NCBI GenBank assembly: GCA_021816845.1
Contig: JAKAWT010000001.1
Coordinates: 262,087 to 326,086 of the forward strand
From: a bacterium
GTDB lineage: Bacteria > Patescibacteriota > Dojkabacteria > JAKAPS01 > JAJZLI01
DNA length: 64,000 nt
Reading direction: 5' to 3'
The position numbers and the translations under genes are program-made. The notes beneath the pieces were generated by a model. It was not told the origin of the DNA, searched no databases, and saw only the letters and a program-made list of their open reading frames with translations. Positions 1 through 64,000 of this stretch are shown here, piece by piece. Positions within the stretch are counted from its first letter, which is position 1; each line of letters begins with the position of its first letter.

Positions 1-2
1 TA

Positions 3-515
3 AAAGCAGATCCAACTGCTTCATATTTTGCAAAGATAATTAATAATCAAACACAAAAAAGTGACTCAAATTACAAAGGATACTTTTATCTTTCTATTCC
101 TACAATAAACCTCAATAATATCCCAGTAAAAACTAATGTAGATGGGTTCAACACACAAGCTTATGAACATGTTCTTGTAAATTCACTTGCTCAAATGAAA
201 GGAACTGCACTTCCAGGAGAAACTGGAAATGTATATGTTTATGGACACTCTGCTCCACAATGGTTTGCAGATTTATATCCTGGATCCTTCCTTGGAATTT
301 TTACAAATATATTAAAGCTTAACAATGGAAATTTAATTTATCTTAAATTTAAAGGTAAAACATATACATATAAAGTATTTATGGCAAAAGTAGTACAACC
401 TACTGATTTCTCTGTTCTTGCAGCATCTCCAAACAAAAAGTATCTAACATTGATGACATGTATTCCTCCAGGTATTGGGACTCAAAGATATATAGTAAAA
501 GCTGTACTCATATGA
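3..515 (+). CDS. Sortase family transpeptidase, 5'-truncated by the window edge
   Basis: The frame is open from position 3 with no stop. It contains the catalytic TLxTC motif (TLMTCIPPG), a conserved His (VYGHS) and a downstream Arg, and ends at a TGA stop at 513-515. Confidence 0.7.
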   Translation, partial: KADPTASYFAKIINNQTQKSDSNYKGYFYLSIPTINLNNIPVKTNVDGFNTQAYEHVLVNSLAQMKGTALPGETGNVYVYGHSAPQWFADLYPGSFLGIFTNILKLNNGNLIYLKFKGKTYTYKVFMAKVVQPTDFSVLAASPNKKYLTLMTCIPPGIGTQRYIVKAVLI

Positions 516-583
516 TGACAAATAAGGTAGACAAAATGACATCTTCTTAGTAACTTTATTTATATCTTAGATACAACATGGAA

Positions 584-2239
584 CTACTGGAAAAATTCCT
601 TTTCAAAATCAAAAGCAAATATTTTGCTATTTATATGGATATCTTTTGCTATAATTAACGCTTCACCTACGTCAAATTTTAATAAAGAGTCTTTTTCATC
701 ACTTGATAGTGAGAAAGAACGCGATAATCCAGCAAGATTTATTTTCTCCTGTTTTAATAGAACTTTCAGTGATGTATTTGCAATAATTGATCTTCCCTGT
801 TCTGTTGATATAAAATCCTCTACATCTTGAGTAATATAGAAAATTCCAAAATTATATTTCCTTGCCCTTTTTGAAATTGTTTTTAAATAATTAATAAGAT
901 CAACATTTTCAAACAATCTATGAGCTTCATCAATGAAAATTTCTCTTTGGGTTTTACCATCATGCATATTCCATATGAAATTTAAAACAAGATACATCAT
1001 CAATGATATATTTTCATTATCTAAACTTGAAATATCAAAAACTATTAAATCGTCATCCTTGGATATCTTTATATTAGTCTTTTGAGAATATAAGGATGCA
1101 TTTGTACCTTTTGCTATATTAAATATCTCATCTGCCATACGCGCCTTTGATTTTAAAAGTATATTATACAAATCAACAAATGTGGGAGTTTTGCAGTCTT
1201 TGTATATCCTAATTAAAGCCCTGTCAATTTCATTCTTATCATAATAACTACAGGCCCTTTTTAGAAAACCTTTTAAAAATTGTATCTTTTCTTCAACATT
1301 TTCATTCTTTGTTAAATCAAATGGATTTATATGAAACATTGAGTCATGGCTCAATTTTAAAACTTTGGATCTAGATCCAGAGGATCCAGATCCAGTATTG
1401 TTAAGATTTTTAGCAAGTTTTACATATTCTCCTTCTGGATCTATTACAATTGTTTTTATACCTTTTGATATCATCCTTAAGATGACAGTTTTTGCAAAAA
1501 AACTTTTACCAGCTCCAGACTTTGCAAACACGACTGCATTATAGTTTTCAAACTTAAATATATCAAAGGATATAATAGATTTAGTATTCACATTTATTCC
1601 ATATATTATTCCTGTAAAATCAATAAGGTTATTAGAAGTAAATGGAGTTGATGCTGCTACTGTCTTAAGATTAATAATAGTAGGTAAAGATATATTAGAA
1701 TATGCAGAGTGTAGTAGAGACTTAAAACCTTCAGCATGCCTTAGGTCTAATGGGTAAAATTTGAAACTGCGTGACGCTGTAAAAAGTTCAAAATTCTTAC
1801 AAGAAGTATTTAATGCTGATAGAGAATCTTCAGATATAGCAATAACTATACCAAAAACCATACCCTCTTCTTCCTGGTTTATAATAGATAAATTAAAATC
1901 TTCCAGATTTGAAATCTCAACATCTAGTGACATATCCCTTATTTTACCGGCAGATAATCTTCTGTGCCTTTTTGCTGATAATGATGCAATCCTCATTTTT
2001 ATACCTTGGAGTAAGGCCTTTTTATCAATAGGCTGTATAAACTGCCTTATTACTATATTCGAGTTCAAATTTAGAAAATCAGAAAAATAAAATGGGGTAA
2101 TATCTTGTGGAAAATCATACAGATAATACATTCTATAGAACCTACCGTCCATTTTTAGATATTTATGATTTTCATTTACTATCTTTGGCAATAAAATATC
2201 ACCAGACCCTTTAAAACTTATTTTTATTCTTTTATTCAT
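584..2239 (-). CDS. VirB4/TrbE/CagE-family T4SS ATPase, paralog A (551 aa, ATPase-bearing part)
   Basis: Walker A FAKSGAGKSF is followed by an IDPEGEY motif, and Walker B is IFIDEAH. It aligns along its length with the intact paralog at 7019..9196. An in-frame GS-rich insertion (NTGSGSSGSRSK) is encoded by the palindromic 15-bp repeat. Confidence 0.75.
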   Translation of the reverse strand: MNKRIKISFKGSGDILLPKIVNENHKYLKMDGRFYRMYYLYDFPQDITPFYFSDFLNLNSNIVIRQFIQPIDKKALLQGIKMRIASLSAKRHRRLSAGKIRDMSLDVEISNLEDFNLSIINQEEEGMVFGIVIAISEDSLSALNTSCKNFELFTASRSFKFYPLDLRHAEGFKSLLHSAYSNISLPTIINLKTVAASTPFTSNNLIDFTGIIYGINVNTKSIISFDIFKFENYNAVVFAKSGAGKSFFAKTVILRMISKGIKTIVIDPEGEYVKLAKNLNNTGSGSSGSRSKVLKLSHDSMFHINPFDLTKNENVEEKIQFLKGFLKRACSYYDKNEIDRALIRIYKDCKTPTFVDLYNILLKSKARMADEIFNIAKGTNASLYSQKTNIKISKDDDLIVFDISSLDNENISLMMYLVLNFIWNMHDGKTQREIFIDEAHRLFENVDLINYLKTISKRARKYNFGIFYITQDVEDFISTEQGRSIIANTSLKVLLKQEKINLAGLSRSFSLSSDEKDSLLKFDVGEALIIAKDIHINSKIFAFDFEKEFFQ

Positions 2240-2246
2240 AAATAAT

Positions 2247-2849
2247 CTATATAAAACTTAAAATATTAATAATCTCATCTCTTGTATCTACAATTTTTGC
2301 ACGTAGTGGAGTTTTGGAAAGTAAGAATAAAATTTGTTTATCATGGACCTTTAGAGAGTTATCTATGTTGTTTAATTCCTTCTTAAAAGATAAAGATTTC
2401 CTGGGATGTTTTATCTTATAAGTTATAAAAAACCTTTGGGAGTAAATCTTATTTTGCTTATAGAACATTTTAAAACTATCTTTGTATAATTTTTGTAAAT
2501 CTACTTTATTATTTTTGGATTCACTGGATCTGAATTCCCTGAATCTTAATCCTCGGGACCCAGATCCTCTGGATCTAGATCCTTTGGAATTTGGTCCTTT
2601 AATATTTTTTATATATTTTAAAATTTCACTTTCCTCTATCTCTCTAGATACTACAGTTATGTCTATCGGAATATGCACACCTTTTAAAAATTCTTTGTAC
2701 TTTTTTATAAAATCAATCTTTACATCTTCCTCAGATAGAACAAAATGTGAAGGGAAAACCTCTATGATTCTCATATAAAAATAATCTTTCAGGATTATTG
2801 TCCCTCCTAAAACATCAATTATTGGATAGAAATCATTTGTTTTTTTCAT
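2247..2849 (-). CDS. Conserved T4SS-associated protein immediately upstream of VirB4 (paralog of 9225..9908)
   Basis: Same position relative to VirB4 as 9225..9908, with recognisable similarity (…IIDVLGGTIILKDYFYMRIIEVFPSHFVLSEE… vs …NLLILKNGNVCIVIETSAVNFYLLSEIE…). It carries five degenerate 15-bp repeat units encoding GSRSRGSGSRG. Its stop codon lies 7 nt before the VirB4-A ATG, in a different frame. Confidence 0.4.
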   Translation of the reverse strand: MKKTNDFYPIIDVLGGTIILKDYFYMRIIEVFPSHFVLSEEDVKIDFIKKYKEFLKGVHIPIDITVVSREIEESEILKYIKNIKGPNSKGSRSRGSGSRGLRFREFRSSESKNNKVDLQKLYKDSFKMFYKQNKIYSQRFFITYKIKHPRKSLSFKKELNNIDNSLKVHDKQILFLLSKTPLRAKIVDTRDEIINILSFI

Positions 2850-3213
2850 TGAATTGAGACCTTTTTATTCCTAAGAATTTTGATTCTTGAAGCCTTACTT
2901 CTGGAAGCTCTGCTTCTTGGAGTTCTACTTCAAAGATATTGTATGAGAAAATATATTTTTTATCTTTGAATAAATATTTAATAGAATCCAAAATTAAGAT
3001 ATATGTAGGTCTCCCTCTATAATTTTGTTTTATCAAAAAATAGAAGATAGCTATAATAGAAGATCCTAAAAATATTTTTATATGTATATCAAGTGAAGAT
3101 ACTACCAAAAAAAGAATCGGGGGTGCTGAAAATAATACAACAAAAATATCTGAGGTTAGAGAGAAATAATTATTCCTTAAACTTTTGATTTTATAAACTT
3201 TTACTTTGTCCAT
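2833..3213 (-). CDS. VirB3-like small two-TM membrane protein
   Basis: 126 aa with two hydrophobic helices, sitting upstream of VirB4 as in VirB3/PrgI-type proteins. It resembles the N-terminal 110 aa of 9912..11819. Confidence 0.4.
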   Translation of the reverse strand: MDKVKVYKIKSLRNNYFSLTSDIFVVLFSAPPILFLVVSSLDIHIKIFLGSSIIAIFYFLIKQNYRGRPTYILILDSIKYLFKDKKYIFSYNIFEVELQEAELPEVRLQESKFLGIKRSQFNEKNK

Positions 3214-4133
3214 TATATTATAGATTTAATTTTGGATGATAGAGAAAATATTCTTTCATTTATGACACCACCAAGAAGTTGAGGAATCAAAGAGAGAGAA
3301 AATAGAACTATAATTCCAAGTATCAATCTTTCTAAATTTCCTATGTAATAATTATTAACTATTACTACAAATACAGAAATACCAATTAAGAATGCCGGCT
3401 GGATAAATAAAAGCTGCACTATTTTAGAGAAAGCATTAGGCAATAAATCTCCCATTGGAGGATATATAGATATAACAATAAAAAGAGGAAATAGGAGAAT
3501 TAGAATCCAAAGCATAATAAATCTTATTATAAACTGCAAAGAGAATATGAACAGCGCTATAATAAGAAGTATGTATAATACTATTGAGACAATTCCAGAA
3601 AATATTCCTATTTGAAGTGATGAAGCCCCCATCGTGTTTACAATAGTTGAGAATAAACTTGAACTTCCTCCTATCATATGTACGACTATAAATTGATCTA
3701 CAACATTTATAAATGTTATGAAAAAAGACAAGAAATATATAGATGTAAAAAGAAATATTACTGAAATAAAAAGACTACCTAATAAATCAGATGGAGATAA
3801 ATTGGTTTTACCAACCGTTGCTTCTCCAATTAAATGTATAACATAAACAAGAATTATTACTGGTATAATTGAAATTGCAAGATATTGGGTCCCATTTCTA
3901 TAGTTAGAAATAGCAGCACCTTCAAAATCACCTCCTCCTGGTTTTAGAATGTTGGGTGTATATTCTGTGAACTGATCTATTATATACCCTAGAGAACATA
4001 CTACTCCTTCAAAAGAATATGTAGTTTGAGACGAGCATCCTGACCCTGTACTTTGATTTTGAGCAAATATAGGGGATGCTAGCAGAAAAAGCAGTAATGA
4101 ACTAATAAAAAGTCCCCGAATTAACAACCCCAT
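3213..4133 (-). CDS. Secreted polytopic membrane protein, VirB6/TrbL-like (paralog of 52025..53635)
   Basis: Signal peptide ending …SPIFAQ, then a Ser/Thr/Gly-rich segment with two Cys (GSGCSS…VVCSLGY), then at least 6 TM helices. This architecture is shared with 52025..53635 (…VFAQTTTTSSS…CAPANG…CGF). Confidence 0.45.
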   Translation of the reverse strand: MGLLIRGLFISSLLLFLLASPIFAQNQSTGSGCSSQTTYSFEGVVCSLGYIIDQFTEYTPNILKPGGGDFEGAAISNYRNGTQYLAISIIPVIILVYVIHLIGEATVGKTNLSPSDLLGSLFISVIFLFTSIYFLSFFITFINVVDQFIVVHMIGGSSSLFSTIVNTMGASSLQIGIFSGIVSIVLYILLIIALFIFSLQFIIRFIMLWILILLFPLFIVISIYPPMGDLLPNAFSKIVQLLFIQPAFLIGISVFVVIVNNYYIGNLERLILGIIVLFSLSLIPQLLGGVINERIFSLSSKIKSII

Positions 4134-4353
4134 TTATAAATGTAGTTAAACTAGTAGCACTAAGTACAATAAAAAGACCTATCATTATCCAGACTATTCT
4201 CTTTACAAGTTTAGATCTCTCTTGTGGATTATCTGCATTTAAAATAAATTGAATCCCTAATATTATTATAATTATTAGTAATACTGTCTCCACTGTAGTT
4301 ACTAATAAGGAAGCTATATTTGAAACAAATTGTGACAATCCTGGTATTTGCAT
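4102..4353 (-). CDS. VirB2/TrbC pilin-like small hydrophobic protein
   Basis: 83 aa with two hydrophobic helices separated by a short polar loop. It is the first gene of the minus-strand operon, which is where VirB2 usually sits. Confidence 0.35.
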   Translation of the reverse strand: MQIPGLSQFVSNIASLLVTTVETVLLIIIIILGIQFILNADNPQERSKLVKRIVWIMIGLFIVLSATSLTTFINGVVNSGTFY

Positions 4354-4465
4354 AATGTTTTTATTGATGAGTTAAATATGTCTATTATAGATGAGTTAAA
4401 AAAAATGTCAAATATATAAATGAAAGACTCTTATTAAAAGACAATCCATATTATAAATATCTTTA

Positions 4466-4519
4466 TTGACACAATATGACACAAATGATATAGTATAAGG
4501 GTAGTAATACTACCCTTAT
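4466..4519 (+). promoter_or_regulatory. Sigma70-like promoter with a 25-bp perfect palindrome operator overlapping the abiEi start codon
   Basis: -35 TTGACA at 4466-4471, a 17-nt spacer, then -10 TATAGT at 4489-4494. The palindrome ATAAGGGTAGTAATACTACCCTTAT (4495-4519) covers the predicted transcription start and the ATG at 4518. A direct repeat TGACACAA x2 lies at 4467-4484. Confidence 0.5.
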
Positions 4520-5111
4520 GTATAATCAAATTAAAAGTGTAGAAAAACTAATATTGTCTGGTAAAAAGGTTTTCACTACTGGAGATTTAGCCGTACTTTG
4601 GGAAATTACAAACAGAAATAGGCTGAGGGATAGGATAAAATATTATCTGAAAAATAAAAGACTTCAATCTATCCACAGAGGTATTTATGTTTATGATAAT
4701 AATTATACAAGGGAGGATATAGCACAAAAATTATTTCCATTATCATATATTTCTCTCTATACAACTTCACAAATATATGGACTAACATTTCAGTACTACT
4801 CAGACATTTATTCAATTGCCTTAAAAAGCAAAAAGTATGAAATAGATGGGACAATATACATATATCATAAGGTTAAAGAATCAATTTTTTATAACACCAT
4901 TGGACTAACAAATAATGGCAGGTATACTATTGCTAGTAAAGAAAGAACAATTTGTGATATGTTATATGTTTTCCCAAAGATATCTTTTGACAATTTAAGA
5001 GAAATAAATATCAAAAAATTAGAGGAAGTTTCTAAAATTTATGATAATAGAAGATTGGAAAAATCAATCAACAATATTATTTTAGACATTAATAAACATG
5101 ATAGATCTTGA
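4518..5111 (+). CDS. AbiEi-family antitoxin / transcriptional autoregulator (type IV toxin-antitoxin)
   Basis: About 197 aa with an N-terminal wHTH-like segment (…KVFTTGDLAVLWEITNRNRLRDRI…RGIYV…). It lies immediately upstream of and overlaps an AbiEii-like nucleotidyltransferase gene, and has a palindromic operator at its own promoter. Confidence 0.55.
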   Translation: MYNQIKSVEKLILSGKKVFTTGDLAVLWEITNRNRLRDRIKYYLKNKRLQSIHRGIYVYDNNYTREDIAQKLFPLSYISLYTTSQIYGLTFQYYSDIYSIALKSKKYEIDGTIYIYHKVKESIFYNTIGLTNNGRYTIASKERTICDMLYVFPKISFDNLREINIKKLEEVSKIYDNRRLEKSINNIILDINKHDRS

Positions 5112-5772
5112 AAAGCATGCACAAATACTAAAAAATATACTAAAAGATATTTACACTGATAAATATTTACAAACATCCTTAGCCTTTAAAGGAGGGTCTT
5201 GCCTATATATGTTTTATGGATTAGACAGATTTTCAGTTGATTTAGATTTCAACTTAAAAACTGAAAATTTTGATCCAGATAAGATTACAAAAATACTAAA
5301 GAACTATATCAACATAAATGATCAATCAAATAAAAGGTTTACATGGTTCTGGTTAGGGAGTTATGAAGAAAACAAACAAAAAATAAAACTAGAGATTTCT
5401 AAAAGGGATTATCCAGATAAATATATAAACAAAGATTTTTACGGTATTACCATTTCAATAATGGAACCATCCTACATGTTTGCACATAAACTCTGTGCCA
5501 TCACAGATAGAAAGGTACTGCAAAATAGAGATCTATATGATGCTCATTTTATGTTTAAAAAAGGGTTTGAAATTAATGAGGAGATTATAATGATTAGAAC
5601 TGGAAAAACTAAAAAAGAATATTTTGCATACTTGGTAAAATATATAAATGACAATGTTAATTCTCAAAACATCATTGAGGGATTAGGAGAATTATTAAAT
5701 AGTAGCCAAAAAGACAGTGTAAGAGCAACACTGCGTAGAGATATATTGTTTGATCTAGAGAGTAGAATGTAA
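5098..5772 (+). CDS. AbiEii/AbiGii-family nucleotidyltransferase toxin (DUF1814-like)
   Basis: Hallmark motifs LAFKGGSCLY (GGT/S) and RFSVDLDF (R-x-S-x-D-L-D-F). It overlaps the upstream gene by 14 nt. Confidence 0.65.
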   Translation: MIDLEKHAQILKNILKDIYTDKYLQTSLAFKGGSCLYMFYGLDRFSVDLDFNLKTENFDPDKITKILKNYININDQSNKRFTWFWLGSYEENKQKIKLEISKRDYPDKYINKDFYGITISIMEPSYMFAHKLCAITDRKVLQNRDLYDAHFMFKKGFEINEEIIMIRTGKTKKEYFAYLVKYINDNVNSQNIIEGLGELLNSSQKDSVRATLRRDILFDLESRM

Positions 5773-5855
5773 TAAGAGGAAACTTAATTAAAATACATCA
5801 ATAAAAGGAAAATTTGTAATCTTTTAAAAATTAGAGTAAAATTTTCTCTAAGTAT

Positions 5856-7004
5856 ATGAAAAATAAAATAGTAACATTATCTATATTGTTAGCATTGCTG
5901 TTTGTAGTAGCTGGACTTTTTTCAGTATCCTTATTATTCTCTAAAAAATCTCATGCATCAAGTCTTAAATTGTATCAAAATGTAAACGTATATAAAAAAT
6001 CATCTGGGAATTTATACGTTCTTGGCAACTCACTTTCTGTCAACAATAAAATTTTAGGAGATATGGTATTTTTTGGTAGCAATTCCATAATAAATAATAT
6101 TATATCTCAGGATTTCATTGATTTTTCTGGAACTACTATAGTGAATGGTACTATAGTAAATAATGCATATGTTGTTTCAGGAAATGTCACTCTAAATGGA
6201 AAGGTTAAAGAAGATTTAGTTTTTCTTGGAGGAAACATAGATATATCAAGAAATGCTACTGTGTACGGTAACTTATACGCCCTAGGAGGAGAAGTACTTG
6301 TTAATGGTACTATCATGCATAATGCATATGTTGATGCTGGACATTTTACTTTAAATGGCAATATTGGAGGTAACTTAAAACTATCATCTAATAATGTTGA
6401 AATTAATAAAGGATCTAATATCCATGGATATCTTTCATATACAGGATCAGATAATAAAAAATCCTATGTTGATAAAAATAGTATAAAAGGACATATATAT
6501 AGATATTATACAAACCAAGATCAGAAAGAAATTGCCCTCACCATAGCAAGGACAGTACTTACATTCCTTGCTATGATAATATTTGTGTTACTATTTATAA
6601 GAATATTTCCAAGATTATCTTTATCAGTAGTAAAGAATGCCACAGAAAAAACATGGGTAAGTTTTGGGTATGGATTTGTAGAAATCATAGTAACACCTGT
6701 AATTGCAGCAATATTACTACTAACAATAATAGGGATTCCAGTATCAATATTATTAATAGGGATATATATGTTATTAATTTTTGTATCCTATATGTTAAAC
6801 GGGCTTATATTGGGAGCATTCATTACAAAATATTTATATAGAATGGATGTGGGAATAAGGTTTAGGTCAGCATTTGCTGGAATATTCATATCATCACTTA
6901 TAAGCATAATCCCAGTAATAGGAGGTCTATATAACATATTTATGGGAATTGTGATATTTGGGGCATTTAGCTTAATAATGAAAAATTATATATTAAAAGT
7001 CTAA
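5856..7004 (+). CDS. Membrane protein with an N-terminal anchor, a beta-helical repeat domain (bactofilin/DUF4097-like) and a C-terminal multi-TM region
   Basis: Repeated G-N/T-V/I-x-V/L-N-G units (NGTIVNNAYVVSGNVTLNGKV…GGNIDIS…GGEVLVNGTI…), followed by about 4 TM helices. Confidence 0.4.
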   Translation: MKNKIVTLSILLALLFVVAGLFSVSLLFSKKSHASSLKLYQNVNVYKKSSGNLYVLGNSLSVNNKILGDMVFFGSNSIINNIISQDFIDFSGTTIVNGTIVNNAYVVSGNVTLNGKVKEDLVFLGGNIDISRNATVYGNLYALGGEVLVNGTIMHNAYVDAGHFTLNGNIGGNLKLSSNNVEINKGSNIHGYLSYTGSDNKKSYVDKNSIKGHIYRYYTNQDQKEIALTIARTVLTFLAMIIFVLLFIRIFPRLSLSVVKNATEKTWVSFGYGFVEIIVTPVIAAILLLTIIGIPVSILLIGIYMLLIFVSYMLNGLILGAFITKYLYRMDVGIRFRSAFAGIFISSLISIIPVIGGLYNIFMGIVIFGAFSLIMKNYILKV

Positions 7005-7018
7005 GACTTAATTTCGCA

Positions 7019-9196
7019 CTAGCTAACAATACTGTTATATTGTATCTGTGTATCCTCACCTCCTCCACTTGATTCAGGAGTTTCTTTATCAGTATCAGCA
7101 TCATCCCCTTCACCATCAATGCCATCTGGAGGAACACTTTCTGGTACCGGACTTTCTTGAGATATTCCATCCTGCCTTAAGGGTTCAGACTGGGGTTCTT
7201 CAGTTTCATCTAGCGTATTTTTACCATCTACATCTGCAATTGTATTTGGAACTATCCTATCTAACGATGCACCTTCTGCTCTCATTTTTAATATTTCTTC
7301 TGGATTTGTAGTTATTAGTTTATATTCATATTCGGAAGAATAGATTTGGATTGCTACATGATTTGCACCAACAAAGAATATTCCTTCACCAATTTCCGCA
7401 GATAAAAGTAAATTTTTCTCCCCTGCAGATAAATAAAAGACGTCAGAAAGATGGTCTATAGCAGTAGGAGACTGTCTTAATAAAATCTGAATTGAAGAGT
7501 TAGTAACCACAGCCTTTCCATACTCATTGGATAGAAAATCATCTACATCCTGAGATACCGTAGTAAGACCAAGGTAATATTTCCTTGCTCTTTTTGAAAC
7601 TGCATAAACAAATTGTGCAGAATCAGGGTATTGCATTAATATCCAAGCCTCATCTATTATGAATAGTCTTCTCTTCAGTTCTTTTTTAACCCTTGTCCAT
7701 ATAAAATCCAACATTAAAAACATGGCTATTGGCCTAAGTTCATCTGATAAATCTCTTATTGAAAACACCATAAATTGGTTATTAATATCTACATTTGTAT
7801 GTTGATCAAAAATTCCAGAAGCAGAACCTTTAACAAATTTCTCTAATCTTTGAGCTAGACTATGAGCTTCATCCTCTTCCATTGAAAGGAGGATTTTATA
7901 CAAATCTTCCATTAGAGGTGGATCTTTTACCTGTGTTGAAGGATCAAAAGTTATACCTTTATCTCTGTATGTTAAGATCAAAGCCTTATCTAGTATAGCA
8001 TTCTCCATATTGGTAAGACCTCCTTCCTCACCTCCAAGCATAACTTTAAAAAGCCCATGGAGAGAAAGAATTTTAAACCTTAGTTCATCTTCTCCTTCCT
8101 CATAAACTCCAGATAAATCAAATGGATTTATCTTTGAATCTCCATCTTGGGAAAAAGAAATATATGACCCGTTCATTGCCTTACACAATGTCTCATATTC
8201 CCTTTCTGGATCTATTATTATAATCTGAGTACCTAACATGAGAGATCTTAATGCTTCAAGCTTTACAAGAAAACTCTTCCCTGCTCCAGATTTTGCAAAA
8301 ATTACAGAATTTGCATTCTCAAGATCAAATCTATCAAAAACTACGAGACTTTTATTTGCCTTATTTATTCCATACAAAACTCCTCTGTCTGAAGTTAGTT
8401 CTGATGATACAAAAGGGAATGTTGTAGCTATGGACGTAGTATCCATATTGTGTGTATAGTACATTTTGTCATTACCTTCAGGAAGAGTCGACTTAAATCC
8501 CTCCTCCATTTGGAGGGTTGCTGGTTTAATGATAAGAGACATAGCTCCTAGCGTCGCTTCAAGATTTTTAGATATATCATTAAGTTCTTCAAGTGTATCC
8601 GCTCTTATTGATACATATAAGGCAAAATGGAAATACCTTTCTGATCCTTTCGCAAGATCATCCTGTAATTGTTTTGCATCCTCCAAAGCAACCTTTAAAT
8701 TAGGATCCAAAACTTTCCCTGAATCTATCATGGTATTTGTTGTAGCCTCCATTTCAGCGATTTTTCTTCTAAGTTGTACTAAAACAGTATTTGAGCTTAT
8801 AGGATAATAGAACATACTTATGTCTATGGAATGTTCAAATGTAATTAGAGGAGATAACCAATTGGGAACAACATACCTTGGATATGCAATAGCAAAATAT
8901 GTTTTATAATATTTCTCCCCGATCTTTATATGGGCAAAATCCACTTCAATCGAGGCGGGAGCAATAATATCTTTAATAGAATTTATACCTGTCCCAAACT
9001 CTATTAGAGGATCTTTTGCTGTCTGATCATCAAGACTTTCCATAACTTGTGACTGACCTCCTTGTAGTTGACCTCCTTGTGGTATGGCATTCTGAGCATA
9101 GAAAGTATTAGCATCGTTCTGCTGAGTAGCAGTCCCCTGTTGAGGAGTGACTGTTTGATTATTCTTCTTTTGTTGTTTTTTAAACGGTAAGTTCAT
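7019..9196 (-). CDS. VirB4/TrbE/CagE-family T4SS ATPase, paralog B (intact, 725 aa)
   Basis: Walker A IFAKSGAGKSF, IIDPEREYE, Walker B IIDEAW. It has a Gln-rich N-terminus and an acidic C-terminal tail (…GEGDDADTDKETPESSGGGED…). Confidence 0.8.
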   Translation of the reverse strand: MNLPFKKQQKKNNQTVTPQQGTATQQNDANTFYAQNAIPQGGQLQGGQSQVMESLDDQTAKDPLIEFGTGINSIKDIIAPASIEVDFAHIKIGEKYYKTYFAIAYPRYVVPNWLSPLITFEHSIDISMFYYPISSNTVLVQLRRKIAEMEATTNTMIDSGKVLDPNLKVALEDAKQLQDDLAKGSERYFHFALYVSIRADTLEELNDISKNLEATLGAMSLIIKPATLQMEEGFKSTLPEGNDKMYYTHNMDTTSIATTFPFVSSELTSDRGVLYGINKANKSLVVFDRFDLENANSVIFAKSGAGKSFLVKLEALRSLMLGTQIIIIDPEREYETLCKAMNGSYISFSQDGDSKINPFDLSGVYEEGEDELRFKILSLHGLFKVMLGGEEGGLTNMENAILDKALILTYRDKGITFDPSTQVKDPPLMEDLYKILLSMEEDEAHSLAQRLEKFVKGSASGIFDQHTNVDINNQFMVFSIRDLSDELRPIAMFLMLDFIWTRVKKELKRRLFIIDEAWILMQYPDSAQFVYAVSKRARKYYLGLTTVSQDVDDFLSNEYGKAVVTNSSIQILLRQSPTAIDHLSDVFYLSAGEKNLLLSAEIGEGIFFVGANHVAIQIYSSEYEYKLITTNPEEILKMRAEGASLDRIVPNTIADVDGKNTLDETEEPQSEPLRQDGISQESPVPESVPPDGIDGEGDDADTDKETPESSGGGEDTQIQYNSIVS

Positions 9197-9224
9197 ATTT
9201 TTAAAATTAGTCTTTTTTAATTCA

Positions 9225-9908
9225 TTATTTTGATCCAGAAACTATTGGACCTGTATATTCATCAAAGTCACCTCTAATTTTAGCATTCATAGGATTATAT
9301 ATGCTATAGAAAAGTTTTATTAAATCTGCACTCTCAAGTTGCCTAGATCTTAATCCCATTCTAGAGAGTTGCTTGATTATGTGATCCCTCCTTGGATAAA
9401 GCCTGATTTTTGCAGCCTCAACCAACTTAGTAGTATCTCCAAGTTTAGCTTGTTTACCAAAGAACTGTTTAATAAAAGAAGGTTTCTTAGGCATTGATGC
9501 AAGATATGGAATGACAATATAGAAATGTTTATCTAGAACATTATTTTTCACAATTAAATCCTTAATATTTTTTCTATAAATATCTATTTGGTATTTAATT
9601 TTAGGATCTCTCTGCTTTAATTTATACTCATCAAGATGCTTTAAATATCTTGATATATCAATATTTTCAGTATGTATCATAACTTGGATATAAAAACCGA
9701 GAGAATTTAGTAATCCTGCAAATGCATATATTTTAGATTCCTGCTCAATCTCAGATAAAAGATAGAAATTTACAGCAGAAGTCTCAATGACTATACATAC
9801 ATTTCCATTCTTTAGAATAAGAAGATTATCTTTAATATCTTCTATATCAAGATGATCTTGAGTTGTTGCTACTATAGGTACCCTTTTAGGATCAGATAAA
9901 ATTGACAT
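9225..9908 (-). CDS. Conserved T4SS-associated protein upstream of VirB4 (paralog of 2247..2849)
   Basis: Same synteny and sequence similarity as 2247..2849. The C-termini are also related (…LRSRQLESADLIKLFYSI vs …LRAKIVDTRDEIINILSFI). Confidence 0.4.
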   Translation of the reverse strand: MSILSDPKRVPIVATTQDHLDIEDIKDNLLILKNGNVCIVIETSAVNFYLLSEIEQESKIYAFAGLLNSLGFYIQVMIHTENIDISRYLKHLDEYKLKQRDPKIKYQIDIYRKNIKDLIVKNNVLDKHFYIVIPYLASMPKKPSFIKQFFGKQAKLGDTTKLVEAAKIRLYPRRDHIIKQLSRMGLRSRQLESADLIKLFYSIYNPMNAKIRGDFDEYTGPIVSGSK

Positions 9909-9911
9909 AAT

Positions 9912-11819
9912 TTATATTCCACTAATATTTGTTTTTTCCTCCTTTGATACAGGTATGAACATAAAAGGAGGGATTATTTGGCCACTAATTTCTATTGTTG
10001 CAGTATTAAACTTGTATCCTGCTGCATCAACCTCTATTTCATATCTACCTAAAGGTAAAGGTGTTCTTGTGAAAAACTGCCCTAATTGATTAGTTTTTAC
10101 AGCCCTAACAGGTTTTTGGTTTGTATCTTTTACTATAACTATAGCGTTGTTCAGTATTTTATCCTCATCTGTAATAACAACTCCTGCAACAACATTAGCA
10201 ACCTTTGTAAACTCTGGAAGATGATCAATTAATTGCTGTCTAGTAAGGCCTATAGATTGATCTTGATTGGTCTGATCTAAATTACCTGGTGTATTATCAG
10301 ATTTTTTTTCTTCATGTATCAAAGATTGATCCTGTGGTTGACCTTGGGCCTGAGGTCCTTGGGCCTGAGGACCTTGGATCTGAGGTCCTTGGACTGACTC
10401 TTGATCTGATGTCTGCATATTTCCAAAATCCTGTGATTTAGGTGCAGACAAAGTTGGTTCTGTAAATTTTTGCCCATCTTGTTCTGCAGATACAGACTTC
10501 TCTGTAAGCTGAGTTTTCAATCTCTGGTTTTCTTCCTCTAATGCCTGTATCCTTGTTAATATTTTAGCAAGCTCGGCTTCTCTTGACTCACCCTCAGAAT
10601 GAGTTGTTGCAGCAACTGTGGGATCAAGATCCTTGGGATCAAGATCCGTTGGATTAAGATCCTTGGGATTAAGATCCTTGAGATCGGGTTCCTCGGGATC
10701 AAGTTCCGCGGATTTGACTTGAGTATTATTTGATGTATTTGAAGATAGGTCTGTGGAAACAGCTTTAGTATCAATACTTGAAGATACATCTTGTTGCACT
10801 ACATCCGCCTCTTCTTTATTAATGGTAGTTGGCTCTGTAGAAGATGTTACTGTTTGCTCTTGTGGAATCGTTTGAGTAGGTGATGTATTTTCAGTATTAA
10901 TCTGATCGACAATATCTTGAAAAGGATTATCTATCTGCCCAACATTAGAGGTTTCAGGTTTAGCTTGGGTATTTATAAAATCATCTCTAATATTGGGATT
11001 TACAGATGATCTAACTTCTTCTGCTGCAGAGACTGGAGTTATGTTATTTATATTGAAAGGATTGTACTGAGGGATTTTATCTCCATCTTTAGTATCTTCA
11101 CTACCAGTTGAAGTATTGGGTATAGCACCTGGTATGTCAGGACCATTAGATATAGAACCTATCCCTTGAAGATTATCTTTCTGAAGATTACCATCCTGTA
11201 TGGGCATTCCTGATAGAATATTTGGACTTGCAACAAAAGGGTCACTCGCTACATGCATTGTAGACCCCTGATTAAACAAATCAGTTCCTAGATTTGAAGG
11301 TGGCGTAGACCCACTAGTAGATCCATTAGATATCATACTATTTATCTTATCAATATTTGCAATTAAAGTCTTCTCCTTTACATCAAGGGCGTTATCTACT
11401 GCATCTTCATTAACTGAATTTAGTGAATTATCAAAAGGAGATTGGTATAGAAACATAGAAACATCTTTTTTATTGTTATTTTTATTAACCATAGGCCTAT
11501 CAATCTTCAAAATATTGGGTATAACTTCATTTTTCTTCCAAACCCTTTGGGTAGGATTTTTTATTGCAACTATAAAATTTGTAATCCACTCATCTAGAGG
11601 TCTATCATCAATAGGAACAAAAGCTATTGCCAAAGCTAAAAGAACAAATATTGCAGTAAATGGAACAGTTATGTAGTTACTTATTTTTACAACATACATT
11701 ATAAATCCAATCAACAAAGGTGTTGCAATTATAAGGAATTGCCTCATAGACATATTCCCTATAAGTTTAAACTGAATACTCATTATATTTTGAGGAATTG
11801 AATGCTGTTTCTCGTTCAT
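9912..11819 (-). CDS. VirB3-like N-terminal membrane module fused to a long disordered region, a coiled coil and a C-terminal transthyretin/CarboxypepD_reg-like beta-sandwich
   Basis: The N-terminal two TM helices resemble 2833..3213. The low-complexity region includes a (KDLNP)x6 array and GPQAQ repeats. A coiled coil (…AELAKILTRIQALEEENQRLKTQLTEK…) is followed by the C-terminal …VVAGVVITDEDKILNNAIVIVKD…GRYEIEVDAAGYK…. Confidence 0.45.
   Translation of the reverse strand: MNEKQHSIPQNIMSIQFKLIGNMSMRQFLIIATPLLIGFIMYVVKISNYITVPFTAIFVLLALAIAFVPIDDRPLDEWITNFIVAIKNPTQRVWKKNEVIPNILKIDRPMVNKNNNKKDVSMFLYQSPFDNSLNSVNEDAVDNALDVKEKTLIANIDKINSMISNGSTSGSTPPSNLGTDLFNQGSTMHVASDPFVASPNILSGMPIQDGNLQKDNLQGIGSISNGPDIPGAIPNTSTGSEDTKDGDKIPQYNPFNINNITPVSAAEEVRSSVNPNIRDDFINTQAKPETSNVGQIDNPFQDIVDQINTENTSPTQTIPQEQTVTSSTEPTTINKEEADVVQQDVSSSIDTKAVSTDLSSNTSNNTQVKSAELDPEEPDLKDLNPKDLNPTDLDPKDLDPTVAATTHSEGESREAELAKILTRIQALEEENQRLKTQLTEKSVSAEQDGQKFTEPTLSAPKSQDFGNMQTSDQESVQGPQIQGPQAQGPQAQGQPQDQSLIHEEKKSDNTPGNLDQTNQDQSIGLTRQQLIDHLPEFTKVANVVAGVVITDEDKILNNAIVIVKDTNQKPVRAVKTNQLGQFFTRTPLPLGRYEIEVDAAGYKFNTATIEISGQIIPPFMFIPVSKEEKTNISGI
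10621..10710. repeat. 15-bp tandem repeat x6 (GGATCAAGATCCTTG family) encoding KDLNP/KDLDP pentapeptides inside 9912..11819
   Basis: Direct reading gives ggatcaagatccttg / ggatcaagatccgtt / ggattaagatccttg / ggattaagatccttg / agatcgggttcctcg / ggatcaagttccgcg. This is the same unit family as the GGATCTAGATCC repeats at 1367, 2525 and 40458. Confidence 0.8.
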
Positions 11820-11897
11820 CTTGATACTAAGATAGCATAAAATACCATATAATAAAAGTCTTTATAGTCTTTTTAAAAGCCATATAAATAACAATTA

Positions 11898-12473
11898 TTG
11901 ACGATGAATTATAATATATACTATAATGTCTTTGATATGTTAAATGAAGAAGTATTACTTACAAATTCCAGAGAAAATGAGATAGATTGGCCAGAGATTC
12001 CATTTATAGATCTTAGAACGGGACCAAAAGGTTCAGAAATATATGATAAATATAGACAAATAGCAGAAAGAGCCGCTATCGTTAAAAATGGATTAAAGGG
12101 ATTACCAAGAATTCTGAGAGAAGACATACCAGAAGATTATATAGCAATATCTCCAGCTATGATAAAAAGAAATTGTGTAATTAAAAAACCATCTGGTATA
12201 AAAAAGTTAGAAGAAGATTTTATATATTCAATTATTATTCTCCTAGAAGACAAAACTACAAAATCTGCTATCGGTGAAGTATATATTTCAAGACCTAAGA
12301 ATAATTCTAGGGATACTATTGTAGTAAGGAAAAAAGTGTTTGATTCATTTTTAGAAAACAAAAATATTGAAGTAAATGAAGATAACATGAGATTAGATTT
12401 CCTAGAGAGTAGATTAAGAAATCTATATCAGAGATACCCCAAAATAGCCGAAGAAATCTTTGATAATAAATAA
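11898..12473 (+). CDS. Hypothetical cytoplasmic protein
   Basis: 191-aa ORF divergent from module B, with no recognisable motifs. Confidence 0.35.
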   Translation: MTMNYNIYYNVFDMLNEEVLLTNSRENEIDWPEIPFIDLRTGPKGSEIYDKYRQIAERAAIVKNGLKGLPRILREDIPEDYIAISPAMIKRNCVIKKPSGIKKLEEDFIYSIIILLEDKTTKSAIGEVYISRPKNNSRDTIVVRKKVFDSFLENKNIEVNEDNMRLDFLESRLRNLYQRYPKIAEEIFDNK

Positions 12474-12479
12474 ATTTAT

Positions 12480-13148
12480 ATGGAGAATTTTAAAAATATA
12501 AAATTCATATATTTTGACCTTGAAGGAGTTCTTGTAGAAAAAAATTCCATAGACAAAGAAACCATGGCTGGAATAATAGGTGTTAGCAAAGAAGTTTTTA
12601 TAGAAGAATATAAACAATATATAAAAAAGCATATTGATGAAAAAAAATCCATTAGGGATCTTGAATCTGAAAAAATATTTTTTGAAGGACTATTCAAAGA
12701 AGTATGTAAAAATGTAGGGAGAGCCTACAATAAAGAATTCATAAATGTCCTTATTCATCTAGAAACCCACAAAGATTTTAAATTAATTGATAATGTTAAA
12801 CTTGTACTGTCTATACTGCATGAAAAGTACAAATTAGGTATATTATCTAATGCATATCCATCAAGAAGAATAACAATATTAGATAAATATAAATTACATG
12901 ATTTTTTTGATGTTATAATATTATCTTTAGAATTAGGATACATGAAACCAGAAAATAATGTATATGAGTATGCACTATCACAATCTAAAGTTTTACCAGA
13001 ACAGATATTGTTTATAGATGATAATATTAAAATGTTAGAAGGTGCAATGAATATTGGAATAGACAATTTAATACTTTTTGGTAATAGACCTACTAAATTT
13101 AAGAGTATACAGAAATTCAAAGAATTACTTGAAATTCTCCAAAACTAA
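12480..13148 (+). CDS. HAD-superfamily hydrolase
   Basis: Motif I variant IYFDLEGVL, motif II LSNAYPS, motif IV FIDDN. Confidence 0.6.
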   Translation: MENFKNIKFIYFDLEGVLVEKNSIDKETMAGIIGVSKEVFIEEYKQYIKKHIDEKKSIRDLESEKIFFEGLFKEVCKNVGRAYNKEFINVLIHLETHKDFKLIDNVKLVLSILHEKYKLGILSNAYPSRRITILDKYKLHDFFDVIILSLELGYMKPENNVYEYALSQSKVLPEQILFIDDNIKMLEGAMNIGIDNLILFGNRPTKFKSIQKFKELLEILQN

Positions 13149-13214
13149 TTAGGATACATTGTTTTTTACCCAAATTATATATAATATAATAAAGTATCTA
13201 AGATCAAATATTAT

Positions 13215-14081
13215 ATGAGAAAAAAGATAACAAAAGCTGTAATAGCATTGGCTGGGTACGGAACTAGATTCCTACCTGCAACAAAGGTACAGCCTAAAGA
13301 GATGCTACCAATCATAGATAAACCTGTCATTCAATATCTTGTAGAAGAATTAATTCAATCAGGCATAGAAGATATAATAATGGTAACTCGAGGGCAATAC
13401 ACTCTAGAGAGCCACTTTGATAACAATGTTGATCTTGAGGAACATCTCAGGAAAGAAGGTAAAAATAAAGCTTTGGACGAGATTAGATCGTTACCAAAAA
13501 AAGCTAATTACATATATGTAAGACAAAAAAAACACCTTCCATATGGGAATGGAACCCCCTTAATAGTTGCAAGAAATCTAATAAAAGACGAAGAACAGTT
13601 CATATATATGTTTGGAGATGACCTTGTAAAGGCGAATGTTCCTGCAACAAAACAGCTAATTGAGTTTGCAAATCAACATCCTGGCAAGATTGTTCTTGCA
13701 GCACAGGAAGTATCAAAATCAGATGTATCAAAATATGGAATAATTAAACTTAAGAATGATAACATAACAGTTGAATCTATAGTTGAAAAGCCAAAAGAGG
13801 AAGAAACCAATTCCACACTTGCTACATTCGGCAGATTTATACTAAACAAAGATGTATTAAAGGAACTTGACAAAAAAATAATAGGTAAAAATAATGAATT
13901 ATGGCTTATTGATGCAATATCTAAACTAGCCAAAGAGGAGAAAGTTGTTGCAACTAAAATAGATGGAAAATGGCTTACTACTGGAGACCCATTAAACTTT
14001 TTAAAAACAACAGTTGAGTATATAAAAGATAGGGATGATCTGTGGAAAGACTTCAGAGAGTTTCTTAAATCGCAAATTTAG
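13215..14081 (+). CDS. galU: UTP--glucose-1-phosphate uridylyltransferase
   Basis: AVIALAGYGTRFLPATKVQPKEMLPIIDKPVIQYLVEE is the canonical GalU N-terminal signature. Confidence 0.85.
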   Translation: MRKKITKAVIALAGYGTRFLPATKVQPKEMLPIIDKPVIQYLVEELIQSGIEDIIMVTRGQYTLESHFDNNVDLEEHLRKEGKNKALDEIRSLPKKANYIYVRQKKHLPYGNGTPLIVARNLIKDEEQFIYMFGDDLVKANVPATKQLIEFANQHPGKIVLAAQEVSKSDVSKYGIIKLKNDNITVESIVEKPKEEETNSTLATFGRFILNKDVLKELDKKIIGKNNELWLIDAISKLAKEEKVVATKIDGKWLTTGDPLNFLKTTVEYIKDRDDLWKDFREFLKSQI

Positions 14082-14092
14082 ATAATAAAGAT

Positions 14093-15529
14093 ATGGATAA
14101 TCAACAAAATATAGAACAAAATAACAACGGAGGTACAGTAAATAGCTCTATACCACAGAATACTGGAAATATACAATTTCAAAGTAACCTTCCCACAGAA
14201 GAAGAGGTAGCTAAGCTCAAACATAGAAGAAAAAGACTGATTTGGATACTCATCATAGTTTCTTTAATAATTATAATAGTAGGAATTTTATATATATATA
14301 TAATAGATATAGGGAGAACATCAAATACTCAATCTAATAATAAAATAAGCCTCACCATGTGGGGGATTAGTCAACCAGCAATGTCATATACGAATTTAAT
14401 TAGTCAATTTGAAAAACAAAACCCTAATGTTTCCATTAATTATGTGCAAATTCCAGATCAATATTATGAGAGCTTTCTTGTTAACAAATTAAAAAGTGGT
14501 GTGAGCTTACCAGATATAGTTAGTATAGGGAATACATACCTTCCTTTAGTTAAAAATTATCTTTATCCTGCTCCACCATCAATATATAACATGAATAATT
14601 TCAAAAATGAATTCTATAAAACTGCTACAGAGGATTTAACATCTAATAATCAAATCTATGCTGCCCCTAATTCTTATGATGGATTGGCTTTACTCTATAA
14701 TAAAACTGAATTTGCTAAAGCAGGGCTTTCAGCTCCATCTTCAAATTTTAATACTTTTGTATCTGAGATACCTAAACTTGTGGTGAAAAATAGTGCTGGT
14801 CAAGTAACGCAAGCTGCTATAGATATAGGGCAAAACACATCCAATATATATAATGCCTCAAATATACTAACTTTATTTATGTTGATGTCAGGAACTCATA
14901 TGACGTCTTCAAATCAGGTAACATTTGCAAATGGTGTGAATGGAGCTAATGCACTAAATGAGTATCTTCAAATATCAAAAGTTGATGGATGGTCATCACA
15001 GTTTCCCTCTGCAATATCTGCTTTTGCAAATGGAGCTGTAGCAATGGTATACGCACCTGCATGGCAAATAACCAACATATTAACAATAAATAAAAGTCTC
15101 AATTTAGGTGTTATGGAGCCACCTCAACTACCTGGACAAACAATAAACCTTTCCTTATATTTTGCAAGGGCTGTCCCACGAGAATCTTTACACCCTGTAA
15201 CTGCGTGGAAATTCATACGATTTTTGGAACAAAAACAAAGCCTTATATCTCTTGCAAATACAGAAACCAAGGTAGAAAACGAACCGATTGCAAATATATT
15301 CCCAAGGATGGATATGGCATCTCTTGCAACAGGATATAACTATATGCCAGCATTTATCAAAATGGCACCAACCTCTAAGTCATGGCTTATGGGTGATTAT
15401 GCTAATGTATCTAATATATTAGATAATGTGATAGCACAAAATATTACATTAAAACAGGCACAATCAGAAGTTTTGAAAATATTAATTGATATTTATAATG
15501 GGACATATAAAATGCCTCCTCAAGAGTAA
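14093..15529 (+). CDS. Membrane-anchored extracellular solute-binding protein (ABC sugar SBP family 1-like), orphan
   Basis: N-terminal TM anchor then an SBP_bac_1-like region (…ISLTMWGISQPAMSYTNLISQFEKQNPNVSINYVQIPDQYYE…). No permease or ATPase genes are adjacent. Confidence 0.5.
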   Translation: MDNQQNIEQNNNGGTVNSSIPQNTGNIQFQSNLPTEEEVAKLKHRRKRLIWILIIVSLIIIIVGILYIYIIDIGRTSNTQSNNKISLTMWGISQPAMSYTNLISQFEKQNPNVSINYVQIPDQYYESFLVNKLKSGVSLPDIVSIGNTYLPLVKNYLYPAPPSIYNMNNFKNEFYKTATEDLTSNNQIYAAPNSYDGLALLYNKTEFAKAGLSAPSSNFNTFVSEIPKLVVKNSAGQVTQAAIDIGQNTSNIYNASNILTLFMLMSGTHMTSSNQVTFANGVNGANALNEYLQISKVDGWSSQFPSAISAFANGAVAMVYAPAWQITNILTINKSLNLGVMEPPQLPGQTINLSLYFARAVPRESLHPVTAWKFIRFLEQKQSLISLANTETKVENEPIANIFPRMDMASLATGYNYMPAFIKMAPTSKSWLMGDYANVSNILDNVIAQNITLKQAQSEVLKILIDIYNGTYKMPPQE

Positions 15530-15566
15530 TTATAAAATATAAATATACAAGTATGAACATACAATT

Positions 15567-17234
15567 ATGAATCTTAAAAATATATTAGTATCTAAAAATT
15601 ATATATCAGAAAGTCTTTATACAGAACTAGAAGAGAAGGCAAAACAATTGAATACTTCTGTAGAAGATTTGTTGATAGCGCAGAATACTATAACTGAAGA
15701 TAAATTAGGAGAGATAGTTGAGAGTGAACTTAATATCCCTTATATCTCTCTAGCTCATAAAACTATAGATCCAGCTGTAGTAAAAATAATACCTGAAAAA
15801 ACAGCAATAGAAAAAAAGATAGTTGCATTTGATAAGACAACATCAACTTTAAAAATAGGAATGACTAACCCTAGAGATATTAATACTATTGAGTTTATAA
15901 AAAAAGGTACTGGATATAACATAGATCCATATTTTATAACAGAAAAATCTTTCTATGAAGGACTAAAATTTTATAAAACATCCATAAGAGAAGAATTGAA
16001 AGATATAATCGAAAAGAATGCAAAAGAATCTAAAAATGTTAAGTCAGGTGAGACAGAAGCATTGCCTATTATAAATATTACAGACACAATACTTGAATAT
16101 GCAAAAACTATGGGAGCATCAGATATTCACATAGAACCGATGGAAACTGAAGCAATAGTAAGATATAGAATAGATGGGATATTGCATGATCAAGCCACTT
16201 ATCCACTACCAGTACACCAAGCAGTGCTCGCAAGAATAAAAATTCTAGCAAACTTAAAAATCGATGAACACAGACTTCCACAAGATGGAAGATTTAAATC
16301 AACAATTAGTGATAGAGATATATCTTTTAGAGTCTCCATAATGCCAGTTTACTCTGGTGAAGTCTTAGTCATGAGATTACTTGAGGATAACGCAAAGGAA
16401 TATAGTCTGGAGAGTTTAGGTATGGCAGGGAGAGATTTATCTGTTATACAAGATGCAATAAAAAGAACTGTAGGTATGATCCTTGTAACAGGACCAACTG
16501 GATCTGGAAAAAGTACAACTCTATATACTGTGCTATCGGAATTGAATACACCAGAAGTAAATTTAGACACTATTGAAGATCCTATTGAATATTCTATGCC
16601 AAGAGTCAATCAAACCCAAGTAAATGCAAACATAGGACTTACTTTTGCGTCGGGGTTACGTTCATTTTTAAGACAAGACCCTGATGTTATCATGGTAGGG
16701 GAAATCAGAGATACTGAAACAGCAGATATTGCTATAAATGCTGCTATGACAGGACATTTGGTATTATCAACTCTTCATACCAATGACTCATCTGGAGCTA
16801 TTCCAAGGCTTATAGATATGCATATTGAATCATTTTTAGTATCATCTACTTTGAATGTTATAATAGCTCAAAGGCTTGTTAGAAAACTCTGTAACAATTG
16901 TAAGCTAGAGTATTCTCTAGATAAAAAATTAATAGAAATATTAGAAGAACAATATACAAAAAAAGGAGTCGACAAGAAAATAACAAAAGATAAATTCTTT
17001 AAACCACAGGGTTGTGAGTATTGTACTAATGGTTATAAGGGAAGAATAGGTATATATGAAGTTTTAGAGATTACAGATGATATAAAAACTTTAATAGCAA
17101 GAAGGGAAAATGCCAACGTAATACAGAAAGCTGCACAAGAGAGTGGTATGAGTTTGATGATAGAGGATGGCATGAGGAAAGCTGAAGAAGGAATAACTTC
17201 GCTTGAGGAAGTATTAAGGGTTGTTAAAGAATAA
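15567..17234 (+). CDS. pilB: Type IV pilus assembly ATPase PilB (GspE family)
   Basis: T2SSE N-terminal domain, Walker A GPTGSGKSTTLY, a tetracysteine-like CNNC…CEYC motif, and conserved Asp/His boxes. Confidence 0.9.
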   Translation: MNLKNILVSKNYISESLYTELEEKAKQLNTSVEDLLIAQNTITEDKLGEIVESELNIPYISLAHKTIDPAVVKIIPEKTAIEKKIVAFDKTTSTLKIGMTNPRDINTIEFIKKGTGYNIDPYFITEKSFYEGLKFYKTSIREELKDIIEKNAKESKNVKSGETEALPIINITDTILEYAKTMGASDIHIEPMETEAIVRYRIDGILHDQATYPLPVHQAVLARIKILANLKIDEHRLPQDGRFKSTISDRDISFRVSIMPVYSGEVLVMRLLEDNAKEYSLESLGMAGRDLSVIQDAIKRTVGMILVTGPTGSGKSTTLYTVLSELNTPEVNLDTIEDPIEYSMPRVNQTQVNANIGLTFASGLRSFLRQDPDVIMVGEIRDTETADIAINAAMTGHLVLSTLHTNDSSGAIPRLIDMHIESFLVSSTLNVIIAQRLVRKLCNNCKLEYSLDKKLIEILEEQYTKKGVDKKITKDKFFKPQGCEYCTNGYKGRIGIYEVLEITDDIKTLIARRENANVIQKAAQESGMSLMIEDGMRKAEEGITSLEEVLRVVKE

Positions 17235-17262
17235 AATCCAATAATTTAAATATTCAAACATT

Positions 17263-18123
17263 ATGAGAAATTATATTGATAATGATTATTGTGTAGTTTT
17301 AAAAAAAGAAGATAGTGTATTTATAAAGACAGATATTTTACTCTTAATAGCACCTCATCCAGACGATGAAAGTCTTTCATCTGCAGGTATGATACAAAGA
17401 GCAATAGCAGCTGAGACTAAGGTTATCGTAATATTCATAACTAATGGTGATGGATTCAAAATAGCAACAAAAAGAAGTCATTTAAGACAAAAATTAACAC
17501 CAAATATATATAAAAAGTTTGCACTTCTAAGACAGAATGAAGCCATAGTTGCACTGTTGGAACTTGGTGTTAAACAAGATAATATAATATTTCTTGGGTT
17601 TCCAGATGGTGGATTGAAATCTCTATACACAACAAATTTTAAAAATCCTTTTAGGTCAAGAACGACAAAAGAAACTAAAGTTCCGTATGAAAATTCTTAT
17701 AGATATGAAGATCAATATACTGGAGAGAATCTACTGGATACCTTATCTACTATAATAGGTACTTATAAACCTACATATATAATATATCCAGATCCTAAAG
17801 ATACCCATGATGACCACAATGCTACTTCTCTGTTTATAAAAAAAGCTATAGAAAAAGAAAAATTAAATATAAATATAAAAGAACTAACTTATCTTATACA
17901 TTTTAAAGATTGGCCACAGTATACTATACAAAATCATAAAAAGTATGCCCGAATACCAAAATTATTAAGGGGAAAAGAAAAATTTCTTAATCTCGAACTT
18001 ACAGATGAAGAAGTTTCTAGGAAGAAAAAATCTTTATTATCACATAAGACTCAAGTAAAGCTTGTAAAACCTTTCTTCTTAGCCTTCACAAAAAGGAATG
18101 AGATTTTTATACTGAAGAAATAA
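17263..18123 (+). CDS. PIG-L/LmbE-family N-acetylglucosaminyl deacetylase
   Basis: LLIAPHPDDESL motif near the N-terminus and a downstream HxDH motif (THDDHN). Confidence 0.7.
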   Translation: MRNYIDNDYCVVLKKEDSVFIKTDILLLIAPHPDDESLSSAGMIQRAIAAETKVIVIFITNGDGFKIATKRSHLRQKLTPNIYKKFALLRQNEAIVALLELGVKQDNIIFLGFPDGGLKSLYTTNFKNPFRSRTTKETKVPYENSYRYEDQYTGENLLDTLSTIIGTYKPTYIIYPDPKDTHDDHNATSLFIKKAIEKEKLNINIKELTYLIHFKDWPQYTIQNHKKYARIPKLLRGKEKFLNLELTDEEVSRKKKSLLSHKTQVKLVKPFFLAFTKRNEIFILKK

Positions 18124-18133
18124 AACTGCTAGA

Positions 18134-19621
18134 TTATAGTGCAAGGAGAAATAATATGTATGGAATATACAATACTCCATCTTTAAGCATTGGATTAAAA
18201 TCTTTTGTTAATATTATTTTTTTCAAAAATCCAAATTTTTTTGACAGATTTAAAAAGTTTTTTGTGTATTTAACATTAATACCTACTGCATAGTCTGAAT
18301 ATGATAATATAAAGTCTATTTCTTTTTCTCTATCTCTAAAATATTCTATTGATGTAGCAACTGATTTTTGTAGGAGGGAAATTAGAACTATATTTTCAAG
18401 ATATTTATTAAAAAGATCAATATTTGATAATATTTCTTCTAATTTTATTTTTAATATACTATTTCGTATTCCCATATCAATCAAGAATACCTTTATATTA
18501 GACACCTTGTTGATATTAGATCCATACTTTGAAAGAGTTAATATTAGATTAGATTCTCTAAGGAGAGATATATATCTTTCTAATGTTTCTCTATGAAGGC
18601 CAGTTTCTCGTACAAGCTCATTTAAAGAATATTCTTCGGAAGGGTGGGATGCAAAAAGAAAAAATAAATTAGCTAAAGAAGAAGTATTTTTTATATCTTC
18701 TAGAATATAGATATCTTCGAGTAATACTTTCTCAATTTGAGTTTGGTATAAATATTCATATTGGAGTGTAGTATCCTGGATCTCCCATCCTTCTATGAAT
18801 CCTCCTACTATTAAGTATTGCTCAAAGAGGAGATACAGTTCATCAGAGAATAAACTCAAACCTAAAGAGAATTTTTCGAATGTATCGAAAATTTTAGATA
18901 CAGGCAGATTAAATAATGTTTCTCCAAATTTTCCTATTAAACTAAGGTTTTTAGAAATTTCTTCTTTGGCCTGAATATCCAATTTATCATCAAAGGATAT
19001 TTTAAAGGATACAAATTCTGAGAAAGAAAAAGGATATATTTTGAAATTCTTTATTCTTCCGGCTAAAGATTCTTTACTTTTTGACACTATAGATGAAGAG
19101 ACTGATCCTGATACTATAAATTTTATATTATAATTTTTGAATCTAGATCCATTATCGTAATATTTTTTTAGGAATAGCTCCCAATCAGAAAATTTATGAA
19201 TTTCATCTATTAGAAAATAAACTTTTTCTGTGTTGAAATCTTTTAGATTCTCACCTTCCACATTTCTTAAAAGATAATACTTTTCATAAACTGAAAGTAT
19301 TTTATCAAAAAATACAGGGTTTCCTCTTTTTGAAAATATATAAGGATCATCCATTGAAAGGTAAACTATATTCTGAGGAAGTACATTCTCAATAATAATA
19401 AGATCCGATATAATCTGCTTTATAATAGTAGTCTTACCCACTCTTCTTGGTCCGGTTATTGATACAATTTGTCTTAGTTCTGTAACACTTACAAATATAT
19501 CATTATATACGAACCTCCTAAATAGTGGAGTATTTAGCGATGAATTTTTATTCTTCCACCAAGGATTATAAAATTCGAGAGTTTTCCTTATTATTTGATC
19601 TTCTAAATCTACACTAGACAT
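18134..19621 (-). CDS. AAA+ ATPase with a DUF4143-like C-terminal domain
   Basis: Walker A ITGPRRVGKTTII, Walker B FLIDEIH, and length and architecture typical of the ATPase-DUF4143 family. Confidence 0.65.
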   Translation of the reverse strand: MSSVDLEDQIIRKTLEFYNPWWKNKNSSLNTPLFRRFVYNDIFVSVTELRQIVSITGPRRVGKTTIIKQIISDLIIIENVLPQNIVYLSMDDPYIFSKRGNPVFFDKILSVYEKYYLLRNVEGENLKDFNTEKVYFLIDEIHKFSDWELFLKKYYDNGSRFKNYNIKFIVSGSVSSSIVSKSKESLAGRIKNFKIYPFSFSEFVSFKISFDDKLDIQAKEEISKNLSLIGKFGETLFNLPVSKIFDTFEKFSLGLSLFSDELYLLFEQYLIVGGFIEGWEIQDTTLQYEYLYQTQIEKVLLEDIYILEDIKNTSSLANLFFLFASHPSEEYSLNELVRETGLHRETLERYISLLRESNLILTLSKYGSNINKVSNIKVFLIDMGIRNSILKIKLEEILSNIDLFNKYLENIVLISLLQKSVATSIEYFRDREKEIDFILSYSDYAVGINVKYTKNFLNLSKKFGFLKKIILTKDFNPMLKDGVLYIPYILFLLAL

Positions 19622-19726
19622 ATAATATATTTAACAGAGAAACATAAAATATTGCAAGGTTTTAAATAAATACATTTAATTATACAACAAGATATAAAAA
19701 TGTATACATATTTTTATGCCTAACCA

Positions 19727-21013
19727 CTAAATTTTGGATATGTCTCTTGGTGAAAACTCATTAAGTATCCAATTGAGAAGGATTTTAGTTTTAGATCCTT
19801 TCCCAAACATTTGAGATAAATAAAAATATCTCCATAAAAACCATGCCATCTTACCCATAAATATATTCTTACCAATACTAATAGCGGCGTTATTATGTCC
19901 TAATGATAATATTAACCCTTTTTGTCTTAATACAAATGGCACTGCAGGTTTTTTTATAATTGAATTATATATATTCCTTGCACATGTTTCTGATTCATCC
20001 ACCGCAGTTTGCGCAAGTTGAGGGAGAGAATTATCGTCTGTATCTGCAACATCTCCTATTGCAAAAACATTCTCTATCCCTTTTATATTCAAGTTATGAC
20101 CAATTAATATCCTTCCTGACTTAGTTAATTCAAAATCCCCACCAGGAATATTGGGACTTACTCCAGCAGCCCATATAGCAATATCAAAATCTACACTTCT
20201 CTCTTTAGATGAAGATTCCTCATCTAACTTTTCTAAAATTATTCTATCCTTCATCACTTCTTTTGCTCTTGCATTCAAAATCAAAGATATTGGTGACTTT
20301 CCAAATCTAAAAAGATTGAACACTTCCTTTTTTAGTCTCAAAGAAAAATTTGGAAGAAAATTGTCTGATGCATTTAAAATCTTTATATCTATATCGCTTT
20401 TTTTATCTTTAAATATGGAATAATTAGGGATAAGGGTATCAGTAAATTCAGATATTTCAGTAGCAATCTCAATACCAGTAGGTCCTCCTCCCACAATAGC
20501 AATCTTAATCTGTTTTTTATTTTTACTTTCTTCTCTTTCTTCAAATAATCCAATTATTTTATTCTTTATTAAAATTGCATCCTCTAGGGTTTTCAAAGGC
20601 AATGTAAACTCTTTTGCACCAGGAGTATTCCTAAAATTAACTGATGCACCAGTAGCTATAACAAGATAATCATATTCAATTTCACTGTTTAAAAGATAAA
20701 CTTTGTTTTTTTTAAAATCAACACATTTTACAGTATCAAGAATAAAATCAGTAACACAACAATCTATATTTCCTCTTACTGGAGATATGACATCTTCAGG
20801 AACTAGTGTCCCTGTAGCAACTTCATGTATTAATGGAGTAAATAAAAAATAGTTTTTATCGGAAACTATAGTAAATTCAACTAATCTATCCTTATGGGTT
20901 AATTTATGTAGATTTAGATAAGTATTAACCCCTCCAAACCCAGAACCTAGAATTACAACTTTTTTTTTACTTTTTACCCCAATTTCAGTTCCTTCTGCTG
21001 TTTTTGTCATCAT
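19727..21013 (-). CDS. Type II NADH dehydrogenase / FAD-dependent pyridine nucleotide-disulfide oxidoreductase
   Basis: Two Rossmann motifs: VVILGSGFGG and IAIVGGGPTGIE. Confidence 0.75.
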   Translation of the reverse strand: MMTKTAEGTEIGVKSKKKVVILGSGFGGVNTYLNLHKLTHKDRLVEFTIVSDKNYFLFTPLIHEVATGTLVPEDVISPVRGNIDCCVTDFILDTVKCVDFKKNKVYLLNSEIEYDYLVIATGASVNFRNTPGAKEFTLPLKTLEDAILIKNKIIGLFEEREESKNKKQIKIAIVGGGPTGIEIATEISEFTDTLIPNYSIFKDKKSDIDIKILNASDNFLPNFSLRLKKEVFNLFRFGKSPISLILNARAKEVMKDRIILEKLDEESSSKERSVDFDIAIWAAGVSPNIPGGDFELTKSGRILIGHNLNIKGIENVFAIGDVADTDDNSLPQLAQTAVDESETCARNIYNSIIKKPAVPFVLRQKGLILSLGHNNAAISIGKNIFMGKMAWFLWRYFYLSQMFGKGSKTKILLNWILNEFSPRDISKI

Positions 21014-21575
21014 ACATGTTTTTATCTGCTATATTAATCATGTCTTCCAAATTATGAGCATCTTTCGTTGAAATTGCAATACCAAATGAAGCTTCACATC
21101 CACCTAATTCTACAAAATCCCTTATCCTTTGACGCATTTTTGTAATTTCGCTGTCTTCTTTTGGCACCCCATATAAAATTATAATAAACTCATCACCTCC
21201 AGATCTTATCACTCTATCATAAGGACGAGATGCACCTTTTAGTAACTCAGTAAATTTTTTAATATATAAATCACCTTCCTCATGCCCCATACTGTCGTTA
21301 ATATCCTTCAAATGATCCAAATCTGCTACAACTACAGCAAACAACTCTCCTCTATCAAATCTTGAATTCAGTTCTCTTTTAAGTTCAGTACTTTGTAAAA
21401 ACTTTTTATTGTATGCCCCTGTAAGCCCATCTGTAAATGATTCATCATGTAGCATTTGATTTTCTTCTTTGAGTAAAGAAATCTCTTTTTTTAAATCTTC
21501 AATTATACGCCTAAGTTCTAATGGGTCACCTTCCTCTTGAATCTTGGGCTCCTGGACTATAACTTTATCTTCCAT
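20985..21575 (-). CDS. Stand-alone GGDEF diguanylate cyclase with an N-terminal coiled coil
   Basis: GGDEF signature RSGGDEF, upstream DGLTGAYNKKFL, and an N-terminal leucine-zipper-like segment. It overlaps the start of the downstream NDH-2 ORF by about 29 nt. Confidence 0.8.
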   Translation of the reverse strand: MEDKVIVQEPKIQEEGDPLELRRIIEDLKKEISLLKEENQMLHDESFTDGLTGAYNKKFLQSTELKRELNSRFDRGELFAVVVADLDHLKDINDSMGHEEGDLYIKKFTELLKGASRPYDRVIRSGGDEFIIILYGVPKEDSEITKMRQRIRDFVELGGCEASFGIAISTKDAHNLEDMINIADKNMYDDKNSRRN

Positions 21576-21656
21576 AACATAATTATATCAAAACAATAAA
21601 TATATACCTACTTTCTCACTATTGCCTTTATATCAAATTCTTTATATATTTAATAT

Positions 21657-22892
21657 ATGTCTGAATTTAAATATGAAGCAACAAAGGAAGATGGGACAAT
21701 TGAAAATGCAATAATCACTGCATCCTCAAAAGAAGAGGCTATAAATATACTTAAAGATAGTGGTAAAACTGTCCTAGATATTTCTAGCCCAAAAGATAAA
21801 AATGGGCAAATAAGTAAAAAAAAGATTAGTATACTTGAAAAATTAGTATTTTTTGACCATCTAGAGAAAATGATAAATGCTGGATTGTCATTATCAGATA
21901 CCCTCACTGTTCTTATCGATGATGCACAATCTCCAAATTTCAAGAAAATAATTGGAGATTTAAAATATGAGATAGAAACTGGGAATTCTTTATCTAAAGG
22001 GATGTTGAAATATGAAAATATTTTCTCTCCTCTGGCAGTTAAAATGATAGAAATAGGAGAAACGAGTGGGACACTTCCTGAGAATGCAGCTTTAATTAGA
22101 GATCAAGTACAGAAAGCTTATGAACTTCATAAAAAGGTTAAAGGAGCCATGCTATACCCTACCGTAATATTTTCAGTAATGATTGTTGTAAGTATTGGAC
22201 TTATTATATTTATATTTCCACAACTTGGAGCAATGTTTAAGCAGTCAAAAGAAACTTTACCTCCACCAACACAAATCATGCTCGGGATATCTTATGTACT
22301 AACGCATTATGGAGCTGAAGTAGCAGTTGTTGTTATAGCATTAATAATTACATTTAGAAGATTACTCAAACTTAAAAAATTTAAGTTGTATTGGAATAAA
22401 ATTTCTTTACGTATCCCAATATTTGGTTTGATAATAAAGAAAATTAATATTACTAGTTTTTCAAGAACTTTAGGAAATCTGATTAAAAGTGGAATTCAGA
22501 TAAATCAAGCTATAAAAATAACGGGCGATACAATTGAAAATGAAGCCTATAAATCAGCCATTAGTGAATTATCAAAAGAAGTGGAAAAAGGAGGTGGTAT
22601 AGCAGATACCTTAGATAAATATCCTTTCTTGTTTCCAAAAATTTCAGTAAGAATGATTGCTGTGGGTGATAAAACTGGAAATACATCAGAAATGCTACTT
22701 TCTGTGGCACAATTCTACCAAGAACAAATAGATGATACTCTCGCAAATTTATCTACAATAATAGAACCTATAATGCTTCTTGTTATGGGAGGAGGAGTAT
22801 TACTCATAGCATTGTCTGTAATCATGCCTATCTACCAGATGACAGGGTCTATTAACTCTACAACTGGAACTACTCAATCCAGTGGATCTTAA
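21657..22892 (+). CDS. pilC: Type IV pilus inner-membrane platform protein PilC (GspF family)
   Basis: Duplicated GspF domains and three TM segments, 411 aa. Confidence 0.85.
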   Translation: MSEFKYEATKEDGTIENAIITASSKEEAINILKDSGKTVLDISSPKDKNGQISKKKISILEKLVFFDHLEKMINAGLSLSDTLTVLIDDAQSPNFKKIIGDLKYEIETGNSLSKGMLKYENIFSPLAVKMIEIGETSGTLPENAALIRDQVQKAYELHKKVKGAMLYPTVIFSVMIVVSIGLIIFIFPQLGAMFKQSKETLPPPTQIMLGISYVLTHYGAEVAVVVIALIITFRRLLKLKKFKLYWNKISLRIPIFGLIIKKINITSFSRTLGNLIKSGIQINQAIKITGDTIENEAYKSAISELSKEVEKGGGIADTLDKYPFLFPKISVRMIAVGDKTGNTSEMLLSVAQFYQEQIDDTLANLSTIIEPIMLLVMGGGVLLIALSVIMPIYQMTGSINSTTGTTQSSGS

Positions 22893-22936
22893 TTCTAAGA
22901 ATCTAGACCCACTGGTTAAATTTAAATTATGAACCA

Positions 22937-23419
22937 ATGAAAGCTGCCTCAAACAAACAAATATCTAATGAATCTAGGTCTAGAGGATTCACATTGATTG
23001 AATTACTTGTAACTATTACAATAACTGCAATTCTTGCGACAGCTTCAAGTATTGCATATTTTGTACTACTTGCAGATACGAATACTAATAATGCTGCACA
23101 AACAATATCTTCAATAGTAAAACAATCCCAAGATGATGCAATGAATAATACCGGTGGAAATAATACATACGGAGTTTATTTTACCCAAACTACAGTAACA
23201 CTATTCCCTGGGTCAGTATATTCAAGCTCTAACACCTCAAATCAAGTTTATTATCTTCCTTTTAGCCTAAATATAACTAATATATCACCCTCAAGTAATA
23301 ATCCAATTGTTTTTAGTGCACAAAATGGTATGTTACAAAATTCTGGCATAAGTTTCGACTTAGGAAATTCATTTTCTTCCACAATAATTAATATAAATCA
23401 AAATGGAGCAATATACTAA
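22937..23419 (+). CDS. Prepilin-type (minor) pilin-like protein
   Basis: Class III signal …SRSRG|FTLIELLVTITITAILA, with Glu at +5. Confidence 0.65.
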   Translation: MKAASNKQISNESRSRGFTLIELLVTITITAILATASSIAYFVLLADTNTNNAAQTISSIVKQSQDDAMNNTGGNNTYGVYFTQTTVTLFPGSVYSSSNTSNQVYYLPFSLNITNISPSSNNPIVFSAQNGMLQNSGISFDLGNSFSSTIININQNGAIY

Positions 23420-23897
23420 TAATTCTGGACAACTTCTTATCGAACTTCTAATTGCTATTACAATAATAGGTATACTTCTAACCTCTTCACTATTCCTTAT
23501 AACCCCGATAGAAAAACCAATATTGCTCTCTAGCCAAAGATTAGAGGCCAAATATCTTTTATCTTTAGAAATAGAAAATCTTTACGCATTGCAAAATCAA
23601 TCCTGGGCAGATTTTCTACCAGGCCAATATTACCTTGCATATACAGCTACTAACAATCCACCATTACAAATACAAGGTTGGGCTTTATACCCAGGACAAA
23701 CTACATATAGTATTTATACTGAATATGTGACTATATCTTATGCATATAGAGTAAATGCCAATACTTTATCATCCTCAGATACATATCCTGAAGACCCTAA
23801 TACAAGAGAAGCAACTGCAACAATATCTTTTACATCATTCGGCCAAACTTATACTTATCAGGAAAGTGAATATTTTACAAATTGGCAACAATTTTAA
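23403..23897 (+). CDS. Prepilin-type minor pilin-like protein
   Basis: N-terminal …SG|QLLIELLIAITIIGILL with Glu at +5. It overlaps the upstream gene by 17 nt. Confidence 0.5.
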   Translation: MEQYTNNSGQLLIELLIAITIIGILLTSSLFLITPIEKPILLSSQRLEAKYLLSLEIENLYALQNQSWADFLPGQYYLAYTATNNPPLQIQGWALYPGQTTYSIYTEYVTISYAYRVNANTLSSSDTYPEDPNTREATATISFTSFGQTYTYQESEYFTNWQQF

Positions 23898-23898
23898 T

Positions 23899-24420
23899 AT
23901 GAAAATCATATATTTAAAGAAACAATTAAGTAATAATAATGGGGATACTCTGATAGAGTTATTACTATATATAACACTACTATCAATAATGCTAGTTGTA
24001 GTCACAATAATATTGTTTAATCTATCAATTTTTCAAAACACAATAACTACAACTGCAAATGCTAATGATACCGTAAGAATAGCAATGAAAGAAATAACTC
24101 AAAATATTGAATATGGATATCAAGTTATGTTACCAAATTCTGGAAATGTCACGTCTTCCGAGCTAACAGTACAAACAGACTCTAGCGGAGATACAATAAG
24201 TTTTTATTCTCAAAACGGGGTTATATATTCACAGATAAACAATGAGACACCATTAGCCTTATCATCTTCCAATGTATATACTTTTAATTTACAATTTATT
24301 GAAGAGGCAAATACCGGTATATCTCCAACTGTTTTTGTAACTCTAACTGAAACTAATGTTGGAACTACTGGAATTAAAACATCTATAACATATGAAACTG
24401 CATCAACTCAAAGAAGATAA
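23899..24420 (+). CDS. Prepilin-type minor pilin-like protein (start reassigned to the internal ATG)
   Basis: MKIIYLKKQLSNNNG|DTLIELLLYITLLSIMLVVV. The ORF-track start at 23755 lies inside the previous gene in another frame, and the ATG at 23899 follows the upstream stop at 23895-23897. Confidence 0.5.
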   Translation: MKIIYLKKQLSNNNGDTLIELLLYITLLSIMLVVVTIILFNLSIFQNTITTTANANDTVRIAMKEITQNIEYGYQVMLPNSGNVTSSELTVQTDSSGDTISFYSQNGVIYSQINNETPLALSSSNVYTFNLQFIEEANTGISPTVFVTLTETNVGTTGIKTSITYETASTQRR

Positions 24421-25807
24421 AAAAGGGCAAGCAGCCTTAATATCAGTGATAATACTATCTGCAATACTTCTTGCAACTATTACTACTATAAGCTCTATAG
24501 CCGTAAATGAATATGTTTTATCATCTAACGATATATTGTCCGGACAGGTCAAATATTTCGCTGAATCTGGAATTGAAAATGCACTGCTTCAAATAGGAGA
24601 AAGTTCTACATCTTATACAGGAGGATCTTTCGTATCACCAATAAATACAACACTGAATGGTACGGACAATGTAACCGTATCCTACAATACTGGAGTTACA
24701 CCTAATCAGGCAACAATAACATCTGATGCAACAATAACCTCACCATCAGGTAGTATTCTGACTACAAAAACTATACAAGTAGTTGTATCTCTTGGGCAAA
24801 ATCCAGCTATATATAATTATGGAATGTTTGCAAATAATTCCATTTATGGGAACTATTTTCAAGATCAAGGGAATATACAGACCAATAATTTATTATATTT
24901 AACAAATGGCTCTATTACAGCTCAAGCAATAAATGCTATTGGTAATGGAAGCGGTTTTGCTAATTATCTAAACAATATGACAATTTCAAATACAGGTGGT
25001 GTTATAAACCTTAATAGTAACTACATTTCTTGCTTTATTTATAATAGTAGTATATCTGGAGAACTTGGATATGGAGAGAGTGTCTTTGGTATTCCATTGT
25101 GCCTTATTTCTGACTCTACTATCGGATCTGAAGCTCAAATATCTCCCGCTCCACAAATCAGTTTACCTACATTTGATACTTCTGCGTGGATATCTTATGC
25201 TCAAACAAATGGAACTTATTTTTCAAATTCTACAGCCTTCTATGCATATCTTGAAAATTATTCATCTGTATCTGGAGGTATTGATACAATATCTCCTCCA
25301 GCAGGAGTATATTACATAGATGCTAACGCAAACCAAGAGACTCTCCCCTCCACTGATAGTTCTGGGAATTTAATAACATACAATTTTTCTGGTTCAACAA
25401 TAATAATGAAAGTTGCATTAAATACAAATGCTGGATGGATACAAACCTCTCCATTTAAAGATCCTGCAACTGGTAAATATCTACCTGCTATTATAACAGG
25501 GAAACAAGGAATCAATTTATCAAATGCAAATACACAAATACCCTCTGGAATAAGTATTACAGGAATAGTTTATTCTCCAGGAACTATCCAGATTGCAGGG
25601 TATCAACCATCAACAAGCATAAATGCATCTGTAAATGGTGCCATATGGGCAGGGAATCAAATACAAATAGGTAATAACAGTAGCAACGTGGAAAACCCAG
25701 GAACAAACTGCAGCATAACAATTAATTCAAGTATAATAACAAATACAGAAGGGTTTAATCTAGAAAATACAAAAATGTCTATTATATCCTGGCAATCCCT
25801 GAATTAA
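24392..25807 (+). CDS. Large pilin-like / PilX-like tip-associated protein
   Basis: N-terminal …KKG|QAALISVIILSAILLATI prepilin-like hydrophobic segment, followed by a 430-aa Ser/Thr/Asn-rich beta-type domain. Confidence 0.45.
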   Translation: MKLHQLKEDKKGQAALISVIILSAILLATITTISSIAVNEYVLSSNDILSGQVKYFAESGIENALLQIGESSTSYTGGSFVSPINTTLNGTDNVTVSYNTGVTPNQATITSDATITSPSGSILTTKTIQVVVSLGQNPAIYNYGMFANNSIYGNYFQDQGNIQTNNLLYLTNGSITAQAINAIGNGSGFANYLNNMTISNTGGVINLNSNYISCFIYNSSISGELGYGESVFGIPLCLISDSTIGSEAQISPAPQISLPTFDTSAWISYAQTNGTYFSNSTAFYAYLENYSSVSGGIDTISPPAGVYYIDANANQETLPSTDSSGNLITYNFSGSTIIMKVALNTNAGWIQTSPFKDPATGKYLPAIITGKQGINLSNANTQIPSGISITGIVYSPGTIQIAGYQPSTSINASVNGAIWAGNQIQIGNNSSNVENPGTNCSITINSSIITNTEGFNLENTKMSIISWQSLN

Positions 25808-25812
25808 AACGT

Positions 25813-26106
25813 TCAATTTCTGAGTGTGTTTATCATATCCTCAAACTGCTCTTTTGTTATTTCTCCACGTGCCAGCCTTAATTTTAATATATTCACTGGT
25901 GAATCTTTTATATCATTTGGGGTATCTTGATTTCTATCCCTTGGCATAATCAAGGCTAATACTAAATAAACAATAATAGTAATACCCATAAACAAAAACC
26001 CTATGAGAAATATAAGTCTTAAAATCATGACATCAACACCATAATATTCTGATAAACCAGAACATACACCGAAAATTATTTTATTATTTAAGTCTCTTGC
26101 GGGCAT
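25813..26106 (-). CDS. Small membrane protein with a C-terminal SHOCT domain
   Basis: TM helix plus …LKLRLARGEITKEQFEDMINTLRN. Confidence 0.55.
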   Translation of the reverse strand: MPARDLNNKIIFGVCSGLSEYYGVDVMILRLIFLIGFLFMGITIIVYLVLALIMPRDRNQDTPNDIKDSPVNILKLRLARGEITKEQFEDMINTLRN

Positions 26107-26109
26107 TCT

Positions 26110-26373
26110 CTATTTCTCTAATATCTTTGAAATCTCTAAGTATTCTTCTTTTGTTATTTCCCCCCGAGCTAGCCTTGTTTTTAATATAGATTTGGGATCC
26201 TCAATACCAGTACCAAACATATCATGTAAATGCTTCCCTGATCTATGACTTATCCCTATATGCCTTAAAAACATTATTATAAAAATAACAAATATAATCC
26301 ATCCGAAGACTATAAAAATCCCTATCAGTGGACCCATAAAATTATATCCATAATTATTGTAATACATATTCAT
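26110..26373 (-). CDS. Small membrane protein with a C-terminal SHOCT domain (tandem paralog)
   Basis: TM helix plus …LKTRLARGEITKEEYLEISKILEK. Confidence 0.55.
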   Translation of the reverse strand: MNMYYNNYGYNFMGPLIGIFIVFGWIIFVIFIIMFLRHIGISHRSGKHLHDMFGTGIEDPKSILKTRLARGEITKEEYLEISKILEK

Positions 26374-26463
26374 ATACTATACCTTCAAAAGTATTTTTTC
26401 AATCATAAAATTACAATATTTTATACAATTTTAAATTTATAAAAAATACTGTAATATGTATTT

Positions 26464-28068
26464 ATGGAAAACCTGCTCAGAGAAATTTTAAAACGTAGAA
26501 AGGTTGTTGGAGTTGATATATCCCCAGGTTCTGTAAAAGTTGTCGAATTTGAAAAAAAGAAAGATTTCTATTCTCTAATATCAATAGGTGAAAGTGACCT
26601 TCCTGCAACAGCTTTTGTAGCTGGTGTTATTAGACAAAAAGATGTAGTTGCAAACAAACTAAAAGAGGCTCTATTAGTAAAAAATCCAAAAAGAATCAAA
26701 ACTAGGTTTGCTGTTGTTACTCTGCCGGATGATCAAATATATACACAAATAATAAACCTCCCTAAGGTAGATAGAAAAAAAATTAAAGGTGCTCTATCTC
26801 TACAACTATCATCTTTTGTCCCAATGAAAGAAGAAGATATCTATTGGACATTTGATATCCTGTCTGAGGATGATAAAAATTATGAAATAGTAATAACTGC
26901 AGTGACTAAAGAAACTACTGATTCTATAACTGAAACGTTGGGACTTATAGGGCTTACCCCATTAATGTACGAAAGTAGGTCAAGATCAGCATTAAGAGCA
27001 ATAACTGGATCCCAGATAGAAAAAGATTCAGAATTCCTTCTCATTGATATTGGTACAAGTGTAACAAGTATTTCGATCACAAAAAAAGACACTATACAAT
27101 TTTCTTCATCTTTCTATTTTGGTATGAATCAGATTATAAAGGTAATAGGAGAATACAAAAAATTCAATGATGATCAGGTAAAAGAATTTCTCTTAAAGGA
27201 TGGAACAGAACAAAAAGATCCAGAATTACAAATCCATATAGATGCTTTATTTGAAACTCTTGATACTGAATTTAAAAAAGCTATAAATTTTTATGGAGAA
27301 GATAAAATCTCAAAAGTATATATTTATGGTGAAGCAGCAAGTCTGCAAGGGATTTTAGAGCATATACAAAAAAATACAAAGATAAAGGTTGAACAGGCTA
27401 CTATAGATATAAAAGTATATCCTGTACTACAGTGGGAGAAGCATGAAAAAATATCACCATATATCCCAATCATTGGGGTAGAACTTGCAAATAAAATAAA
27501 AAATATTGCTTATATAAACTTAATTCCTAAAGATCAAAGCTCAAAAGCAATAAGACAATATTTTATACAATACACAATAAACGCTCTAAAAATATTACTG
27601 TTCAACTTCTTCCTCCTTTCTTTGCTTTTTCTAGTACTAAATTACTATAATATGCAAACGATAAATTCTGAAAAAGCCCAAATTGCACAATATACTAGTT
27701 ATACTAATAACCCAAAATATCAGGGGGTTGCAAATAATATTAACAACTTAAATTCTACGCTAGCAACAATATCAAAAGTATATCAATCCCAAAATATTTG
27801 GTCCCCTACACTAATAAAATTGGCATCAATTGTACCAACTGGAATGATTATATCTAATATAAAACTAGATAACGCTAGTAAAACCTCCACCCCACAATGG
27901 CAAATAACGATGTCTGGAATTGCATTAAATAGAAAACAAATAATATTATTATCTTCAAATATACAAGCTATGACACCTTTGTTTTCAAATATACAAATGC
28001 CTATATCTAATTTCCAAGAAAGCGTGAATGTTCCTTTCTCTATAGTATTTAATGTGTCTCCATCATGA
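26464..28068 (+). CDS. pilM: PilM-PilN fusion (actin-like ATPase domain plus TM/periplasmic PilN-like region)
   Basis: N-terminal VVGVDISPGSVKVVEFE PilM signature. The C-terminal third has a TM helix (ILLFNFFLLSLLFLVLNYY) and a PilN-like tail, 534 aa in total. Confidence 0.7.
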   Translation: MENLLREILKRRKVVGVDISPGSVKVVEFEKKKDFYSLISIGESDLPATAFVAGVIRQKDVVANKLKEALLVKNPKRIKTRFAVVTLPDDQIYTQIINLPKVDRKKIKGALSLQLSSFVPMKEEDIYWTFDILSEDDKNYEIVITAVTKETTDSITETLGLIGLTPLMYESRSRSALRAITGSQIEKDSEFLLIDIGTSVTSISITKKDTIQFSSSFYFGMNQIIKVIGEYKKFNDDQVKEFLLKDGTEQKDPELQIHIDALFETLDTEFKKAINFYGEDKISKVYIYGEAASLQGILEHIQKNTKIKVEQATIDIKVYPVLQWEKHEKISPYIPIIGVELANKIKNIAYINLIPKDQSSKAIRQYFIQYTINALKILLFNFFLLSLLFLVLNYYNMQTINSEKAQIAQYTSYTNNPKYQGVANNINNLNSTLATISKVYQSQNIWSPTLIKLASIVPTGMIISNIKLDNASKTSTPQWQITMSGIALNRKQIILLSSNIQAMTPLFSNIQMPISNFQESVNVPFSIVFNVSPS

Positions 28069-28625
28069 AAAATATAAACATACTACAATATAAAAAATAC
28101 TTATTCTATCTACTCATAACAGCAGGGGTATTATACTTTTTTCATTTCTCTTATAATCTTTACTCATCTTCTAATACGAAAAAGACTACACTACAAAATC
28201 AAGTTTCAATACTACAAAATAAGAATACACAAGATTTATTAATGCTCAAGAATGAAAATAAATATAAACAGAAAATACAGTATTTGTATGGAACACTTCC
28301 TTCTAATAAAACTATATTAACATGGGCACAACAGGAGGACACTATGGCTGCACTTTCAGGGTTAAAAAATCAACTTGTTTTTCAATCTGCAATTATTTCA
28401 AAATCTGGAATATCAGTATCAGGCGGAATCGCACCTGTAACAACTGGGCCTCAACCCCTTACTGTAAATATAAATCTGCAAGGACCTTTTCCAAATGTAA
28501 TAGAGTTTATGAGCCTACTTGAAAACTCTTATTTCTATACTGACATTACAACATTTAACATTGTCGAACAGCCTTCTACTAATATAATCAATACATCTAT
28601 AACATTAGTTTTGTATACCCAATGA
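28065..28625 (+). CDS. PilO-like bitopic pilus alignment protein
   Basis: Single N-terminal TM, a coiled-coil-like segment, and a periplasmic domain, directly after pilMN. Confidence 0.4.
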   Translation: MKNINILQYKKYLFYLLITAGVLYFFHFSYNLYSSSNTKKTTLQNQVSILQNKNTQDLLMLKNENKYKQKIQYLYGTLPSNKTILTWAQQEDTMAALSGLKNQLVFQSAIISKSGISVSGGIAPVTTGPQPLTVNINLQGPFPNVIEFMSLLENSYFYTDITTFNIVEQPSTNIINTSITLVLYTQ

Positions 28626-28888
28626 AAACAAAAAAAACTGTAAATTTAAACAATCATACTATAACAATAATAAAAATAGTAACCTTTGTAGTTATTGTTA
28701 TAATAAATCTTATTATACTATCACCAGTGTATAACAACTCTAATAACACTACATTTACTATACCTACTTCACCTACAGTAAATACAGAATCTTTTATAAA
28801 ACTTGATAACATAATAAAAAATAAAAAGTTCTATTCCAGTCAATACTCCGTAGTGCTGCCTTCCCTCCCTAATATTTTTGGACCATAA
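28622..28888 (+). CDS. Small membrane protein (possibly PilP-like)
   Basis: 88 aa with one TM helix, translationally coupled to the upstream gene. Confidence 0.3.
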   Translation: MKTKKTVNLNNHTITIIKIVTFVVIVIINLIILSPVYNNSNNTTFTIPTSPTVNTESFIKLDNIIKNKKFYSSQYSVVLPSLPNIFGP

Positions 28889-28890
28889 TT

Positions 28891-29643
28891 ATGGCTTTAA
28901 AAAGTAAGGCCTTAAATTCTAAGATACAATCTAAATTGTTAGGTCAAAATTTCCTGAAGGATAAGAACGCTGCGCTAACACTTTTATCAGATATCAACAA
29001 CCAAGACAATGTAATAGAGGTTGGTCCAGGATTGGGATTTATCACTTCATACCTTATATTAAAAACAAAAAATATAACCCTTATAGAAATAGATTCATCA
29101 TTAGTTAATATATTAAGAGAAAAGTTTAAAGATAAAAATATCAATATTATAAATCAAGACATATTAGCATTAGATCTAGAAGATTTATTTAAAAACAAAG
29201 TTATAAGTTATAAAGTTGTAGGTGCACTACCCTATTACATATCAAAAGATATAATATCTTTGTTTTTAAAAGGGAAAATAAGACCATTATCAATATCTGT
29301 TATTATTCAGAAAGAAGTTGCCTTAAAATATACTACTCCAGGAAATCTTCTTTACAATACACTAAGAGTATATGCTGATGTAATAGAATTTAGAGGCCTA
29401 ATAACAAAAGATAAATTTACCCCTATCCCTAAAGTTGACTCTGGTATAGTATATATATCTGGGATACATCAAAGGAAGATTTTGGAAGAAACTGAATTTG
29501 AAAATTTCCTTAAAAGAGGCTTTTTGAATCCACCAAAAATGCTTAAATCTTCAATCCCAGATATTGGGGAAAAATACTCTAAGTACAGGGCTCATCAATT
29601 ATCCTTTGAAGAATGGCGACAATTGTTTATTAAGAGAAACTGA
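28891..29643 (+). CDS. rsmA: 16S rRNA (adenine1518/1519-N6)-dimethyltransferase
   Basis: GQNFL motif (LLGQNFLKD) and an SAM-binding VIEVGPGLG segment. Confidence 0.85.
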   Translation: MALKSKALNSKIQSKLLGQNFLKDKNAALTLLSDINNQDNVIEVGPGLGFITSYLILKTKNITLIEIDSSLVNILREKFKDKNINIINQDILALDLEDLFKNKVISYKVVGALPYYISKDIISLFLKGKIRPLSISVIIQKEVALKYTTPGNLLYNTLRVYADVIEFRGLITKDKFTPIPKVDSGIVYISGIHQRKILEETEFENFLKRGFLNPPKMLKSSIPDIGEKYSKYRAHQLSFEEWRQLFIKRN

Positions 29644-29688
29644 TTAGATGTGGAAGATCTTTTGGATATTTACCCTTGAATATTGATT

Positions 29689-30570
29689 CTAGGATTTTTT
29701 CTGACCCATTGTCATGATTTTTGACTGAAAGAAGATAAAGAATGCTTGAACCATCCAGTACAAGGATAGTGCGGATGGTATGTTTCCAAGGATACCTAAG
29801 GATATAATGGCTGTAAAGACAGGCATTATATAAAGCATTTGCTTAGTCATTATATTCCCCATATCAGAAGGATCCATAGATAGAGCAGATTTTTTAGCTT
29901 CCTTTCCCTTAGCATCTTTTGCCTCTTTAATTTCTAAAGATGTAATTTCTTCTTCTATTTTATTTTCAGTAACAGGGAGTGAAACCTTTGTAGATAGATA
30001 TTGAGAATATCCAACTAAAAGTGCAAGAATGATGTATGGAACTATTTGTATATTTGAGATTGAAAAATCTGCGGCAGCTTTTCCAACATTTATTACAAAA
30101 AAACTTAAATTATAGTGATAATTAGAAGGGTAGTGTAAAAACGGAAAATACATTAACTTATTTATATATGAAGCATTATTATGACTCATAATAATGATAG
30201 CTTCATAAACCCCTATTAAGAATGGAAATTGCACTACTACAGAAAGACAGCTTCCAGCAGGGTTAACTCCTTCTTCCTTAAATATCTTCATCTGTTCCTC
30301 TCTAAGCTTCAAAACATCATTTTTATATTTTTTCTGTATTTCTTTAATCCTAGGTTGAATTTTTGCCATATTCTTGGCAGATTGTATTTGTGCTTTTAAA
30401 AGTGGCCATAAAAGTAATCTTAATATTATAGTAAGAAGTATCACTGCAATACCAAAATTACTCCCAGAAATTTTATATAATCCAACCAATATATTTAAAA
30501 TAGGGTGGAAAAAAATAATATTCCAAAAGGAAACAATACTACTCCAAATTGTTACAAAAAATGATCCCAT
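29689..30570 (-). CDS. yidC: Membrane protein insertase YidC (short form)
   Basis: 293 aa, polytopic, downstream of rnpA in the conserved rpmH-rnpA-yidC arrangement. Confidence 0.8.
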   Translation of the reverse strand: MGSFFVTIWSSIVSFWNIIFFHPILNILVGLYKISGSNFGIAVILLTIILRLLLWPLLKAQIQSAKNMAKIQPRIKEIQKKYKNDVLKLREEQMKIFKEEGVNPAGSCLSVVVQFPFLIGVYEAIIIMSHNNASYINKLMYFPFLHYPSNYHYNLSFFVINVGKAAADFSISNIQIVPYIILALLVGYSQYLSTKVSLPVTENKIEEEITSLEIKEAKDAKGKEAKKSALSMDPSDMGNIMTKQMLYIMPVFTAIISLGILGNIPSALSLYWMVQAFFIFFQSKIMTMGQKKS

Positions 30571-30950
30571 TATGTTTTATCTATTCGTGTAAATGCATCT
30601 TTTATGCTGTTTTTTATATCCATATATTTTATACCTTCCCACCCAGGTTGTTCCAAGTTAGTTTGCTCCTGATTAGTTATATTATGATTAATAAGAAAAA
30701 TAAGGTCATATCCCATATTTTTAAAATTATCATCTTCTACTAGTTTTTCCATTACAATTGCTCTAAACATTCTCTTTACCCTATTCCTCAGATGAGCTTT
30801 CCCTAATTTTTTTCTTATAACGAAACCGATCCTAGGATATCCTTTTCCATTTTCTTTGTAAAAAAGTAGAAACATAGGACACACAACTTTTTTTTTGTCT
30901 TTATAGATCCCTAAGAATCCTTTTCTAAGTCTATTCTTTGAAGGTAGCAT
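30570..30950 (-). CDS. rnpA: RNase P protein component
   Basis: 126 aa, basic, with the RNR motif region (…HLRNRVKRMFRAIV…). Conserved synteny. Confidence 0.8.
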   Translation of the reverse strand: MLPSKNRLRKGFLGIYKDKKKVVCPMFLLFYKENGKGYPRIGFVIRKKLGKAHLRNRVKRMFRAIVMEKLVEDDNFKNMGYDLIFLINHNITNQEQTNLEQPGWEGIKYMDIKNSIKDAFTRIDKT

Positions 30951-30957
30951 ATCTCTC

Positions 30958-31140
30958 TTACCTTATACTATTTCTAGGTTTTTTCCCAATCTTTCTAAAT
31001 ACATCAGAGATTGAAAGTTCTTTTCTCCCTTTTAACTTCCTTCGTTTTATAACATTCCTTCCTCCATGAGTGGACATTCTTGCCATAAATCCAAATTTCC
31101 TTAGAGTTTTAAGTTTTTTTGGCTGGTATGTTCTTTTCAT
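30958..31140 (-). CDS. rpmH: 50S ribosomal protein L34 with a C-terminal extension
   Basis: [40 protein letters not shown] matches the L34 consensus, with about 15 extra C-terminal residues. Confidence 0.85.
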
Positions 31141-31273
31141 AATATTTTATATAACTTGTAAATTATACAGTATTAATAGATTATCAGCAAATTTACCAAT
31201 CTTAAAGCTTTTATATGTAATATTCATTAGTTCATATTTTCACTAAAGTATTATTTTAGTATATAATAAAATT

Positions 31274-31705
31274 ATGATTTATCTATCATCAGACCACGCA
31301 GGGTTTCATTTAAAATTAAAGATTGTATCATTTCTTAATTTAGAGAAAATTCCATACTTTGACCTTGGACCTTTTGAATTTATAAAGCAAGATGATTATC
31401 CATTGTATGCACAATCTCTTGCAGAAAAAATGAAAGATGAGAAAAACAGTATGGGAATACTAGTATGTAGATCTGGAGAGGGGATGGAAATTGCAGCAAA
31501 TAGATTCAAGTGGATAAGAGCAGCTTTATGTAATAATAAAACTTTTGCAAAACTATCCAGAGAAGAAGATGATGCAAATGTTCTTGTATTGTCAGCAATG
31601 ATGTTCGAAGATGGTGAAGAATATAAAGATATTATAAAAACATTCATAAATACAAAATTCAAAAATATTAAAAGGTATAGAAGAAGAGTGGAGGAAATGA
31701 GTTAA
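31274..31705 (+). CDS. rpiB: Ribose-5-phosphate isomerase B
   Basis: 143 aa, RpiB/LacAB family, with …GILVCRSGEGMEIAANR…. Confidence 0.8.
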   Translation: MIYLSSDHAGFHLKLKIVSFLNLEKIPYFDLGPFEFIKQDDYPLYAQSLAEKMKDEKNSMGILVCRSGEGMEIAANRFKWIRAALCNNKTFAKLSREEDDANVLVLSAMMFEDGEEYKDIIKTFINTKFKNIKRYRRRVEEMS

Positions 31706-31706
31706 T

Positions 31707-32318
31707 ATGGTTATTCCTGCAATATTAACAACAAAAAAATCAGAACTTTTAGAAGAAATATCTATTGTTAGGGATATATCAAAAACTGTTCATATAGATA
31801 TTATGGATGGAACTCTGACAAAGGAAAAAACTTTGTCAATAAAGAAAATTCCTAATATTAAAACTGTTAATATAGAACTTCACTTAATGGTAAATACTCC
31901 ATCTTTATATATGGATGATATAGTTAGATTAAAACCACAAACAATCATTATCCACGTAGAAATACCAGACTTTGAGAATGAAGTTATAAAACTAAAAGGC
32001 GATTGGAAGATCCTAGCAGGCATAGATTTAAAAACTAATGTTTATAATCAACAAAAATATACTTCCATTGTTGATGGCTTCCTAATAATGGCTGTCGAAA
32101 TTGGTCGTTCTGGTCAATTATTTGATAAAGATGCACTAGATAAAGTCACTTTTCTCAGAAAAGAACTAGCAAAAACTATAGCAATAGATGGAGGAGTAAA
32201 TAGTAATAACATAAAAATGATAATGGATAGTGGGGTTTCGTATGCTGTATCACATTCATCAATATATAAAACCAAAGATGTCAAGGATGCTATAGCAACA
32301 CTAAATAGTGTTTTATAG
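31707..32318 (+). CDS. rpe: Ribulose-phosphate 3-epimerase-like protein
   Basis: HIDIMDG metal-binding motif and a C-terminal …IAIDGGVN…. 203 aa. Confidence 0.65.
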   Translation: MVIPAILTTKKSELLEEISIVRDISKTVHIDIMDGTLTKEKTLSIKKIPNIKTVNIELHLMVNTPSLYMDDIVRLKPQTIIIHVEIPDFENEVIKLKGDWKILAGIDLKTNVYNQQKYTSIVDGFLIMAVEIGRSGQLFDKDALDKVTFLRKELAKTIAIDGGVNSNNIKMIMDSGVSYAVSHSSIYKTKDVKDAIATLNSVL

Positions 32319-33737
32319 AATCCAATATCTATTATCTTTTTTTATCAGATCTTGAGCTTCTTTTGGACCAGATGAGTTCTGTTTATACATTAAAGGTTTT
32401 TTATCTTTAACTTCTTTTTCAATTTTATCTACAATCCTCCATGAACTTTCAATCTCATCTGTTCTCGTGAAATTCATCTGGTTACCTAAAATACAATCAG
32501 TTAATAATTTCTCATATTCACTTTTCAGTTCTCCGAAATAGTCAGAGTATTTATACTCCATCTGTATATCAGTAATCTGGTAGTCCATACCAGGCACCTT
32601 GCCGGCAAAATTTAATTTTATCCCAAGATCTGGCTGAATTATAAAAGAAAGTATATCTCCATTAAATTGACCCCTAAATAACTCTTTTTTTATATTTTTA
32701 AATACTACAGAGATAATGGTTTTTTTCATATCTAACATTTTTCCAGTTTTTATATATACAGGTATTCCTTTCCAACGCCTACTATTAATATGTAGTTTCA
32801 TTGCAACAAAAGTGTCTCTATTTGATTGGGGGTCAACATTCTGTTCTTCTTTGTAGCCTTCATACTGTCCTTTAATAGTATCTATTATTGAAATTTTAGA
32901 TATTAAAGAATTCTTTTCATATCTAATATGATCTTCATCAAAAACTTTAGGCTTATTCATAGTTAAAATTGCCAGCATTTGTAAAATATGATTTTGGAAA
33001 ACATCTATTATAACCCCTGTTGCATCATAAAAAGCCCCTCTTTGCTCAATACCAATGTCCTCTAAAAGCTGTATTTGAATACTGTCTATGTATTTATTAC
33101 TCCATATATTTTCAAAGATATTATTTGCAAACCTAAAAGAGAATATATTCTGTACAGGCTCTTTACCAAGATAATGATCAATTCTATATATCTGTCTCTC
33201 TTCAAACCCTGCAAGTAAAACTTTATTAAGAGACTCTGCAGATTTTAGATCTGTACCAAAAGGTTTCTCTAATACTATTCTAGAAAATGTGTTGTGCTCT
33301 TCACATTGCTTATTTAAACCTACTGTCTCAAGATTTTTACTGATTATTGCATAGAACGCTGGGGGTACAGCTAAATAGAAAATTTGGGATATGCAATCTG
33401 AATCTGACATTGCTTTAATTTTTTTCATATCTCCAATATTTTGGAAATCAAGATTCAAGTAATGAATTTTTAAGAAAAATTTTGTTAATTCCTCCTCCTT
33501 AATATGATCATGAACTAATGCTGCCTTTATAAAAGGAGTAAGTGTTGCCTCAAAACTTGAATCTGTATAATCCCTCCTTCCTATGGCAAAAATTTCTATA
33601 TCTTTGTCTAATCTCATATTTCTGTAAAGATTAAATAAAGATGGAAAGAGTTTTTTATGTGCAAGATCTCCAGTTGCACCGAAAACAAAAATATGTAAAG
33701 AGTCTTTTTTTGTTTTTATACAGTGATTTTTAACCAT
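32313..33737 (-). CDS. zwf: Glucose-6-phosphate 1-dehydrogenase
   Basis: FVFGATGDLAHKKLFPSL NADP-binding motif and the RIDHYLGKE active-site motif. Confidence 0.9.
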   Translation of the reverse strand: MVKNHCIKTKKDSLHIFVFGATGDLAHKKLFPSLFNLYRNMRLDKDIEIFAIGRRDYTDSSFEATLTPFIKAALVHDHIKEEELTKFFLKIHYLNLDFQNIGDMKKIKAMSDSDCISQIFYLAVPPAFYAIISKNLETVGLNKQCEEHNTFSRIVLEKPFGTDLKSAESLNKVLLAGFEERQIYRIDHYLGKEPVQNIFSFRFANNIFENIWSNKYIDSIQIQLLEDIGIEQRGAFYDATGVIIDVFQNHILQMLAILTMNKPKVFDEDHIRYEKNSLISKISIIDTIKGQYEGYKEEQNVDPQSNRDTFVAMKLHINSRRWKGIPVYIKTGKMLDMKKTIISVVFKNIKKELFRGQFNGDILSFIIQPDLGIKLNFAGKVPGMDYQITDIQMEYKYSDYFGELKSEYEKLLTDCILGNQMNFTRTDEIESSWRIVDKIEKEVKDKKPLMYKQNSSGPKEAQDLIKKDNRYWIL

Positions 33738-35073
33738 TTTTTAATTTTGCAGATAATACTTGTTTTTCCTTCTCAAATCCTGGTTTTGAAAGTAAGGTAT
33801 ACATATATTCTTTCCCTTTCTCTACACCAGGTTGATTAAAAGTATCTATCTCTAGCATATTCCCAAGGTACGCACAGGCAAGTTCAAAAAAGTAAAAAAG
33901 TCCTCCCATAGTCTTTGGGTCAAGACCTTTTGAAGGCATATTGTCAAGTATAATAGTACCATTTGATCTTTGGTTCTCTCGTAGCGACAATGCAGTTGCT
34001 TCTCTCTCTATAGAAATTAATTCCCTAAAACCCTTTCCATTAAGATATTCAAATTCCTTTATTTCTGTTTTTATTTGTGGATTATTATCAAAAATTTCTC
34101 CAAAAATAAAAGTTACAATCAAATCATTTGGGCCTTCATTGTAAAGTTGTATTTGTGAATGTTGATCTGTTGATCCCAAAGATGCTATTGGTGTAATACC
34201 TGTGTTTACAATATTTCCATTTATATCAATTTTCTTTCCTAAACTCTCTGCCCATAACTGCCTATACCAAAAAGCAAAACTCCTGAGTTTCTCAGCATAT
34301 GGCATAACTACACCTATATTTTTACCATACAATTTATAAGATAAAAAATTAAGTTCTGCGAACATCAAAGCGTCATTAGAAAATGGATTAGGACTTGAAC
34401 AATTATTATCAATCTCTCTTGCACCTTCTAGAAATTCTCTTGAATCTAATCCCATAACCTCAGCTGTTAACATACCTATGACAGATAATACTGAGAATCT
34501 ATCTCCTACAGAACTTTCGCCTTCTATGATACTAATACCTTCTTTCTTACCAACTCTATAAAGAGAACTTTGAGGGGAACTTGTTGTTATATATATATTC
34601 TTACTTATATACGAAGGACCAAGGTTTTGTTTTATAAAATCCATAATGTATAAAAACACGGAAATAATTTCTACAGTTTCCCCTGATTTAGAAATAATAT
34701 TAAAAACAGTCTTATCAAGATCTTTTTTAATTTCATCAAAGAAATCAGAAATCTGATCAGGGTCAGTATTAGCCCCAATAAAAGAAATTTCCGTATTACT
34801 TTTTCGTTTTAGTGCCCCAACTATTGCCCTTGAACCTAAATCTGATCCCCCTATTCCCACCACTACATATCTTTTAAAATTTTTCTTTATGTGATCTCCA
34901 AGAGCTTTAATATCTTTGGTTCTAGAACTATTGTTATCTTCATATATTAAGTCTCTGAAAGTTAAATCCTCTTTATTAAAAGAAGAGGATTTAAAATCGA
35001 AAAGATCTTCTTTCTTTATAGCCTTATCCTGAACCGCAGGATAAAGCATATTGGTATAGTTATATTTAATCAT
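33730..35073 (-). CDS. pgi: Glucose-6-phosphate isomerase
   Basis: VVVGIGGSDLGSRAI motif. 447 aa. Confidence 0.8.
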   Translation of the reverse strand: MIKYNYTNMLYPAVQDKAIKKEDLFDFKSSSFNKEDLTFRDLIYEDNNSSRTKDIKALGDHIKKNFKRYVVVGIGGSDLGSRAIVGALKRKSNTEISFIGANTDPDQISDFFDEIKKDLDKTVFNIISKSGETVEIISVFLYIMDFIKQNLGPSYISKNIYITTSSPQSSLYRVGKKEGISIIEGESSVGDRFSVLSVIGMLTAEVMGLDSREFLEGAREIDNNCSSPNPFSNDALMFAELNFLSYKLYGKNIGVVMPYAEKLRSFAFWYRQLWAESLGKKIDINGNIVNTGITPIASLGSTDQHSQIQLYNEGPNDLIVTFIFGEIFDNNPQIKTEIKEFEYLNGKGFRELISIEREATALSLRENQRSNGTIILDNMPSKGLDPKTMGGLFYFFELACAYLGNMLEIDTFNQPGVEKGKEYMYTLLSKPGFEKEKQVLSAKLKNG

Positions 35074-35079
35074 GATTTT

Positions 35080-35745
35080 TTATTTTGTTATAAAGACTTC
35101 TCCAGAATTTTTCCAATCATCCAAAAATTGTTTCAACCCTTTGTCTGTCAATGGATGGTTATACATCTCCATTATAAATTGGTATGGAGAAGTTATAACA
35201 TCAACCCCAATAAGGCAAGCCTGCCTTATATGCTCAACAGATCTTACAGATGCAAAAAGTATTTGTGTCTTAAAGTCATAGTTATCATAAATTTGGACCA
35301 TATCCTCTACAACCCCAACTCCATCTTCTGAGATATCATCTAGCCTACCCACAAAAGGGGATACAAAGTATGCTCCAGCCTTGGCAACAAGTAATGCTTG
35401 CATGGAAGAAAAAACTAAAGTTATATTCACTCTTATACCTTCAGATGACAATGTTTTACATGCTTTTAATCCTTCAGGGGTACAAGGGATTTTTACAACG
35501 ACTCTATCATCTAAAGAAGAAAGAAGCCTTGCTTGAGATAAGATTCCTTCATAATTTGTATCAATAACTTCTAAATTTATGATGCTGTCTTCAGGCATAA
35601 TTTCAAATATCTCCTTTACAAGAGTAGGATATTTTTTTCCAGTTTTTGACGCAAGAGTAGGATTTGTTGTAATCCCATCTATAACTTTTAAATCTACAAG
35701 TTTTTTTATCTCTTCTGTATCTGCACTGTCAATAAAAATTTTCAT
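35080..35745 (-). CDS. tal: Transaldolase (short Tal/FSA family)
   Basis: MKIFIDSADTEEIKK…GITTNPTL signature. 221 aa. Confidence 0.85.
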   Translation of the reverse strand: MKIFIDSADTEEIKKLVDLKVIDGITTNPTLASKTGKKYPTLVKEIFEIMPEDSIINLEVIDTNYEGILSQARLLSSLDDRVVVKIPCTPEGLKACKTLSSEGIRVNITLVFSSMQALLVAKAGAYFVSPFVGRLDDISEDGVGVVEDMVQIYDNYDFKTQILFASVRSVEHIRQACLIGVDVITSPYQFIMEMYNHPLTDKGLKQFLDDWKNSGEVFITK

Positions 35746-35763
35746 AATGTTTTTTTAATAAAA

Positions 35764-36765
35764 TTAGTTCTTATTATTGTCTTCTTCTATCAATCTATGT
35801 CCTCCAAAACCATTCCTCATTAAAGCTAAAACCTTGTTTTGATAAAGACTTTTATCCCTTGATGAAAATCTAGAAAATAGAGCATGAGCCACAGTTTCAA
35901 ATGGAATTTGTTTGTCTACAGCCTCTTTAAGTGTCCAAGCTCCCTCTCCATTATCCTCTACTATACCTTCAATTTCATCTAAATTTGGTGAATATTTGCC
36001 CATCTGTTCTTCGGTAATCTTAGTGAGGTATGACTCCACAATACTCCCATGATTCCATACACTAAGAAGATTTTTAATATCGACATCCTTATATTCTCCA
36101 TTCTTTACAAGATTGAGACCTTCTGCTATTGATTGCATCATCCCATACTCTATGGCGTTGTGAATCATTTTAACATAATGTCCAGAACCTGAAGCCCCAA
36201 CATAGAAATACCCATCTTTTGCAGCAATACTCTCAAAAACCCACTTTTGATTATTAAAAACTTCCTGATCTCCACCTATCATTAAACATGCCCCATTCCT
36301 TGCACCTAACATTCCACCGCTAGTTCCACAATCTAGAAAGTCTATGCCAAGTTCCTTCAATTTTGTATATCTTGAAACTGAATCTACAAAATATGAATTC
36401 CCTCCATCAATTACTAAATCTCCAGACTTTAGATGTTTTACTATTCCCTCAGACTCATCAAATAAAACTTCTTCAACTGGATTCCCTTGAGGAACCATTA
36501 TCCAGAATATCTTCTTCCTATCTTCAAAAAATGACATCAAATCATCTATAGATTTTGCAACTTTTATACCTTCTTTCTCTGCTTGAAGCCTCCCATCTTC
36601 TCCTTTTGTATATCCATATACCAAAATCCCCTTATCCTTTAGATTTAAGGCTAAATTTAATCCCATTTTTCCAAGTCCTATTATTGCTATCTCATGTTTT
36701 TCCATAGGTAATTTATTAGGTATATTCTGGTTAATTCTATTTTTTTTAAATATTTTAAAATTCAC
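35764..36765 (-). CDS. gnd: 6-phosphogluconate dehydrogenase, decarboxylating (short form)
   Basis: IAIIGLGKMGLNLALNL Rossmann motif. 333 aa. Confidence 0.8.
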   Translation of the reverse strand: MNFKIFKKNRINQNIPNKLPMEKHEIAIIGLGKMGLNLALNLKDKGILVYGYTKGEDGRLQAEKEGIKVAKSIDDLMSFFEDRKKIFWIMVPQGNPVEEVLFDESEGIVKHLKSGDLVIDGGNSYFVDSVSRYTKLKELGIDFLDCGTSGGMLGARNGACLMIGGDQEVFNNQKWVFESIAAKDGYFYVGASGSGHYVKMIHNAIEYGMMQSIAEGLNLVKNGEYKDVDIKNLLSVWNHGSIVESYLTKITEEQMGKYSPNLDEIEGIVEDNGEGAWTLKEAVDKQIPFETVAHALFSRFSSRDKSLYQNKVLALMRNGFGGHRLIEEDNNKN

Positions 36766-37416
36766 TTAATTTAAAGATTCAAAGTCCCCTTCTATTAAAA
36801 CAATTCTACATGGAGAACCATCAAGACCTTTCAATCTTAGTGGCATTCCTACAAAAGTATACTCTCCTTTTTCTATGTTTTGCAACACTAATCCTTCCGC
36901 AATAACAATATTATTATCGAATAAAAATTTATGTATTAAATCTTTACTGTGAAATTTTTTTACAGATGGTCCATCTGTTGCAAGTAATTTTATCTTCCTA
37001 CTTACAATATATTCTGCAGCACTAGGATCTAGATATATAAAATCTGGATAGAATTTGCTAAATCCTCTTATAGAATTTTTAGTTTTTAAAACTAATATTT
37101 TATTACTACTAGAATTCTCTACAAGACCAGCCTTCCTAAGATCACTTTCTGTTATTGAAACATCTACATTGGTCAAATCAAGGACTGTACATTTCCCTAT
37201 AAATGTATCTATAGGAATATCAGAAATAGAGAAACCTTTCTCTTCCATATGTAAAGGTGCGTCTATATGCGTTGCAAAATGTGATCCCATGGTAATCTTA
37301 GAAACGTTAGAAGTTCCAGTAGTTAGTGTTGATTCAAAGATTGTGCTAAATTCAGGATTCCCAGGATATATAGGAGTATCTTTGTCTAAAAGTTGAGATA
37401 CATCATAGATTTTCAT
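36766..37416 (-). CDS. Cyclase-family protein (kynurenine formamidase-like metal hydrolase)
   Basis: HxGTHxDxPxH-type motif (GSHFATHIDAPLHM). Confidence 0.65.
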   Translation of the reverse strand: MKIYDVSQLLDKDTPIYPGNPEFSTIFESTLTTGTSNVSKITMGSHFATHIDAPLHMEEKGFSISDIPIDTFIGKCTVLDLTNVDVSITESDLRKAGLVENSSSNKILVLKTKNSIRGFSKFYPDFIYLDPSAAEYIVSRKIKLLATDGPSVKKFHSKDLIHKFLFDNNIVIAEGLVLQNIEKGEYTFVGMPLRLKGLDGSPCRIVLIEGDFESLN

Positions 37417-37610
37417 ATAACAACTATACCCTTTGGATTGCTCTATTGCAAATAATTCATAAACCTTAAGTTATTAGTGATTGTTAAACAAAAAATATTC
37501 TAATATACTCAACATATAGCTCTTTATTTTTTGAGATATATAATGTAATTTTAATGTTATAAAATTAACATGTATCATATGATATTTTTTATGAATTAGA
37601 TCTTGATTTA

Positions 37611-37823
37611 ATGAAGAATAAAAATATAATTTCACAACTAGGACTAGAAGATGTTATGCCAGAGAATGAAAAAGATAATTTTGTAAATGATTTATCTTTA
37701 CTATCCTTTGAGGATGACCAATTCTCTGTAATGGTCATACAACAGAAAGATGTAAAAAAAGTAAAATCTCTAACAGAAACTGAAGCAATAAATCTTAATA
37801 TATTTTTAAGAAATGCTTTCTGA
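37611..37823 (+). CDS. Small hypothetical protein
   Basis: 70-aa ORF preceding a terminator hairpin, with no motifs. Confidence 0.25.
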   Translation: MKNKNIISQLGLEDVMPENEKDNFVNDLSLLSFEDDQFSVMVIQQKDVKKVKSLTETEAINLNIFLRNAF

Positions 37824-37856
37824 GGGTTATCTAGTAGATATAAATATTATATAGAA

Positions 37857-37886
37857 AGGGGAGAGTCTGATATGTATCTCTCCCCT
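37857..37886. terminator. Bidirectional intrinsic terminator hairpin between 37611..37823 (+) and dnaK (-)
   Basis: A perfect 9-bp stem AGGGGAGAG / CTCTCCCCT with a 12-nt loop, flanked by T-rich sequence on both strands. Confidence 0.5.
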
Positions 37887-37905
37887 ATGTATTTTCCAAT
37901 CCTTA

Positions 37906-39861
37906 TTAAAGGACTTCTCCTTCTTTTGCTGCTGGTTCCTCACCATCCTCTGGTGAAGACTGTTCTTGATTAGAAGATTCTCCTCCTGATTCACCGCCTT
38001 GGGACTGATCTCCTTGAGGCTGATCTCCTTGTGGCTCACCACCTTGAGGCTCAGATTGTTGGTACATAGAACTACCAATTTCTTGCATCAAGGATTCAAG
38101 CTCATTTATAGCAGTTTGAATTTCTTCCTTCAAAACAGGCTCTTTTGAAGAAACTTCTTTTAATTTTGCAATTTTATCTGTTAGTTGAGATTTTTTATCT
38201 TCAGGAATTTTATCTTTATTCTCATCTATAAATTTTTCAGATGAAAAGATTACAGTTTCTGCAGTATTTTTTATCTCAACACTTTCCTTTTTTGCTTTAT
38301 CTTCCTCTTCATGTTCCTTTGCCTCTTTAAGAAGTTTTTCAACTTCCTCGTCAGATAATGCTGTATTGGCTGTTATAGTTATATGTTGACTCTTCCCTGT
38401 GGCTTTATCAGATGCAGATACTTTTAATATCCCATTAGCATCAATATCAAAGGCAACTTCAATTTGAGGAATACCTCTTGGAGCTGGAGCAATACCATCA
38501 AGAATAAATCTCCCTAATGTTTTGTTGTCTGCAGCCATTTCTCTTTCCCCTTGTAAAATATGTATTTCAACTGAAGTTTGGCTATCTGCAGCAGTAGTAA
38601 ATATCTGTTTTTTCTGAATAGGAATTGTAGCATTTCTCTCTATAAGTCTTGTGGACACACCCCCTAACGTTTCAAGCCCTAAAGATAAAGGTGTAACGTC
38701 AAGTAATGTTACATCCCTAACATCACCAGCTAGAACTCCAGCTTGAACTGCTGCTCCAACAGCAACAACTTCATCTGGGTTTACGCTCTTGTTCGGTTCT
38801 TTTTTGAAAAAATCTTTAACCGCATCAACTATTGCTGGCATTCTAGTCATTCCACCTACAAGGATAACTTCATCAATATCTGAAGGACTCTTTTTTGCAT
38901 CAGCCAAAGCTTTTTTCACTGGTTCCATAGTTTCTTTTACTAGATCTCCAACCAAATTTTCAAGTTGAGCCCTAGTCATTGTTATATTTAAATGTTTTGG
39001 ACCAGATGCATCTGCAGTTATAAATGGAATATTTATTTGTGTTTGAGCAGTAGATGAAAGTTCTATTTTTGCTTTTTCAGCTGCTTCCTTAAGTCTCTGT
39101 AATGCAGAAGAATCTTTTCTTAAATCAACACCATTTGTTTTTTTAAAATCCTCAGCTAGATAATCGATAATTTTTCTATCAAAATCATCCCCTCCAAGAT
39201 GAGTATCTCCATTTGTAGATATAACCTCAAAAACACCATCTCCTAATTCTAGTATTGAAATATCAAATGTTCCTCCTCCAAGATCATATACAGCAATTGT
39301 CTGTTCTCCTTTTTTATCAAAACCATATGCTAATGCTGCTGCAGTAGGTTCATTTACTATTCTCTTTACATCCAAACCTGCTATTTTACCAGCATTTTTA
39401 GTTGCTTGTCTTTGTGAATCATCAAAATATGCAGGAACAGTAATTACAGCCTCTGTTATCTTTTCACCTAAAAAACTTTCTGCATCCTGTTTTAATTTGG
39501 ATAAAACCATAGCAGAAATTGCCTCAGGAGCTAACCACTCATCTCCAAATTTGATTTCTACTCCTCCACCTGTAGATTTTCTTATTTCAAATGGAAGTAA
39601 TTTTATATCTCTTTGAACTTCTGGATCATCAAAGGTTCTTCCTATAAGCCTTTTTATAGAATAAAAAGTATTTTTAGGATTTAAAACCATTTGATTCTTA
39701 GCTGTAACACCAACAGCTCTAGATTTATCATTTAATATAGCTATGACAGAAGGAGTTGTGCGAGCACCCTCACTATTCTCTATAATAGTTGGAGTACCCC
39801 CCTCCATAACAGCCATAGCTGAATTTGTTGTTCCTAAATCGATTCCTAATATTTTTGACAT
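37906..39861 (-). CDS. dnaK: Chaperone DnaK (Hsp70)
   Basis: [18 protein letters not shown] and [11 protein letters not shown] signatures. The C-terminal tail has EPQG/DQPQG repeats. Confidence 0.95.
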
Positions 39862-39892
39862 AATAATATATTAACTAAATTAAATTTTTAAA

Positions 39893-40522
39893 CTAAGATT
39901 CTTTTTTCCCAACGATTATCCTTGCTGGACGAATAACTTTCCCATTTTGTTCATATCCAACCCTAACAACTTGTATAACCTTATTCTCTTTTTCAGGATC
40001 ATCAACATTCACTGTCCCTATTACCTCATGATTTAATGGAGAAAATGTATCTCCTTCGTTAACTACCATCACCTGAGCTCCCTGACTTTTCACAATATCA
40101 TTACATTTATCTAAAATAAGTTTGATTCCACTTTTTATTTCGGATATATTAACTTTTTCATTTCCACCCTTCTCGCTCTGTTCAAGATGAACAATATATG
40201 AATATATATCATCTGATATTTCCAAAAATTGACGAAGTAACATGTTGTTTGTTATCCCAACCATATTCTCCTTTTCTATCTCCGTTCTCTTCTTTAGATT
40301 TTGATAATCAGATAAAGCACTTTTAAGTAAATTAGTTGTTTTCTCCAATTCACCTTTCAGAGCCTGTATTTCCTCATCCCTTTTATCAATTTCCTCAAGA
40401 ACCTCATCTGTTACATCTTCCACACGAGAATCAACTTTCGCCTTTTTATTTTCTTTTAGATCTAGATCTTTTGGATCTAGATCCATTGGATCTAAATTCT
40501 TTTTTTGTTTTTTTTCTGCCAT
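39893..40522 (-). CDS. grpE: Nucleotide exchange factor GrpE
   Basis: Coiled-coil N-terminal half and a C-terminal GrpE beta domain, located between hrcA and dnaK. The N-terminus carries a DLDPMDLDPKDLDL insertion encoded by three 15-bp palindromic repeat units. Confidence 0.85.
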   Translation of the reverse strand: MAEKKQKKNLDPMDLDPKDLDLKENKKAKVDSRVEDVTDEVLEEIDKRDEEIQALKGELEKTTNLLKSALSDYQNLKKRTEIEKENMVGITNNMLLRQFLEISDDIYSYIVHLEQSEKGGNEKVNISEIKSGIKLILDKCNDIVKSQGAQVMVVNEGDTFSPLNHEVIGTVNVDDPEKENKVIQVVRVGYEQNGKVIRPARIIVGKKES

Positions 40523-40559
40523 AATATTCTTTAAAACTTTAGATTTAAATTATTTTCTT

Positions 40560-41282
40560 TTACCATCCAGCTGTTACTTCTTCTAATGAATCAGTAACGT
40601 ATCTTAGAACGGGGAATACTCTTTTGTAATCCATCCTATAAGGACCAATTACTGCAATATATCCCTGTTCTCCTCTGTGAAGCCTAAATCCAGAAAAGAC
40701 AATTGCTGAATTTTTAAAACTATTAAATCCAGATTCTTCTCCTATTAAAACCTTCACATCTTGCTCATATGCCACCCCTTTCTCAAATATAGATTCTAGA
40801 ATGTTATAATTCTCCAAAACTGAAACAACATTTTTCAAAACTGAAATATCCTCAAATTCAGGATAATCCAGAATTTCAGAGATTCCAGAGTAAAATAACG
40901 CATCTTCAAAAAGAGCGACTGCTGCATACTTTAGACTTGAAGAGAGTGTCTCAACTGCTGTCCTTAAAAGTTTGTCTCTTTGAAACCTAGCATCGTGAAA
41001 CCCTTCCTTTATGTTCATCTCTTGGACATACCCCATCTCATCTTCTTTCAGCATATGTTCAATATAGTAACGAAAACCTACAGAAGTAGGAATTCTACCT
41101 GCAGAAAAATGTTCTTTTTCAATAAACCCAAGACCTATGAGATCGGCCATTTCATTTCTTATAGTTGCAGGAGAAGCTTTTATATTATACTTATCTGCAA
41201 CAGAAACCGAACCCACAGCTTGTGCTGTCTGCATAAACTCCAATATTATACATTCCAAAATTCTCTCTTGTCTCGGAGTCAT
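40560..41282 (-). CDS. hrcA: Heat-inducible transcription repressor HrcA (short, 240 aa)
   Basis: N-terminal wHTH (…VGSVSVADKYNIKASPATIRNEMADL…GFIEKEH…SAGRIPT…), followed by grpE-dnaK. Confidence 0.8.
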   Translation of the reverse strand: MTPRQERILECIILEFMQTAQAVGSVSVADKYNIKASPATIRNEMADLIGLGFIEKEHFSAGRIPTSVGFRYYIEHMLKEDEMGYVQEMNIKEGFHDARFQRDKLLRTAVETLSSSLKYAAVALFEDALFYSGISEILDYPEFEDISVLKNVVSVLENYNILESIFEKGVAYEQDVKVLIGEESGFNSFKNSAIVFSGFRLHRGEQGYIAVIGPYRMDYKRVFPVLRYVTDSLEEVTAGW

Positions 41283-41288
41283 ATGTTA

Positions 41289-41315
41289 TTAGCAAAGATT
41301 AATATTAACTGCTAA
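41289..41315. promoter_or_regulatory. CIRCE-like inverted repeat operator upstream of hrcA
   Basis: TTAGCAaag-N9-aacTGCTAA has the CIRCE arms TTAGCA/TGCTAA, with degenerate inner triplets. It starts 7 nt upstream of the hrcA start codon. Confidence 0.45.
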
Positions 41316-41337
41316 TATGTTAACACCTCCTTCAAAT

Positions 41338-41395
41338 CTTGTCAAGGCATATATGTCAAGACATGTATGTCAAGATATACATCTTGTCAAGAGTC
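41338..41395. repeat. Four direct repeats of (A/C)TGTCAAG(A/G) in the hrcA / 41421 divergent intergenic region
   Basis: cttgtcaagg, atgtcaagac, atgtcaagat and cttgtcaaga at a regular spacing of about 13-16 bp. Confidence 0.5.
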
Positions 41396-41420
41396 TAAAG
41401 AGAAAGTATAATTTAGGCAA

Positions 41421-41876
41421 ATGAAAAGGAAACTGCCCAAAATAATACTTATCCTTATTCTAGCCTTAATTGTCATAGTTATTGAACCTGTTGTAACAAA
41501 AAGGTTGTTTAATATTCACAAGAAAGGGAGAACTTCATCTTTGGCAGTCACCTTACAAAGTGGAGAAGGGAAAGGATATATTCTAAAAACTATACTCTTC
41601 AAAGAGAACAATGTAACAAGCATTGAAAGTAACCTTTACAACGCATCTTCAATAAATCTTAGTGAAAATACAAACTCTCAAATATTTACCAATAGAGAAT
41701 ATATAAAAACTTCTTCATCACAAAACAAAGCATTATCTGCAGGCTCTTATAATATAACCTTAATATCATCTGGATATACTCAAAAAAATGTAGAAGTTAA
41801 TCTTAAAGAAGGATATGATGTTTATGTTGAATTACAATTTTTCAAAATACCTGTAAATTCAACTTATGTAACTTAG
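41421..41876 (+). CDS. Small signal-anchored exported protein
   Basis: N-terminal hydrophobic anchor (KIILILILALIVIVI), then a 120-aa polar domain. Confidence 0.35.
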   Translation: MKRKLPKIILILILALIVIVIEPVVTKRLFNIHKKGRTSSLAVTLQSGEGKGYILKTILFKENNVTSIESNLYNASSINLSENTNSQIFTNREYIKTSSSQNKALSAGSYNITLISSGYTQKNVEVNLKEGYDVYVELQFFKIPVNSTYVT

Positions 41877-41882
41877 TAAATT

Positions 41883-44030
41883 ATGGCTAATAAAATTATT
41901 TTTGCAAAAAAATTACCTATCACCCTAATATTTAATGGTGGGAATTTTTGTGCAATTAAATTAGCTGAAAATATAGTTGAAGAAGGAGGAAACGTAATAA
42001 TAGTAGATGAATTTTCAAAAAATAACTCAGAAAGTGTAAGAAAATTAAAAATTATAAAGGATAAAAAACATAAAGGTGAAATAAAAATACTAGACATAAT
42101 TTCTAATCCAAATTTGATAGAAACATTAGATGAAATAAATTTTGCCATTTTTTTCGGTGGATTTAATAGTATTTATGGAATAAACCATTCAAGACTACTA
42201 AGGAATATTGATTTATTCTTTGAAATAGTTCTAAAAAATCATAGCAGATATCTAGTTGTTACAAATATAAATAAAACCGATGATGATCAATTTAATGAAG
42301 TAGAAGAGAGTTTAAAAACTAAAACTATAAAAGAGATGAAAGATATAAACGGTAGTATTGCAACGGGGAGTCTAATAGAAATGGGAGAGGTTTATGGAGA
42401 AACAATGGATACCTTTTTGAAAAACCCAATAAACTCAATATTAAAGAGTATAGAGGAAGATAAAATAATAAAAGTAGAAAATAGAAATAGATTCTATCAT
42501 TATATCTATCTAGAAGATGCAGTAAATGCCATTATAAAGGTACTATTCTCTGATTCAGAGGGAGAATATAAAATATCAAATAAAGAAGATGTCTCTAATA
42601 TTTCTCTAGCATTTAGAATTTCAGATCTTACAGGATTTAAAGTAGAGGAAGAAAAAAATGACCAAGAATTTAGCGTCCAAGAAGACAGAATGAAAACTAC
42701 TATAGGAAACCTCTTGGGGTGGACCCCAGATACAAGTTTTGAGAATGGAATAATAAATACTGTAAGGGAGAGGGTTACAAATAAGGCTGCACCAATATCA
42801 ATGTTTAAAGATGAAAATATTATTCCATCTACACAAAAAGACATAGGTGCAAAAAATTCTTTTAAAAAAGTGAACCTTTCCAATTTTGACAAAATAAAAG
42901 AACAATATTTAAAAAACGAATATATTAACCAAGGAGTATTCACACCTGAAAGAAAGAAACAATTAACAACTACAAGAAGAAAAAGGAAATTAATAAAAAT
43001 TATAATAGTACTCCTTGCTGTTATTATAGTTTTTGTTATTGCTTCACTAATAGATTCATATATTAATTACGAATCTCTCCTTTCAAACCTTTCCTTACAA
43101 CAACAATATTTATCTTCAGGACAATATGCTGAATCTCTATTTTATAACAAAAATGCACAATCTAATATATCTACTCTAAAAACATATATAGGGGTGTATG
43201 AACCAATATTATCAATACTCTCAATGTATACACCTACAAAAGAAAATATCTTATCTGCATCAAACCTAAATAATTCTATGTATTATTTAATAAATAACAC
43301 CAAAAATATAAACTCAATCAACACCTTAAATTTATCGAATGCTAATCCTGGGTTTATTTCTGCCATGCAGACACTTTCAACTCCATCTCCTGGTTTAATG
43401 CAAGTAAAAACTGCATTATTAGAACTAAACTCTAATTCATTAACATCTGCTTTATATCAAAAACTTTCCAGTGAGATTAATTTTGTAAATAGTAGTTTGA
43501 CCAATATTCAAAATAGGGCAGAAATATACTATACCCTTCTATCTGGAAATAAGTCATATACAATAATTTATCTTAAAAGTAATACTCTACCATCTACTCA
43601 AGGAATCCAAGAACCTCAGAACCTTGGATCTCAGATTCAGGGGAACCAGATTCAAGGTAATATTGAAAAATATGTTTATATAAAAATTTCAGATGGGAAA
43701 ATTACAAGCATCGTGAATCCAAATAATCCGGGAGATCTCAATACTATACCAAAAGGTGGGTCTCTACCTGAAGCTTCTATGGAGATTTCCAGTCTTGTTA
43801 ATTCTGCATTCAAGGTAAACAATACTGGGGTTTTGTATATAACAAAAAGTGCACAAAACAGTTTTAGCGCTGAACTTTCAGGACAAGATTTAATTAGTAT
43901 ATACACAGGGTCTAATTACAATATGAGAATGCTTGCAGTAAAACTTATAACTCAAGCTTTAAAAACTCAGAACATTAGTCTATATATAACTAACCCAAAA
44001 TACCAGTATATTAACCTTCTTCTTAAATAA
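41883..44030 (+). CDS. Degenerate NAD-dependent epimerase/dehydratase-like domain fused to a TM helix and a large Asn/Ser-rich extracytoplasmic domain
   Basis: The N-terminal 300 aa have an epimerase-like layout (Rossmann-like LIFNGGNFCAIKLAENIVEEGGNVIIVDE; C-terminal …LGWTPDTSFENGIINTV…). A TM helix sits near aa 375-395, followed by a 320-aa low-complexity ectodomain. Confidence 0.5.
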   Translation: MANKIIFAKKLPITLIFNGGNFCAIKLAENIVEEGGNVIIVDEFSKNNSESVRKLKIIKDKKHKGEIKILDIISNPNLIETLDEINFAIFFGGFNSIYGINHSRLLRNIDLFFEIVLKNHSRYLVVTNINKTDDDQFNEVEESLKTKTIKEMKDINGSIATGSLIEMGEVYGETMDTFLKNPINSILKSIEEDKIIKVENRNRFYHYIYLEDAVNAIIKVLFSDSEGEYKISNKEDVSNISLAFRISDLTGFKVEEEKNDQEFSVQEDRMKTTIGNLLGWTPDTSFENGIINTVRERVTNKAAPISMFKDENIIPSTQKDIGAKNSFKKVNLSNFDKIKEQYLKNEYINQGVFTPERKKQLTTTRRKRKLIKIIIVLLAVIIVFVIASLIDSYINYESLLSNLSLQQQYLSSGQYAESLFYNKNAQSNISTLKTYIGVYEPILSILSMYTPTKENILSASNLNNSMYYLINNTKNINSINTLNLSNANPGFISAMQTLSTPSPGLMQVKTALLELNSNSLTSALYQKLSSEINFVNSSLTNIQNRAEIYYTLLSGNKSYTIIYLKSNTLPSTQGIQEPQNLGSQIQGNQIQGNIEKYVYIKISDGKITSIVNPNNPGDLNTIPKGGSLPEASMEISSLVNSAFKVNNTGVLYITKSAQNSFSAELSGQDLISIYTGSNYNMRMLAVKLITQALKTQNISLYITNPKYQYINLLLK

Positions 44031-44052
44031 ATTATGGTATACTCATCTCATC

Positions 44053-44526
44053 ATGGAAGATAATAACTATGGTGATTATCCATACAAAACAATTCCTCTA
44101 GAGGTAGGAAATACACAAAACAATTTTGTTACAAATTTAAACTCTAGAGTTTTAAGTTCAAGAATACAAAAATATATTGGTATACAAAAAAAACTTTTAT
44201 TATGGAAAAGACCTCTCTTTTTATTCTATAGTATATTTAGCATATATATCATCATATTATTACTATTTTTTACAATAAAATATTTCATATCTCTACCATC
44301 ATTAATCCCTGCATTACTTTTTAGCCAACATAGTTATTTAATATCTAAATATATATTGTTTTTTTTAATCATCATTGATATATCATTCTCTTTAATATCA
44401 ACATTTATATATTTAAAAATTTATTATAGAATAAAAGAAATTGCATATTTTACCATTATATTCAATCTAATGTTTAGTGTTCTATTGTTTTTAACATTTT
44501 ATAAGATTATACAGATGTCATTATGA
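44053..44526 (+). CDS. Hypothetical polytopic membrane protein
   Basis: 157 aa, with three hydrophobic helices. Confidence 0.35.
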   Translation: MEDNNYGDYPYKTIPLEVGNTQNNFVTNLNSRVLSSRIQKYIGIQKKLLLWKRPLFLFYSIFSIYIIILLLFFTIKYFISLPSLIPALLFSQHSYLISKYILFFLIIIDISFSLISTFIYLKIYYRIKEIAYFTIIFNLMFSVLLFLTFYKIIQMSL

Positions 44527-45620
44527 TTTCTATTCCAACAGAATACTTAAAATATATTATCTATTTACCTTTATTTATAGAGTCTTTTTTAATTTCAATT
44601 TTTCTAACACCAATTGTTAGAGTAATAGCAGAAAAATTACAGGTTTATGATAATCCTCCTTCAGAAAGAACCGATTCCACTGCACCAAGAAGAATACATC
44701 TTACCAAAAAATTAAAACTTGGAGGAACTGCAATTATTTTCCCATTTATATTTCTAACTCTTTTAAATGTACCAATAACAAAGCAATTATTGGTATTCAT
44801 TCTAGGTATTTTGATTTTAGTTGTTACAGGAATAATAGATGATTTTTATGATGTATCTGCAAAATTTCAAATTGTAATGCAAATTATAGCAACACTATGT
44901 GTTACTTTGGCTGGAATAGATATAAGTTATGTATCAAAACCACTCGGTGGGATATCATCTTTAAGTTTTATTCCGTTCTCTATAGATGGTACAAAAATAT
45001 ACTTGGTGTCGTTTATAGTTACAGTTATCTGGATACTTTTTATTATAAATGCAGTAAAATGGATGGCAGGAACAGACGGTCTAGCAGAAGGAAATGTTTC
45101 AATAGCTGCAGTTATAATAGCATTAGTTTCAATACGTTTCCAAACATATGACACTGCAATTATGGGATTCATTTTTGCTGGATTAATGCTAGGATTCTTA
45201 TTCTTTAACTTTTATCCTTCAAAAATATTCTCTGGTTCTTCTGGAAAGAGTGTTTATGGTTTTATTATCGCAGTATTAGCTATTTACTCTGGTGCAAAAT
45301 TAGGGTCTACCATAATGGTATTATCTATACCAATAATCGATGCAGTTTGGGTTATTTTTACAAGAATCAAAGAAGAGAGACCTAAAGGTGTATTATCTTT
45401 GATGAAAATTAATGACAAAAGACATCTACATCATAGGTTGTTACAACTTGGTTATTCACAAAAGAAAATAGCTCTAATTGAATACACTTTTACTGGAATA
45501 ATAGGAATAATAGCCCTTATAGCAACAGGTTTTCATAAACTTATATTCCTTGCAACATTTGCACTCATTATATTCATTCTAATATTCACAATAAGTATGA
45601 GAACTAAAAAAACATATTAA
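44523..45620 (+). CDS. MraY/WecA-family polyprenyl-phosphate sugar-phosphate transferase
   Basis: DDxxD motif (IIDDFYDV) and NAVKWMAGTDGLAEGN (N-x-x-N-x-x-DG-x-DGLA). About 10 TM helices. It is not within a dcw cluster, so MraY and WecA cannot be distinguished. Confidence 0.7.
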   Translation: MISIPTEYLKYIIYLPLFIESFLISIFLTPIVRVIAEKLQVYDNPPSERTDSTAPRRIHLTKKLKLGGTAIIFPFIFLTLLNVPITKQLLVFILGILILVVTGIIDDFYDVSAKFQIVMQIIATLCVTLAGIDISYVSKPLGGISSLSFIPFSIDGTKIYLVSFIVTVIWILFIINAVKWMAGTDGLAEGNVSIAAVIIALVSIRFQTYDTAIMGFIFAGLMLGFLFFNFYPSKIFSGSSGKSVYGFIIAVLAIYSGAKLGSTIMVLSIPIIDAVWVIFTRIKEERPKGVLSLMKINDKRHLHHRLLQLGYSQKKIALIEYTFTGIIGIIALIATGFHKLIFLATFALIIFILIFTISMRTKKTY

Positions 45621-45629
45621 TTAGAATTT

Positions 45630-46076
45630 TTGGTTTTAAGGATAATGATGTTGTATAATAATTATATGAAAGAAAAAATTAAAAAATCAAAAGGATATAA
45701 TCAAAAAAACTCTAAACCTAAAAAAGATGTTTTAAAATTAGATGAAATTATAGGTTCTATACCTCTATATTGTGATAAATGTGGTTCTTTGCACAACAAA
45801 GATAATATTGAAATAATAGATAAAAACGAAAACCTCACAATTATATATATGATGTGTGAAAATTGCCTTTCTAAAAACATTATGTATGTTATAAAACCAC
45901 TCAATGTGATAAATAAAACTGTAATAAATGTTGATTTAGAATCAAATGAAATAAAAAAATTTGCTGGATCAAAAGCTATAACTACAGATGATATATTAAA
46001 TATCTATTCAATTATAAAATCAAAAAAAATAAATAAAGCAAAAGATCTCATTGATGAATTATCAAAAATAGATTAA
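45630..46076 (+). CDS. Zinc-ribbon protein
   Basis: Two Cys pairs, CDKCGSLH … CENCLS. Confidence 0.4.
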   Translation: MVLRIMMLYNNYMKEKIKKSKGYNQKNSKPKKDVLKLDEIIGSIPLYCDKCGSLHNKDNIEIIDKNENLTIIYMMCENCLSKNIMYVIKPLNVINKTVINVDLESNEIKKFAGSKAITTDDILNIYSIIKSKKINKAKDLIDELSKID

Positions 46077-46113
46077 CTATAAACCCTAATATAGATAAAA
46101 GGTTTGAAATAAA

Positions 46114-46437
46114 ATGCTTGAAAAAATCAGTTTTAAAAGGAAAATAGTTGCTGTAAAAAAAAATATTAAGTTAAAGGAAATTATAGATAACACATTAATA
46201 GATATATTTGGTGAGGAAATAGATCTTATTAAACGCAAAAATAAAGAACCTCAATTAAAATATAAATATATACGCAAAGGAAATATTACAATAATAACAC
46301 CAAGCTCTGTTATTGCACAGGAAATTATCCTTAAAAAGAATCTAATTATGGATAGTATTAATAATATACTAATTAAAAACAAAGATATAGATATTAAAGT
46401 AAAAGATATAAAGGTGAAAATAAAATCTTTGGATTAA
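46114..46437 (+). CDS. DUF721/DciA-like protein associated with the origin region
   Basis: …GNITIITPSSVIAQEIILKKNLIMDSIN… matches the DUF721 core (L-x-V-x-x-x-S-x-x-W/I-A-Q-E-L). It is adjacent to dnaN. Confidence 0.5.
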   Translation: MLEKISFKRKIVAVKKNIKLKEIIDNTLIDIFGEEIDLIKRKNKEPQLKYKYIRKGNITIITPSSVIAQEIILKKNLIMDSINNILIKNKDIDIKVKDIKVKIKSLD

Positions 46438-46464
46438 AATCCTTAGACTAAGATATTATTAAAA

Positions 46465-47610
46465 CTATCTTTCTTGTAGTGGTGTCATTAGGTAGGTAAA
46501 ATTTGGATCAGATGTGTCTTCAAATTTAGAAACTTTCTTTTTTTGTGGGTTATTAGTTTGTATTTGTAATTCATTACCCTCAACATGATTTAAAAAATCC
46601 ATAAGATACTTTGAATTAAAACAAATAACACCTTTTTCCCCTTCTATTTTTGTACTAATAAAACTTACACTCTCACCAACTTCAGCAAGAGAAGAATAGA
46701 TTTTTATTTCATTTTTTTTAGGATTTAAATCTAAATATATTCTTGATATATCTTTAAATTTAAAAATGTTTGAAAGCTTAACAACATCTCTAAATTCTTC
46801 AAAATTAATGGTAAATTTATTATCAAATGATTCTGGAAATATTTTTTTATAATCAGGATATTTTCCATCTATAATCCTAGATATAAATTTTACATTAAGT
46901 ATTTCAAATATCAATTGATTTTTATTCTCAGTTTCAGATATATATATATAAGTATCATCATCTACATTAAGTTCTTTTATTATTTTAGAAATATTATCAA
47001 CTGATGTAGTAGGGATAATAATATCTCTATCAGTTTCTTTTTTTACCTCAACATTGGATATTTTATAACTTGAAAATCTAAATCCATTTATTCCAATCAA
47101 TTTTAAAGATGATTTATTTGAAGATATACTTGTTTCAAACAATATACCATTTAATATTGTTTTTGACTGATCAGTTGATGAAGCAAAAGTCACTTTATCA
47201 GCAGCATTAGAGAAATCTAAAGCGTTTATTTTTATGAAATAATCATTTTTTTTGTCCTTAAATTCAGGAAATTCATCTGAAGGTATAGTATTTAGAGAAA
47301 TTTCATTTTTTAAATCTGAAATTATAAGTTTAAAATTTTCAACCTTTATATTTACAGCTTCAGATTTAAGATTTGACAGAAAATCATATAAATTCTTTAA
47401 ATTTACTGTTATTGACCCTTCTTTTACAATTTCTACTCCACAATATGAAACTATAGTCTGTTCCATATCTGTCGCACAAATTTTAATTTTTCCTTCCTCT
47501 GTATTTAGAAGAACATTAGATAATATAGGAATACTAGATCTGAAATTTTGTACTTTACTTGCAAAATTTAAAGACTCTAATAAATTTTCACGAACTACAT
47601 TTATCTCCAT
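46465..47610 (-). CDS. dnaN: DNA polymerase III beta sliding clamp
   Basis: 381 aa. The N-terminus (…SIPILSNVLLNTEEGKIKICATDMEQTIV…) matches the clamp consensus. Located downstream of dnaA. Confidence 0.75.
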   Translation of the reverse strand: MEINVVRENLLESLNFASKVQNFRSSIPILSNVLLNTEEGKIKICATDMEQTIVSYCGVEIVKEGSITVNLKNLYDFLSNLKSEAVNIKVENFKLIISDLKNEISLNTIPSDEFPEFKDKKNDYFIKINALDFSNAADKVTFASSTDQSKTILNGILFETSISSNKSSLKLIGINGFRFSSYKISNVEVKKETDRDIIIPTTSVDNISKIIKELNVDDDTYIYISETENKNQLIFEILNVKFISRIIDGKYPDYKKIFPESFDNKFTINFEEFRDVVKLSNIFKFKDISRIYLDLNPKKNEIKIYSSLAEVGESVSFISTKIEGEKGVICFNSKYLMDFLNHVEGNELQIQTNNPQKKKVSKFEDTSDPNFTYLMTPLQER

Positions 47611-47959
47611 AAAACTTTTCTCTTCTTTTAATAATATATAAATTTTAGTAGTCTTATTAGGTATTGTTTATAAGTTTAAAATAAACAATAAAACATATAT
47701 CTTATATAGTTTAATCTTGGTGTATTTCCTGTTTATAATATAAAATTATATTATAAATTGCAAAAACACTAATATTTTTTATATAGATTATAATAAAACC
47801 TAGTTACTATAACTGTGTATAATTAATTCAAAATGTTTATTATTTGTGTACTAAAAAATAATTGTTTTTTCAAAATACACACAAAAATTAATATTTATAA
47901 ACATCTTATACACACACAATATTCATAATATACACACATAATAATATTCTTTAAAAGAG
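47611..47959. promoter_or_regulatory. Candidate oriC: extremely AT-rich dnaA-dnaN intergenic region with clustered DnaA-box-like 9-mers
   Basis: TGTGTATAA (47814-47822), TTATACACA (47906-47914), ATATACACA (47928-47936), AAATACACA (47873-47881), and long A/T tracts. A perfect TTATCCACA sits at 48030-48038 just inside the 3' end of dnaA. Confidence 0.55.
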
Positions 47960-49381
47960 CTACAACTGGTGCCTGATCTCTGCTATTTGGTCTTTAATTT
48001 GTAGATCAACATCAATTAAATTTTCAATCTTATCCACACCATGCATTATTGTAGTATGGTCTTTTCTTTTAAGTATTGATGCAACTTCTACAAGAGAAAG
48101 GTTTAAATCTGTTCTTAAAATATACATAGCAATTTGTCTAGGTAATACAACTTTAACAGTTCTTCTCTCTCCAAAAATATCTTTTCTTGAAACTTCATAT
48201 TTTTCACAAATAGAGTCTATAACATCTTTAGGTCTAAGTCTTTTTTGTCTTTTTTTTCTTGATATACCAATATATTTTGATATATCTTCTGGAGTTAACT
48301 CTTTATTTAGAGAAGTTTGCAGAGCGATTACTTTAGTTAATACACCTTCTAGTTCTCTAATATTAGATTCAATACTTATTGCTATCATTGAAAGAACTTC
48401 ATCTTTAATTCTAATCCCTCTTTCCTCACATTTTTTTCTTAAAATTGCCACCCTTGTTTCTTCATCTGGAAGAGAGATATCTGCAACCATACCACCTTCA
48501 AATCTAGAAACAAGTCTTTCTTCTAAATTTTCTATATCTCTTGGATGTCTATCAGAAGCTAAAATGATTTGTTTATTTGCTTGGTGAAGAGTATTGAATG
48601 TATGAAAAAATTCTTCTTGTGTACCTTTTCTTCCTGATATGAATTGAATATCATCTATTATAAGCACATCATTCTCCCTATACTGTTTTCTAAAATTTTC
48701 GGATTTACCTTTCTTTATAGAATTTATAAGTTCATTAAGAAATGTTTCACTACTTACATACGCAACCTTATAATCAGGATTTTTTTCTAATATAGAATTT
48801 CCTATAGCTTGCATAAGATGTGTTTTTCCAAGACCTACTCCTCCAAATACAAAAAATGGGTTATATATTTCTCCAGGTTTATCTATTATTGCACAAGCAG
48901 CTGCATGAGCAAGTCTATTAGATGAACCAACAATAAAATTTTCAAGTGAATATTTAGGATTTAGACCAGCTTTTATTAAAGAAGAGTCTCTTGTAGTTTC
49001 AAATTCTTTTTTTGAAGCATCTTTTGTATTTGAATCTTTAGTGTTTGTTTCAAACAAAGGAGTATTTTCGACAATATCTCCTTTTTTTACAACTAAAGTT
49101 ATTTCTACAGGTTTTCCATAAGCATCAGATAAAGCCTTTCTTGTAATATTTAAATAATTCAGATTAATATAATCGGATGTGAATGAATTGGGACAAGATA
49201 TTTTTGCAATACCATCTTTTATGTCAATAAGTTTTGTTTTTGAAAACCATATGTGATAGTTTTTTTCAGAAATATTTAGCCTTATTTGGGATACAGCAAT
49301 TTTCCAAATTCCTGGTAGTAGATCTTTTTGATCTGAACTTTTTGAATTTGAATCTTGAATTTTCCCGAAATTTCTATGCAT
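47960..49381 (-). CDS. dnaA: Chromosomal replication initiator DnaA
   Basis: Walker A GGVGLGKTHLMQAIG, Walker B LIIDDIQF, sensor/arginine-finger region, and a C-terminal HTH DNA-binding domain (…VSRKDIFGERRTVKVVLPRQIAMYIL…). Confidence 0.95.
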   Translation of the reverse strand: MHRNFGKIQDSNSKSSDQKDLLPGIWKIAVSQIRLNISEKNYHIWFSKTKLIDIKDGIAKISCPNSFTSDYINLNYLNITRKALSDAYGKPVEITLVVKKGDIVENTPLFETNTKDSNTKDASKKEFETTRDSSLIKAGLNPKYSLENFIVGSSNRLAHAAACAIIDKPGEIYNPFFVFGGVGLGKTHLMQAIGNSILEKNPDYKVAYVSSETFLNELINSIKKGKSENFRKQYRENDVLIIDDIQFISGRKGTQEEFFHTFNTLHQANKQIILASDRHPRDIENLEERLVSRFEGGMVADISLPDEETRVAILRKKCEERGIRIKDEVLSMIAISIESNIRELEGVLTKVIALQTSLNKELTPEDISKYIGISRKKRQKRLRPKDVIDSICEKYEVSRKDIFGERRTVKVVLPRQIAMYILRTDLNLSLVEVASILKRKDHTTIMHGVDKIENLIDVDLQIKDQIAEIRHQL

Positions 49382-49492
49382 AGTTTAAATAAAAAAAGTC
49401 AAAATATTTAGTGTTAGGCACAAAAATAAAACTTAAGGATTCCTTAACAAGGATTAGGATCCAAGAGGCAGACACGAATAAGGGTATCAAAT

Positions 49493-49501
49493 TGTGGATA
49501 A
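49493..49501. promoter_or_regulatory. Perfect consensus DnaA box TGTGGATAA in the dnaA upstream region
   Basis: An exact 9-mer about 110 nt upstream of the dnaA start codon, consistent with dnaA autoregulation or a second origin flank. Confidence 0.6.
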
Positions 49502-49601
49502 CTTTTCAAGTAATCTACTAAATACTTATTATTGTAATATTTGTTTTACAATATAAAAACAGCTCTGGTATTTTAAAAAAAAAGACTTTATTATTATAGA
49601 A

Positions 49602-50201
49602 ATGGAAAAGGATTTAGCTCTAGAGAGTTTATACAAAAGAGATACACAAAAAATTAGGGCAATATGGATTGGCTCTAAGGGTTTCACTTTAATTGAAATA
49701 TTAATAGTTATAGTTATTATTGCAATATTAGCTCTTGTTGTTTTTATCGCAATAAATCCAGCTGGAAGAATAAGTGATTCTCAAAATACTACAAGTATTA
49801 AAAATGTAAAAGCAATCGTTAATGCAATAGAAACATATACAATTGACCATAATGGAACAATACCACCTTCAATTCCTAGCCTACCATCTCCTTTTATAAC
49901 TACAAATACATCAAGTACTGGGATTGGTTCTGGTTACAATATAGAAAATGGGAACCCAGGATTACCTGATTGTACTCAAGCTGGGGCATCATCTGGGACA
50001 TGTACTCAGGTCACTTCAGGAACTTTACTGTATAGTGAAATCCAATCATACTTATCATCTTCTCCAACAGGAGGCCCTTACTATGTTGGACAAGATAGTG
50101 GTGGTAATAACATAGTTGTTTTTGCAGTAGGATTAAAACAAGGGATTACAACAGATACAGTAGGATACGGTGTTGCATATATGTTGTATGCCTTTAGATA
50201 A
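49602..50201 (+). CDS. Type IV (major) pilin
   Basis: 26-aa leader then G|FTLIEILIVIVIIAILALVVF, with Glu at +5. The C-terminal region has a Cys pair (DCTQAGASSGTC). Confidence 0.8.
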   Translation: MEKDLALESLYKRDTQKIRAIWIGSKGFTLIEILIVIVIIAILALVVFIAINPAGRISDSQNTTSIKNVKAIVNAIETYTIDHNGTIPPSIPSLPSPFITTNTSSTGIGSGYNIENGNPGLPDCTQAGASSGTCTQVTSGTLLYSEIQSYLSSSPTGGPYYVGQDSGGNNIVVFAVGLKQGITTDTVGYGVAYMLYAFR

Positions 50202-50291
50202 AAAAGTTTAAAAATTAACTATCAAGATTGACAAAAATTTTATACTGATATAAATTGGTAATAAGTCAGATAAAGGGGGTGAAAGAGAATT

Positions 50292-50882
50292 ATGATAAAA
50301 ACTAATTTTAAAGGAGCTAGCCCCAAAAAAGCAAATGCTTTATCTAGATCCAATGGAACCAGAGGTTTCACTTTGATTGAAATATTGATAGTTATAGTTA
50401 TTATTGCAATACTTGCACTTGTTGTGTTTGTAGCAATTAACCCAGTAGGGAGAATTGCAGATGCAAATAACTCTACTAGACAAACAGATGTTCAGCAAGT
50501 TGCACATGCAATATTGATGTATACTAATGATCACCAAGGTCAATACCCAGGTGGTTTAACTCAACTTACATCTCCATTGATAAATACAGCTGCAGCTTAT
50601 GGATATTCTTTAACAGGATCTTCAATTGGAGTTCCTAATTGTGTTACAGGATCAGGAACAATACCTAATGCTACAGTTACGGTATCCTCATCTTGTGTAT
50701 TATTAACACAAGGATCTACCGTTGGTAATGAACTTTCACAATATCTAAGTTCTTTCCCTTCAGGTAATATCTATATGGCAGAAAATTCAACAGGAACAAG
50801 GTTTGTTGTTTTCGCAACAGGAATGCAACAAGGAGTAACTGTTGACGCTAAAGGTTATCCAGTAGTTTGGAGTTATAACTAA
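50292..50882 (+). CDS. Type IV (major) pilin, tandem paralog
   Basis: …TRG|FTLIEILIVIVIIAILALVVF, with a C-terminal Cys pair (PNCVTG…SSSCVL). Similar length and layout to 49602..50201. Confidence 0.8.
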   Translation: MIKTNFKGASPKKANALSRSNGTRGFTLIEILIVIVIIAILALVVFVAINPVGRIADANNSTRQTDVQQVAHAILMYTNDHQGQYPGGLTQLTSPLINTAAAYGYSLTGSSIGVPNCVTGSGTIPNATVTVSSSCVLLTQGSTVGNELSQYLSSFPSGNIYMAENSTGTRFVVFATGMQQGVTVDAKGYPVVWSYN

Positions 50883-50895
50883 TAGGCAATGTTGT

Positions 50896-50932
50896 GGGGC
50901 GACAGACATATATTTTATATGTTGTCGTCCCC
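50896..50932 (+). other. GC-clamped RNA/DNA hairpin between the second pilin gene and trxA
   Basis: GGGGCGACAGACATATA-ttt-TATATGTTGTCGTCCCC folds into about 16 bp with two single-nucleotide bulges. No U-tract follows. Confidence 0.35.
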
Positions 50933-50980
50933 CTCATATAGTGGTATACTCAAGGTACTAATATTTGGATTGTTAATGCT

Positions 50981-51301
50981 ATGGCTCACCAAGAAATAAC
51001 ATCTTCAAACTTTGATCAAGAAGTTTTAAAATCAGATACACTTTATGTTGTAGATTTTTGGGCAGATTGGTGTATGCCATGTCATATGCTATCTCCTATC
51101 ATAGAAGAGGTTGGGGAGGATTATAAAGATAAAATAAAGGTTGGAAAACTTAATACTGATGAAAATCCAGATATTGCAGCAAAATATGAGATTATGAGTA
51201 TTCCTGCAGTACTATTTTTCAAGGAAGGTAAAGAAGTAGCAAGACTAATAGGGGTTAGACCTAAAACTGATTTCTCAAATCAAATAGACTCTCTTTTATA
51301 G
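50981..51301 (+). CDS. trxA: Thioredoxin
   Basis: 106 aa, active site WADWCMPC (a CxxC in thioredoxin context). Confidence 0.85.
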   Translation: MAHQEITSSNFDQEVLKSDTLYVVDFWADWCMPCHMLSPIIEEVGEDYKDKIKVGKLNTDENPDIAAKYEIMSIPAVLFFKEGKEVARLIGVRPKTDFSNQIDSLL

Positions 51302-51313
51302 TAACCTAAATTC

Positions 51314-51994
51314 ATGAAAATTAATGTAATCACCTTATACCCAGAGTATTTTAGCTCTTGTTTCCTCTTTGGTACTATAAAAAAAGCTTTAGACATAAAG
51401 GCTATATCTTTGAATATTATAAATCTTAGGGACTATTCCTATGATAAACGTGGATCCGTTGATGATTCTCCTTATGGAGGGGGTGCTGGAATGATAATAA
51501 GGGCGGATGTTCTGTATAATGCAATAAATACAATAGAAAAAACATCTAAATCTAAAAATTATACCGTAATGTTATCTGCATCTGGAAAGAAATATACACA
51601 AAGTGTAGTAGAATCCCTAGCAAAACTAGAAGAAATGACCATAGTGTGCTCAAGATATGAAGGATTTGATGAAAGAATTTTAGAGTACACTGATATTGAA
51701 CTTTCAATAGGAGATTTTGTCCTATCTGGAGGGGAACCAGCAGCAATTGTAATAATTGATTCAATATCAAGATTACAACCTGGAGTTTTGGGAAATAATG
51801 AGTCATTAGGAGAAGAGTCTTTTTCAAAAATGAATAAAAATTTATTGGAGTATCCTCAGTACACAAGGCCGAAAGAATTTAACAACATTGATGTTCCTAA
51901 AGTATTATTGTCTGGAGATCATGAAAAAATAAAAGAATGGCGAAAGGAAAAAAGTCTTGAAAAAACACATAAAAATAGGCCAGATTTAATATAG
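51314..51994 (+). CDS. trmD: tRNA (guanine37-N1)-methyltransferase
   Basis: MKINVITLYPEYF…GGGAGMIIRADVL…SGGEPAAIVIIDSISRL matches the TrmD SPOUT signature. Confidence 0.85.
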   Translation: MKINVITLYPEYFSSCFLFGTIKKALDIKAISLNIINLRDYSYDKRGSVDDSPYGGGAGMIIRADVLYNAINTIEKTSKSKNYTVMLSASGKKYTQSVVESLAKLEEMTIVCSRYEGFDERILEYTDIELSIGDFVLSGGEPAAIVIIDSISRLQPGVLGNNESLGEESFSKMNKNLLEYPQYTRPKEFNNIDVPKVLLSGDHEKIKEWRKEKSLEKTHKNRPDLI

Positions 51995-52024
51995 AAATGC
52001 TGTTTGTTGTAAAAATATAGGGAT

Positions 52025-53635
52025 GTGATAAGATATTATGTTTACATACTATATTTTTTAAATATGCAGTTTATAAAAAGACATACAGTATTACCCTTCA
52101 AAGAAAAAAAATTAAAGACACAAATCTTGTTGTTAAAAACGAGAATTTTTATAAAACACCTAATTTCGTATAAAAGGGATTTGATTGATCTTATAGAGAG
52201 AACTACGAATGCAAACTTAAAACAAAGAAGTTCAATAAATATAAAGAATGTTTTTGCATTATTAGTAGTTTTTGGAGTTTTATCTGGAGGCTACGTCTTT
52301 GCTCAGACAACAACTACTTCTTCCTCTACAACTTTGGATAAGTGTGCTCCTGCCAATGGATCAGGACTTGCAACTTGGAATTCTTGTGGTTTCACTCCAT
52401 CTATTTTTCAATCAGGTGCGATTGCTATACTTGGTAATTATACGCAATATTCTAACTCTACAGCCCAGAATTTTAAATATACAGGGGGTTATGGGGCAAT
52501 GGGAGAAATGACTTCTTTGATGGGAACTATGTATGCAGCACAGCCTGAATCTGGAGTTGGGTATTTTGCATATTTAGGAGAGAAAGCTGGTTTTATAAAT
52601 CCTACTTATGCTGCAACAACATCAAATTCTGGTGGCCCAATTTATGGATTCTCTTTCCTCTCTCCAATTGAACCTCTGTGGGCATTAACTAGAAACGTAG
52701 CATATTTCCTGTTAATTTTAATAATAATAATGACAGGAATTATGATAATAATAGGAGGAAAGATTGGAGGCCAAATACCAATAACCTTTATGTCTGCATT
52801 ACCAAATATTGTTGCTGCAGTAATACTAATTGAATTCTCTTATGCATTGGCGGGATTTATGATAGATTTAATGAATATTCTACTTTCTTTTGTATTTTTC
52901 ACATTTAATTATCTTGGACCTAATTTAGGAGGAAAAAGTTTTTCTTCAGCTTTTTCTAGTAAAATGTATGTATTTTCAGTCTTTGGTACAGAACAGAGTC
53001 AGATACAAAAAGCCTTAGAAAATTCACAACCACTTGTTAATTCTATTACTGCAAATAGTAATAATGTATATGTGAAATTACTTGGGATGTTAGGGAATCT
53101 TATAAGTAATCATCAGTTATCTGGAATTATAGCATTTGTTATTGCTGTAATATTACTTTTCACTGCGATAAAGATCTTTATGAAACTTTTAGCTTCATAT
53201 GTCATACTTATTTTTCTTCCAGTAGCCGCACCGTTTATGTTCTTATTTGGAGCTTTTCCAGGACAGAGTAAATTTTACTGGAAATTTTTTATGGGGATGT
53301 TTAAAGCTCTTATGGCATTTGTTGTTGTCTATGCAATTTTCCTGATAATGTTTTATATAGAAAATGGCAATGGAGGAAACCCTATATCTTTCGGGAACGG
53401 AAATGCTTTACCACTTATTGGGTTTAACAATATTTCTACATCTTCTGCAACTTCAGTAATCTCTGCATTTATAGCTATTGCTCTTTTTGTTCTTATACCA
53501 AAACTTGTTGGCGATGTACAAAATGCTATATCAAGAGACTTTGGAGATTATGGAACAGAACTTAAAAAGAATGTTGCAGGTCCTTGGGCTAGCCTTAGAA
53601 GAGGTGCTAGGAACCTTACAGGGATGGCAAGATAA
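52025..53635 (+). CDS. VirB6/TrbL-like secreted polytopic membrane protein (paralog of 3213..4133); true start probably downstream of the annotated ATG
   Basis: Signal-peptide-like …LLVVFGVLSGGYVFAQ, a Thr/Ser-rich stretch with two Cys, then at least 7 TM helices. The first 70 codons of the ORF (a poly-basic, low-complexity-looking stretch) precede the signal peptide and may be non-coding. Confidence 0.45.
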   Translation: MIRYYVYILYFLNMQFIKRHTVLPFKEKKLKTQILLLKTRIFIKHLISYKRDLIDLIERTTNANLKQRSSINIKNVFALLVVFGVLSGGYVFAQTTTTSSSTTLDKCAPANGSGLATWNSCGFTPSIFQSGAIAILGNYTQYSNSTAQNFKYTGGYGAMGEMTSLMGTMYAAQPESGVGYFAYLGEKAGFINPTYAATTSNSGGPIYGFSFLSPIEPLWALTRNVAYFLLILIIIMTGIMIIIGGKIGGQIPITFMSALPNIVAAVILIEFSYALAGFMIDLMNILLSFVFFTFNYLGPNLGGKSFSSAFSSKMYVFSVFGTEQSQIQKALENSQPLVNSITANSNNVYVKLLGMLGNLISNHQLSGIIAFVIAVILLFTAIKIFMKLLASYVILIFLPVAAPFMFLFGAFPGQSKFYWKFFMGMFKALMAFVVVYAIFLIMFYIENGNGGNPISFGNGNALPLIGFNNISTSSATSVISAFIAIALFVLIPKLVGDVQNAISRDFGDYGTELKKNVAGPWASLRRGARNLTGMAR

Positions 53636-53640
53636 AATAT

Positions 53641-54318
53641 ATGGATTTAAGACAATTTTACTATGACAAATATAAGGATGATTTTTCATTGTATGAGGAA
53701 TTTATAAGGAAATTCTCTTATAGTAGTGATGTAGATAATTTTTTGACCCTTGAGCTTAAAACCTTTGATGAATATTGTGATGACAGAACCCTTCCCCTGT
53801 ATGACTATATGTACTCCTCACTATATGAGCTTTTAAAAACTCCTACAGTCTCAGATTTACAATTTCTTTATAGGGTCATAGACAAAGATTTTATAGAGTT
53901 TTTTTCTTCTCAAAAAGGGAGAGATTTCCTTTTTTATGAAGGACTAAAGAATGAAAAAGGAGAGGAAATTACAATCAGGAAAGATGCTTTGATTGGAGAA
54001 GAAAATTATGAAGATCTGTCTTTCTCTCCTCATATTCTTGATCCAAATTATTTTTATTTCATTGACCACGATGATGATATTAGGGGGATCAAATATTTGA
54101 AGGAAGTGAAAACCCTTTTTATTATAAGGAAGTTTTTAGAATATGGAGGTTCCTTTGCATATCTTAATAATGCAGAGGATAGTCTTTTTATAAAGAAACT
54201 TTGGATTCCTTTATCTGAAGGCATTATAAAAATTTCCGATAAAAACCTTGTAACTTCAAGCATATCATTATATGAAGATATCTTTGATTTTAACTTAGAT
54301 TTAAATATTGAACTTTAA
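53641..54318 (+). CDS. Hypothetical acidic cytoplasmic protein
   Basis: 225 aa, D/E/Y-rich, with no motifs. Its stop overlaps the start of the giant gene (ATGA at 54317-54320). Confidence 0.35.
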   Translation: MDLRQFYYDKYKDDFSLYEEFIRKFSYSSDVDNFLTLELKTFDEYCDDRTLPLYDYMYSSLYELLKTPTVSDLQFLYRVIDKDFIEFFSSQKGRDFLFYEGLKNEKGEEITIRKDALIGEENYEDLSFSPHILDPNYFYFIDHDDDIRGIKYLKEVKTLFIIRKFLEYGGSFAYLNNAEDSLFIKKLWIPLSEGIIKISDKNLVTSSISLYEDIFDFNLDLNIEL

Positions 54319-57300
54319 TGAATGATATACAGAAACTAAAGAATAATCTATATAAATCTTATTGTGATCTTATCTATACAAAAGAAGATTTGGATAGAGA
54401 TTTATCTGTATCTAGGATTGATCTTAGTAGGTATGTTCAAGATTTTATAGATCAAAGAAATTGTGAGTTAAACGGAATTCCATCAGGATTAGTTGGAGAA
54501 GTTCTAGATAAAAAAAGAAATTTTACTTTCAGGGATAAAGTTTTAGAAGGACAATACCGGAGGTATGTTAATGTAGCAGTAGAAGAGAATTTGTATAGAA
54601 GGTTCTCTATCACAAGTTCTAATTCATATAAGAGAGCATATAAAGCTAGAGAGGCAAGACTTCTTGCAAAATCATTAACTCCATCAATAGCTCAATATTT
54701 TCTTCCTGCTCAAGGAGGTAGGTTTTCTGGAACAATCGGAGATATAGATACTGTTAAATTTATGGTTTCTATACTTCAGAGAAAGAAGTATCTAGATGTT
54801 ATAGAAAGACAACTCTACACTTACAGAACTCAAGGTTATATGCCTGCATTAGATGAAAGACTTGAGGTTAGAAAAGTTAATCTTTCACTAAATGCTTTAA
54901 GAAGAAGAGAAGGAGTAGGGGCTCAGATAAAAACTAGAAGAGTATTAGATGTTTGGGAGACAGTCAGTCTAGAAGAAGTGTATTCTCTAATAAGAGGGCT
55001 ATCAAAAGATGAGGCTATAAAGGAAATTACAAGGAGATATCAATACCCTATTGCCGTTGCAGAGGCAGTTTATTCTAGAGTTATTGAAAAAACTACAGCA
55101 GTTGACATTCTTGAAGATGATAAAGGTATAGCTAGAATTACTCCAATTGTTAATGATGGGAACTTCCATGCTAGATATTTTTTCCAATATATCCTTAATG
55201 ACAATAAAAAAAGGAATAATAGAAAAATATTTTCTATTCCTAAAACATGGATAATGGGTAGAGAGGTGGGGGTTCTAGTTGGGCTCGGATTTTTCTCTAA
55301 AAATCCTGAAGTAAATCAATATTCTAGATTTATAGATAAAAATCCATTTCTAAAAAGAATAACAGAGTATGATAAAGAACAGTATTATGAATCCATAAGA
55401 AGTTTTTTTTCTCCTACTGAAACATCTAGGGTTGTTGGTTCTAAATATTCTCAAGGGCTATATGTTAGAAACACAAATAGATTCCTTTTTAACCAAAAAA
55501 GGGGAGGCTTACGATATGAAGACTACAGCAAGGATTTTAAAGACCAAACTGCAGGAGAAAATATAGAGTATGCATTGAACGAAAAAAAAGAACGAGGATT
55601 GTTGTTTTTTAAAAAACCTACAACAATAAGACAAGGGTATGAAGTCCTAGACACCAGATCATCTTTATGGACTCGCTATAGATACAAGAAAAGGAGGATT
55701 TTAAAAATTCTAGATTTTATAGCTGCAATTCCTGCACTTATATCTTTGTCTGTAGGGTTTATAGAGACAAGGCTTATAAATATTGCAGATAGAGCTTTCT
55801 TGGGAGGTAGGCTAACAAAAGCTTTTATTGGCCATATTGAAGGAGGAACGCTAACAGATAAGTTAATGCTCTCTTTTGATGGTATAAGATTCTCTTTTAA
55901 TGCCTTTAAATTAATTATAAAAGATGGTGCTGAAATAGCAGTCCCTGCATTGTTAGTAGGTATTTTATCAGGATCTCTTCCAGTGGCTTTGGCTGTAGGG
56001 ATACCTTTCTTCGGACTTAAATTCCTTAAAGATTTCCTTCCTATGTTTGATGCACAAAATCCTCTAACAGTAGATATCATTAAAAAGATAGTAGGCGGCA
56101 TGACACAAGAAGCTCTTTCTGGCAGTGAAATTATGCTCAAATCTTCTATATTTGGTTTAGAAGCTGGTGCACTTTCAATCCCACTAGCACTTTTGTTTGG
56201 AGCTTCTGCACCATTAGTTTTTATGGGTGCATTTGCTGCTGCTACAGGATATAGAGCTGTAAGTACATTATTTGCAGGAAGATTTATTCCTTCTTATCTT
56301 GAAGCTTCAAAGCTGGACGCATCCTTATTTGATATTTTAAGATATAAGTCCCAATACTTGGGGGAGTTTGGTACAGGGGGTTTTATTACAGGAGGTCTAT
56401 TAACTTTAGCTTTTGGAGGTAATCCAGCATTTGTACTTGCATTTACTGGTGCTGGATTACTTAGTGGTTCTGTTGCAGATTTTTTTAAGAATGCCATATT
56501 TGAAGAATCTATAGTTCATACTACACCTACAGCTACAATACTTTCAGATACCACCCATGTAGCAGTTGGATTTGGAGCAGGTCTTGGTATTATTGGTTTT
56601 GCATTTTTTGGGGTACCGGGAGCCATAGTACTTGGAGGTGCAGGAGCAGCATTAAGTGTTGTTACAACAATAATTCAAAGGAGAGTTACATCTATAACAG
56701 TTGGTAAGCTAGATCCTACAATATTATCTCATATATCAAGATTGTCTCCAGAGGATATAAGGGATTTAGTTACAGCTTCCTCTTCCATAGAAGATATGAG
56801 AACTATCCTTCTAAAAGCTGGATTGTCAGCAGATATTGTAAGTAGATTTTTATCAAGTAGAGCCTTTCTTGAAGATATTAGAGATATAAGTGAATCTATA
56901 AGATCAAATCTTTCGCTACAAGAGAATTATGTAAAAGATCTACTTAAGGGGACTCTGGAAAGAGATCTTTTTTCAAGGCAGCTCTTATTAGGAGATATAG
57001 CAAAAAATTTTAGAAATTTTTATGACATAAGAGATCTAAATTCCTTAGAAGAAATACGGCATCTATCTATAAATGATTTTGCGACAAGGTTTGGTTTAGA
57101 TCCGGACACTGCAGGGAGATTATTACGTAGTGATGGTTTTATTAGAGCGTTAGATAGTGAGGATATAGTTCAAGTTAGAAACAGCATAGAGAGTGCTCTA
57201 AGAGGTAGTTTAAGAGAAAGATTTTCATTGTCACAAGGGGATATAGATAAATTATTCAAAGAATCTAATTCTGGGATAATTAAGAGTCTACGTCCAATAA

Positions 57301-59033
57301 ATTTAGAATTAAGATCATATTTAAAAATATCAGAATACCTTAGAGAAGGAAGAGCTCTTGATTTTGTAGGAAGGGGTGAACTAGCAAAATTATTAAATGT
57401 GGATGAAGTAAATCTTGCTGAGCACTTAAGGACTGTATATCAAATTAATATAGAGACCGTTAAATATTCAGAATTAAGAGATATTCTACTGAGAGATAAT
57501 ATTAATATTGTATCTGCTTTAAGTGAAAGAAGTGAATTTTTTAGAGTCCTCGAAGGAACAAAACTAACAATGGGAGAACTTTTTGGGAAGTATGTGGAAT
57601 TTCCTGATAATCTTCCAGATTTATTGAGTATGAATTTTTCTGAATACTTAAAAGTTATTAGTGACCCAACATCTGTTTTTGCTGCTTCTTGGGGATGGGA
57701 AGATCTATTAGGGAAGGCACAAGGTGATTTCTTAGCAAGCCCAGAACTAAAGGCAATAATAGGTGATAAGATAAAAGAATTACCTTTCTCTTTGGGAAAA
57801 CTAGCAGAATTTGGTAGAAATTTCCATCTTGGACATTTAAATTTTGCAGGAATTGAAAGTGTTGGAATGACAGGTTTGTGGACTGGGATAACAGTTGCAA
57901 TACTAGGAGTCCCAATTTTACCAGCAATAGCAATAACAGGTACTGCTGTTTTAGCAAAGGGGTTGATTAGTGAATGGGTGGCAGCAAATCCTTTGAATAA
58001 GGCAGATATTCTCGCAGGAAGATTAACAACAATTGATCAATATAAATTATTTGCAAAATCTTTGGAAGGATCACTAAATGTTGGAATAATAGGATTTTTA
58101 GTAGGAACAGTTATAGGAGGGCCTTTGGTTGGTACCTTAATAGGTGGAGGTTCTATGATTGGTCTTATGACCTACAAATATTTAAGGGGACCAGAAGCTG
58201 CAATTGCTGAGGCAACAAAAGGCTTTGGAGCAGTTGTTATGAAAGCTGGGAATGAAAGTTTAAATGTTGTAATGTCATTTAGTCTTGTAGATCAATTATT
58301 CCATCTTAAATCTTTTATACCAAGTCTATTGTTTCAAAATGGAATATTGTCTGCACTTGGAGCTTGGGCAACGGTTGGATTTGGCATTGCAGGATTTGCA
58401 GCTATAGGAGGAGCCATAATAACATTTGTAGTAGGTGCAGCAGCAGTAGCATTTTTTCCTGCAGTTCTTATAGGAGCAGCCGTTGTTGTAACCGCTGATG
58501 TTGCAACAAGAATCTTTTCCTGGCTTATCACGGGAACTTCGCATGGACTTCTTTTTTATGTTGGTGCTGGATTAAAAGACGTAGCAGGATTTTTCCTAGG
58601 AGCTGCAGGTTCAACATTAGCATCTTTAGGTATTGACATAATAATAGGACTTATATTCTTACTTTCGAGATTTGATTTTGATATAGATGATTTTCTAAAA
58701 ACTATTTTTATAATGGTATTCTCTTGGTCACTTATAGCAGGAGGAGTATTTGGATCAGGAGTATTTTCAGGTTCTAGTAATAATAATATTTCTAATGTTG
58801 CTGTATCAAATAATAGTACTCCCGCTTCTGGTATATCATCAAATATGATAATCTCTCCTGTGAAGGGTAAGATATTTAAGATATCCCAGTCAGGGTCTGT
58901 TATAGTCTCAGATACGGTATACATAAAAACGGAAAATGGAGATATTATAGGTGTAAAAAATGTAAACAACCCATATTTATATAGTGGAGAAACAATTACA
59001 AAAGGCCAATTTATAGGGAACTTATCACAATGA
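54318..59033 (+). CDS. Giant (1571 aa) multi-pass membrane protein with an N-terminal basic cytoplasmic domain, Gly-zipper TM bundles, an internal EDIRD-repeat soluble domain and a C-terminal beta domain
   Basis: Uninterrupted 4.7-kb ORF. Residues 1-460 are K/R-rich and soluble. At least 15 predicted TM helices are rich in GxxxG/AxxxG. Residues 770-1130 carry a soluble region with repeated …EDIRD…/…YDIRD… motifs. Confidence 0.6.
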   Translation: MNDIQKLKNNLYKSYCDLIYTKEDLDRDLSVSRIDLSRYVQDFIDQRNCELNGIPSGLVGEVLDKKRNFTFRDKVLEGQYRRYVNVAVEENLYRRFSITSSNSYKRAYKAREARLLAKSLTPSIAQYFLPAQGGRFSGTIGDIDTVKFMVSILQRKKYLDVIERQLYTYRTQGYMPALDERLEVRKVNLSLNALRRREGVGAQIKTRRVLDVWETVSLEEVYSLIRGLSKDEAIKEITRRYQYPIAVAEAVYSRVIEKTTAVDILEDDKGIARITPIVNDGNFHARYFFQYILNDNKKRNNRKIFSIPKTWIMGREVGVLVGLGFFSKNPEVNQYSRFIDKNPFLKRITEYDKEQYYESIRSFFSPTETSRVVGSKYSQGLYVRNTNRFLFNQKRGGLRYEDYSKDFKDQTAGENIEYALNEKKERGLLFFKKPTTIRQGYEVLDTRSSLWTRYRYKKRRILKILDFIAAIPALISLSVGFIETRLINIADRAFLGGRLTKAFIGHIEGGTLTDKLMLSFDGIRFSFNAFKLIIKDGAEIAVPALLVGILSGSLPVALAVGIPFFGLKFLKDFLPMFDAQNPLTVDIIKKIVGGMTQEALSGSEIMLKSSIFGLEAGALSIPLALLFGASAPLVFMGAFAAATGYRAVSTLFAGRFIPSYLEASKLDASLFDILRYKSQYLGEFGTGGFITGGLLTLAFGGNPAFVLAFTGAGLLSGSVADFFKNAIFEESIVHTTPTATILSDTTHVAVGFGAGLGIIGFAFFGVPGAIVLGGAGAALSVVTTIIQRRVTSITVGKLDPTILSHISRLSPEDIRDLVTASSSIEDMRTILLKAGLSADIVSRFLSSRAFLEDIRDISESIRSNLSLQENYVKDLLKGTLERDLFSRQLLLGDIAKNFRNFYDIRDLNSLEEIRHLSINDFATRFGLDPDTAGRLLRSDGFIRALDSEDIVQVRNSIESALRGSLRERFSLSQGDIDKLFKESNSGIIKSLRPINLELRSYLKISEYLREGRALDFVGRGELAKLLNVDEVNLAEHLRTVYQINIETVKYSELRDILLRDNINIVSALSERSEFFRVLEGTKLTMGELFGKYVEFPDNLPDLLSMNFSEYLKVISDPTSVFAASWGWEDLLGKAQGDFLASPELKAIIGDKIKELPFSLGKLAEFGRNFHLGHLNFAGIESVGMTGLWTGITVAILGVPILPAIAITGTAVLAKGLISEWVAANPLNKADILAGRLTTIDQYKLFAKSLEGSLNVGIIGFLVGTVIGGPLVGTLIGGGSMIGLMTYKYLRGPEAAIAEATKGFGAVVMKAGNESLNVVMSFSLVDQLFHLKSFIPSLLFQNGILSALGAWATVGFGIAGFAAIGGAIITFVVGAAAVAFFPAVLIGAAVVVTADVATRIFSWLITGTSHGLLFYVGAGLKDVAGFFLGAAGSTLASLGIDIIIGLIFLLSRFDFDIDDFLKTIFIMVFSWSLIAGGVFGSGVFSGSSNNNISNVAVSNNSTPASGISSNMIISPVKGKIFKISQSGSVIVSDTVYIKTENGDIIGVKNVNNPYLYSGETITKGQFIGNLSQ

Positions 59034-59878
59034 AGGTATTGAAAATAATAGTACCAATAGTTATATTAATAGGTTTGGTGTATCTATATATAAATTTCCA
59101 TCCCACTCATCCTAATGTGACTGTTGTTAAAACTAAAAGTACTACTATAATACCTAAAGTTTCTTTTTATATAAATACAAATATTAAAATTCAAAAAGCT
59201 AAATCTATTCCTATTATAAATCCAAATAATAATAAGACTTTTTATTATACAAGTTTAAAAAATCCTTATACTGTAGCAACAAATCTTGGTATATCATATC
59301 CTCCCATATTATCAAAAAATGGTCAGATATCATGGACTTCTTCAACTAACTCCCTCATATATTCGAATGGTTCTTTCTTTTATTCTGTAAACTTAGGTTC
59401 TAAAGGGAGCATATCAGAGTATATAAATAATATCTTATCTCAAATAACACCTCAAGGTGTAAGTTATAAGAAGGTTACTAATATAACTCAAAATGAAGTC
59501 ATAGTATATGTCTATCCAAAAATAACTAATCAGTATATATATCTTACTGATGGTAATAAATTTTTTTATACATTTATATTTTATCCAAATGATTCTATAA
59601 AGAGTTTTAATATATACCCACTGACCCTATCTAAGAGAAAAGGCCAATCTTTAAATGTTACAAATCTAGATAATAAAACCCTAAAAAATTTAGGTCTCTA
59701 TGTAGGAGCTCCTGGTGTAATTTCTAATGTCACCATTACTTCTGAAGATTCTGGATATTTCTTCGATCCGCAAAATAAGGTAATTATTCCTGTTTACATA
59801 ATTTATGGGAATGCTGATATAATAAATTTAGGTATTAGAAATTTTACACTTTATGTTCCAGAGGTTAAAACTATATAA
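59030..59878 (+). CDS. Signal-anchored Asn/Ser/Tyr-rich extracytoplasmic protein
   Basis: N-terminal TM (IIVPIVILIGLVYLYI), translationally coupled to the giant gene (ATGA overlap). Confidence 0.4.
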   Translation: MKVLKIIVPIVILIGLVYLYINFHPTHPNVTVVKTKSTTIIPKVSFYINTNIKIQKAKSIPIINPNNNKTFYYTSLKNPYTVATNLGISYPPILSKNGQISWTSSTNSLIYSNGSFFYSVNLGSKGSISEYINNILSQITPQGVSYKKVTNITQNEVIVYVYPKITNQYIYLTDGNKFFYTFIFYPNDSIKSFNIYPLTLSKRKGQSLNVTNLDNKTLKNLGLYVGAPGVISNVTITSEDSGYFFDPQNKVIIPVYIIYGNADIINLGIRNFTLYVPEVKTI

Positions 59879-62216
59879 ATTAATAATACTTTTTTTTACA
59901 ATTTCTATTTTTATAGTAATAGGTAAGAATACTTATGCTGCAAGTAATTCTTGTGGAAATGGAATAACAAATATTCCTCAGCATATGGCAGTATCATGTA
60001 ACACTACACCGTTACAATTTAATGTCCCTGTATCTGTTGTTGCAGGGAGTGGAGGGTATGCAGTGTCTGGGAGTGCAACATTGAATGTGGGGTTTCCTCA
60101 AAATATACCACTATTTCAGTTTTTAGATTCAGTATCTTCAGTTGGTACAGTAGATCAATCTAATTCTTACCTTGATAATCTTTATCAACCATATGGTTAT
60201 TTTGTAGAAAAAACTAATATCAATCCAAATGTAAATTTTAATATACCATCCTCTTCAAATGGGGTTGGTGCCATAGACGTTCCTTCTAGTTGCTCATCCG
60301 TTTCTGGTGTTCAATGTAGCGTTTTATCTACTTCGGGGGCAAGTCAATATGCATATTTTGCTGTTCCTGGTATAGGGAAAGCCGTTGATTTATTTACATT
60401 GGGAAATATGTTCACAATTTCTGGTTCACCATATACTCAAAGTTTAAACAACCTTTCATCACCTTTTATATCAAGTACCCCACAAAATCCAGTTGGTACA
60501 TGCACTGGTAGTTCTAATGGGTGTATAAACAATGAGATGCCTTTGGCATACAAATTAACAACTACATATGGAAACAATCCATACAATCCTGCCGATAACG
60601 CTCCATTGACTACGCTTGCAACCGCTGGGGTAACAGTATTTGATTGGTTTGGTCAATTGTTAACATGTAATTTTATTCTACAATATGGGTGTCAGTTTAC
60701 ATCTTCTGGGATACCACCATACTGCAGTAAGTATATATACCAAGTAAATCAATCTAGTCCAATAACTACGTCAAACCTTCCTTACTGTCCAGTAACAGGG
60801 TTTAGCATTAATGTGTCCTTTTCTTGTCAACAATATGTTGGTCCTGTAACAACTTTAGAATCGGAGTTAAATTCTACTAATCCTCAAGATACACAGCGAA
60901 TAAAGACTCTAGAAAGTGAACTTGCTTCTGCAGAAGCAGCACTCAATTCTTGTATGAATACATTACAAGGATTCCTCCAAAATGGAATCCCAGTTAGTTT
61001 TAATACAAATTTGTATTTGCAGGGACTAAATAGAATTCTTGCAGATGAATGGTATGCAGAAGCTTCATTAGATGGAGGACCTGCTATAGGACATACAAAT
61101 ACTAAGGCTTGGGATCAATATGTAAATCCATACACAGATGAGTTGTATCCTGCTTATCAGAAGATTTTAGATCAAGGCCCTTCTAATCCTCAATATGCCT
61201 CTTTAACAAACTTATTATTTTTGGGCATAGGAGAAAATGTCCCGGTTAGTATATCAGTGACATCTTCCAGTGGCAGTACAGGAACTTCGACTACTACTTT
61301 CCCTGTATCAAATTTTTATTTTCCATGGATAGGAGATGCACTACAGATTCAGCAGAATTTAGCCATACATAATTTTCAGCCATACTTTAATAATGGGAAT
61401 ACCAATAATCTGCCTAAATTAGCCCAGGGAGAATATTACATACAAAACAAATCACAATATCCAGATCCTCTTCTGCTTTATCTCTTATATGTAGGAGCAT
61501 TGTCACCAACTGATCCTGTAGTACAAAATGCACTTGGATCTTATCCAATAAGTACTATTTTACAAAGTTCAACAGGAGGTGGTTCCGGAGGTGGTTATGG
61601 AGGTGGTCCAACGAATACTTCTGGTAAATATAACCAACAAGCATGTGATCTTGCGTTGACTATGGCACGTCCATCAACGATAAGTTTGTCTTTATCAAAA
61701 TTATTACAGTATGCAAATGATTTTCTTGGTGCTAATTACTCTGAGAATAGAGATTTTTCTAGGTGCTATCCTAATGCTGCTCCGGGTGTATACCCAGGGA
61801 TTGATTGTTCTTCTTTTGTTGCGACACTGTATAAAGATATGGGTATTCCTCTTGCTCAAGATTCTACTACTGAAACACAGTATTCATATAGCCAAACGGC
61901 CTTACATATATTTACAAACTTAAATGATGTTGCTGCAGGAGATTTGATATATTTTTATGAGCCGGCAGATGCTCCACAGGCTCCTCCTCAACATGTTGCA
62001 TTAATATCAAGGTGGAATGGTCCTAATAATTTTGATACCATTCAAGCTACTTATCCTGGAAATGGTGTTGTGAATGATAATTATACTAAGAATGTCCCAC
62101 CATTATGCCTCACTCTACCTGGAGGTGCGGTACCTTCTGGGGGTTCATTATCTTCTGGAGGTAATGGTAGTTGTATAATGGGATTTGCTAGTCCTAGTGC
62201 AGGACAATTTAACTAA
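59853..62216 (+). CDS. Secreted 787-aa protein with a C-terminal NlpC/P60 peptidoglycan endopeptidase domain
   Basis: Signal peptide, then a long Ser/Thr/Gly/Pro-rich beta region, a GGGSGGGYGGGP linker, and a C-terminal domain with the catalytic Cys in DCSSFVATLY, His in HVALIS, and a following polar residue. Confidence 0.6.
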   Translation: MFQRLKLYKLIILFFTISIFIVIGKNTYAASNSCGNGITNIPQHMAVSCNTTPLQFNVPVSVVAGSGGYAVSGSATLNVGFPQNIPLFQFLDSVSSVGTVDQSNSYLDNLYQPYGYFVEKTNINPNVNFNIPSSSNGVGAIDVPSSCSSVSGVQCSVLSTSGASQYAYFAVPGIGKAVDLFTLGNMFTISGSPYTQSLNNLSSPFISSTPQNPVGTCTGSSNGCINNEMPLAYKLTTTYGNNPYNPADNAPLTTLATAGVTVFDWFGQLLTCNFILQYGCQFTSSGIPPYCSKYIYQVNQSSPITTSNLPYCPVTGFSINVSFSCQQYVGPVTTLESELNSTNPQDTQRIKTLESELASAEAALNSCMNTLQGFLQNGIPVSFNTNLYLQGLNRILADEWYAEASLDGGPAIGHTNTKAWDQYVNPYTDELYPAYQKILDQGPSNPQYASLTNLLFLGIGENVPVSISVTSSSGSTGTSTTTFPVSNFYFPWIGDALQIQQNLAIHNFQPYFNNGNTNNLPKLAQGEYYIQNKSQYPDPLLLYLLYVGALSPTDPVVQNALGSYPISTILQSSTGGGSGGGYGGGPTNTSGKYNQQACDLALTMARPSTISLSLSKLLQYANDFLGANYSENRDFSRCYPNAAPGVYPGIDCSSFVATLYKDMGIPLAQDSTTETQYSYSQTALHIFTNLNDVAAGDLIYFYEPADAPQAPPQHVALISRWNGPNNFDTIQATYPGNGVVNDNYTKNVPPLCLTLPGGAVPSGGSLSSGGNGSCIMGFASPSAGQFN

Positions 62217-62219
62217 ATT

Positions 62220-62909
62220 ATGAACTTAAGTACACTAACAATATATATACGAAAATACTGGATTCTTATTATAGCTTTACTATTTTTAGTACTGCTATTA
62301 TTTATATTTTTTAATAAATCTACACCTTCATTTAATTTTGATACAAGCATTAATTACCAACAAATAGGTCCAAAGGGTGGGTCATATACACCACTCGGAT
62401 ACCATGTAGATTCTTTCTCTGGCACATCCTTTTATTCTAAAATTCTAAATCAACAAGTTAAGTATTTTAAAATATCTTCTGGCGAGACGATAGGATATTT
62501 TATCAACAAAGGTAACACTCTTAATAAATATGAAAACAATCCTTTATATCTAGGATATGCTCTTTCATATGATATTTTTAATATACCAGTTCCTTCTTTA
62601 GAACAGGGGAATCTAAACTATTATACATTCTTGTTAAATCATTTTGGGTCTATCCCCTCTTATCTAATATCAAAAAATATCTACTCTTATCTTAAATCAA
62701 ATCTTAATAAGTTTTACTCTGCAAATCCTATATTAGAAAAAATCAATATAATTAACTATTCTAAAGGAAATCAGTATAATATACTGTATTCCTATAATCT
62801 ACTTCCTTTGCTGGCTCAAGGTGGGGTGAAGTATTATAATAAAAATATTGATATAATTATCAATAAAAAATCTGGAAGTTGGGATATAACTAGCATAAAA
62901 ATTTTATGA
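62220..62909 (+). CDS. Signal-anchored hypothetical protein
   Basis: N-terminal TM (WILIIALLFLVLLLFIFF), 229 aa. Confidence 0.35.
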   Translation: MNLSTLTIYIRKYWILIIALLFLVLLLFIFFNKSTPSFNFDTSINYQQIGPKGGSYTPLGYHVDSFSGTSFYSKILNQQVKYFKISSGETIGYFINKGNTLNKYENNPLYLGYALSYDIFNIPVPSLEQGNLNYYTFLLNHFGSIPSYLISKNIYSYLKSNLNKFYSANPILEKINIINYSKGNQYNILYSYNLLPLLAQGGVKYYNKNIDIIINKKSGSWDITSIKIL

Positions 62910-63631
62910 GGAAACTAAATCTTTTACTTATTGCTATTTTTATAGACATTATCTTTATAAGTCTTGCCGTTGTTTATGTACATGCGAGCACTTATGAAAT
63001 ACCTCCAGAGAATAGAGGGTACCCTTTAAATTTATATTCTGGTGGTAATTCTGGAGTAGGGACGATATCTGGTGCTCCAATTCCAGTACCAGCTGGTTAT
63101 TGTCCAGAGCCTTTCACTGTGAATGTTCCTCTTATCTCCACTCAAGGGATTCCTTTACAGCAATCAGATTTCACAGCAATGTTTAATTATTTACAGAATT
63201 TTGGAAGTAAGACAGTAGCAAAGGCCAATCAGATTGTAGTAGCTTGTCAGATATCTCCTGGTTTGTACAAATGTGACCCTAGATTTATTGCTGCTATATG
63301 GGGACAAGAAAGTAGTTTTTCTACTGGAGTAGGTGCAGGAGAAAGTTTTAATTGTTTTGGTGGAGAACCTCAATCCTTTGGGCCAGAACTTAATTGTGCA
63401 ATTAATTCATTTCTTTCTTATTACAGAACATTTAATTTGGAAATGCAGTCTCAACAAATAGCTGTTGCTGGAGCAGGAACCTCTGCTGCGTGCAAAACAA
63501 CAGATCTTTTTACCTATATGATGGAAGAATATACTCCCATAAACGGGAGTTTTGGAAACTCATCGACTAGGTACAGCTTACACTTTTTTCTGAGTAAATT
63601 TTTAGGGTCTCAGGCAATTGTTACAGGGTAA
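62906..63631 (+). CDS. Signal-anchored protein with a lytic-transglycosylase (SLT)-like motif; VirB1-like candidate
   Basis: …RFIAAIWGQESSFSTGVGAG… resembles the SLT catalytic E-S motif, and it has four Cys. The assignment is tentative. Confidence 0.4.
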   Translation: MRKLNLLLIAIFIDIIFISLAVVYVHASTYEIPPENRGYPLNLYSGGNSGVGTISGAPIPVPAGYCPEPFTVNVPLISTQGIPLQQSDFTAMFNYLQNFGSKTVAKANQIVVACQISPGLYKCDPRFIAAIWGQESSFSTGVGAGESFNCFGGEPQSFGPELNCAINSFLSYYRTFNLEMQSQQIAVAGAGTSAACKTTDLFTYMMEEYTPINGSFGNSSTRYSLHFFLSKFLGSQAIVTG

Positions 63632-63634
63632 ACT

Positions 63635-64000
63635 ATGAATATTAATTTAACACTAATAAAAAAGAATGCAAGATATATAATACTTATAGTAGGATTAATC
63701 TTAATTATATTTTTAATTTTTATTCTGTCACGACCAAGTAGTTCTAATAAAGTTATTCCTATTGGCGTCCCTATTGTTAATAAGAATAATTTTAATCCTA
63801 AAGCTCTAAATTATAATTCTACGAATTTCAGTATTAAATATGTTCCACAAAATCAAGCCTTTGGTAACTTAAAAGGAAATACAGTTTATATTCATATAAA
63901 GAATATAGATTTTGCAAATCCTTCAGGGGTTATCGCGCAAGAAGATAAATATGTTGCTCAAGCTAAAGCGATACTCCTTAAATATGGAATAAATCCTAAT
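63635..64000 (+). CDS. Signal-anchored hypothetical protein, 3'-truncated by the window edge
   Basis: ATG at 63635 with an open frame to position 64000. N-terminal TM (YIILIVGLILIIFLIFIL). Not present in the ORF track because no stop is reached. Confidence 0.4.
   Translation, partial: MNINLTLIKKNARYIILIVGLILIIFLIFILSRPSSSNKVIPIGVPIVNKNNFNPKALNYNSTNFSIKYVPQNQAFGNLKGNTVYIHIKNIDFANPSGVIAQEDKYVAQAKAILLKYGINPN

Follow-up and report, generated by a model that had tools for sequence, protein, structure and literature searches.

Background

Among described systems, the essential T4SS of 'Ca. Southlakia epibionticum' ML1 is encoded by SEML1_0006-0019, a cluster that adjoins dnaA (Wang et al. 2023, PMC10633639). 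Table S2 of that paper lists two large polytopic proteins, one VirB6-like and the other with helical repeats, together with an NTF2-like protein, a protein that combines lysozyme and Cys-proteinase, and a protein of >1100 aa that ends in a DD-peptidase/M23-like domain. Proximity of T4SS genes to the replication origin has been reported for the phylum (Quinonero-Coronel et al. 2025, PMC12102498). For Rickettsiales, T4SS genes are reported to be dispersed in islands and VirB6 paralogues to be extended (PMC2653234, PMC7648143), and in R388 VirB6 is reported to be the base of pilus assembly (PMC9259494).

Here we consider a gene array, module C, at one end of a 64,000-nucleotide stretch of DNA (the window), together with two T4SS-type loci, modules A and B, at its other end (Table 1). 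We favor, with a probability of roughly 0.6, the reading that module C is the membrane/cell-envelope half of a Patescibacteria-type T4SS (monoderm, MPF-FATA-derived) that has been parted from its module B core and lies beside dnaA/dnaN. Most likely it is a form of the T4SS envelope module already known from Patescibacteria that has been rearranged in this lineage, and it also encodes the orphan g3.

Results

Table 1. Positions of genes, domains and modules in the window.
Feature	Position	Strand	Description
g1	52025/52064-53635	+	536 aa from 52025 (GTG), 523 aa from 52064
g2	53641-54318	+	225 aa
g3	54318-59033	+	1571 aa
g3 C-terminal 95 aa	58746-59030	+	degenerate Peptidase_M23/LytM-like (barrel-sandwich) domain
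g4	59030-59878	+	282 aa
g5	59853-62216	+	787 aa
NlpC/P60 domain of g5	61797-62009	+	residues 649-719; Pfam NLPC_P60
g6	62220-62909	+	229 aa
g7	62906-63631	+	241 aa
g7 catalytic motif	63266-63337	+	residues 121-144
g8	ATG 63635 to beyond window end (63635-64000 in window)	+	at least 122 aa
Module B	7019-11819	-	PrgI-TrsD-VirB4, Pfam matches
PrgI/VirB3-like protein (module B)	9912-11819	-	with CarboxypepD_reg domain; Pfam
TrsD/TraC-like protein (module B)	9225-9908	-	Pfam
Phylum-type VirB4 (module B)	7019-9196	-	Pfam
Module A	584-4353		VirB2-like pilin, polytopic protein, VirB3-like protein, divergent VirB4

An ORF check found all reading frames where an earlier sequence-only reading had placed them: eight co-directional genes, abutting or overlapping, run from 52064 to the window end. 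That reading had proposed one probable operon of seven or eight plus-strand genes, and the tight packing of all eight bears this out, as does the order trx-trmD-g1...g8, which is retained in nine related Patescibacterial genomes (L001, L007-L014); the array is thus real and not a product of chance. Two of the three ATGA junctions it listed, at 59030 and 62906, are genuine, whereas the third (54317) is in fact a TAATG at 54316-54320 with a 1-nt overlap of g2 and g3. The g4/g5 overlap measures 26 nt and the remaining intergenic gaps 3-5 nt. Between the window and its relatives g1 is 51-56% identical and g2-g6 only 24-40%; g7 ranks next after g1 in conservation, with 52-58% identity to its orthologues.

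The first gene probably starts at ATG 52064, because M14 is invariant in 15 orthologues (516-539 aa). In its product, an N-terminal anchor is followed by ~125 extracytoplasmic residues, two conserved Cys among them, and then by a helical TM core, modeled by AF2 at pLDDT 80-90 (mean for the whole protein 60); the protein belongs to a family of 7169 clusters (E<=1e-3). Two different structure-comparison methods, run against very large libraries, both ranked T4SS VirB6-class proteins first for g1, with low TM-scores against TrwI (0.25-0.41). Helical bundles are liable to spurious structural matches, a caveat that attaches to any fold comparison of this protein. Profile searches gave a split answer to the suggestion that g1 is TrbL/VirB6-like: Pfam TrbL/VirB6 matches 3/83 family members (best E 2.8e-5) and is the commonest family match among g1 relatives, while the window protein itself matches no VirB6/TrbL entry in Pfam, NCBIfam or PDB sequences. 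A profile built ad hoc from four alphaproteobacterial VirB6 proteins did not match the g1 family either (hhalign 0.1%). The proposal that g1 is a paralog of the polytopic protein at 3213-4133 found no support (BLASTP E 0.63; hhalign with the 83-member family profile, 2.3% probability), and the g1 HMM, with filters off, found neither that protein nor any second g1-family gene in the window.

Distant homologues of g1 in four loci (L003, L006, L015, L016) stand in the order pilin array - X - g1-like - Y - PrgI - TraC-like - VirB4, and in a fifth (L005) a pilin-like gene adjoins the g1-like gene. Among 80 metagenomic loci, with counts restricted to those having adequate flanks, VirB2-like pilins lie upstream of the g1-like gene in 33/39 (>=4 kb upstream flank) and VirB4 lies 3.5-8 kb downstream in 19/28 (>=8 kb downstream flank); all 22 loci having both flanks contain a pilin, PrgI or VirB4 gene. 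These data show that g1 belongs to a conserved polytopic family found throughout the phylum in the company of VirB2-like pilin arrays and VirB4; g1 itself has a VirB6/DotA-like helical membrane core. Fold similarity and genomic context together thus support the earlier assignment of g1 as a predicted VirB6-class T4SS membrane subunit. It is conceivable that the likeness to VirB6/DotA is superficial and that g1 is an unrelated polytopic protein, for example a Patescibacteria-specific pilin-assembly platform: the sequence-profile tests against VirB6 were essentially negative, model confidence is moderate (pLDDT 60), and the association with pilin arrays is tighter than that with VirB4. We regard this as improbable given the agreement of the two structure-comparison methods and the leading place of Pfam TrbL among g1 relatives. 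Moreover, the functional prediction would barely change, because VirB6 of R388 is itself reported to be a pilus-assembly base.

Module B offers the matching half. Its proteins resemble those encoded beside g1-like genes in two of the above loci (L003, L006; VirB4 57-59%, TrsD-like 39-47% and PrgI-like 35-42% identical), and no polytopic, pilin or hydrolase gene stands beside it. Since module B is orthologous to g1-associated cores and lacks adjacent genes of these kinds, an apparatus split between B and C, ~42 kb apart, is the simplest reading, with module B as the presumed ATPase core for module C. Module A appears to be a mini-cluster of its own, complete in itself; its flanking sortase fragment and AbiEii toxin gene suggest an acquired element. 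Of the secretion apparatus distributed over three loci that had been envisaged, the split between B and C therefore stands and the inclusion of A does not: two loci (B and C) plus a second system (A) fit better than three loci of one machine. That module C instead partners module A, or that all three loci build one machine, strikes us as very improbable. It would account for the fact that the only VirB2-like pilin of the window (T4SS_pilin 39.6 bits, TrbC 31.7 bits), there being no such pilin array near module B or C within it, belongs to module A, whereas g1-family genes elsewhere adjoin such pilins. Nevertheless, module A already has a polytopic protein in the usual VirB6 position, between its pilin and VirB3-like genes, to which g1 bears no similarity; its VirB4 shares just 28-30% identity with the phylum-type VirB4 that neighbours g1-like genes, as against 57-59% for module B; and its flanks point to acquisition.

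Peptidoglycan hydrolase functions, which had also been proposed for module C, are supported by domain and motif matches in g5, g7 and the g3 C-terminus. The Cys-rich g5 protein (17 Cys) has a signal/anchor segment and is predicted to be secreted or anchored. Its NLPC_P60 match scores 27.8 bits, above the gathering score of 23 (29.5-34.5 bits in orthologues); NlpC/P60-type orthologues conserve both the Cys of G(I/V)DCS and the His of QHVA; the top PDB sequence match is the Tn916-like CTn7-Orf16 cell-wall hydrolase (E 1.5e-3), and the best PHROG matches are tail-associated lysin families (best E 5e-8). In two sister genomes (L009, L010) the C-terminal domain is M23-like instead. These matches show g5 to be, by sequence criteria, the NlpC/P60 peptidoglycan endopeptidase that had been proposed, with an exchangeable hydrolase domain. 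The g7 protein (6 Cys), anchored or secreted, is a probable muramidase or transglycosylase. Its description as SLT-like holds as far as an MltB-type catalytic motif of the lytic-transglycosylase kind, DPRFIAAIWGQESSFS, but the SLT_2 match is sub-threshold and limited to the stretch of that motif (E 0.22 in the window; seen in 3/6 orthologues, best 0.011), and the AF2 model has a pLDDT of 36. The g7 HMM also matches C-terminal domains of large proteins from canonical T4SS loci (L036, E 3.5e-5; L043, E 2.6e-4; weaker in L060, L031 and L039), one of which, in L060, is encoded immediately after VirB4; as judged by profile, these matches show a domain shared between g7 and such proteins.

The giant g3 is a multi-pass protein, as previously noted, with an N-terminal basic domain of ~460 aa and hydrophobic segments in two clusters (TM bundle 1, ~residues 460-790; TM bundle 2, ~1180-1485). 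Between them (~800-1180) lies a helical domain that, by its conservation profile across orthologues, evolves fast, and behind the second a Ser/Asn-rich linker leads to a C-terminal beta domain. The analogy with extended VirB6 homologs found no support: no relationship of g3 to either VirB6 or g1 is seen (hhalign with the g1 family, 0.07%). Neither the whole protein nor a 7-member profile matched Pfam, NCBIfam or PDB sequences; a word search returned just three close homologues and a metagenome scan none, nor was similarity detected to neighbour families of canonical T4SS loci. By these comparisons g3 is an orphan and not VirB6-like. The beta domain resembles Peptidase_M23 (E 0.008, 16.8 bits, under the gathering score of 28.7) and PHROG metallo-endopeptidase (E 0.012 and 0.017), contains no HxxxD or HxH motif, so that the catalytic His residues are absent, and conserves G1517, N1551, P1552, Y1555, G1557 and E1558, among others. 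The positive-inside rule places it, probably, outside the cytoplasm.

The acidic g2 (net charge -19), without a TM segment and presumably cytoplasmic, as had been proposed, matches nothing in Pfam or NCBIfam; its orthologues (24-33% identity) invariably occupy the place between g1 and g3, and a role as adaptor or chaperone is only a guess. The reported signal-anchored proteins are confirmed in g4, g6, g7 and g8, each with one N-terminal hydrophobic anchor. The bitopic g4, an anchor followed by an ectodomain (orthologues 33-39% identical), found no family in Pfam, NCBIfam or PHROG and is a candidate structural (VirB8-type) component; the bitopic g6 found no credible one in Pfam or PHROG and has in common with g8, a small bitopic protein (orthologues of 132-134 aa after g7 in L001, L010 and L012), just the N-terminal 'MNL..I' anchor motif.

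Discussion

For g2-g6 and g8, phmmer, HMM and hhalign found no counterparts in 85 other T4SS-type loci, and we infer their part in a T4SS only from the operon in which g1 also lies, from the evidence on g7 and from an analogy in composition. The claim that module C provides the channel and envelope-breaching parts is thus partly supported, by the VirB6-class g1 and the hydrolase functions, and weaker for the genes lacking counterparts. This brings into play a second, tentative reading, which we consider unlikely: g2-g8 could be an independent cell-envelope system, acting when the organism's own wall grows or divides, or in attachment to or attack on the host surface, with the VirB6-like gene captured or simply upstream and no VirB4 partnership. 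An operon at oriC among the housekeeping genes trx and trmD would suit such a system. FtsEX-type systems control wall hydrolases, and a polytopic protein with a degenerate LytM-like domain next to an NlpC/P60 protein recalls that arrangement; the sole computed hint is an insignificant FtsX match (E 0.033), and the operon has no FtsE-like ATPase. Against independence, g1 heads a tightly packed array whose genes are coupled in translation and which nine genomes conserve, the domain of g7 recurs in proteins of T4SS loci, the Southlakia T4SS has analogous parts, and module B would be left with neither channel nor hydrolase partner.

If module C is the envelope half of a T4SS, as we prefer, g1 would form the inner-membrane channel and the pilus-assembly base, g2 would be a cytoplasmic accessory protein, and g4, g6 and g8 would be bitopic structural parts. 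In this model g3 would serve as a scaffold specific to the lineage: it would have large domains in the cytoplasm, and its LytM-like domain, catalytically dead and outside the cytoplasm, may position or regulate the hydrolases. As VirB1 analogues, g5 and g7 would open the wall of the organism itself so that the machine can be assembled, and possibly that of its host, too.

Compared with known systems, g1 (~520 aa) has no significant sequence-profile match to VirB6/TrbL (TrwI of R388, PDB 7O3V/8RTD; PF04610) or DotA (Legionella Dot/Icm, PDB 9NGY) and exceeds the ~300-340 aa of VirB6 by an ectodomain with Cys residues at its N-terminus and by a cytoplasmic extension that precedes it in this clade; unlike in those systems, the host cell is monoderm, and no VirB5 partner was identified. 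With the Gram-positive VirB1-analogue hydrolases (PrgK, TcpG, CwlT and Tn916 Orf14 types) the locus shares an NlpC/P60 or CHAP-class endopeptidase and a transglycosylase/lysozyme-type activity serving a T4SS, and the Tn916-like hydrolase was the best PDB match of the g5 domain. It differs in that the two putative activities sit on separate proteins, g5 has a unique Cys-rich N-terminal region of 600 aa, the SLT membership of g7 is only putative, and the g5 hydrolase domain is replaced by an M23-like one in sister genomes. With the Rickettsiales systems, as reported, the locus has in common that T4SS genes are spread over several places in the chromosome and that membrane proteins of very large size accompany the system; in contrast, g3 is not VirB6-like by any test, the window holds one g1-family gene, and its organism belongs to a monoderm epibiont lineage, not a diderm one.

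Compared with the T4SS of Southlakia and those of the Patescibacteria clade surveyed by Quinonero-Coronel et al., the envelope genes here are not contiguous with VirB4 but ~42 kb away, they adjoin no VirB2-like pilin array, and no sequence relation was detected between g2-g6 or g8 and accessory families of the 85 other loci. Likened to the SEML1 proteins by their published parts list and description, the window nonetheless presents the same PrgI-TrsD-VirB4 core (module B), a VirB6-like polytopic protein, polytopic proteins of very large size whose cytoplasmic domains are helical, hydrolases of the cysteine-peptidase and lysozyme types, a giant protein with an M23/DD-peptidase-like end, and the dnaA/dnaN neighbourhood.

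Organization and conservation of module C

The ORF listing bears out the array of co-directional genes that the sequence-only reading had proposed at the end of the window, which we call module C and which comprises g1 to g8 (see table). Two of its three claimed ATGA junctions, at 59030 and 62906, are present, whereas the one put at 54317 is a TAATG at 54316-54320; the hydrophobicity and charge scan agrees with its description of an acidic, soluble g2 product, a multi-pass g3 product and a set of signal-anchored proteins, and places an N-terminal anchor in g4, g6 and g8. Because Met14 of the 536-aa reading of g1 is invariant across 15 orthologues (516-539 aa), the g1 start is probably ATG 52064. 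That the array is not a chance assembly follows from the conservation of its gene order in relatives: P0010, a g1 homologue with 52% identity, lies in the same order, trx-trmD-g1...g8, and a scan of species-representative genomes returned this synteny in eight loci. The operon is thus conserved, with identities to the window proteins of 51-56% for g1 and 52-58% for g7, falling as low as 24-40% for g2-g6. Relatives of g2, g4, g6 and g8 were not detected outside the clade, and the latter three, candidates for an anchored VirB8-like (NTF2-like) ectodomain, have no Pfam match; the possibility that g4, g6 and g8 are mutual paralogues was rejected, their alignment being confined to the N-terminal anchors.

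The module C region is adjoined by dnaN (46465-47610) and dnaA (47960-49381), and the GC skew flips sign there. Just upstream of trx-trmD-module C, and in the same position in relatives, lie two type IV pilin/pseudopilin-like genes (49602-50201 and 50292-50882) with an N-terminal GFTLIEILIV motif, the L001 orthologue of which has an N_methyl Pfam match. A 715-aa ORF at 41883-44030, devoid of Pfam matches, has counterparts of 33-71% identity beside hrcA-grpE-dnaK in relatives.

Coordinates of module C, of modules A and B and of the genes flanking module A
Feature	Position, length	Strand	Basis or remark
g1	52025-53635, 536 aa	+	ORF listing
g2	53641-54318, 225 aa	+	ORF listing; acidic, soluble
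g3	54318-59033, 1571 aa	+	ORF listing; two TM-segment clusters
g4	59030-59878, 282 aa	+	ORF listing; one N-terminal anchor
g5	59853-62216, 787 aa	+	ORF listing; signal/anchor segment, 17 Cys
g6	62220-62909, 229 aa	+	ORF listing; one N-terminal anchor
g7	62906-63631, 241 aa	+	ORF listing; one N-terminal anchor
g8	ATG 63635 to past window end, at least 122 aa	+	one N-terminal anchor
PrgI-like (module B)	9912-11819	-	Pfam; 35-42% identity to L003/L006 genes
TrsD-like (module B)	9225-9908	-	Pfam; 39-47% identity to L003/L006 genes
VirB4 (module B)	7019-9196	-	Pfam; 57-59% identity to L003/L006 genes
VirB2-like pilin (module A)	4102-4353	-	T4SS_pilin 39.6 bits, TrbC 31.7 bits
Polytopic 306-aa protein (module A)	3213-4133	-	part of module A
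VirB3-like protein (module A)	2833-3213	-	
200-aa protein (module A)	between VirB3-like protein and VirB4-like ATPase	-	
Divergent VirB4-like ATPase (module A)	584-2239	-	
Sortase-domain fragment	195-515		flanks module A
AbiEii toxin gene	5098-5772		flanks module A

g1 as a probable VirB6-class subunit

The proposal that g1 is VirB6-like holds by fold and by the T4SS context of its family, but not by sequence profile of the window protein itself. Window g1 gave no Pfam or NCBIfam match at E<=1, profiles of its family run against PDB sequences found no TrwI or VirB6 chain, and hhalign returned 0.1-0.2% against the VirB6 of A. fabrum, whether by itself or within a four-sequence profile, an ad hoc construct of A. 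fabrum plus three plasmid homologues that is too thin to be decisive or to count against the assignment. The only link to the VirB6 sequence profile is transitive: PF04610 (TrbL/VirB6) is the commonest Pfam family among g1 relatives, matching 3 of 83 with a best E of 2.8e-5. The AF2 model of g1 (mean pLDDT 60, TM core 80-90), in contrast, shows a predicted VirB6-class fold, the top seven Foldseek hits all being TrwI/VirB6 chains of R388 (E from 1.9e-3, probability up to 1.0, TM-scores up to 0.41). The hydrophobicity scan and the long helices of the model describe a polytopic protein with at least five TM segments and an extracytoplasmic loop or domain, and two Cys are conserved in the N-terminal ectodomain.

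A 26-sequence profile used in a full HMM search places g1 in a very large family, with 7169 clusters (50% identity) at E<=1e-3 and 2795 at E<=1e-30. This family is linked to T4SS throughout. Among 80 metagenomic loci, VirB4 lies 3.5-8 kb downstream of the g1-like gene in 19 of the 28 whose downstream flank is long enough; 33 of the 39 with a sufficient upstream flank have pilins on that side, and all 22 loci with both flanks carry at least one T4SS marker. Distant members of the family show the arrangement in full: in three loci of other Patescibacteria (L003, L006 and L015) the g1-like gene is preceded by a VirB2-like pilin array and a 650-720-aa protein and followed by a convergent 850-aa protein, PrgI, a TraC/TrsD-like protein and VirB4, and in L016 and L005 it adjoins a pilin-like gene. 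Window g1 departs from these family members: no pilin adjoins it, and about 42 kb separate it from VirB4. Since family size, T4SS context and fold converge, and since a few relatives also have Pfam TrbL matches, g1 is probably the VirB6-class polytopic subunit of the Patescibacterial T4SS.

Modules A and B

The sequence-only reading had further taken g1 for a homologue of the polytopic protein at 3213-4133 and had suggested one secretion apparatus distributed over modules A, B and C. Neither idea was supported in that form. A paralogous relationship with 3213-4133 is unsupported (BLASTP E 0.63; 2.3% by hhalign of the g1 family profile), and a g1 HMM run against the whole window matched nothing else. 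Module A, whose VirB4-like ATPase is 28-30% identical to phylum-type VirB4, looks like a separate, compact and self-contained T4SS-like system. It may be an acquired element, given that its flanks, 195-515 and 4518-5772, carry a sortase fragment and a gene for an AbiEii toxin, respectively. The one VirB2-like pilin in the window belongs to module A; a VirB2-like pilin array was not found within the window. Between modules A and B, a gene at 5856-7004 encodes a membrane protein with a C-terminal multi-TM region and a bactofilin-like repeat domain that is sub-threshold (24.2 bits versus a gathering score of 27.9).

The core of module B, on the other hand, matches the context of the g1 family, the L003 and L006 genes with which it was compared being those that flank g1-like genes. 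It brings together the phylum-type VirB4, PrgI/VirB3 and TrsD that a Patescibacteria-clade T4SS (MPF-FATA-like) requires, and its neighbourhood contains no polytopic, pilin or hydrolase gene. Because module B resembles the cores that flank g1-like genes elsewhere and yet is devoid of such neighbours, the simplest reading is that an ancestral locus, once contiguous, came apart in this lineage, with g1 now heading an origin-adjacent operon. Whereas its counterparts in L003 and L006 have 255-365 aa, the PrgI/VirB3-like protein of module B reaches 635 aa, owing to a long low-complexity linker that contains short peptides repeated in tandem (DLNPKDLNPTDLDPKDLDP; QGPQIQGPQAQGPQAQGQ) and leads into a C-terminal CarboxypepD_reg-like domain.

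Candidate wall hydrolases g5 and g7

The assignment of g5 to NlpC/P60 was upheld by profile search: g5 scores 27.8 bits against PF00877 (gathering score 23), its orthologues in L001, L008 and L013 score 29.5-34.5 bits, and the catalytic Cys (GIDCSS) and His (QHVAL) are conserved in NlpC/P60-type orthologues. Its best PDB sequence match is the wall hydrolase of a Tn916-like conjugative element, and PHROGs group the domain with tail-associated lysins. As judged from its sequence, g5 is a bona fide NlpC/P60 hydrolase. In the orthologues of two sister genomes, L009:17490-19937 and L010:17601-19904, a Peptidase_M23-like C-terminal domain (E 6e-4 and 1.5e-3) replaces NlpC/P60 while the first ~600 residues are still homologous, a modular hydrolase swap inside one orthologous gene. 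The ~787-aa proteins encoded after VirB4 in L003 and L006 were considered as counterparts of g5 and rejected, hhalign being negative.

The SLT-like character of g7 is supported by its motif and not by its profile score. The motif AAIWGQESSF, with the catalytic Glu in E-S, is invariant in six orthologues, whereas matches to SLT_2 (PF13406) reach 11.1-15.5 bits, short of the gathering score of 24.3; they cover profile positions 84-107 only and arise from the extended invariant motif DPRF(I/L)AAIWGQES(S/T)F. Neither the PDB profile search nor PHROGs matched g7, and its AF2 model (pLDDT 36) is unusable for judging a lysozyme-like fold. The g7 HMM does, however, match the C-termini of large proteins of canonical T4SS loci (L036, E 3.5e-5; L043, E 2.6e-4; more weakly L031, L039 and L060), and its domain is thus shared with T4SS-locus proteins. 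None of the large proteins with the g7-like motif has an SLT domain according to Pfam. One of them, the 946-aa protein L060:12488-15328, lies directly after VirB4, has the motif at residues 668-716, and carries nearer its C-terminus a PHROG endolysin match (E 9e-5).

The giant protein g3

The 1571-aa product of g3 had been likened to an extended VirB6, a suggestion that we reject because hhalign against the g1 family gave 0.07%. Nothing significant came from Pfam, NCBIfam or the PDB-sequence profile, nor from Pfam when run on seven orthologues; the similarity to FtsX (E 0.033) is at noise level, a protein word search found only three close homologues, and scanning metagenomes with the g3 alignment yielded none. 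By all these searches g3 is an orphan. Helix-hairpin-helix-like repeats, seen by eye at residues 800-1150, have no profile support and are not claimed.

Conservation within g3 is highest in TM bundle 1 and at the C-terminal end. There, the final 95 residues are weakly M23-like (PF01551, 16.8 bits; gathering score 28.7), and the domain is without any His, hence without the HxxxD and HxH metal ligands; in view of both features, a degenerate LytM-like/barrel-sandwich domain is the best description. The positive-inside rule would put the N-terminal and central domains in the cytoplasm and the C-terminal domain outside. In L009 the orthologue is divided between neighbouring ORFs of 909 aa (L009:12216-14945) and 570 aa (14946-16658), which might reflect a genuine split, a frameshift or a fault in the assembly.

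A far-reaching proposal, which we regard as a long shot, is that g3 is a new T4SS-associated scaffold, in which large cytoplasmic domains are linked via two TM bundles to an extracytoplasmic, catalytically dead LytM-like domain that controls the secreted hydrolases (NlpC/P60 or M23, transglycosylase-like) in the style of FtsX-EnvC/PcsB, with cutting of the wall, own or host, gated by the secretion machine, and that the g1 family is the 'missing' VirB6 of most Patescibacteria.

Does module C serve the secretion system?

We assign a probability of roughly 0.6 to the reading in which module C works with the T4SS. In this arrangement, g1 would supply the module B ATPase with its membrane channel and pilus base, and the VirB1 analogues would be g5 and g7; g3 would serve as a scaffold, its dead LytM-like domain perhaps positioning or regulating the hydrolases, and g4, g6 and g8 would provide structural bitopic parts. 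The main rival posits a wall-remodelling or surface system that works independently and lies downstream of a relocated VirB6-like gene. Counterparts of g2-g8 were not found in canonical T4SS loci by phmmer or HMM, nor by hhalign against the X and Y families, the recurrent neighbours of the g1-like gene (all <1% probability); set beside this are the conserved linkage of g1 to the array and the g7-like domains of T4SS-locus proteins, and we consider the rival rather unlikely. Under the T4SS reading, module C represents a known system in a rearranged form specific to this lineage, g3 being its one real orphan.

Comparison with known Patescibacterial T4SS

The T4SS of Patescibacteria has been described, and a 2025 survey put the scarcity or absence of VirB6 homologues in major classes down to extreme divergence (PMC12102498). 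A useful reading at the family level is that the g1 family would be this divergent VirB6. Its size, the T4SS markers in all fully flanked loci and its fold make it a good candidate for the missing channel subunit: not annotated in Pfam, with at least 7169 clusters and a VirB6/DotA-like fold, it may fill the VirB6 gap, and its use as such would improve T4SS detection across a phylum in which most non-ATPase parts of the system are unannotated. Given the split layout, neighbourhood-based surveys of +/-20 genes around virB4 will in some lineages overlook envelope components.

The canonical loci of other Patescibacteria (L017-L096, L003, L006, L015) share a recurrent layout of pilin array, X, g1-like gene, convergent Y and PrgI-TrsD-VirB4, with 209 pilin ORFs in 50 loci. 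X has 400-700 aa, or belongs to a family of about 860-1500 aa, and Y has 600-1300 aa; both comprise several mutually unrecognisable families without Pfam match, and some large X-type proteins end in lysozyme-like motifs (e.g. ...CES...GLYQM...) that Pfam does not call.

In 'Ca. Southlakia epibionticum', the one species tested, the T4SS is essential for epibiotic growth, and its locus adjoins dnaA (PMC10633639). That locus includes VirB4, a TrsD-like protein, PrgI and a pilin array, together with 0006 (two lysozyme-like domains and a Cys-proteinase domain), 0007 (>1100 aa, with a DD-peptidase/M23-like end domain), 0011 (a 998-aa 'T4SS protein' with helical repeats), the NTF2-like 0012 and the large TrbL/VirB6-like 0013 (PMC10633639). 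As to how an ultrasmall epibiont might breach cell walls, the module C operon offers testable candidates in g5, in g7 and in the giant g3, which bears the dead LytM-like domain. Module C contains the same kinds of parts as the Southlakia locus, minus the ATPase core and the pilins, and its reading as the envelope portion of a T4SS is therefore supported by analogy.

What the first reader, a model, noticed from the sequence alone, without database searches (positions are those of the whole stretch)
54318..59033. Giant 1571-aa protein with a Lys/Arg-rich cytoplasmic head, glycine-zipper TM arrays and an internal EDIRD-repeat domain
The architecture (a soluble basic 460-aa N-domain; two blocks of closely packed small-residue-rich helices with GxxxG/AxxxG/GxxxA spacing reminiscent of channel-forming or holin-like bundles; a 360-aa soluble insert with at least four …(E/Y)DIRD… repeats; and a C-terminal beta domain ending …VKGKIFKISQSG…GDIIGV…GETITKGQFIG) has no obvious counterpart among characterised proteins. 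The basic N-domain could bind nucleic acid on the cytoplasmic side, which would fit a DNA-translocating or coupling role that compensates for the missing VirD4.
Basis: inference. Interest (0 to 1): 0.55.

Follow-up and report, generated by a model that had tools for sequence, protein, structure and literature searches.

The report
Orphan giant membrane protein, Patescibacteria
This is a real, strongly conserved 1571-residue membrane protein found only in a tiny lineage of ultra-small Patescibacteria; it matches no known protein family and most likely forms the membrane platform of a cell-envelope machine, perhaps their unusual type IV secretion system, but nothing shows that it replaces the missing VirD4 motor.

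Summary
The ORF 54318..59033 (+) is real. It is under purifying selection (dN/dS about 0.1) and sits in an eight-gene operon that keeps its order even in relatives only about 30% identical. An exhaustive search of 1.84 billion proteins found only 10 clusters, and 185,579 species genomes held only 5 loci. Pfam, NCBIfam, PHROGs, PDB, plasmid and phage searches gave no family.

Anatomy:
- a folded N-domain (residues 1-295) with no fold match;
- a disordered polybasic linker (296-460) whose positive charge is conserved;
- two hydrophobic blocks rich in small residues, with at least 10 membrane segments;
- a helical, internally repeated insert (791-1180);
- an S/N-rich tether and a small C-terminal beta domain resembling barrel-sandwich hybrids.

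A composition classifier trained on this window's own proteins places the N-domain, linker and insert in the cytoplasm and the C-terminus outside.

The "glycine zipper" spacing does not exceed what the composition predicts. The protein has no Walker A motif.

Best reading (confidence about 0.4): an "extended VirB6-like" membrane platform belonging to the non-ATPase half of the Patescibacterial monoderm-type T4SS. That half would be polytopic and bitopic proteins plus an NlpC/P60 hydrolase, encoded next to oriC. The VirB3/TrsD/VirB4 genes lie about 43 kb away. The VirD4-substitute idea is unsupported.

The parts
54318..59033 (+). Complete ORF of the 1571-aa protein, stop codon included
   Evidence: ORF list. 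An identical protein is on record (P0001), with orthologues 83% and 76% identical. dN/dS is 0.10-0.13 against the orthologues.
54318..55202 (+). Residues 1-295: folded, mainly helical N-domain with a small sheet, predicted cytoplasmic. Invariant residues: Y20, D24, N91, Y104, E112, G173, M175
   Evidence: AF2 model m27fd09eb69a2: pLDDT 70-93 over most of 1-295, pTM 0.61. No Foldseek match in PDB or BFVD at E<=1e-3. Invariant columns. Cytoplasm-like composition in all members.
55203..55697 (+). Residues 296-460: polybasic linker modelled with low confidence (net +18), ending in KKRR just before the first hydrophobic helix
   Evidence: pLDDT below 50 for 297-311, 316-339 and 368-460. Net charge is +18 to +32 in all 11 members that have this region, although the sequence is poorly conserved.
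55698..56687 (+). Residues 461-790: hydrophobic block 1. One 21-aa segment (462-482) and four stretches of 32-36 aa (538-569, 611-643, 686-718, 750-785), each with a central Gly/Pro turn
   Evidence: Hydropathy and deltaG(app) scans. The turn residues P703 (GGNP) and G765/G768 (GVPG) are invariant or nearly invariant; P582 and D721, in the loops after two of the stretches, are invariant. Reading these stretches as helical hairpins is an inference.
56688..57857 (+). Residues 791-1180: acidic, all-helical insert built from degenerate repeats of about 45-100 aa (unit: S-x-E-[DE]-I-R-x-L ... [FL]-G-L-x-x-[DE]-x-x-x-x-L-L). DIRD motifs at 813, 853 and 903. Predicted cytoplasmic
   Evidence: DIRD statistics. 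hhalign self-match P=4e-4. AF2 pLDDT 70-84 for about 804-1074, as many short helices. Composition score 0.16-0.26 in all members, whereas no extracytoplasmic 390-aa window scores above 0.
57858..58757 (+). Residues 1181-1480: hydrophobic block 2, the most conserved part among close relatives, ending in the conserved FDxDDFLKTIFIMV motif
58758..59030 (+). Residues 1481-1571: conserved S/N-rich tether (SGSSNNNTSN) and a beta domain of about 60 aa ending in NNPYLYxGExxxKGxxxG. Predicted extracytoplasmic, contains no His
   Evidence: Alignment. Three strands in the AF2 model. Local Foldseek matches of about 61 columns: cytochrome f small domain (prob 1.0), RNAP beta' hybrid barrel, ModE/Mop, and the LytM domains of Csd1/2 and DipM (prob 0.89-0.95). 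All have E>0.1. Weak profile hits to IIA-Glc and cytochrome f. Extracytoplasm-like composition, -0.16 to -0.31, in all members.
52025..53635 (+). Operon partner p523/536: N-terminal anchor, Cys-containing external domain, then several TM helices. The layout resembles VirB6 but no homology was detected
   Evidence: Sequence and family alignment. No Pfam, NCBIfam or PDB hit. Same position in all relatives.
53641..54318 (+). Operon partner p225: acidic protein (pI 4.45, net -19) with cytoplasm-like composition. Its stop overlaps the start of the giant gene
   Evidence: No PDB hit.
59030..59878 (+). Operon partner p282: bitopic protein with an N-terminal TM helix and an external domain. Its ATG overlaps the giant gene's stop
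   Evidence: No PDB or Pfam hit.
59853..62216 (+). Operon partner p787: secreted protein with a C-terminal NlpC/P60 cell-wall hydrolase domain
   Evidence: Pfam PF00877, E=2.7e-6, residues 649-719. PHROG hits to tail and lysin proteins over the same region.
62220..62909 (+). Operon partner p229: bitopic protein
   Evidence: Only weak hints: Pfam Tube E=0.005, and an NTF2-like MecA_N hit at E=0.08 in the L011 orthologue.
62906..63631 (+). Operon partner p241: secreted protein with an invariant AAxxxQESxF motif, a possible lysozyme/SLT-like enzyme
   Evidence: Alignment. Pfam SLT_2 only at E=0.22 over the motif. No PDB hit.
63635..64000 (+). Last operon gene (130 aa, bitopic), cut off by the end of the window
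   Evidence: Sequence. Full length in the identical contig L001 and in relatives.
584..4133 (-). Context: T4SS ATPase module 2. VirB6-like 306 aa (3213-4133), VirB3-like 126 aa (2833-3213), 200-aa protein (2247-2849), VirB4-like ATPase 551 aa (584-2239)
7019..11819 (-). Context: T4SS ATPase module 1. PrgI (VirB3) fusion 635 aa (9912-11819), TrsD-like 227 aa (9225-9908), VirB4 725 aa (7019-9196)

Best explanation
The ORF encodes a lineage-restricted polytopic cytoplasmic-membrane protein. It is the largest subunit of an eight-gene envelope operon that is inherited vertically and lies beside oriC.

Most of its mass faces the cytoplasm, about 850 residues: a novel N-domain, a polybasic flexible linker and a helical repeat insert. 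Two blocks of hydrophobic helices rich in small residues embed it in the membrane. Only a tethered beta domain of about 60 residues, resembling a barrel-sandwich hybrid, reaches the cell wall side.

I propose that it works as an 'extended VirB6-like' membrane platform or channel subunit of the monoderm-type (MPF-FATA-like) type IV secretion system of this Patescibacterium. Under this model:
- the hydrophobic blocks build the membrane part together with the neighbouring polytopic p523 and the bitopic proteins;
- the cytoplasmic domains dock partners such as the acidic p225, VirB4 hexamers or substrates;
- the external domain links the complex to the co-encoded NlpC/P60 and SLT-like wall hydrolases that open the peptidoglycan.

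Shown: the gene is real and constrained; the family is tiny and isolated; the domain anatomy; the operon is conserved; there is no NTPase motif. Inferred: the topology (from composition and charge), the hairpin arrangement, and the assignment to the T4SS (from gene content, position and analogy).
For: 1. Real, constrained gene. dN/dS is 0.10-0.13 overall and below 0.2 in every region.
2. Conserved operon. The order trx-trmD-[polytopic, about 520 aa]-[acidic, about 225 aa]-[giant]-[bitopic, about 285 aa]-[NlpC/P60, about 770 aa]-[three small envelope proteins] is the same in relatives down to about 27-30% identity. Start and stop codons overlap, which suggests translational coupling.
3. The parts list matches the non-ATPase half of monoderm T4SSs: polytopic proteins, bitopic proteins, an NlpC/P60 hydrolase and a candidate lysozyme-like protein with an invariant QES motif. 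The same window holds two VirB3/TrsD/VirB4 modules, with NCBIfam CD1110-family VirB4 at E=2.7e-119 and 1.2e-69.
4. Position. The operon starts 2.6 kb from dnaA. Patescibacterial T4SS genes are typically close to dnaA and dnaN, and their VirB1, VirB6 and VirB8 components are often undetectable by sequence (PMC12102498).
5. Precedent. The essential T4SS locus of Ca. Southlakia epibionticum, next to dnaA, contains:
   - two polytopic proteins of about 1,000-1,090 aa (SEML1_0011 and SEML1_0013) with only weak VirB6/TrbL or 'T4SS protein' fold resemblance and with helical soluble domains (RuvA-C/UBA-like, ARM-like);
   - an NTF2-like protein;
   - a lysozyme plus cysteine-proteinase hydrolase.
   Source: PMC10633639 supplementary tables.
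6. [quoted passage not shown]
7. Topology. KKRR precedes the first hydrophobic helix. The composition classifier separates the window's known cytoplasmic and external proteins (26 of 27 on the expected side of zero in leave-one-out). In every family member it puts the N-domain, linker and insert inside and the C-terminus outside.
Against: - No sequence or fold evidence links the protein, or any operon partner except the NlpC/P60 domain, to a T4SS component. TrbL/VirB6, PrgH-type and CD1112-type models do not hit. Foldseek gave nothing, and the model of the membrane part is of low confidence (pLDDT 50).
- The nearest virB4 is about 43 kb away, and that locus already has its own VirB6-like 306-aa protein, so the T4SS may be complete without this operon.
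- The polytopic p523 shows no detectable homology to the 306-aa VirB6-like protein of the virB4 locus.
- The operon sits just downstream of two type IV pilin genes. A link to pili, or to wall growth, is equally compatible with the context.
- The family is confined to one small lineage, whereas the T4SS is widespread in the phylum.
- The topology rests on composition, not on a dedicated predictor or on experiment.
Confidence: 0.4

Rival explanations
1. Cell-wall remodelling module unrelated to secretion. The giant protein would be a membrane regulator or scaffold that positions or activates the co-encoded NlpC/P60 (and SLT-like) hydrolases through its small external domain. The logic resembles FtsEX acting on EnvC, PcsB, CwlO or RipC, or degenerate LytM factors that activate amidases.
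For: The giant gene is separated from the hydrolase gene only by the bitopic p282 gene, with overlapping coding regions at both junctions. The C-terminal domain gives local fold matches to LytM domains (Csd1/2 prob 0.95, DipM prob 0.89) and lacks any His, as a non-catalytic regulatory LytM would. The operon is chromosomal, vertically inherited and next to housekeeping genes. There are no hits in plasmids or phages.
Against: No ATPase partner such as FtsE lies in the operon. The external domain of about 60 aa is roughly half a LytM domain; it matches cytochrome f, RNAP and Mop barrels as well or better, and all E-values exceed 0.1. Pfam M23 appears only at E=0.13 in 1 of 12 members. This model does not explain 850 residues of conserved cytoplasmic mass.
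Confidence: 0.2
2. Accessory membrane platform of the type IV pilus or competence apparatus. The operon follows two pilin genes, and the window holds PilB, PilC and PilM. The cytoplasmic helical repeats and polybasic linker might handle incoming DNA.
For: Two prepilin-type genes lie immediately upstream in all relatives that could be checked. T4P genes lie at 15-28 kb in the window. Saccharibacteria, the Patescibacteria studied so far, are naturally transformable and depend on T4P (PMC10633639, PMC12857230).
Against: The housekeeping genes trx and trmD separate the pilins from the operon. No T4P component has this architecture. Cell-wall hydrolases are typical of T4SSs in monoderms rather than of T4P. 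No DNA-binding fold was detected.
Confidence: 0.1
3. One reading: a DNA-translocating or coupling protein that substitutes for VirD4. The basic head would bind DNA and the helix bundles would form the conduit.
For: The linker carries a large conserved positive charge (+18 to +32). The insert is built of short helix-turn-helix-like repeat units and appears cytoplasmic. No T4CP or relaxase gene is in the window.
Against: No Walker A motif is present anywhere and no P-loop, FtsK or HerA family hit was found, so there is no energy source. The basic segment is modelled as disordered. In Patescibacteria T4CP homologues usually lie far from virB4, and the Southlakia T4CP homologue was not essential (PMC12102498), so 'missing from the window' is weak evidence. 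Most T4SS loci of the Patescibacteria clade lack relaxases and are thought not to conjugate (PMC12102498).
Confidence: 0.05
4. A domesticated phage tail tape-measure-like protein, or a prophage remnant. Tape-measure proteins are long and helical, carry Gly-rich hydrophobic segments and often end in wall-degrading domains.
For: One family member (P0008, residues 547-881) matches PHROG 167 'tail length tape measure protein' at E=4.8e-5. p787 matches minor tail and lysin PHROGs through its NlpC/P60 region. p229 has a weak Pfam 'Tube' hit at E=0.005.
Against: Only 1 of 12 members hits the tape-measure model, and the query itself does not. tblastn against 50,697 phage records found nothing. Foldseek of the N-domain model against viral structures gave nothing; the C-terminal model was not run against that library. 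No capsid, portal, terminase or integrase genes are nearby. The synteny with trmD and L25 is identical in relatives only about 30% identical, which indicates vertical chromosomal inheritance.
Confidence: 0.05

Closest known systems
'Extended VirB6' subunits of type IV secretion systems, for example Rickettsiales VirB6 paralogues (Anaplasma VirB6-4, 4,322 aa), as described in PMC12857230 and PMC7648143. F-plasmid TraG is a further example cited from my own knowledge.
   Same: Five or more hydrophobic helices plus a large central hydrophilic domain. Function of the extra domains unknown. Encoded in a genome with VirB3/VirB4 modules and next to wall hydrolases.
   Different: No detectable sequence or profile similarity to TrbL/VirB6. 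It has an additional 460-residue cytoplasmic head and a polybasic linker. It is not adjacent to virB4. The hydrophobic stretches look like paired short helices rather than the canonical 5-6 TM bundle.
SEML1_0011 (998 aa) and SEML1_0013 (1,088 aa) of the essential T4SS locus of Ca. Southlakia epibionticum (PMC10633639, supplementary tables)
   Same: Patescibacterial, origin-proximal, very large polytopic proteins with helical soluble domains (RuvA-C/UBA-like, ARM-like) and only marginal VirB6/TrbL resemblance. Their neighbours include an NTF2-like protein and a lysozyme/cysteine-proteinase hydrolase.
   Different: Those genes flank virB4 directly, whereas this one is about 43 kb from it. The present family was not found outside about 10 clusters, so it is not a close relative of the Saccharibacterial proteins.
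ConG (ICEBs1), TcpH (pCW3) and Orf15 (Tn916): VirB6-like proteins of Gram-positive conjugation systems (from my own knowledge, not tested)
   Same: Large polytopic proteins (about 750-830 aa) encoded beside the bifunctional wall hydrolase (CwlT, TcpG, Orf14) in monoderm T4SS operons.
   Different: About half the size, with no polybasic head or C-terminal hybrid barrel. The NCBIfam and Pfam models searched gave no hit.
FtsX-type and degenerate-LytM regulators of wall hydrolases (FtsEX-EnvC, FtsEX-PcsB, FtsEX-RipC/CwlO, DipM) (from my own knowledge)
   Same: A membrane protein that presents a small non-catalytic external domain to an NlpC/P60 or amidase-type hydrolase. The C-terminal domain gives local fold matches to the LytM domains of DipM and Csd1/2.
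   Different: No ABC ATPase partner, no FtsX fold or Pfam hit, and an external domain far smaller than a LytM domain.
Phage tail tape-measure proteins
   Same: Long, largely helical proteins with Gly/Ala-rich hydrophobic segments, associated with wall-degrading activities. One family member hits PHROG 167.
   Different: The match is not family-wide. The context is chromosomal and non-viral. The protein has clear cytoplasmic domains and a stable membrane topology.

Membership tests
VirD4 / T4CP coupling proteins | P-loop NTPase domain with Walker A and Walker B motifs (FtsK/HerA-like) | tested here: not met
   No [AG]xxxxGK[ST] motif or relaxed variant anywhere in the 1571 residues. No Pfam or NCBIfam P-loop, TraG-D or T4CP hit.
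VirD4 / T4CP coupling proteins | Short N-terminal membrane anchor followed by a cytoplasmic nucleotide-binding domain and an all-alpha domain | tested here: not met
   The order here is a cytoplasmic head first, then at least 10 hydrophobic segments in two blocks. The N-domain model has no Foldseek match to any T4CP structure.
VirB6 / TrbL, including 'extended VirB6' | Five or more hydrophobic alpha-helices | tested here: met
   At least 10 hydrophobic windows with deltaG(app) below 3 kcal/mol. Family-averaged hydropathy gives the same picture.
VirB6 / TrbL, including 'extended VirB6' | [quoted passage not shown] | tested here: met
   A 390-residue helical insert lies between the two hydrophobic blocks.
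VirB6 / TrbL, including 'extended VirB6' | Sequence or profile homology to TrbL/VirB6/PrgH-type models | tested here: not met
   No hit in Pfam (E up to 1, all 12 members) or in NCBIfam. The CONJScan MPF-FATA profiles were not available.
VirB6 / TrbL, including 'extended VirB6' | Encoded within a T4SS gene cluster, typically within about 20 genes of virB4 | tested here: inconclusive
   The virB4 genes lie about 43-52 kb away in the same window. The operon itself carries VirB1-like hydrolase content and is origin-proximal, like other Patescibacterial T4SS loci (PMC12102498).
VirB6 / TrbL, including 'extended VirB6' | Fold similarity to solved VirB6 (R388 TrwI) | tested here: inconclusive
Peptidase M23 / LytM | Zinc ligands HxxxD and HxH | tested here: not met
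   Residues 1513-1571 contain no histidine, and none is conserved across the family.
Peptidase M23 / LytM | Profile match to PF01551 or LytM fold | tested here: inconclusive
   PF01551 appears only at E=0.13 in 1 of 12 members. Local Foldseek matches to Csd1/2 and DipM have prob 0.89-0.95 but E>4, and other hybrid barrels match as well or better.
Phage tape-measure proteins | Profile homology across the family and location in a tail gene module | tested here: not met
   PHROG 167 is hit by 1 of 12 members only. tblastn against phages gave no match. The synteny is chromosomal.
   No Pfam or NCBIfam hit. The single large insert lies between the blocks and has cytoplasm-like composition.
Glycine-zipper membrane motifs | Small-xxx-small (i, i+4) periodicity beyond what composition gives | tested here: not met
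   Within the hydrophobic segments: 44 observed against 40.7 +/- 4.0 in shuffles (z=0.8). No spacing from 1 to 8 stands out. Whole blocks give p=0.08 and 0.6.

The most novel reading that the evidence does not exclude
The protein is a new kind of membrane-anchored substrate receptor or gate for the Patescibacterial type IV secretion system, which lacks a relaxase and often lacks a nearby T4CP. Its conserved polybasic linker and its HhH/UBA-like helical repeats would capture nucleic acid or acidic cargo at the cytoplasmic face, possibly handed over by the acidic p225. They would feed it to a conduit formed by the hydrophobic helices, while VirB4 supplies the energy. This would be a T4CP-independent route for substrate recruitment.
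Probability: 0.1. Interest if true: 0.75.

Novelty: new variant of a known kind. Interest (0 to 1): 0.42.

Why it matters
Patescibacteria depend on other bacteria. In the one genetically tractable member, the T4SS is essential for epibiotic growth, yet its substrate, channel and wall-spanning parts are largely unidentified. VirB6, VirB8 and VirB1 homologues are mostly undetectable by sequence (PMC12102498, PMC10633639).

If this operon is the missing membrane and wall half of that machine in this lineage, three things follow:
- The apparatus can be split across the replication origin.
- Its largest subunit is a lineage-specific invention that takes up about 0.8-1% of a genome, if the 0.48-0.57 Mb contigs that carry the gene are close to complete genomes.
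- 'Extended VirB6'-type platforms evolve fast enough to become orphans.

It would also supply a defined candidate, with separable cytoplasmic and external domains, for asking how these cells couple secretion to local wall opening. If the operon is instead a wall-remodelling module, the finding is of more local interest.

Tried and rejected
Searches that found nothing:
- Word-indexed homology search with the N-domain alone gave nothing, not even the query itself. With the 12-sequence profile it returned only the three close sequences. The index appears to be swamped by low-complexity membrane words.
- The first exhaustive-search job failed because the profile exceeded 1,200 positions.
- The JGI metagenome scan found no relatives.
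- PDB sequence and profile searches gave nothing significant for the giant protein, its C-terminus, p523, p282, p229, p241 or p225. The E=0.0055 chorismate-mutase hit and the E=0.054 crAss-phage cargo hit are helical or Gly-rich look-alikes.
- Foldseek against PDB (both models) and against BFVD (N-domain model only) gave no match at E<=1e-3.
- tblastn of the giant protein against plasmids and phages, and of p787 and p523 against plasmids, found nothing.
- Rfam and tRNA scans of the window were empty.
- The promoter and terminator scan was at chance level in this AT-rich DNA.

Ideas tested and set aside:
- Internal duplication of block 1 and block 2 is not supported; BLAST E was about 7e-4 with composition correction switched off.
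- p523 is not detectably related to the 306-aa VirB6-like protein of the virB4 locus (hhalign prob 0.4%).
- The tape-measure idea was rejected because the hit is not family-wide.
- The glycine-zipper periodicity was rejected.
- Relaxase-like chemistry in the N-domain (invariant Y20 and D24) was considered but set aside. There is no HUH-type histidine cluster and no fold match.

Full report
**The sequence.** The window has about 30% G+C. It carries dnaA (47960-49381, minus strand) and dnaN (46465-47610, minus strand), with the minimum of cumulative GC skew at 48-50 kb, so it spans a chromosomal replication origin. Housekeeping genes (dnaK, trmD, thioredoxin, pentose-phosphate enzymes), type IV pilus genes and two VirB4 modules are also present. 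The ORF 54318..59033 (+) encodes 1571 residues exactly as reported. Its ATG overlaps the stop of the upstream 225-aa gene, and its stop overlaps the ATG of the downstream 282-aa gene. An identical protein and two orthologues (83% and 76% identity) exist in Patescibacteria MAGs, on contigs of 484 kb and 575 kb. dN/dS against these orthologues is 0.10-0.13 overall and below 0.2 in every region. This is a real, constrained gene.

**How isolated the family is.** The query has no hit in Pfam, NCBIfam or PHROGs, and no significant hit in PDB sequence searches. An exhaustive HMMER search of 1.84 billion representative proteins, using a profile of residues 380-1571, returned 10 clusters. All had E<=1e-31, and nothing lay between that and 1e-3. 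A scan of one genome for each of 185,579 species found 5 loci. A JGI metagenome scan found none, and tblastn against plasmid and phage collections found none. Scanning all 12 available members against Pfam and PHROGs gave no family-wide hit. The family is therefore a narrow-lineage orphan.

**N-terminal part.** AlphaFold2 with a 10-sequence alignment models residues 1-295 as a mainly helical domain with a small sheet (pLDDT mostly 70-93, pTM 0.61). Residues 297-460 are modelled at pLDDT below 50. Foldseek against PDB and BFVD gave no match at E<=1e-3. The linker is poorly conserved in sequence, but its net charge is +18 to +32 in every member, and it ends in KKRR directly before the first hydrophobic helix.

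**Hydrophobic blocks.** The two blocks (461-790 and 1181-1480) contain at least 10 windows with additive deltaG(app) below 3 kcal/mol. The soluble parts never fall below about 9.
- Block 1 consists of one 21-residue segment and four 32-36-residue stretches.
- Each stretch has a central Gly/Pro turn. Two of these turns are invariant or nearly invariant: P703 in GGNP, and G765/G768 in GVPG.
- I read these stretches as helical hairpins. That is an inference.
- Small residues make up 38% of the hydrophobic segments, but i,i+4 spacing is not enriched over shuffles (z=0.8). The 'glycine zipper' label therefore describes composition, not a demonstrated motif.

**Insert.** The insert (791-1180) is acidic and is modelled as many short helices (pLDDT 70-84).
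- It has three exact DIRD motifs (0 of 20,000 shuffles reach three).
- A profile self-alignment gives an off-diagonal match with P=4e-4.
- The repeat unit reads roughly S-x-E-[DE]-I-R-x-L ... G-L-x-x-[DE]-x-x-x-x-L-L.
- The literal EDIRD motif is conserved only in the closest relatives.

**C-terminus.** This part has a conserved SGSSNNNTSN tether and a domain of about 60 residues ending in NNPYLYxGExxxKG. The domain is modelled as three strands. It gives local Foldseek matches of about 61 columns to the cytochrome f small domain (prob 1.0), the RNAP beta' hybrid barrel, Mop/ModE, and the LytM domains of Csd1/2 and DipM. All have E>0.1. Weak profile hits to IIA-Glc and cytochrome f point the same way. 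The domain contains no histidine, so it cannot be a catalytic M23 domain.

**Topology.** No dedicated predictor was available. I trained a log-odds amino-acid composition score on this window's own proteins: 16 cytoplasmic proteins and 11 extracytoplasmic segments.
- In leave-one-out tests, all 16 cytoplasmic proteins scored positive and 10 of 11 external segments scored negative.
- In every family member the N-domain, linker, loops 1 and 3 and the insert score as cytoplasmic. The insert scores 0.16-0.26, and no external 390-aa window exceeds 0.
- The last 90 residues score as external (-0.16 to -0.31), while only 2.4% of cytoplasmic 90-aa windows fall below 0.
- Together with the positive-inside signal, this suggests N-terminus in, insert in and C-terminus out.

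About 850 residues would then face the cytoplasm and only a small tethered knob would face the wall.

**Context.** The gene order is pilin-pilin-trx-trmD-[polytopic, about 520 aa]-[acidic, about 225 aa]-[giant]-[bitopic, about 285 aa]-[NlpC/P60, about 770 aa]-[bitopic]-[secreted, about 250 aa]-[bitopic, about 130 aa], followed by rplY (ribosomal protein L25) on the other strand. This order is the same in relatives only 27-37% identical.
- p787 has an NlpC/P60 domain (E=2.7e-6).
- p241 has an invariant AAxxxQESxF motif reminiscent of lysozyme/SLT enzymes, but Pfam SLT_2 reaches only E=0.22.
- The other partners match nothing.
- p225 is acidic (net -19) and looks cytoplasmic. It is a possible partner of the polybasic linker (inference).

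At 0.6-12 kb the window holds two T4SS ATPase modules:
- PrgI fusion, TrsD-like protein and VirB4;
- a VirB6-like 306-aa protein, a VirB3-like protein, a 200-aa protein and a VirB4-like ATPase.

**Literature.** Patescibacterial T4SSs are related to monoderm MPF-FATA systems. They often lie near dnaA and usually lack relaxases. Their VirB1, VirB6 and VirB8 components are rarely detectable, and only 148 of 5,713 T4CP homologues lie near virB4 (PMC12102498). In Ca. Southlakia epibionticum the T4SS locus next to dnaA is essential. According to the supplementary tables it includes two polytopic proteins of about 1,000-1,090 aa with marginal VirB6/TrbL resemblance and helical soluble domains, an NTF2-like protein and a lysozyme/cysteine-proteinase hydrolase (PMC10633639). 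'Extended VirB6' proteins are defined descriptively by five or more hydrophobic helices plus large hydrophilic domains of unknown role (PMC12857230).

**Interpretation.** The best-supported reading is that the protein is the main membrane platform of an envelope-spanning complex encoded by this operon. That complex is most likely the non-ATPase half of the T4SS, which would make the protein an extended-VirB6-like subunit. I give this a confidence of about 0.4. The protein fits the descriptive definition but fails the only homology tests I could run. The link to the T4SS rests on gene content, position near the origin and analogy.

The rivals, in order of likelihood:
- A secretion-independent regulator of wall hydrolases (0.2). 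This is supported by the LytM-like hints and the coupling to p787. It is weakened by the lack of an ATPase partner and by the tiny external domain.
- A pilus or competence accessory (0.1).
There is no NTPase motif.
- A tape-measure-like relic (0.05). Only 1 of 12 members hits PHROG 167, and the context is chromosomal.

About 0.2 remains for something not considered here.

**Verdict.** The statement that the protein has no characterised counterpart holds. The coupling-protein mechanism is not supported. In kind, this is a new, very divergent variant of the large polytopic proteins that accompany monoderm and Patescibacterial T4SSs, not a demonstrably new class. Interest is moderate: the family is tiny and its function rests on inference, but it offers a concrete candidate for the unidentified membrane and wall part of an essential machine in a poorly understood phylum.

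Noticed in passing
window 584-4133 (-) and 7019-11819 (-): Two separate VirB4 modules. In each, the VirB4 N-terminal region seems to be encoded as separate small proteins. In module 1 this is a TrsD-like 227-aa protein. In module 2 it is a 126-aa TM-hairpin protein that matches the first ~90 residues of Mycoplasma-type VirB4, together with a 200-aa protein. Module 2 also has a classical VirB6-like 306-aa protein with a signal peptide.
   Followed up: partly
window 9912-11819 (-): A PrgI (VirB3-like) domain is fused to about 550 residues of low-complexity external sequence. This sequence contains DLNPKDLNPTDLDPKDLDP and QGPQ(I/A)QGPQAQG repeats and ends in a CarboxypepD_reg-like domain. That is unusually long for a VirB3 homologue.
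   Followed up: no
window 4518-5772 (+): An AbiEi antitoxin and AbiEii toxin pair (NCBIfam E=3.4e-7; Pfam E=3.6e-22) sits between the two VirB4 modules.
   Followed up: no
window 195-515 (+): Sortase domain (Pfam E=1.8e-21, profile positions 28-124 of 125), including the TLxTC-type motif LTLMTC. The true start may lie upstream of the first ATG.
   Followed up: partly
window 53641-54318 (+): An acidic 225-aa protein (pI 4.45, net -19) with cytoplasm-like composition, translationally coupled to the giant gene. Its charge complements that of the polybasic linker (+18). It is conserved in all relatives and matches no family or PDB entry.
   Followed up: partly
window 62906-63631 (+): A secreted 241-aa protein with an invariant AAxxxQESxF motif and conserved cysteines. 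It may be a very divergent lysozyme or lytic transglycosylase that complements the NlpC/P60 protein. Pfam SLT_2 reaches only E=0.22.
   Followed up: partly
L014 (2.9-kb contig), protein P0011: A 911-aa family member has the insert-like region, hydrophobic block 2 and the C-terminal domain but lacks the N-domain and block 1. It could be a split gene, a paralogue or an assembly artefact; the short contig does not allow a decision.
   Followed up: no
window 5856-7004 (+): A 382-aa protein with a signal anchor, a weak bactofilin-like repeat region (Pfam E=4e-5, below the gathering score) and four C-terminal TM helices. It lies between the toxin-antitoxin pair and VirB4.
   Followed up: no
window 46000-50000: The cumulative GC skew reaches its minimum at 48-50 kb, which coincides with dnaA and dnaN and with a 22% G+C stretch at 46-48 kb. 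This is the probable oriC. The T4SS ATPase genes and the giant-protein operon lie on opposite sides of it.
   Followed up: partly
P0008 residues 547-881 (relative, loci L012 and L013): A single family member matches PHROG 167 (tail length tape measure protein) at E=4.8e-5 over hydrophobic block 1; the other 11 members do not. The likely cause is Gly/Ala-rich membrane-segment composition, but the resemblance in pattern to tape-measure hydrophobic segments is real.
   Followed up: yes
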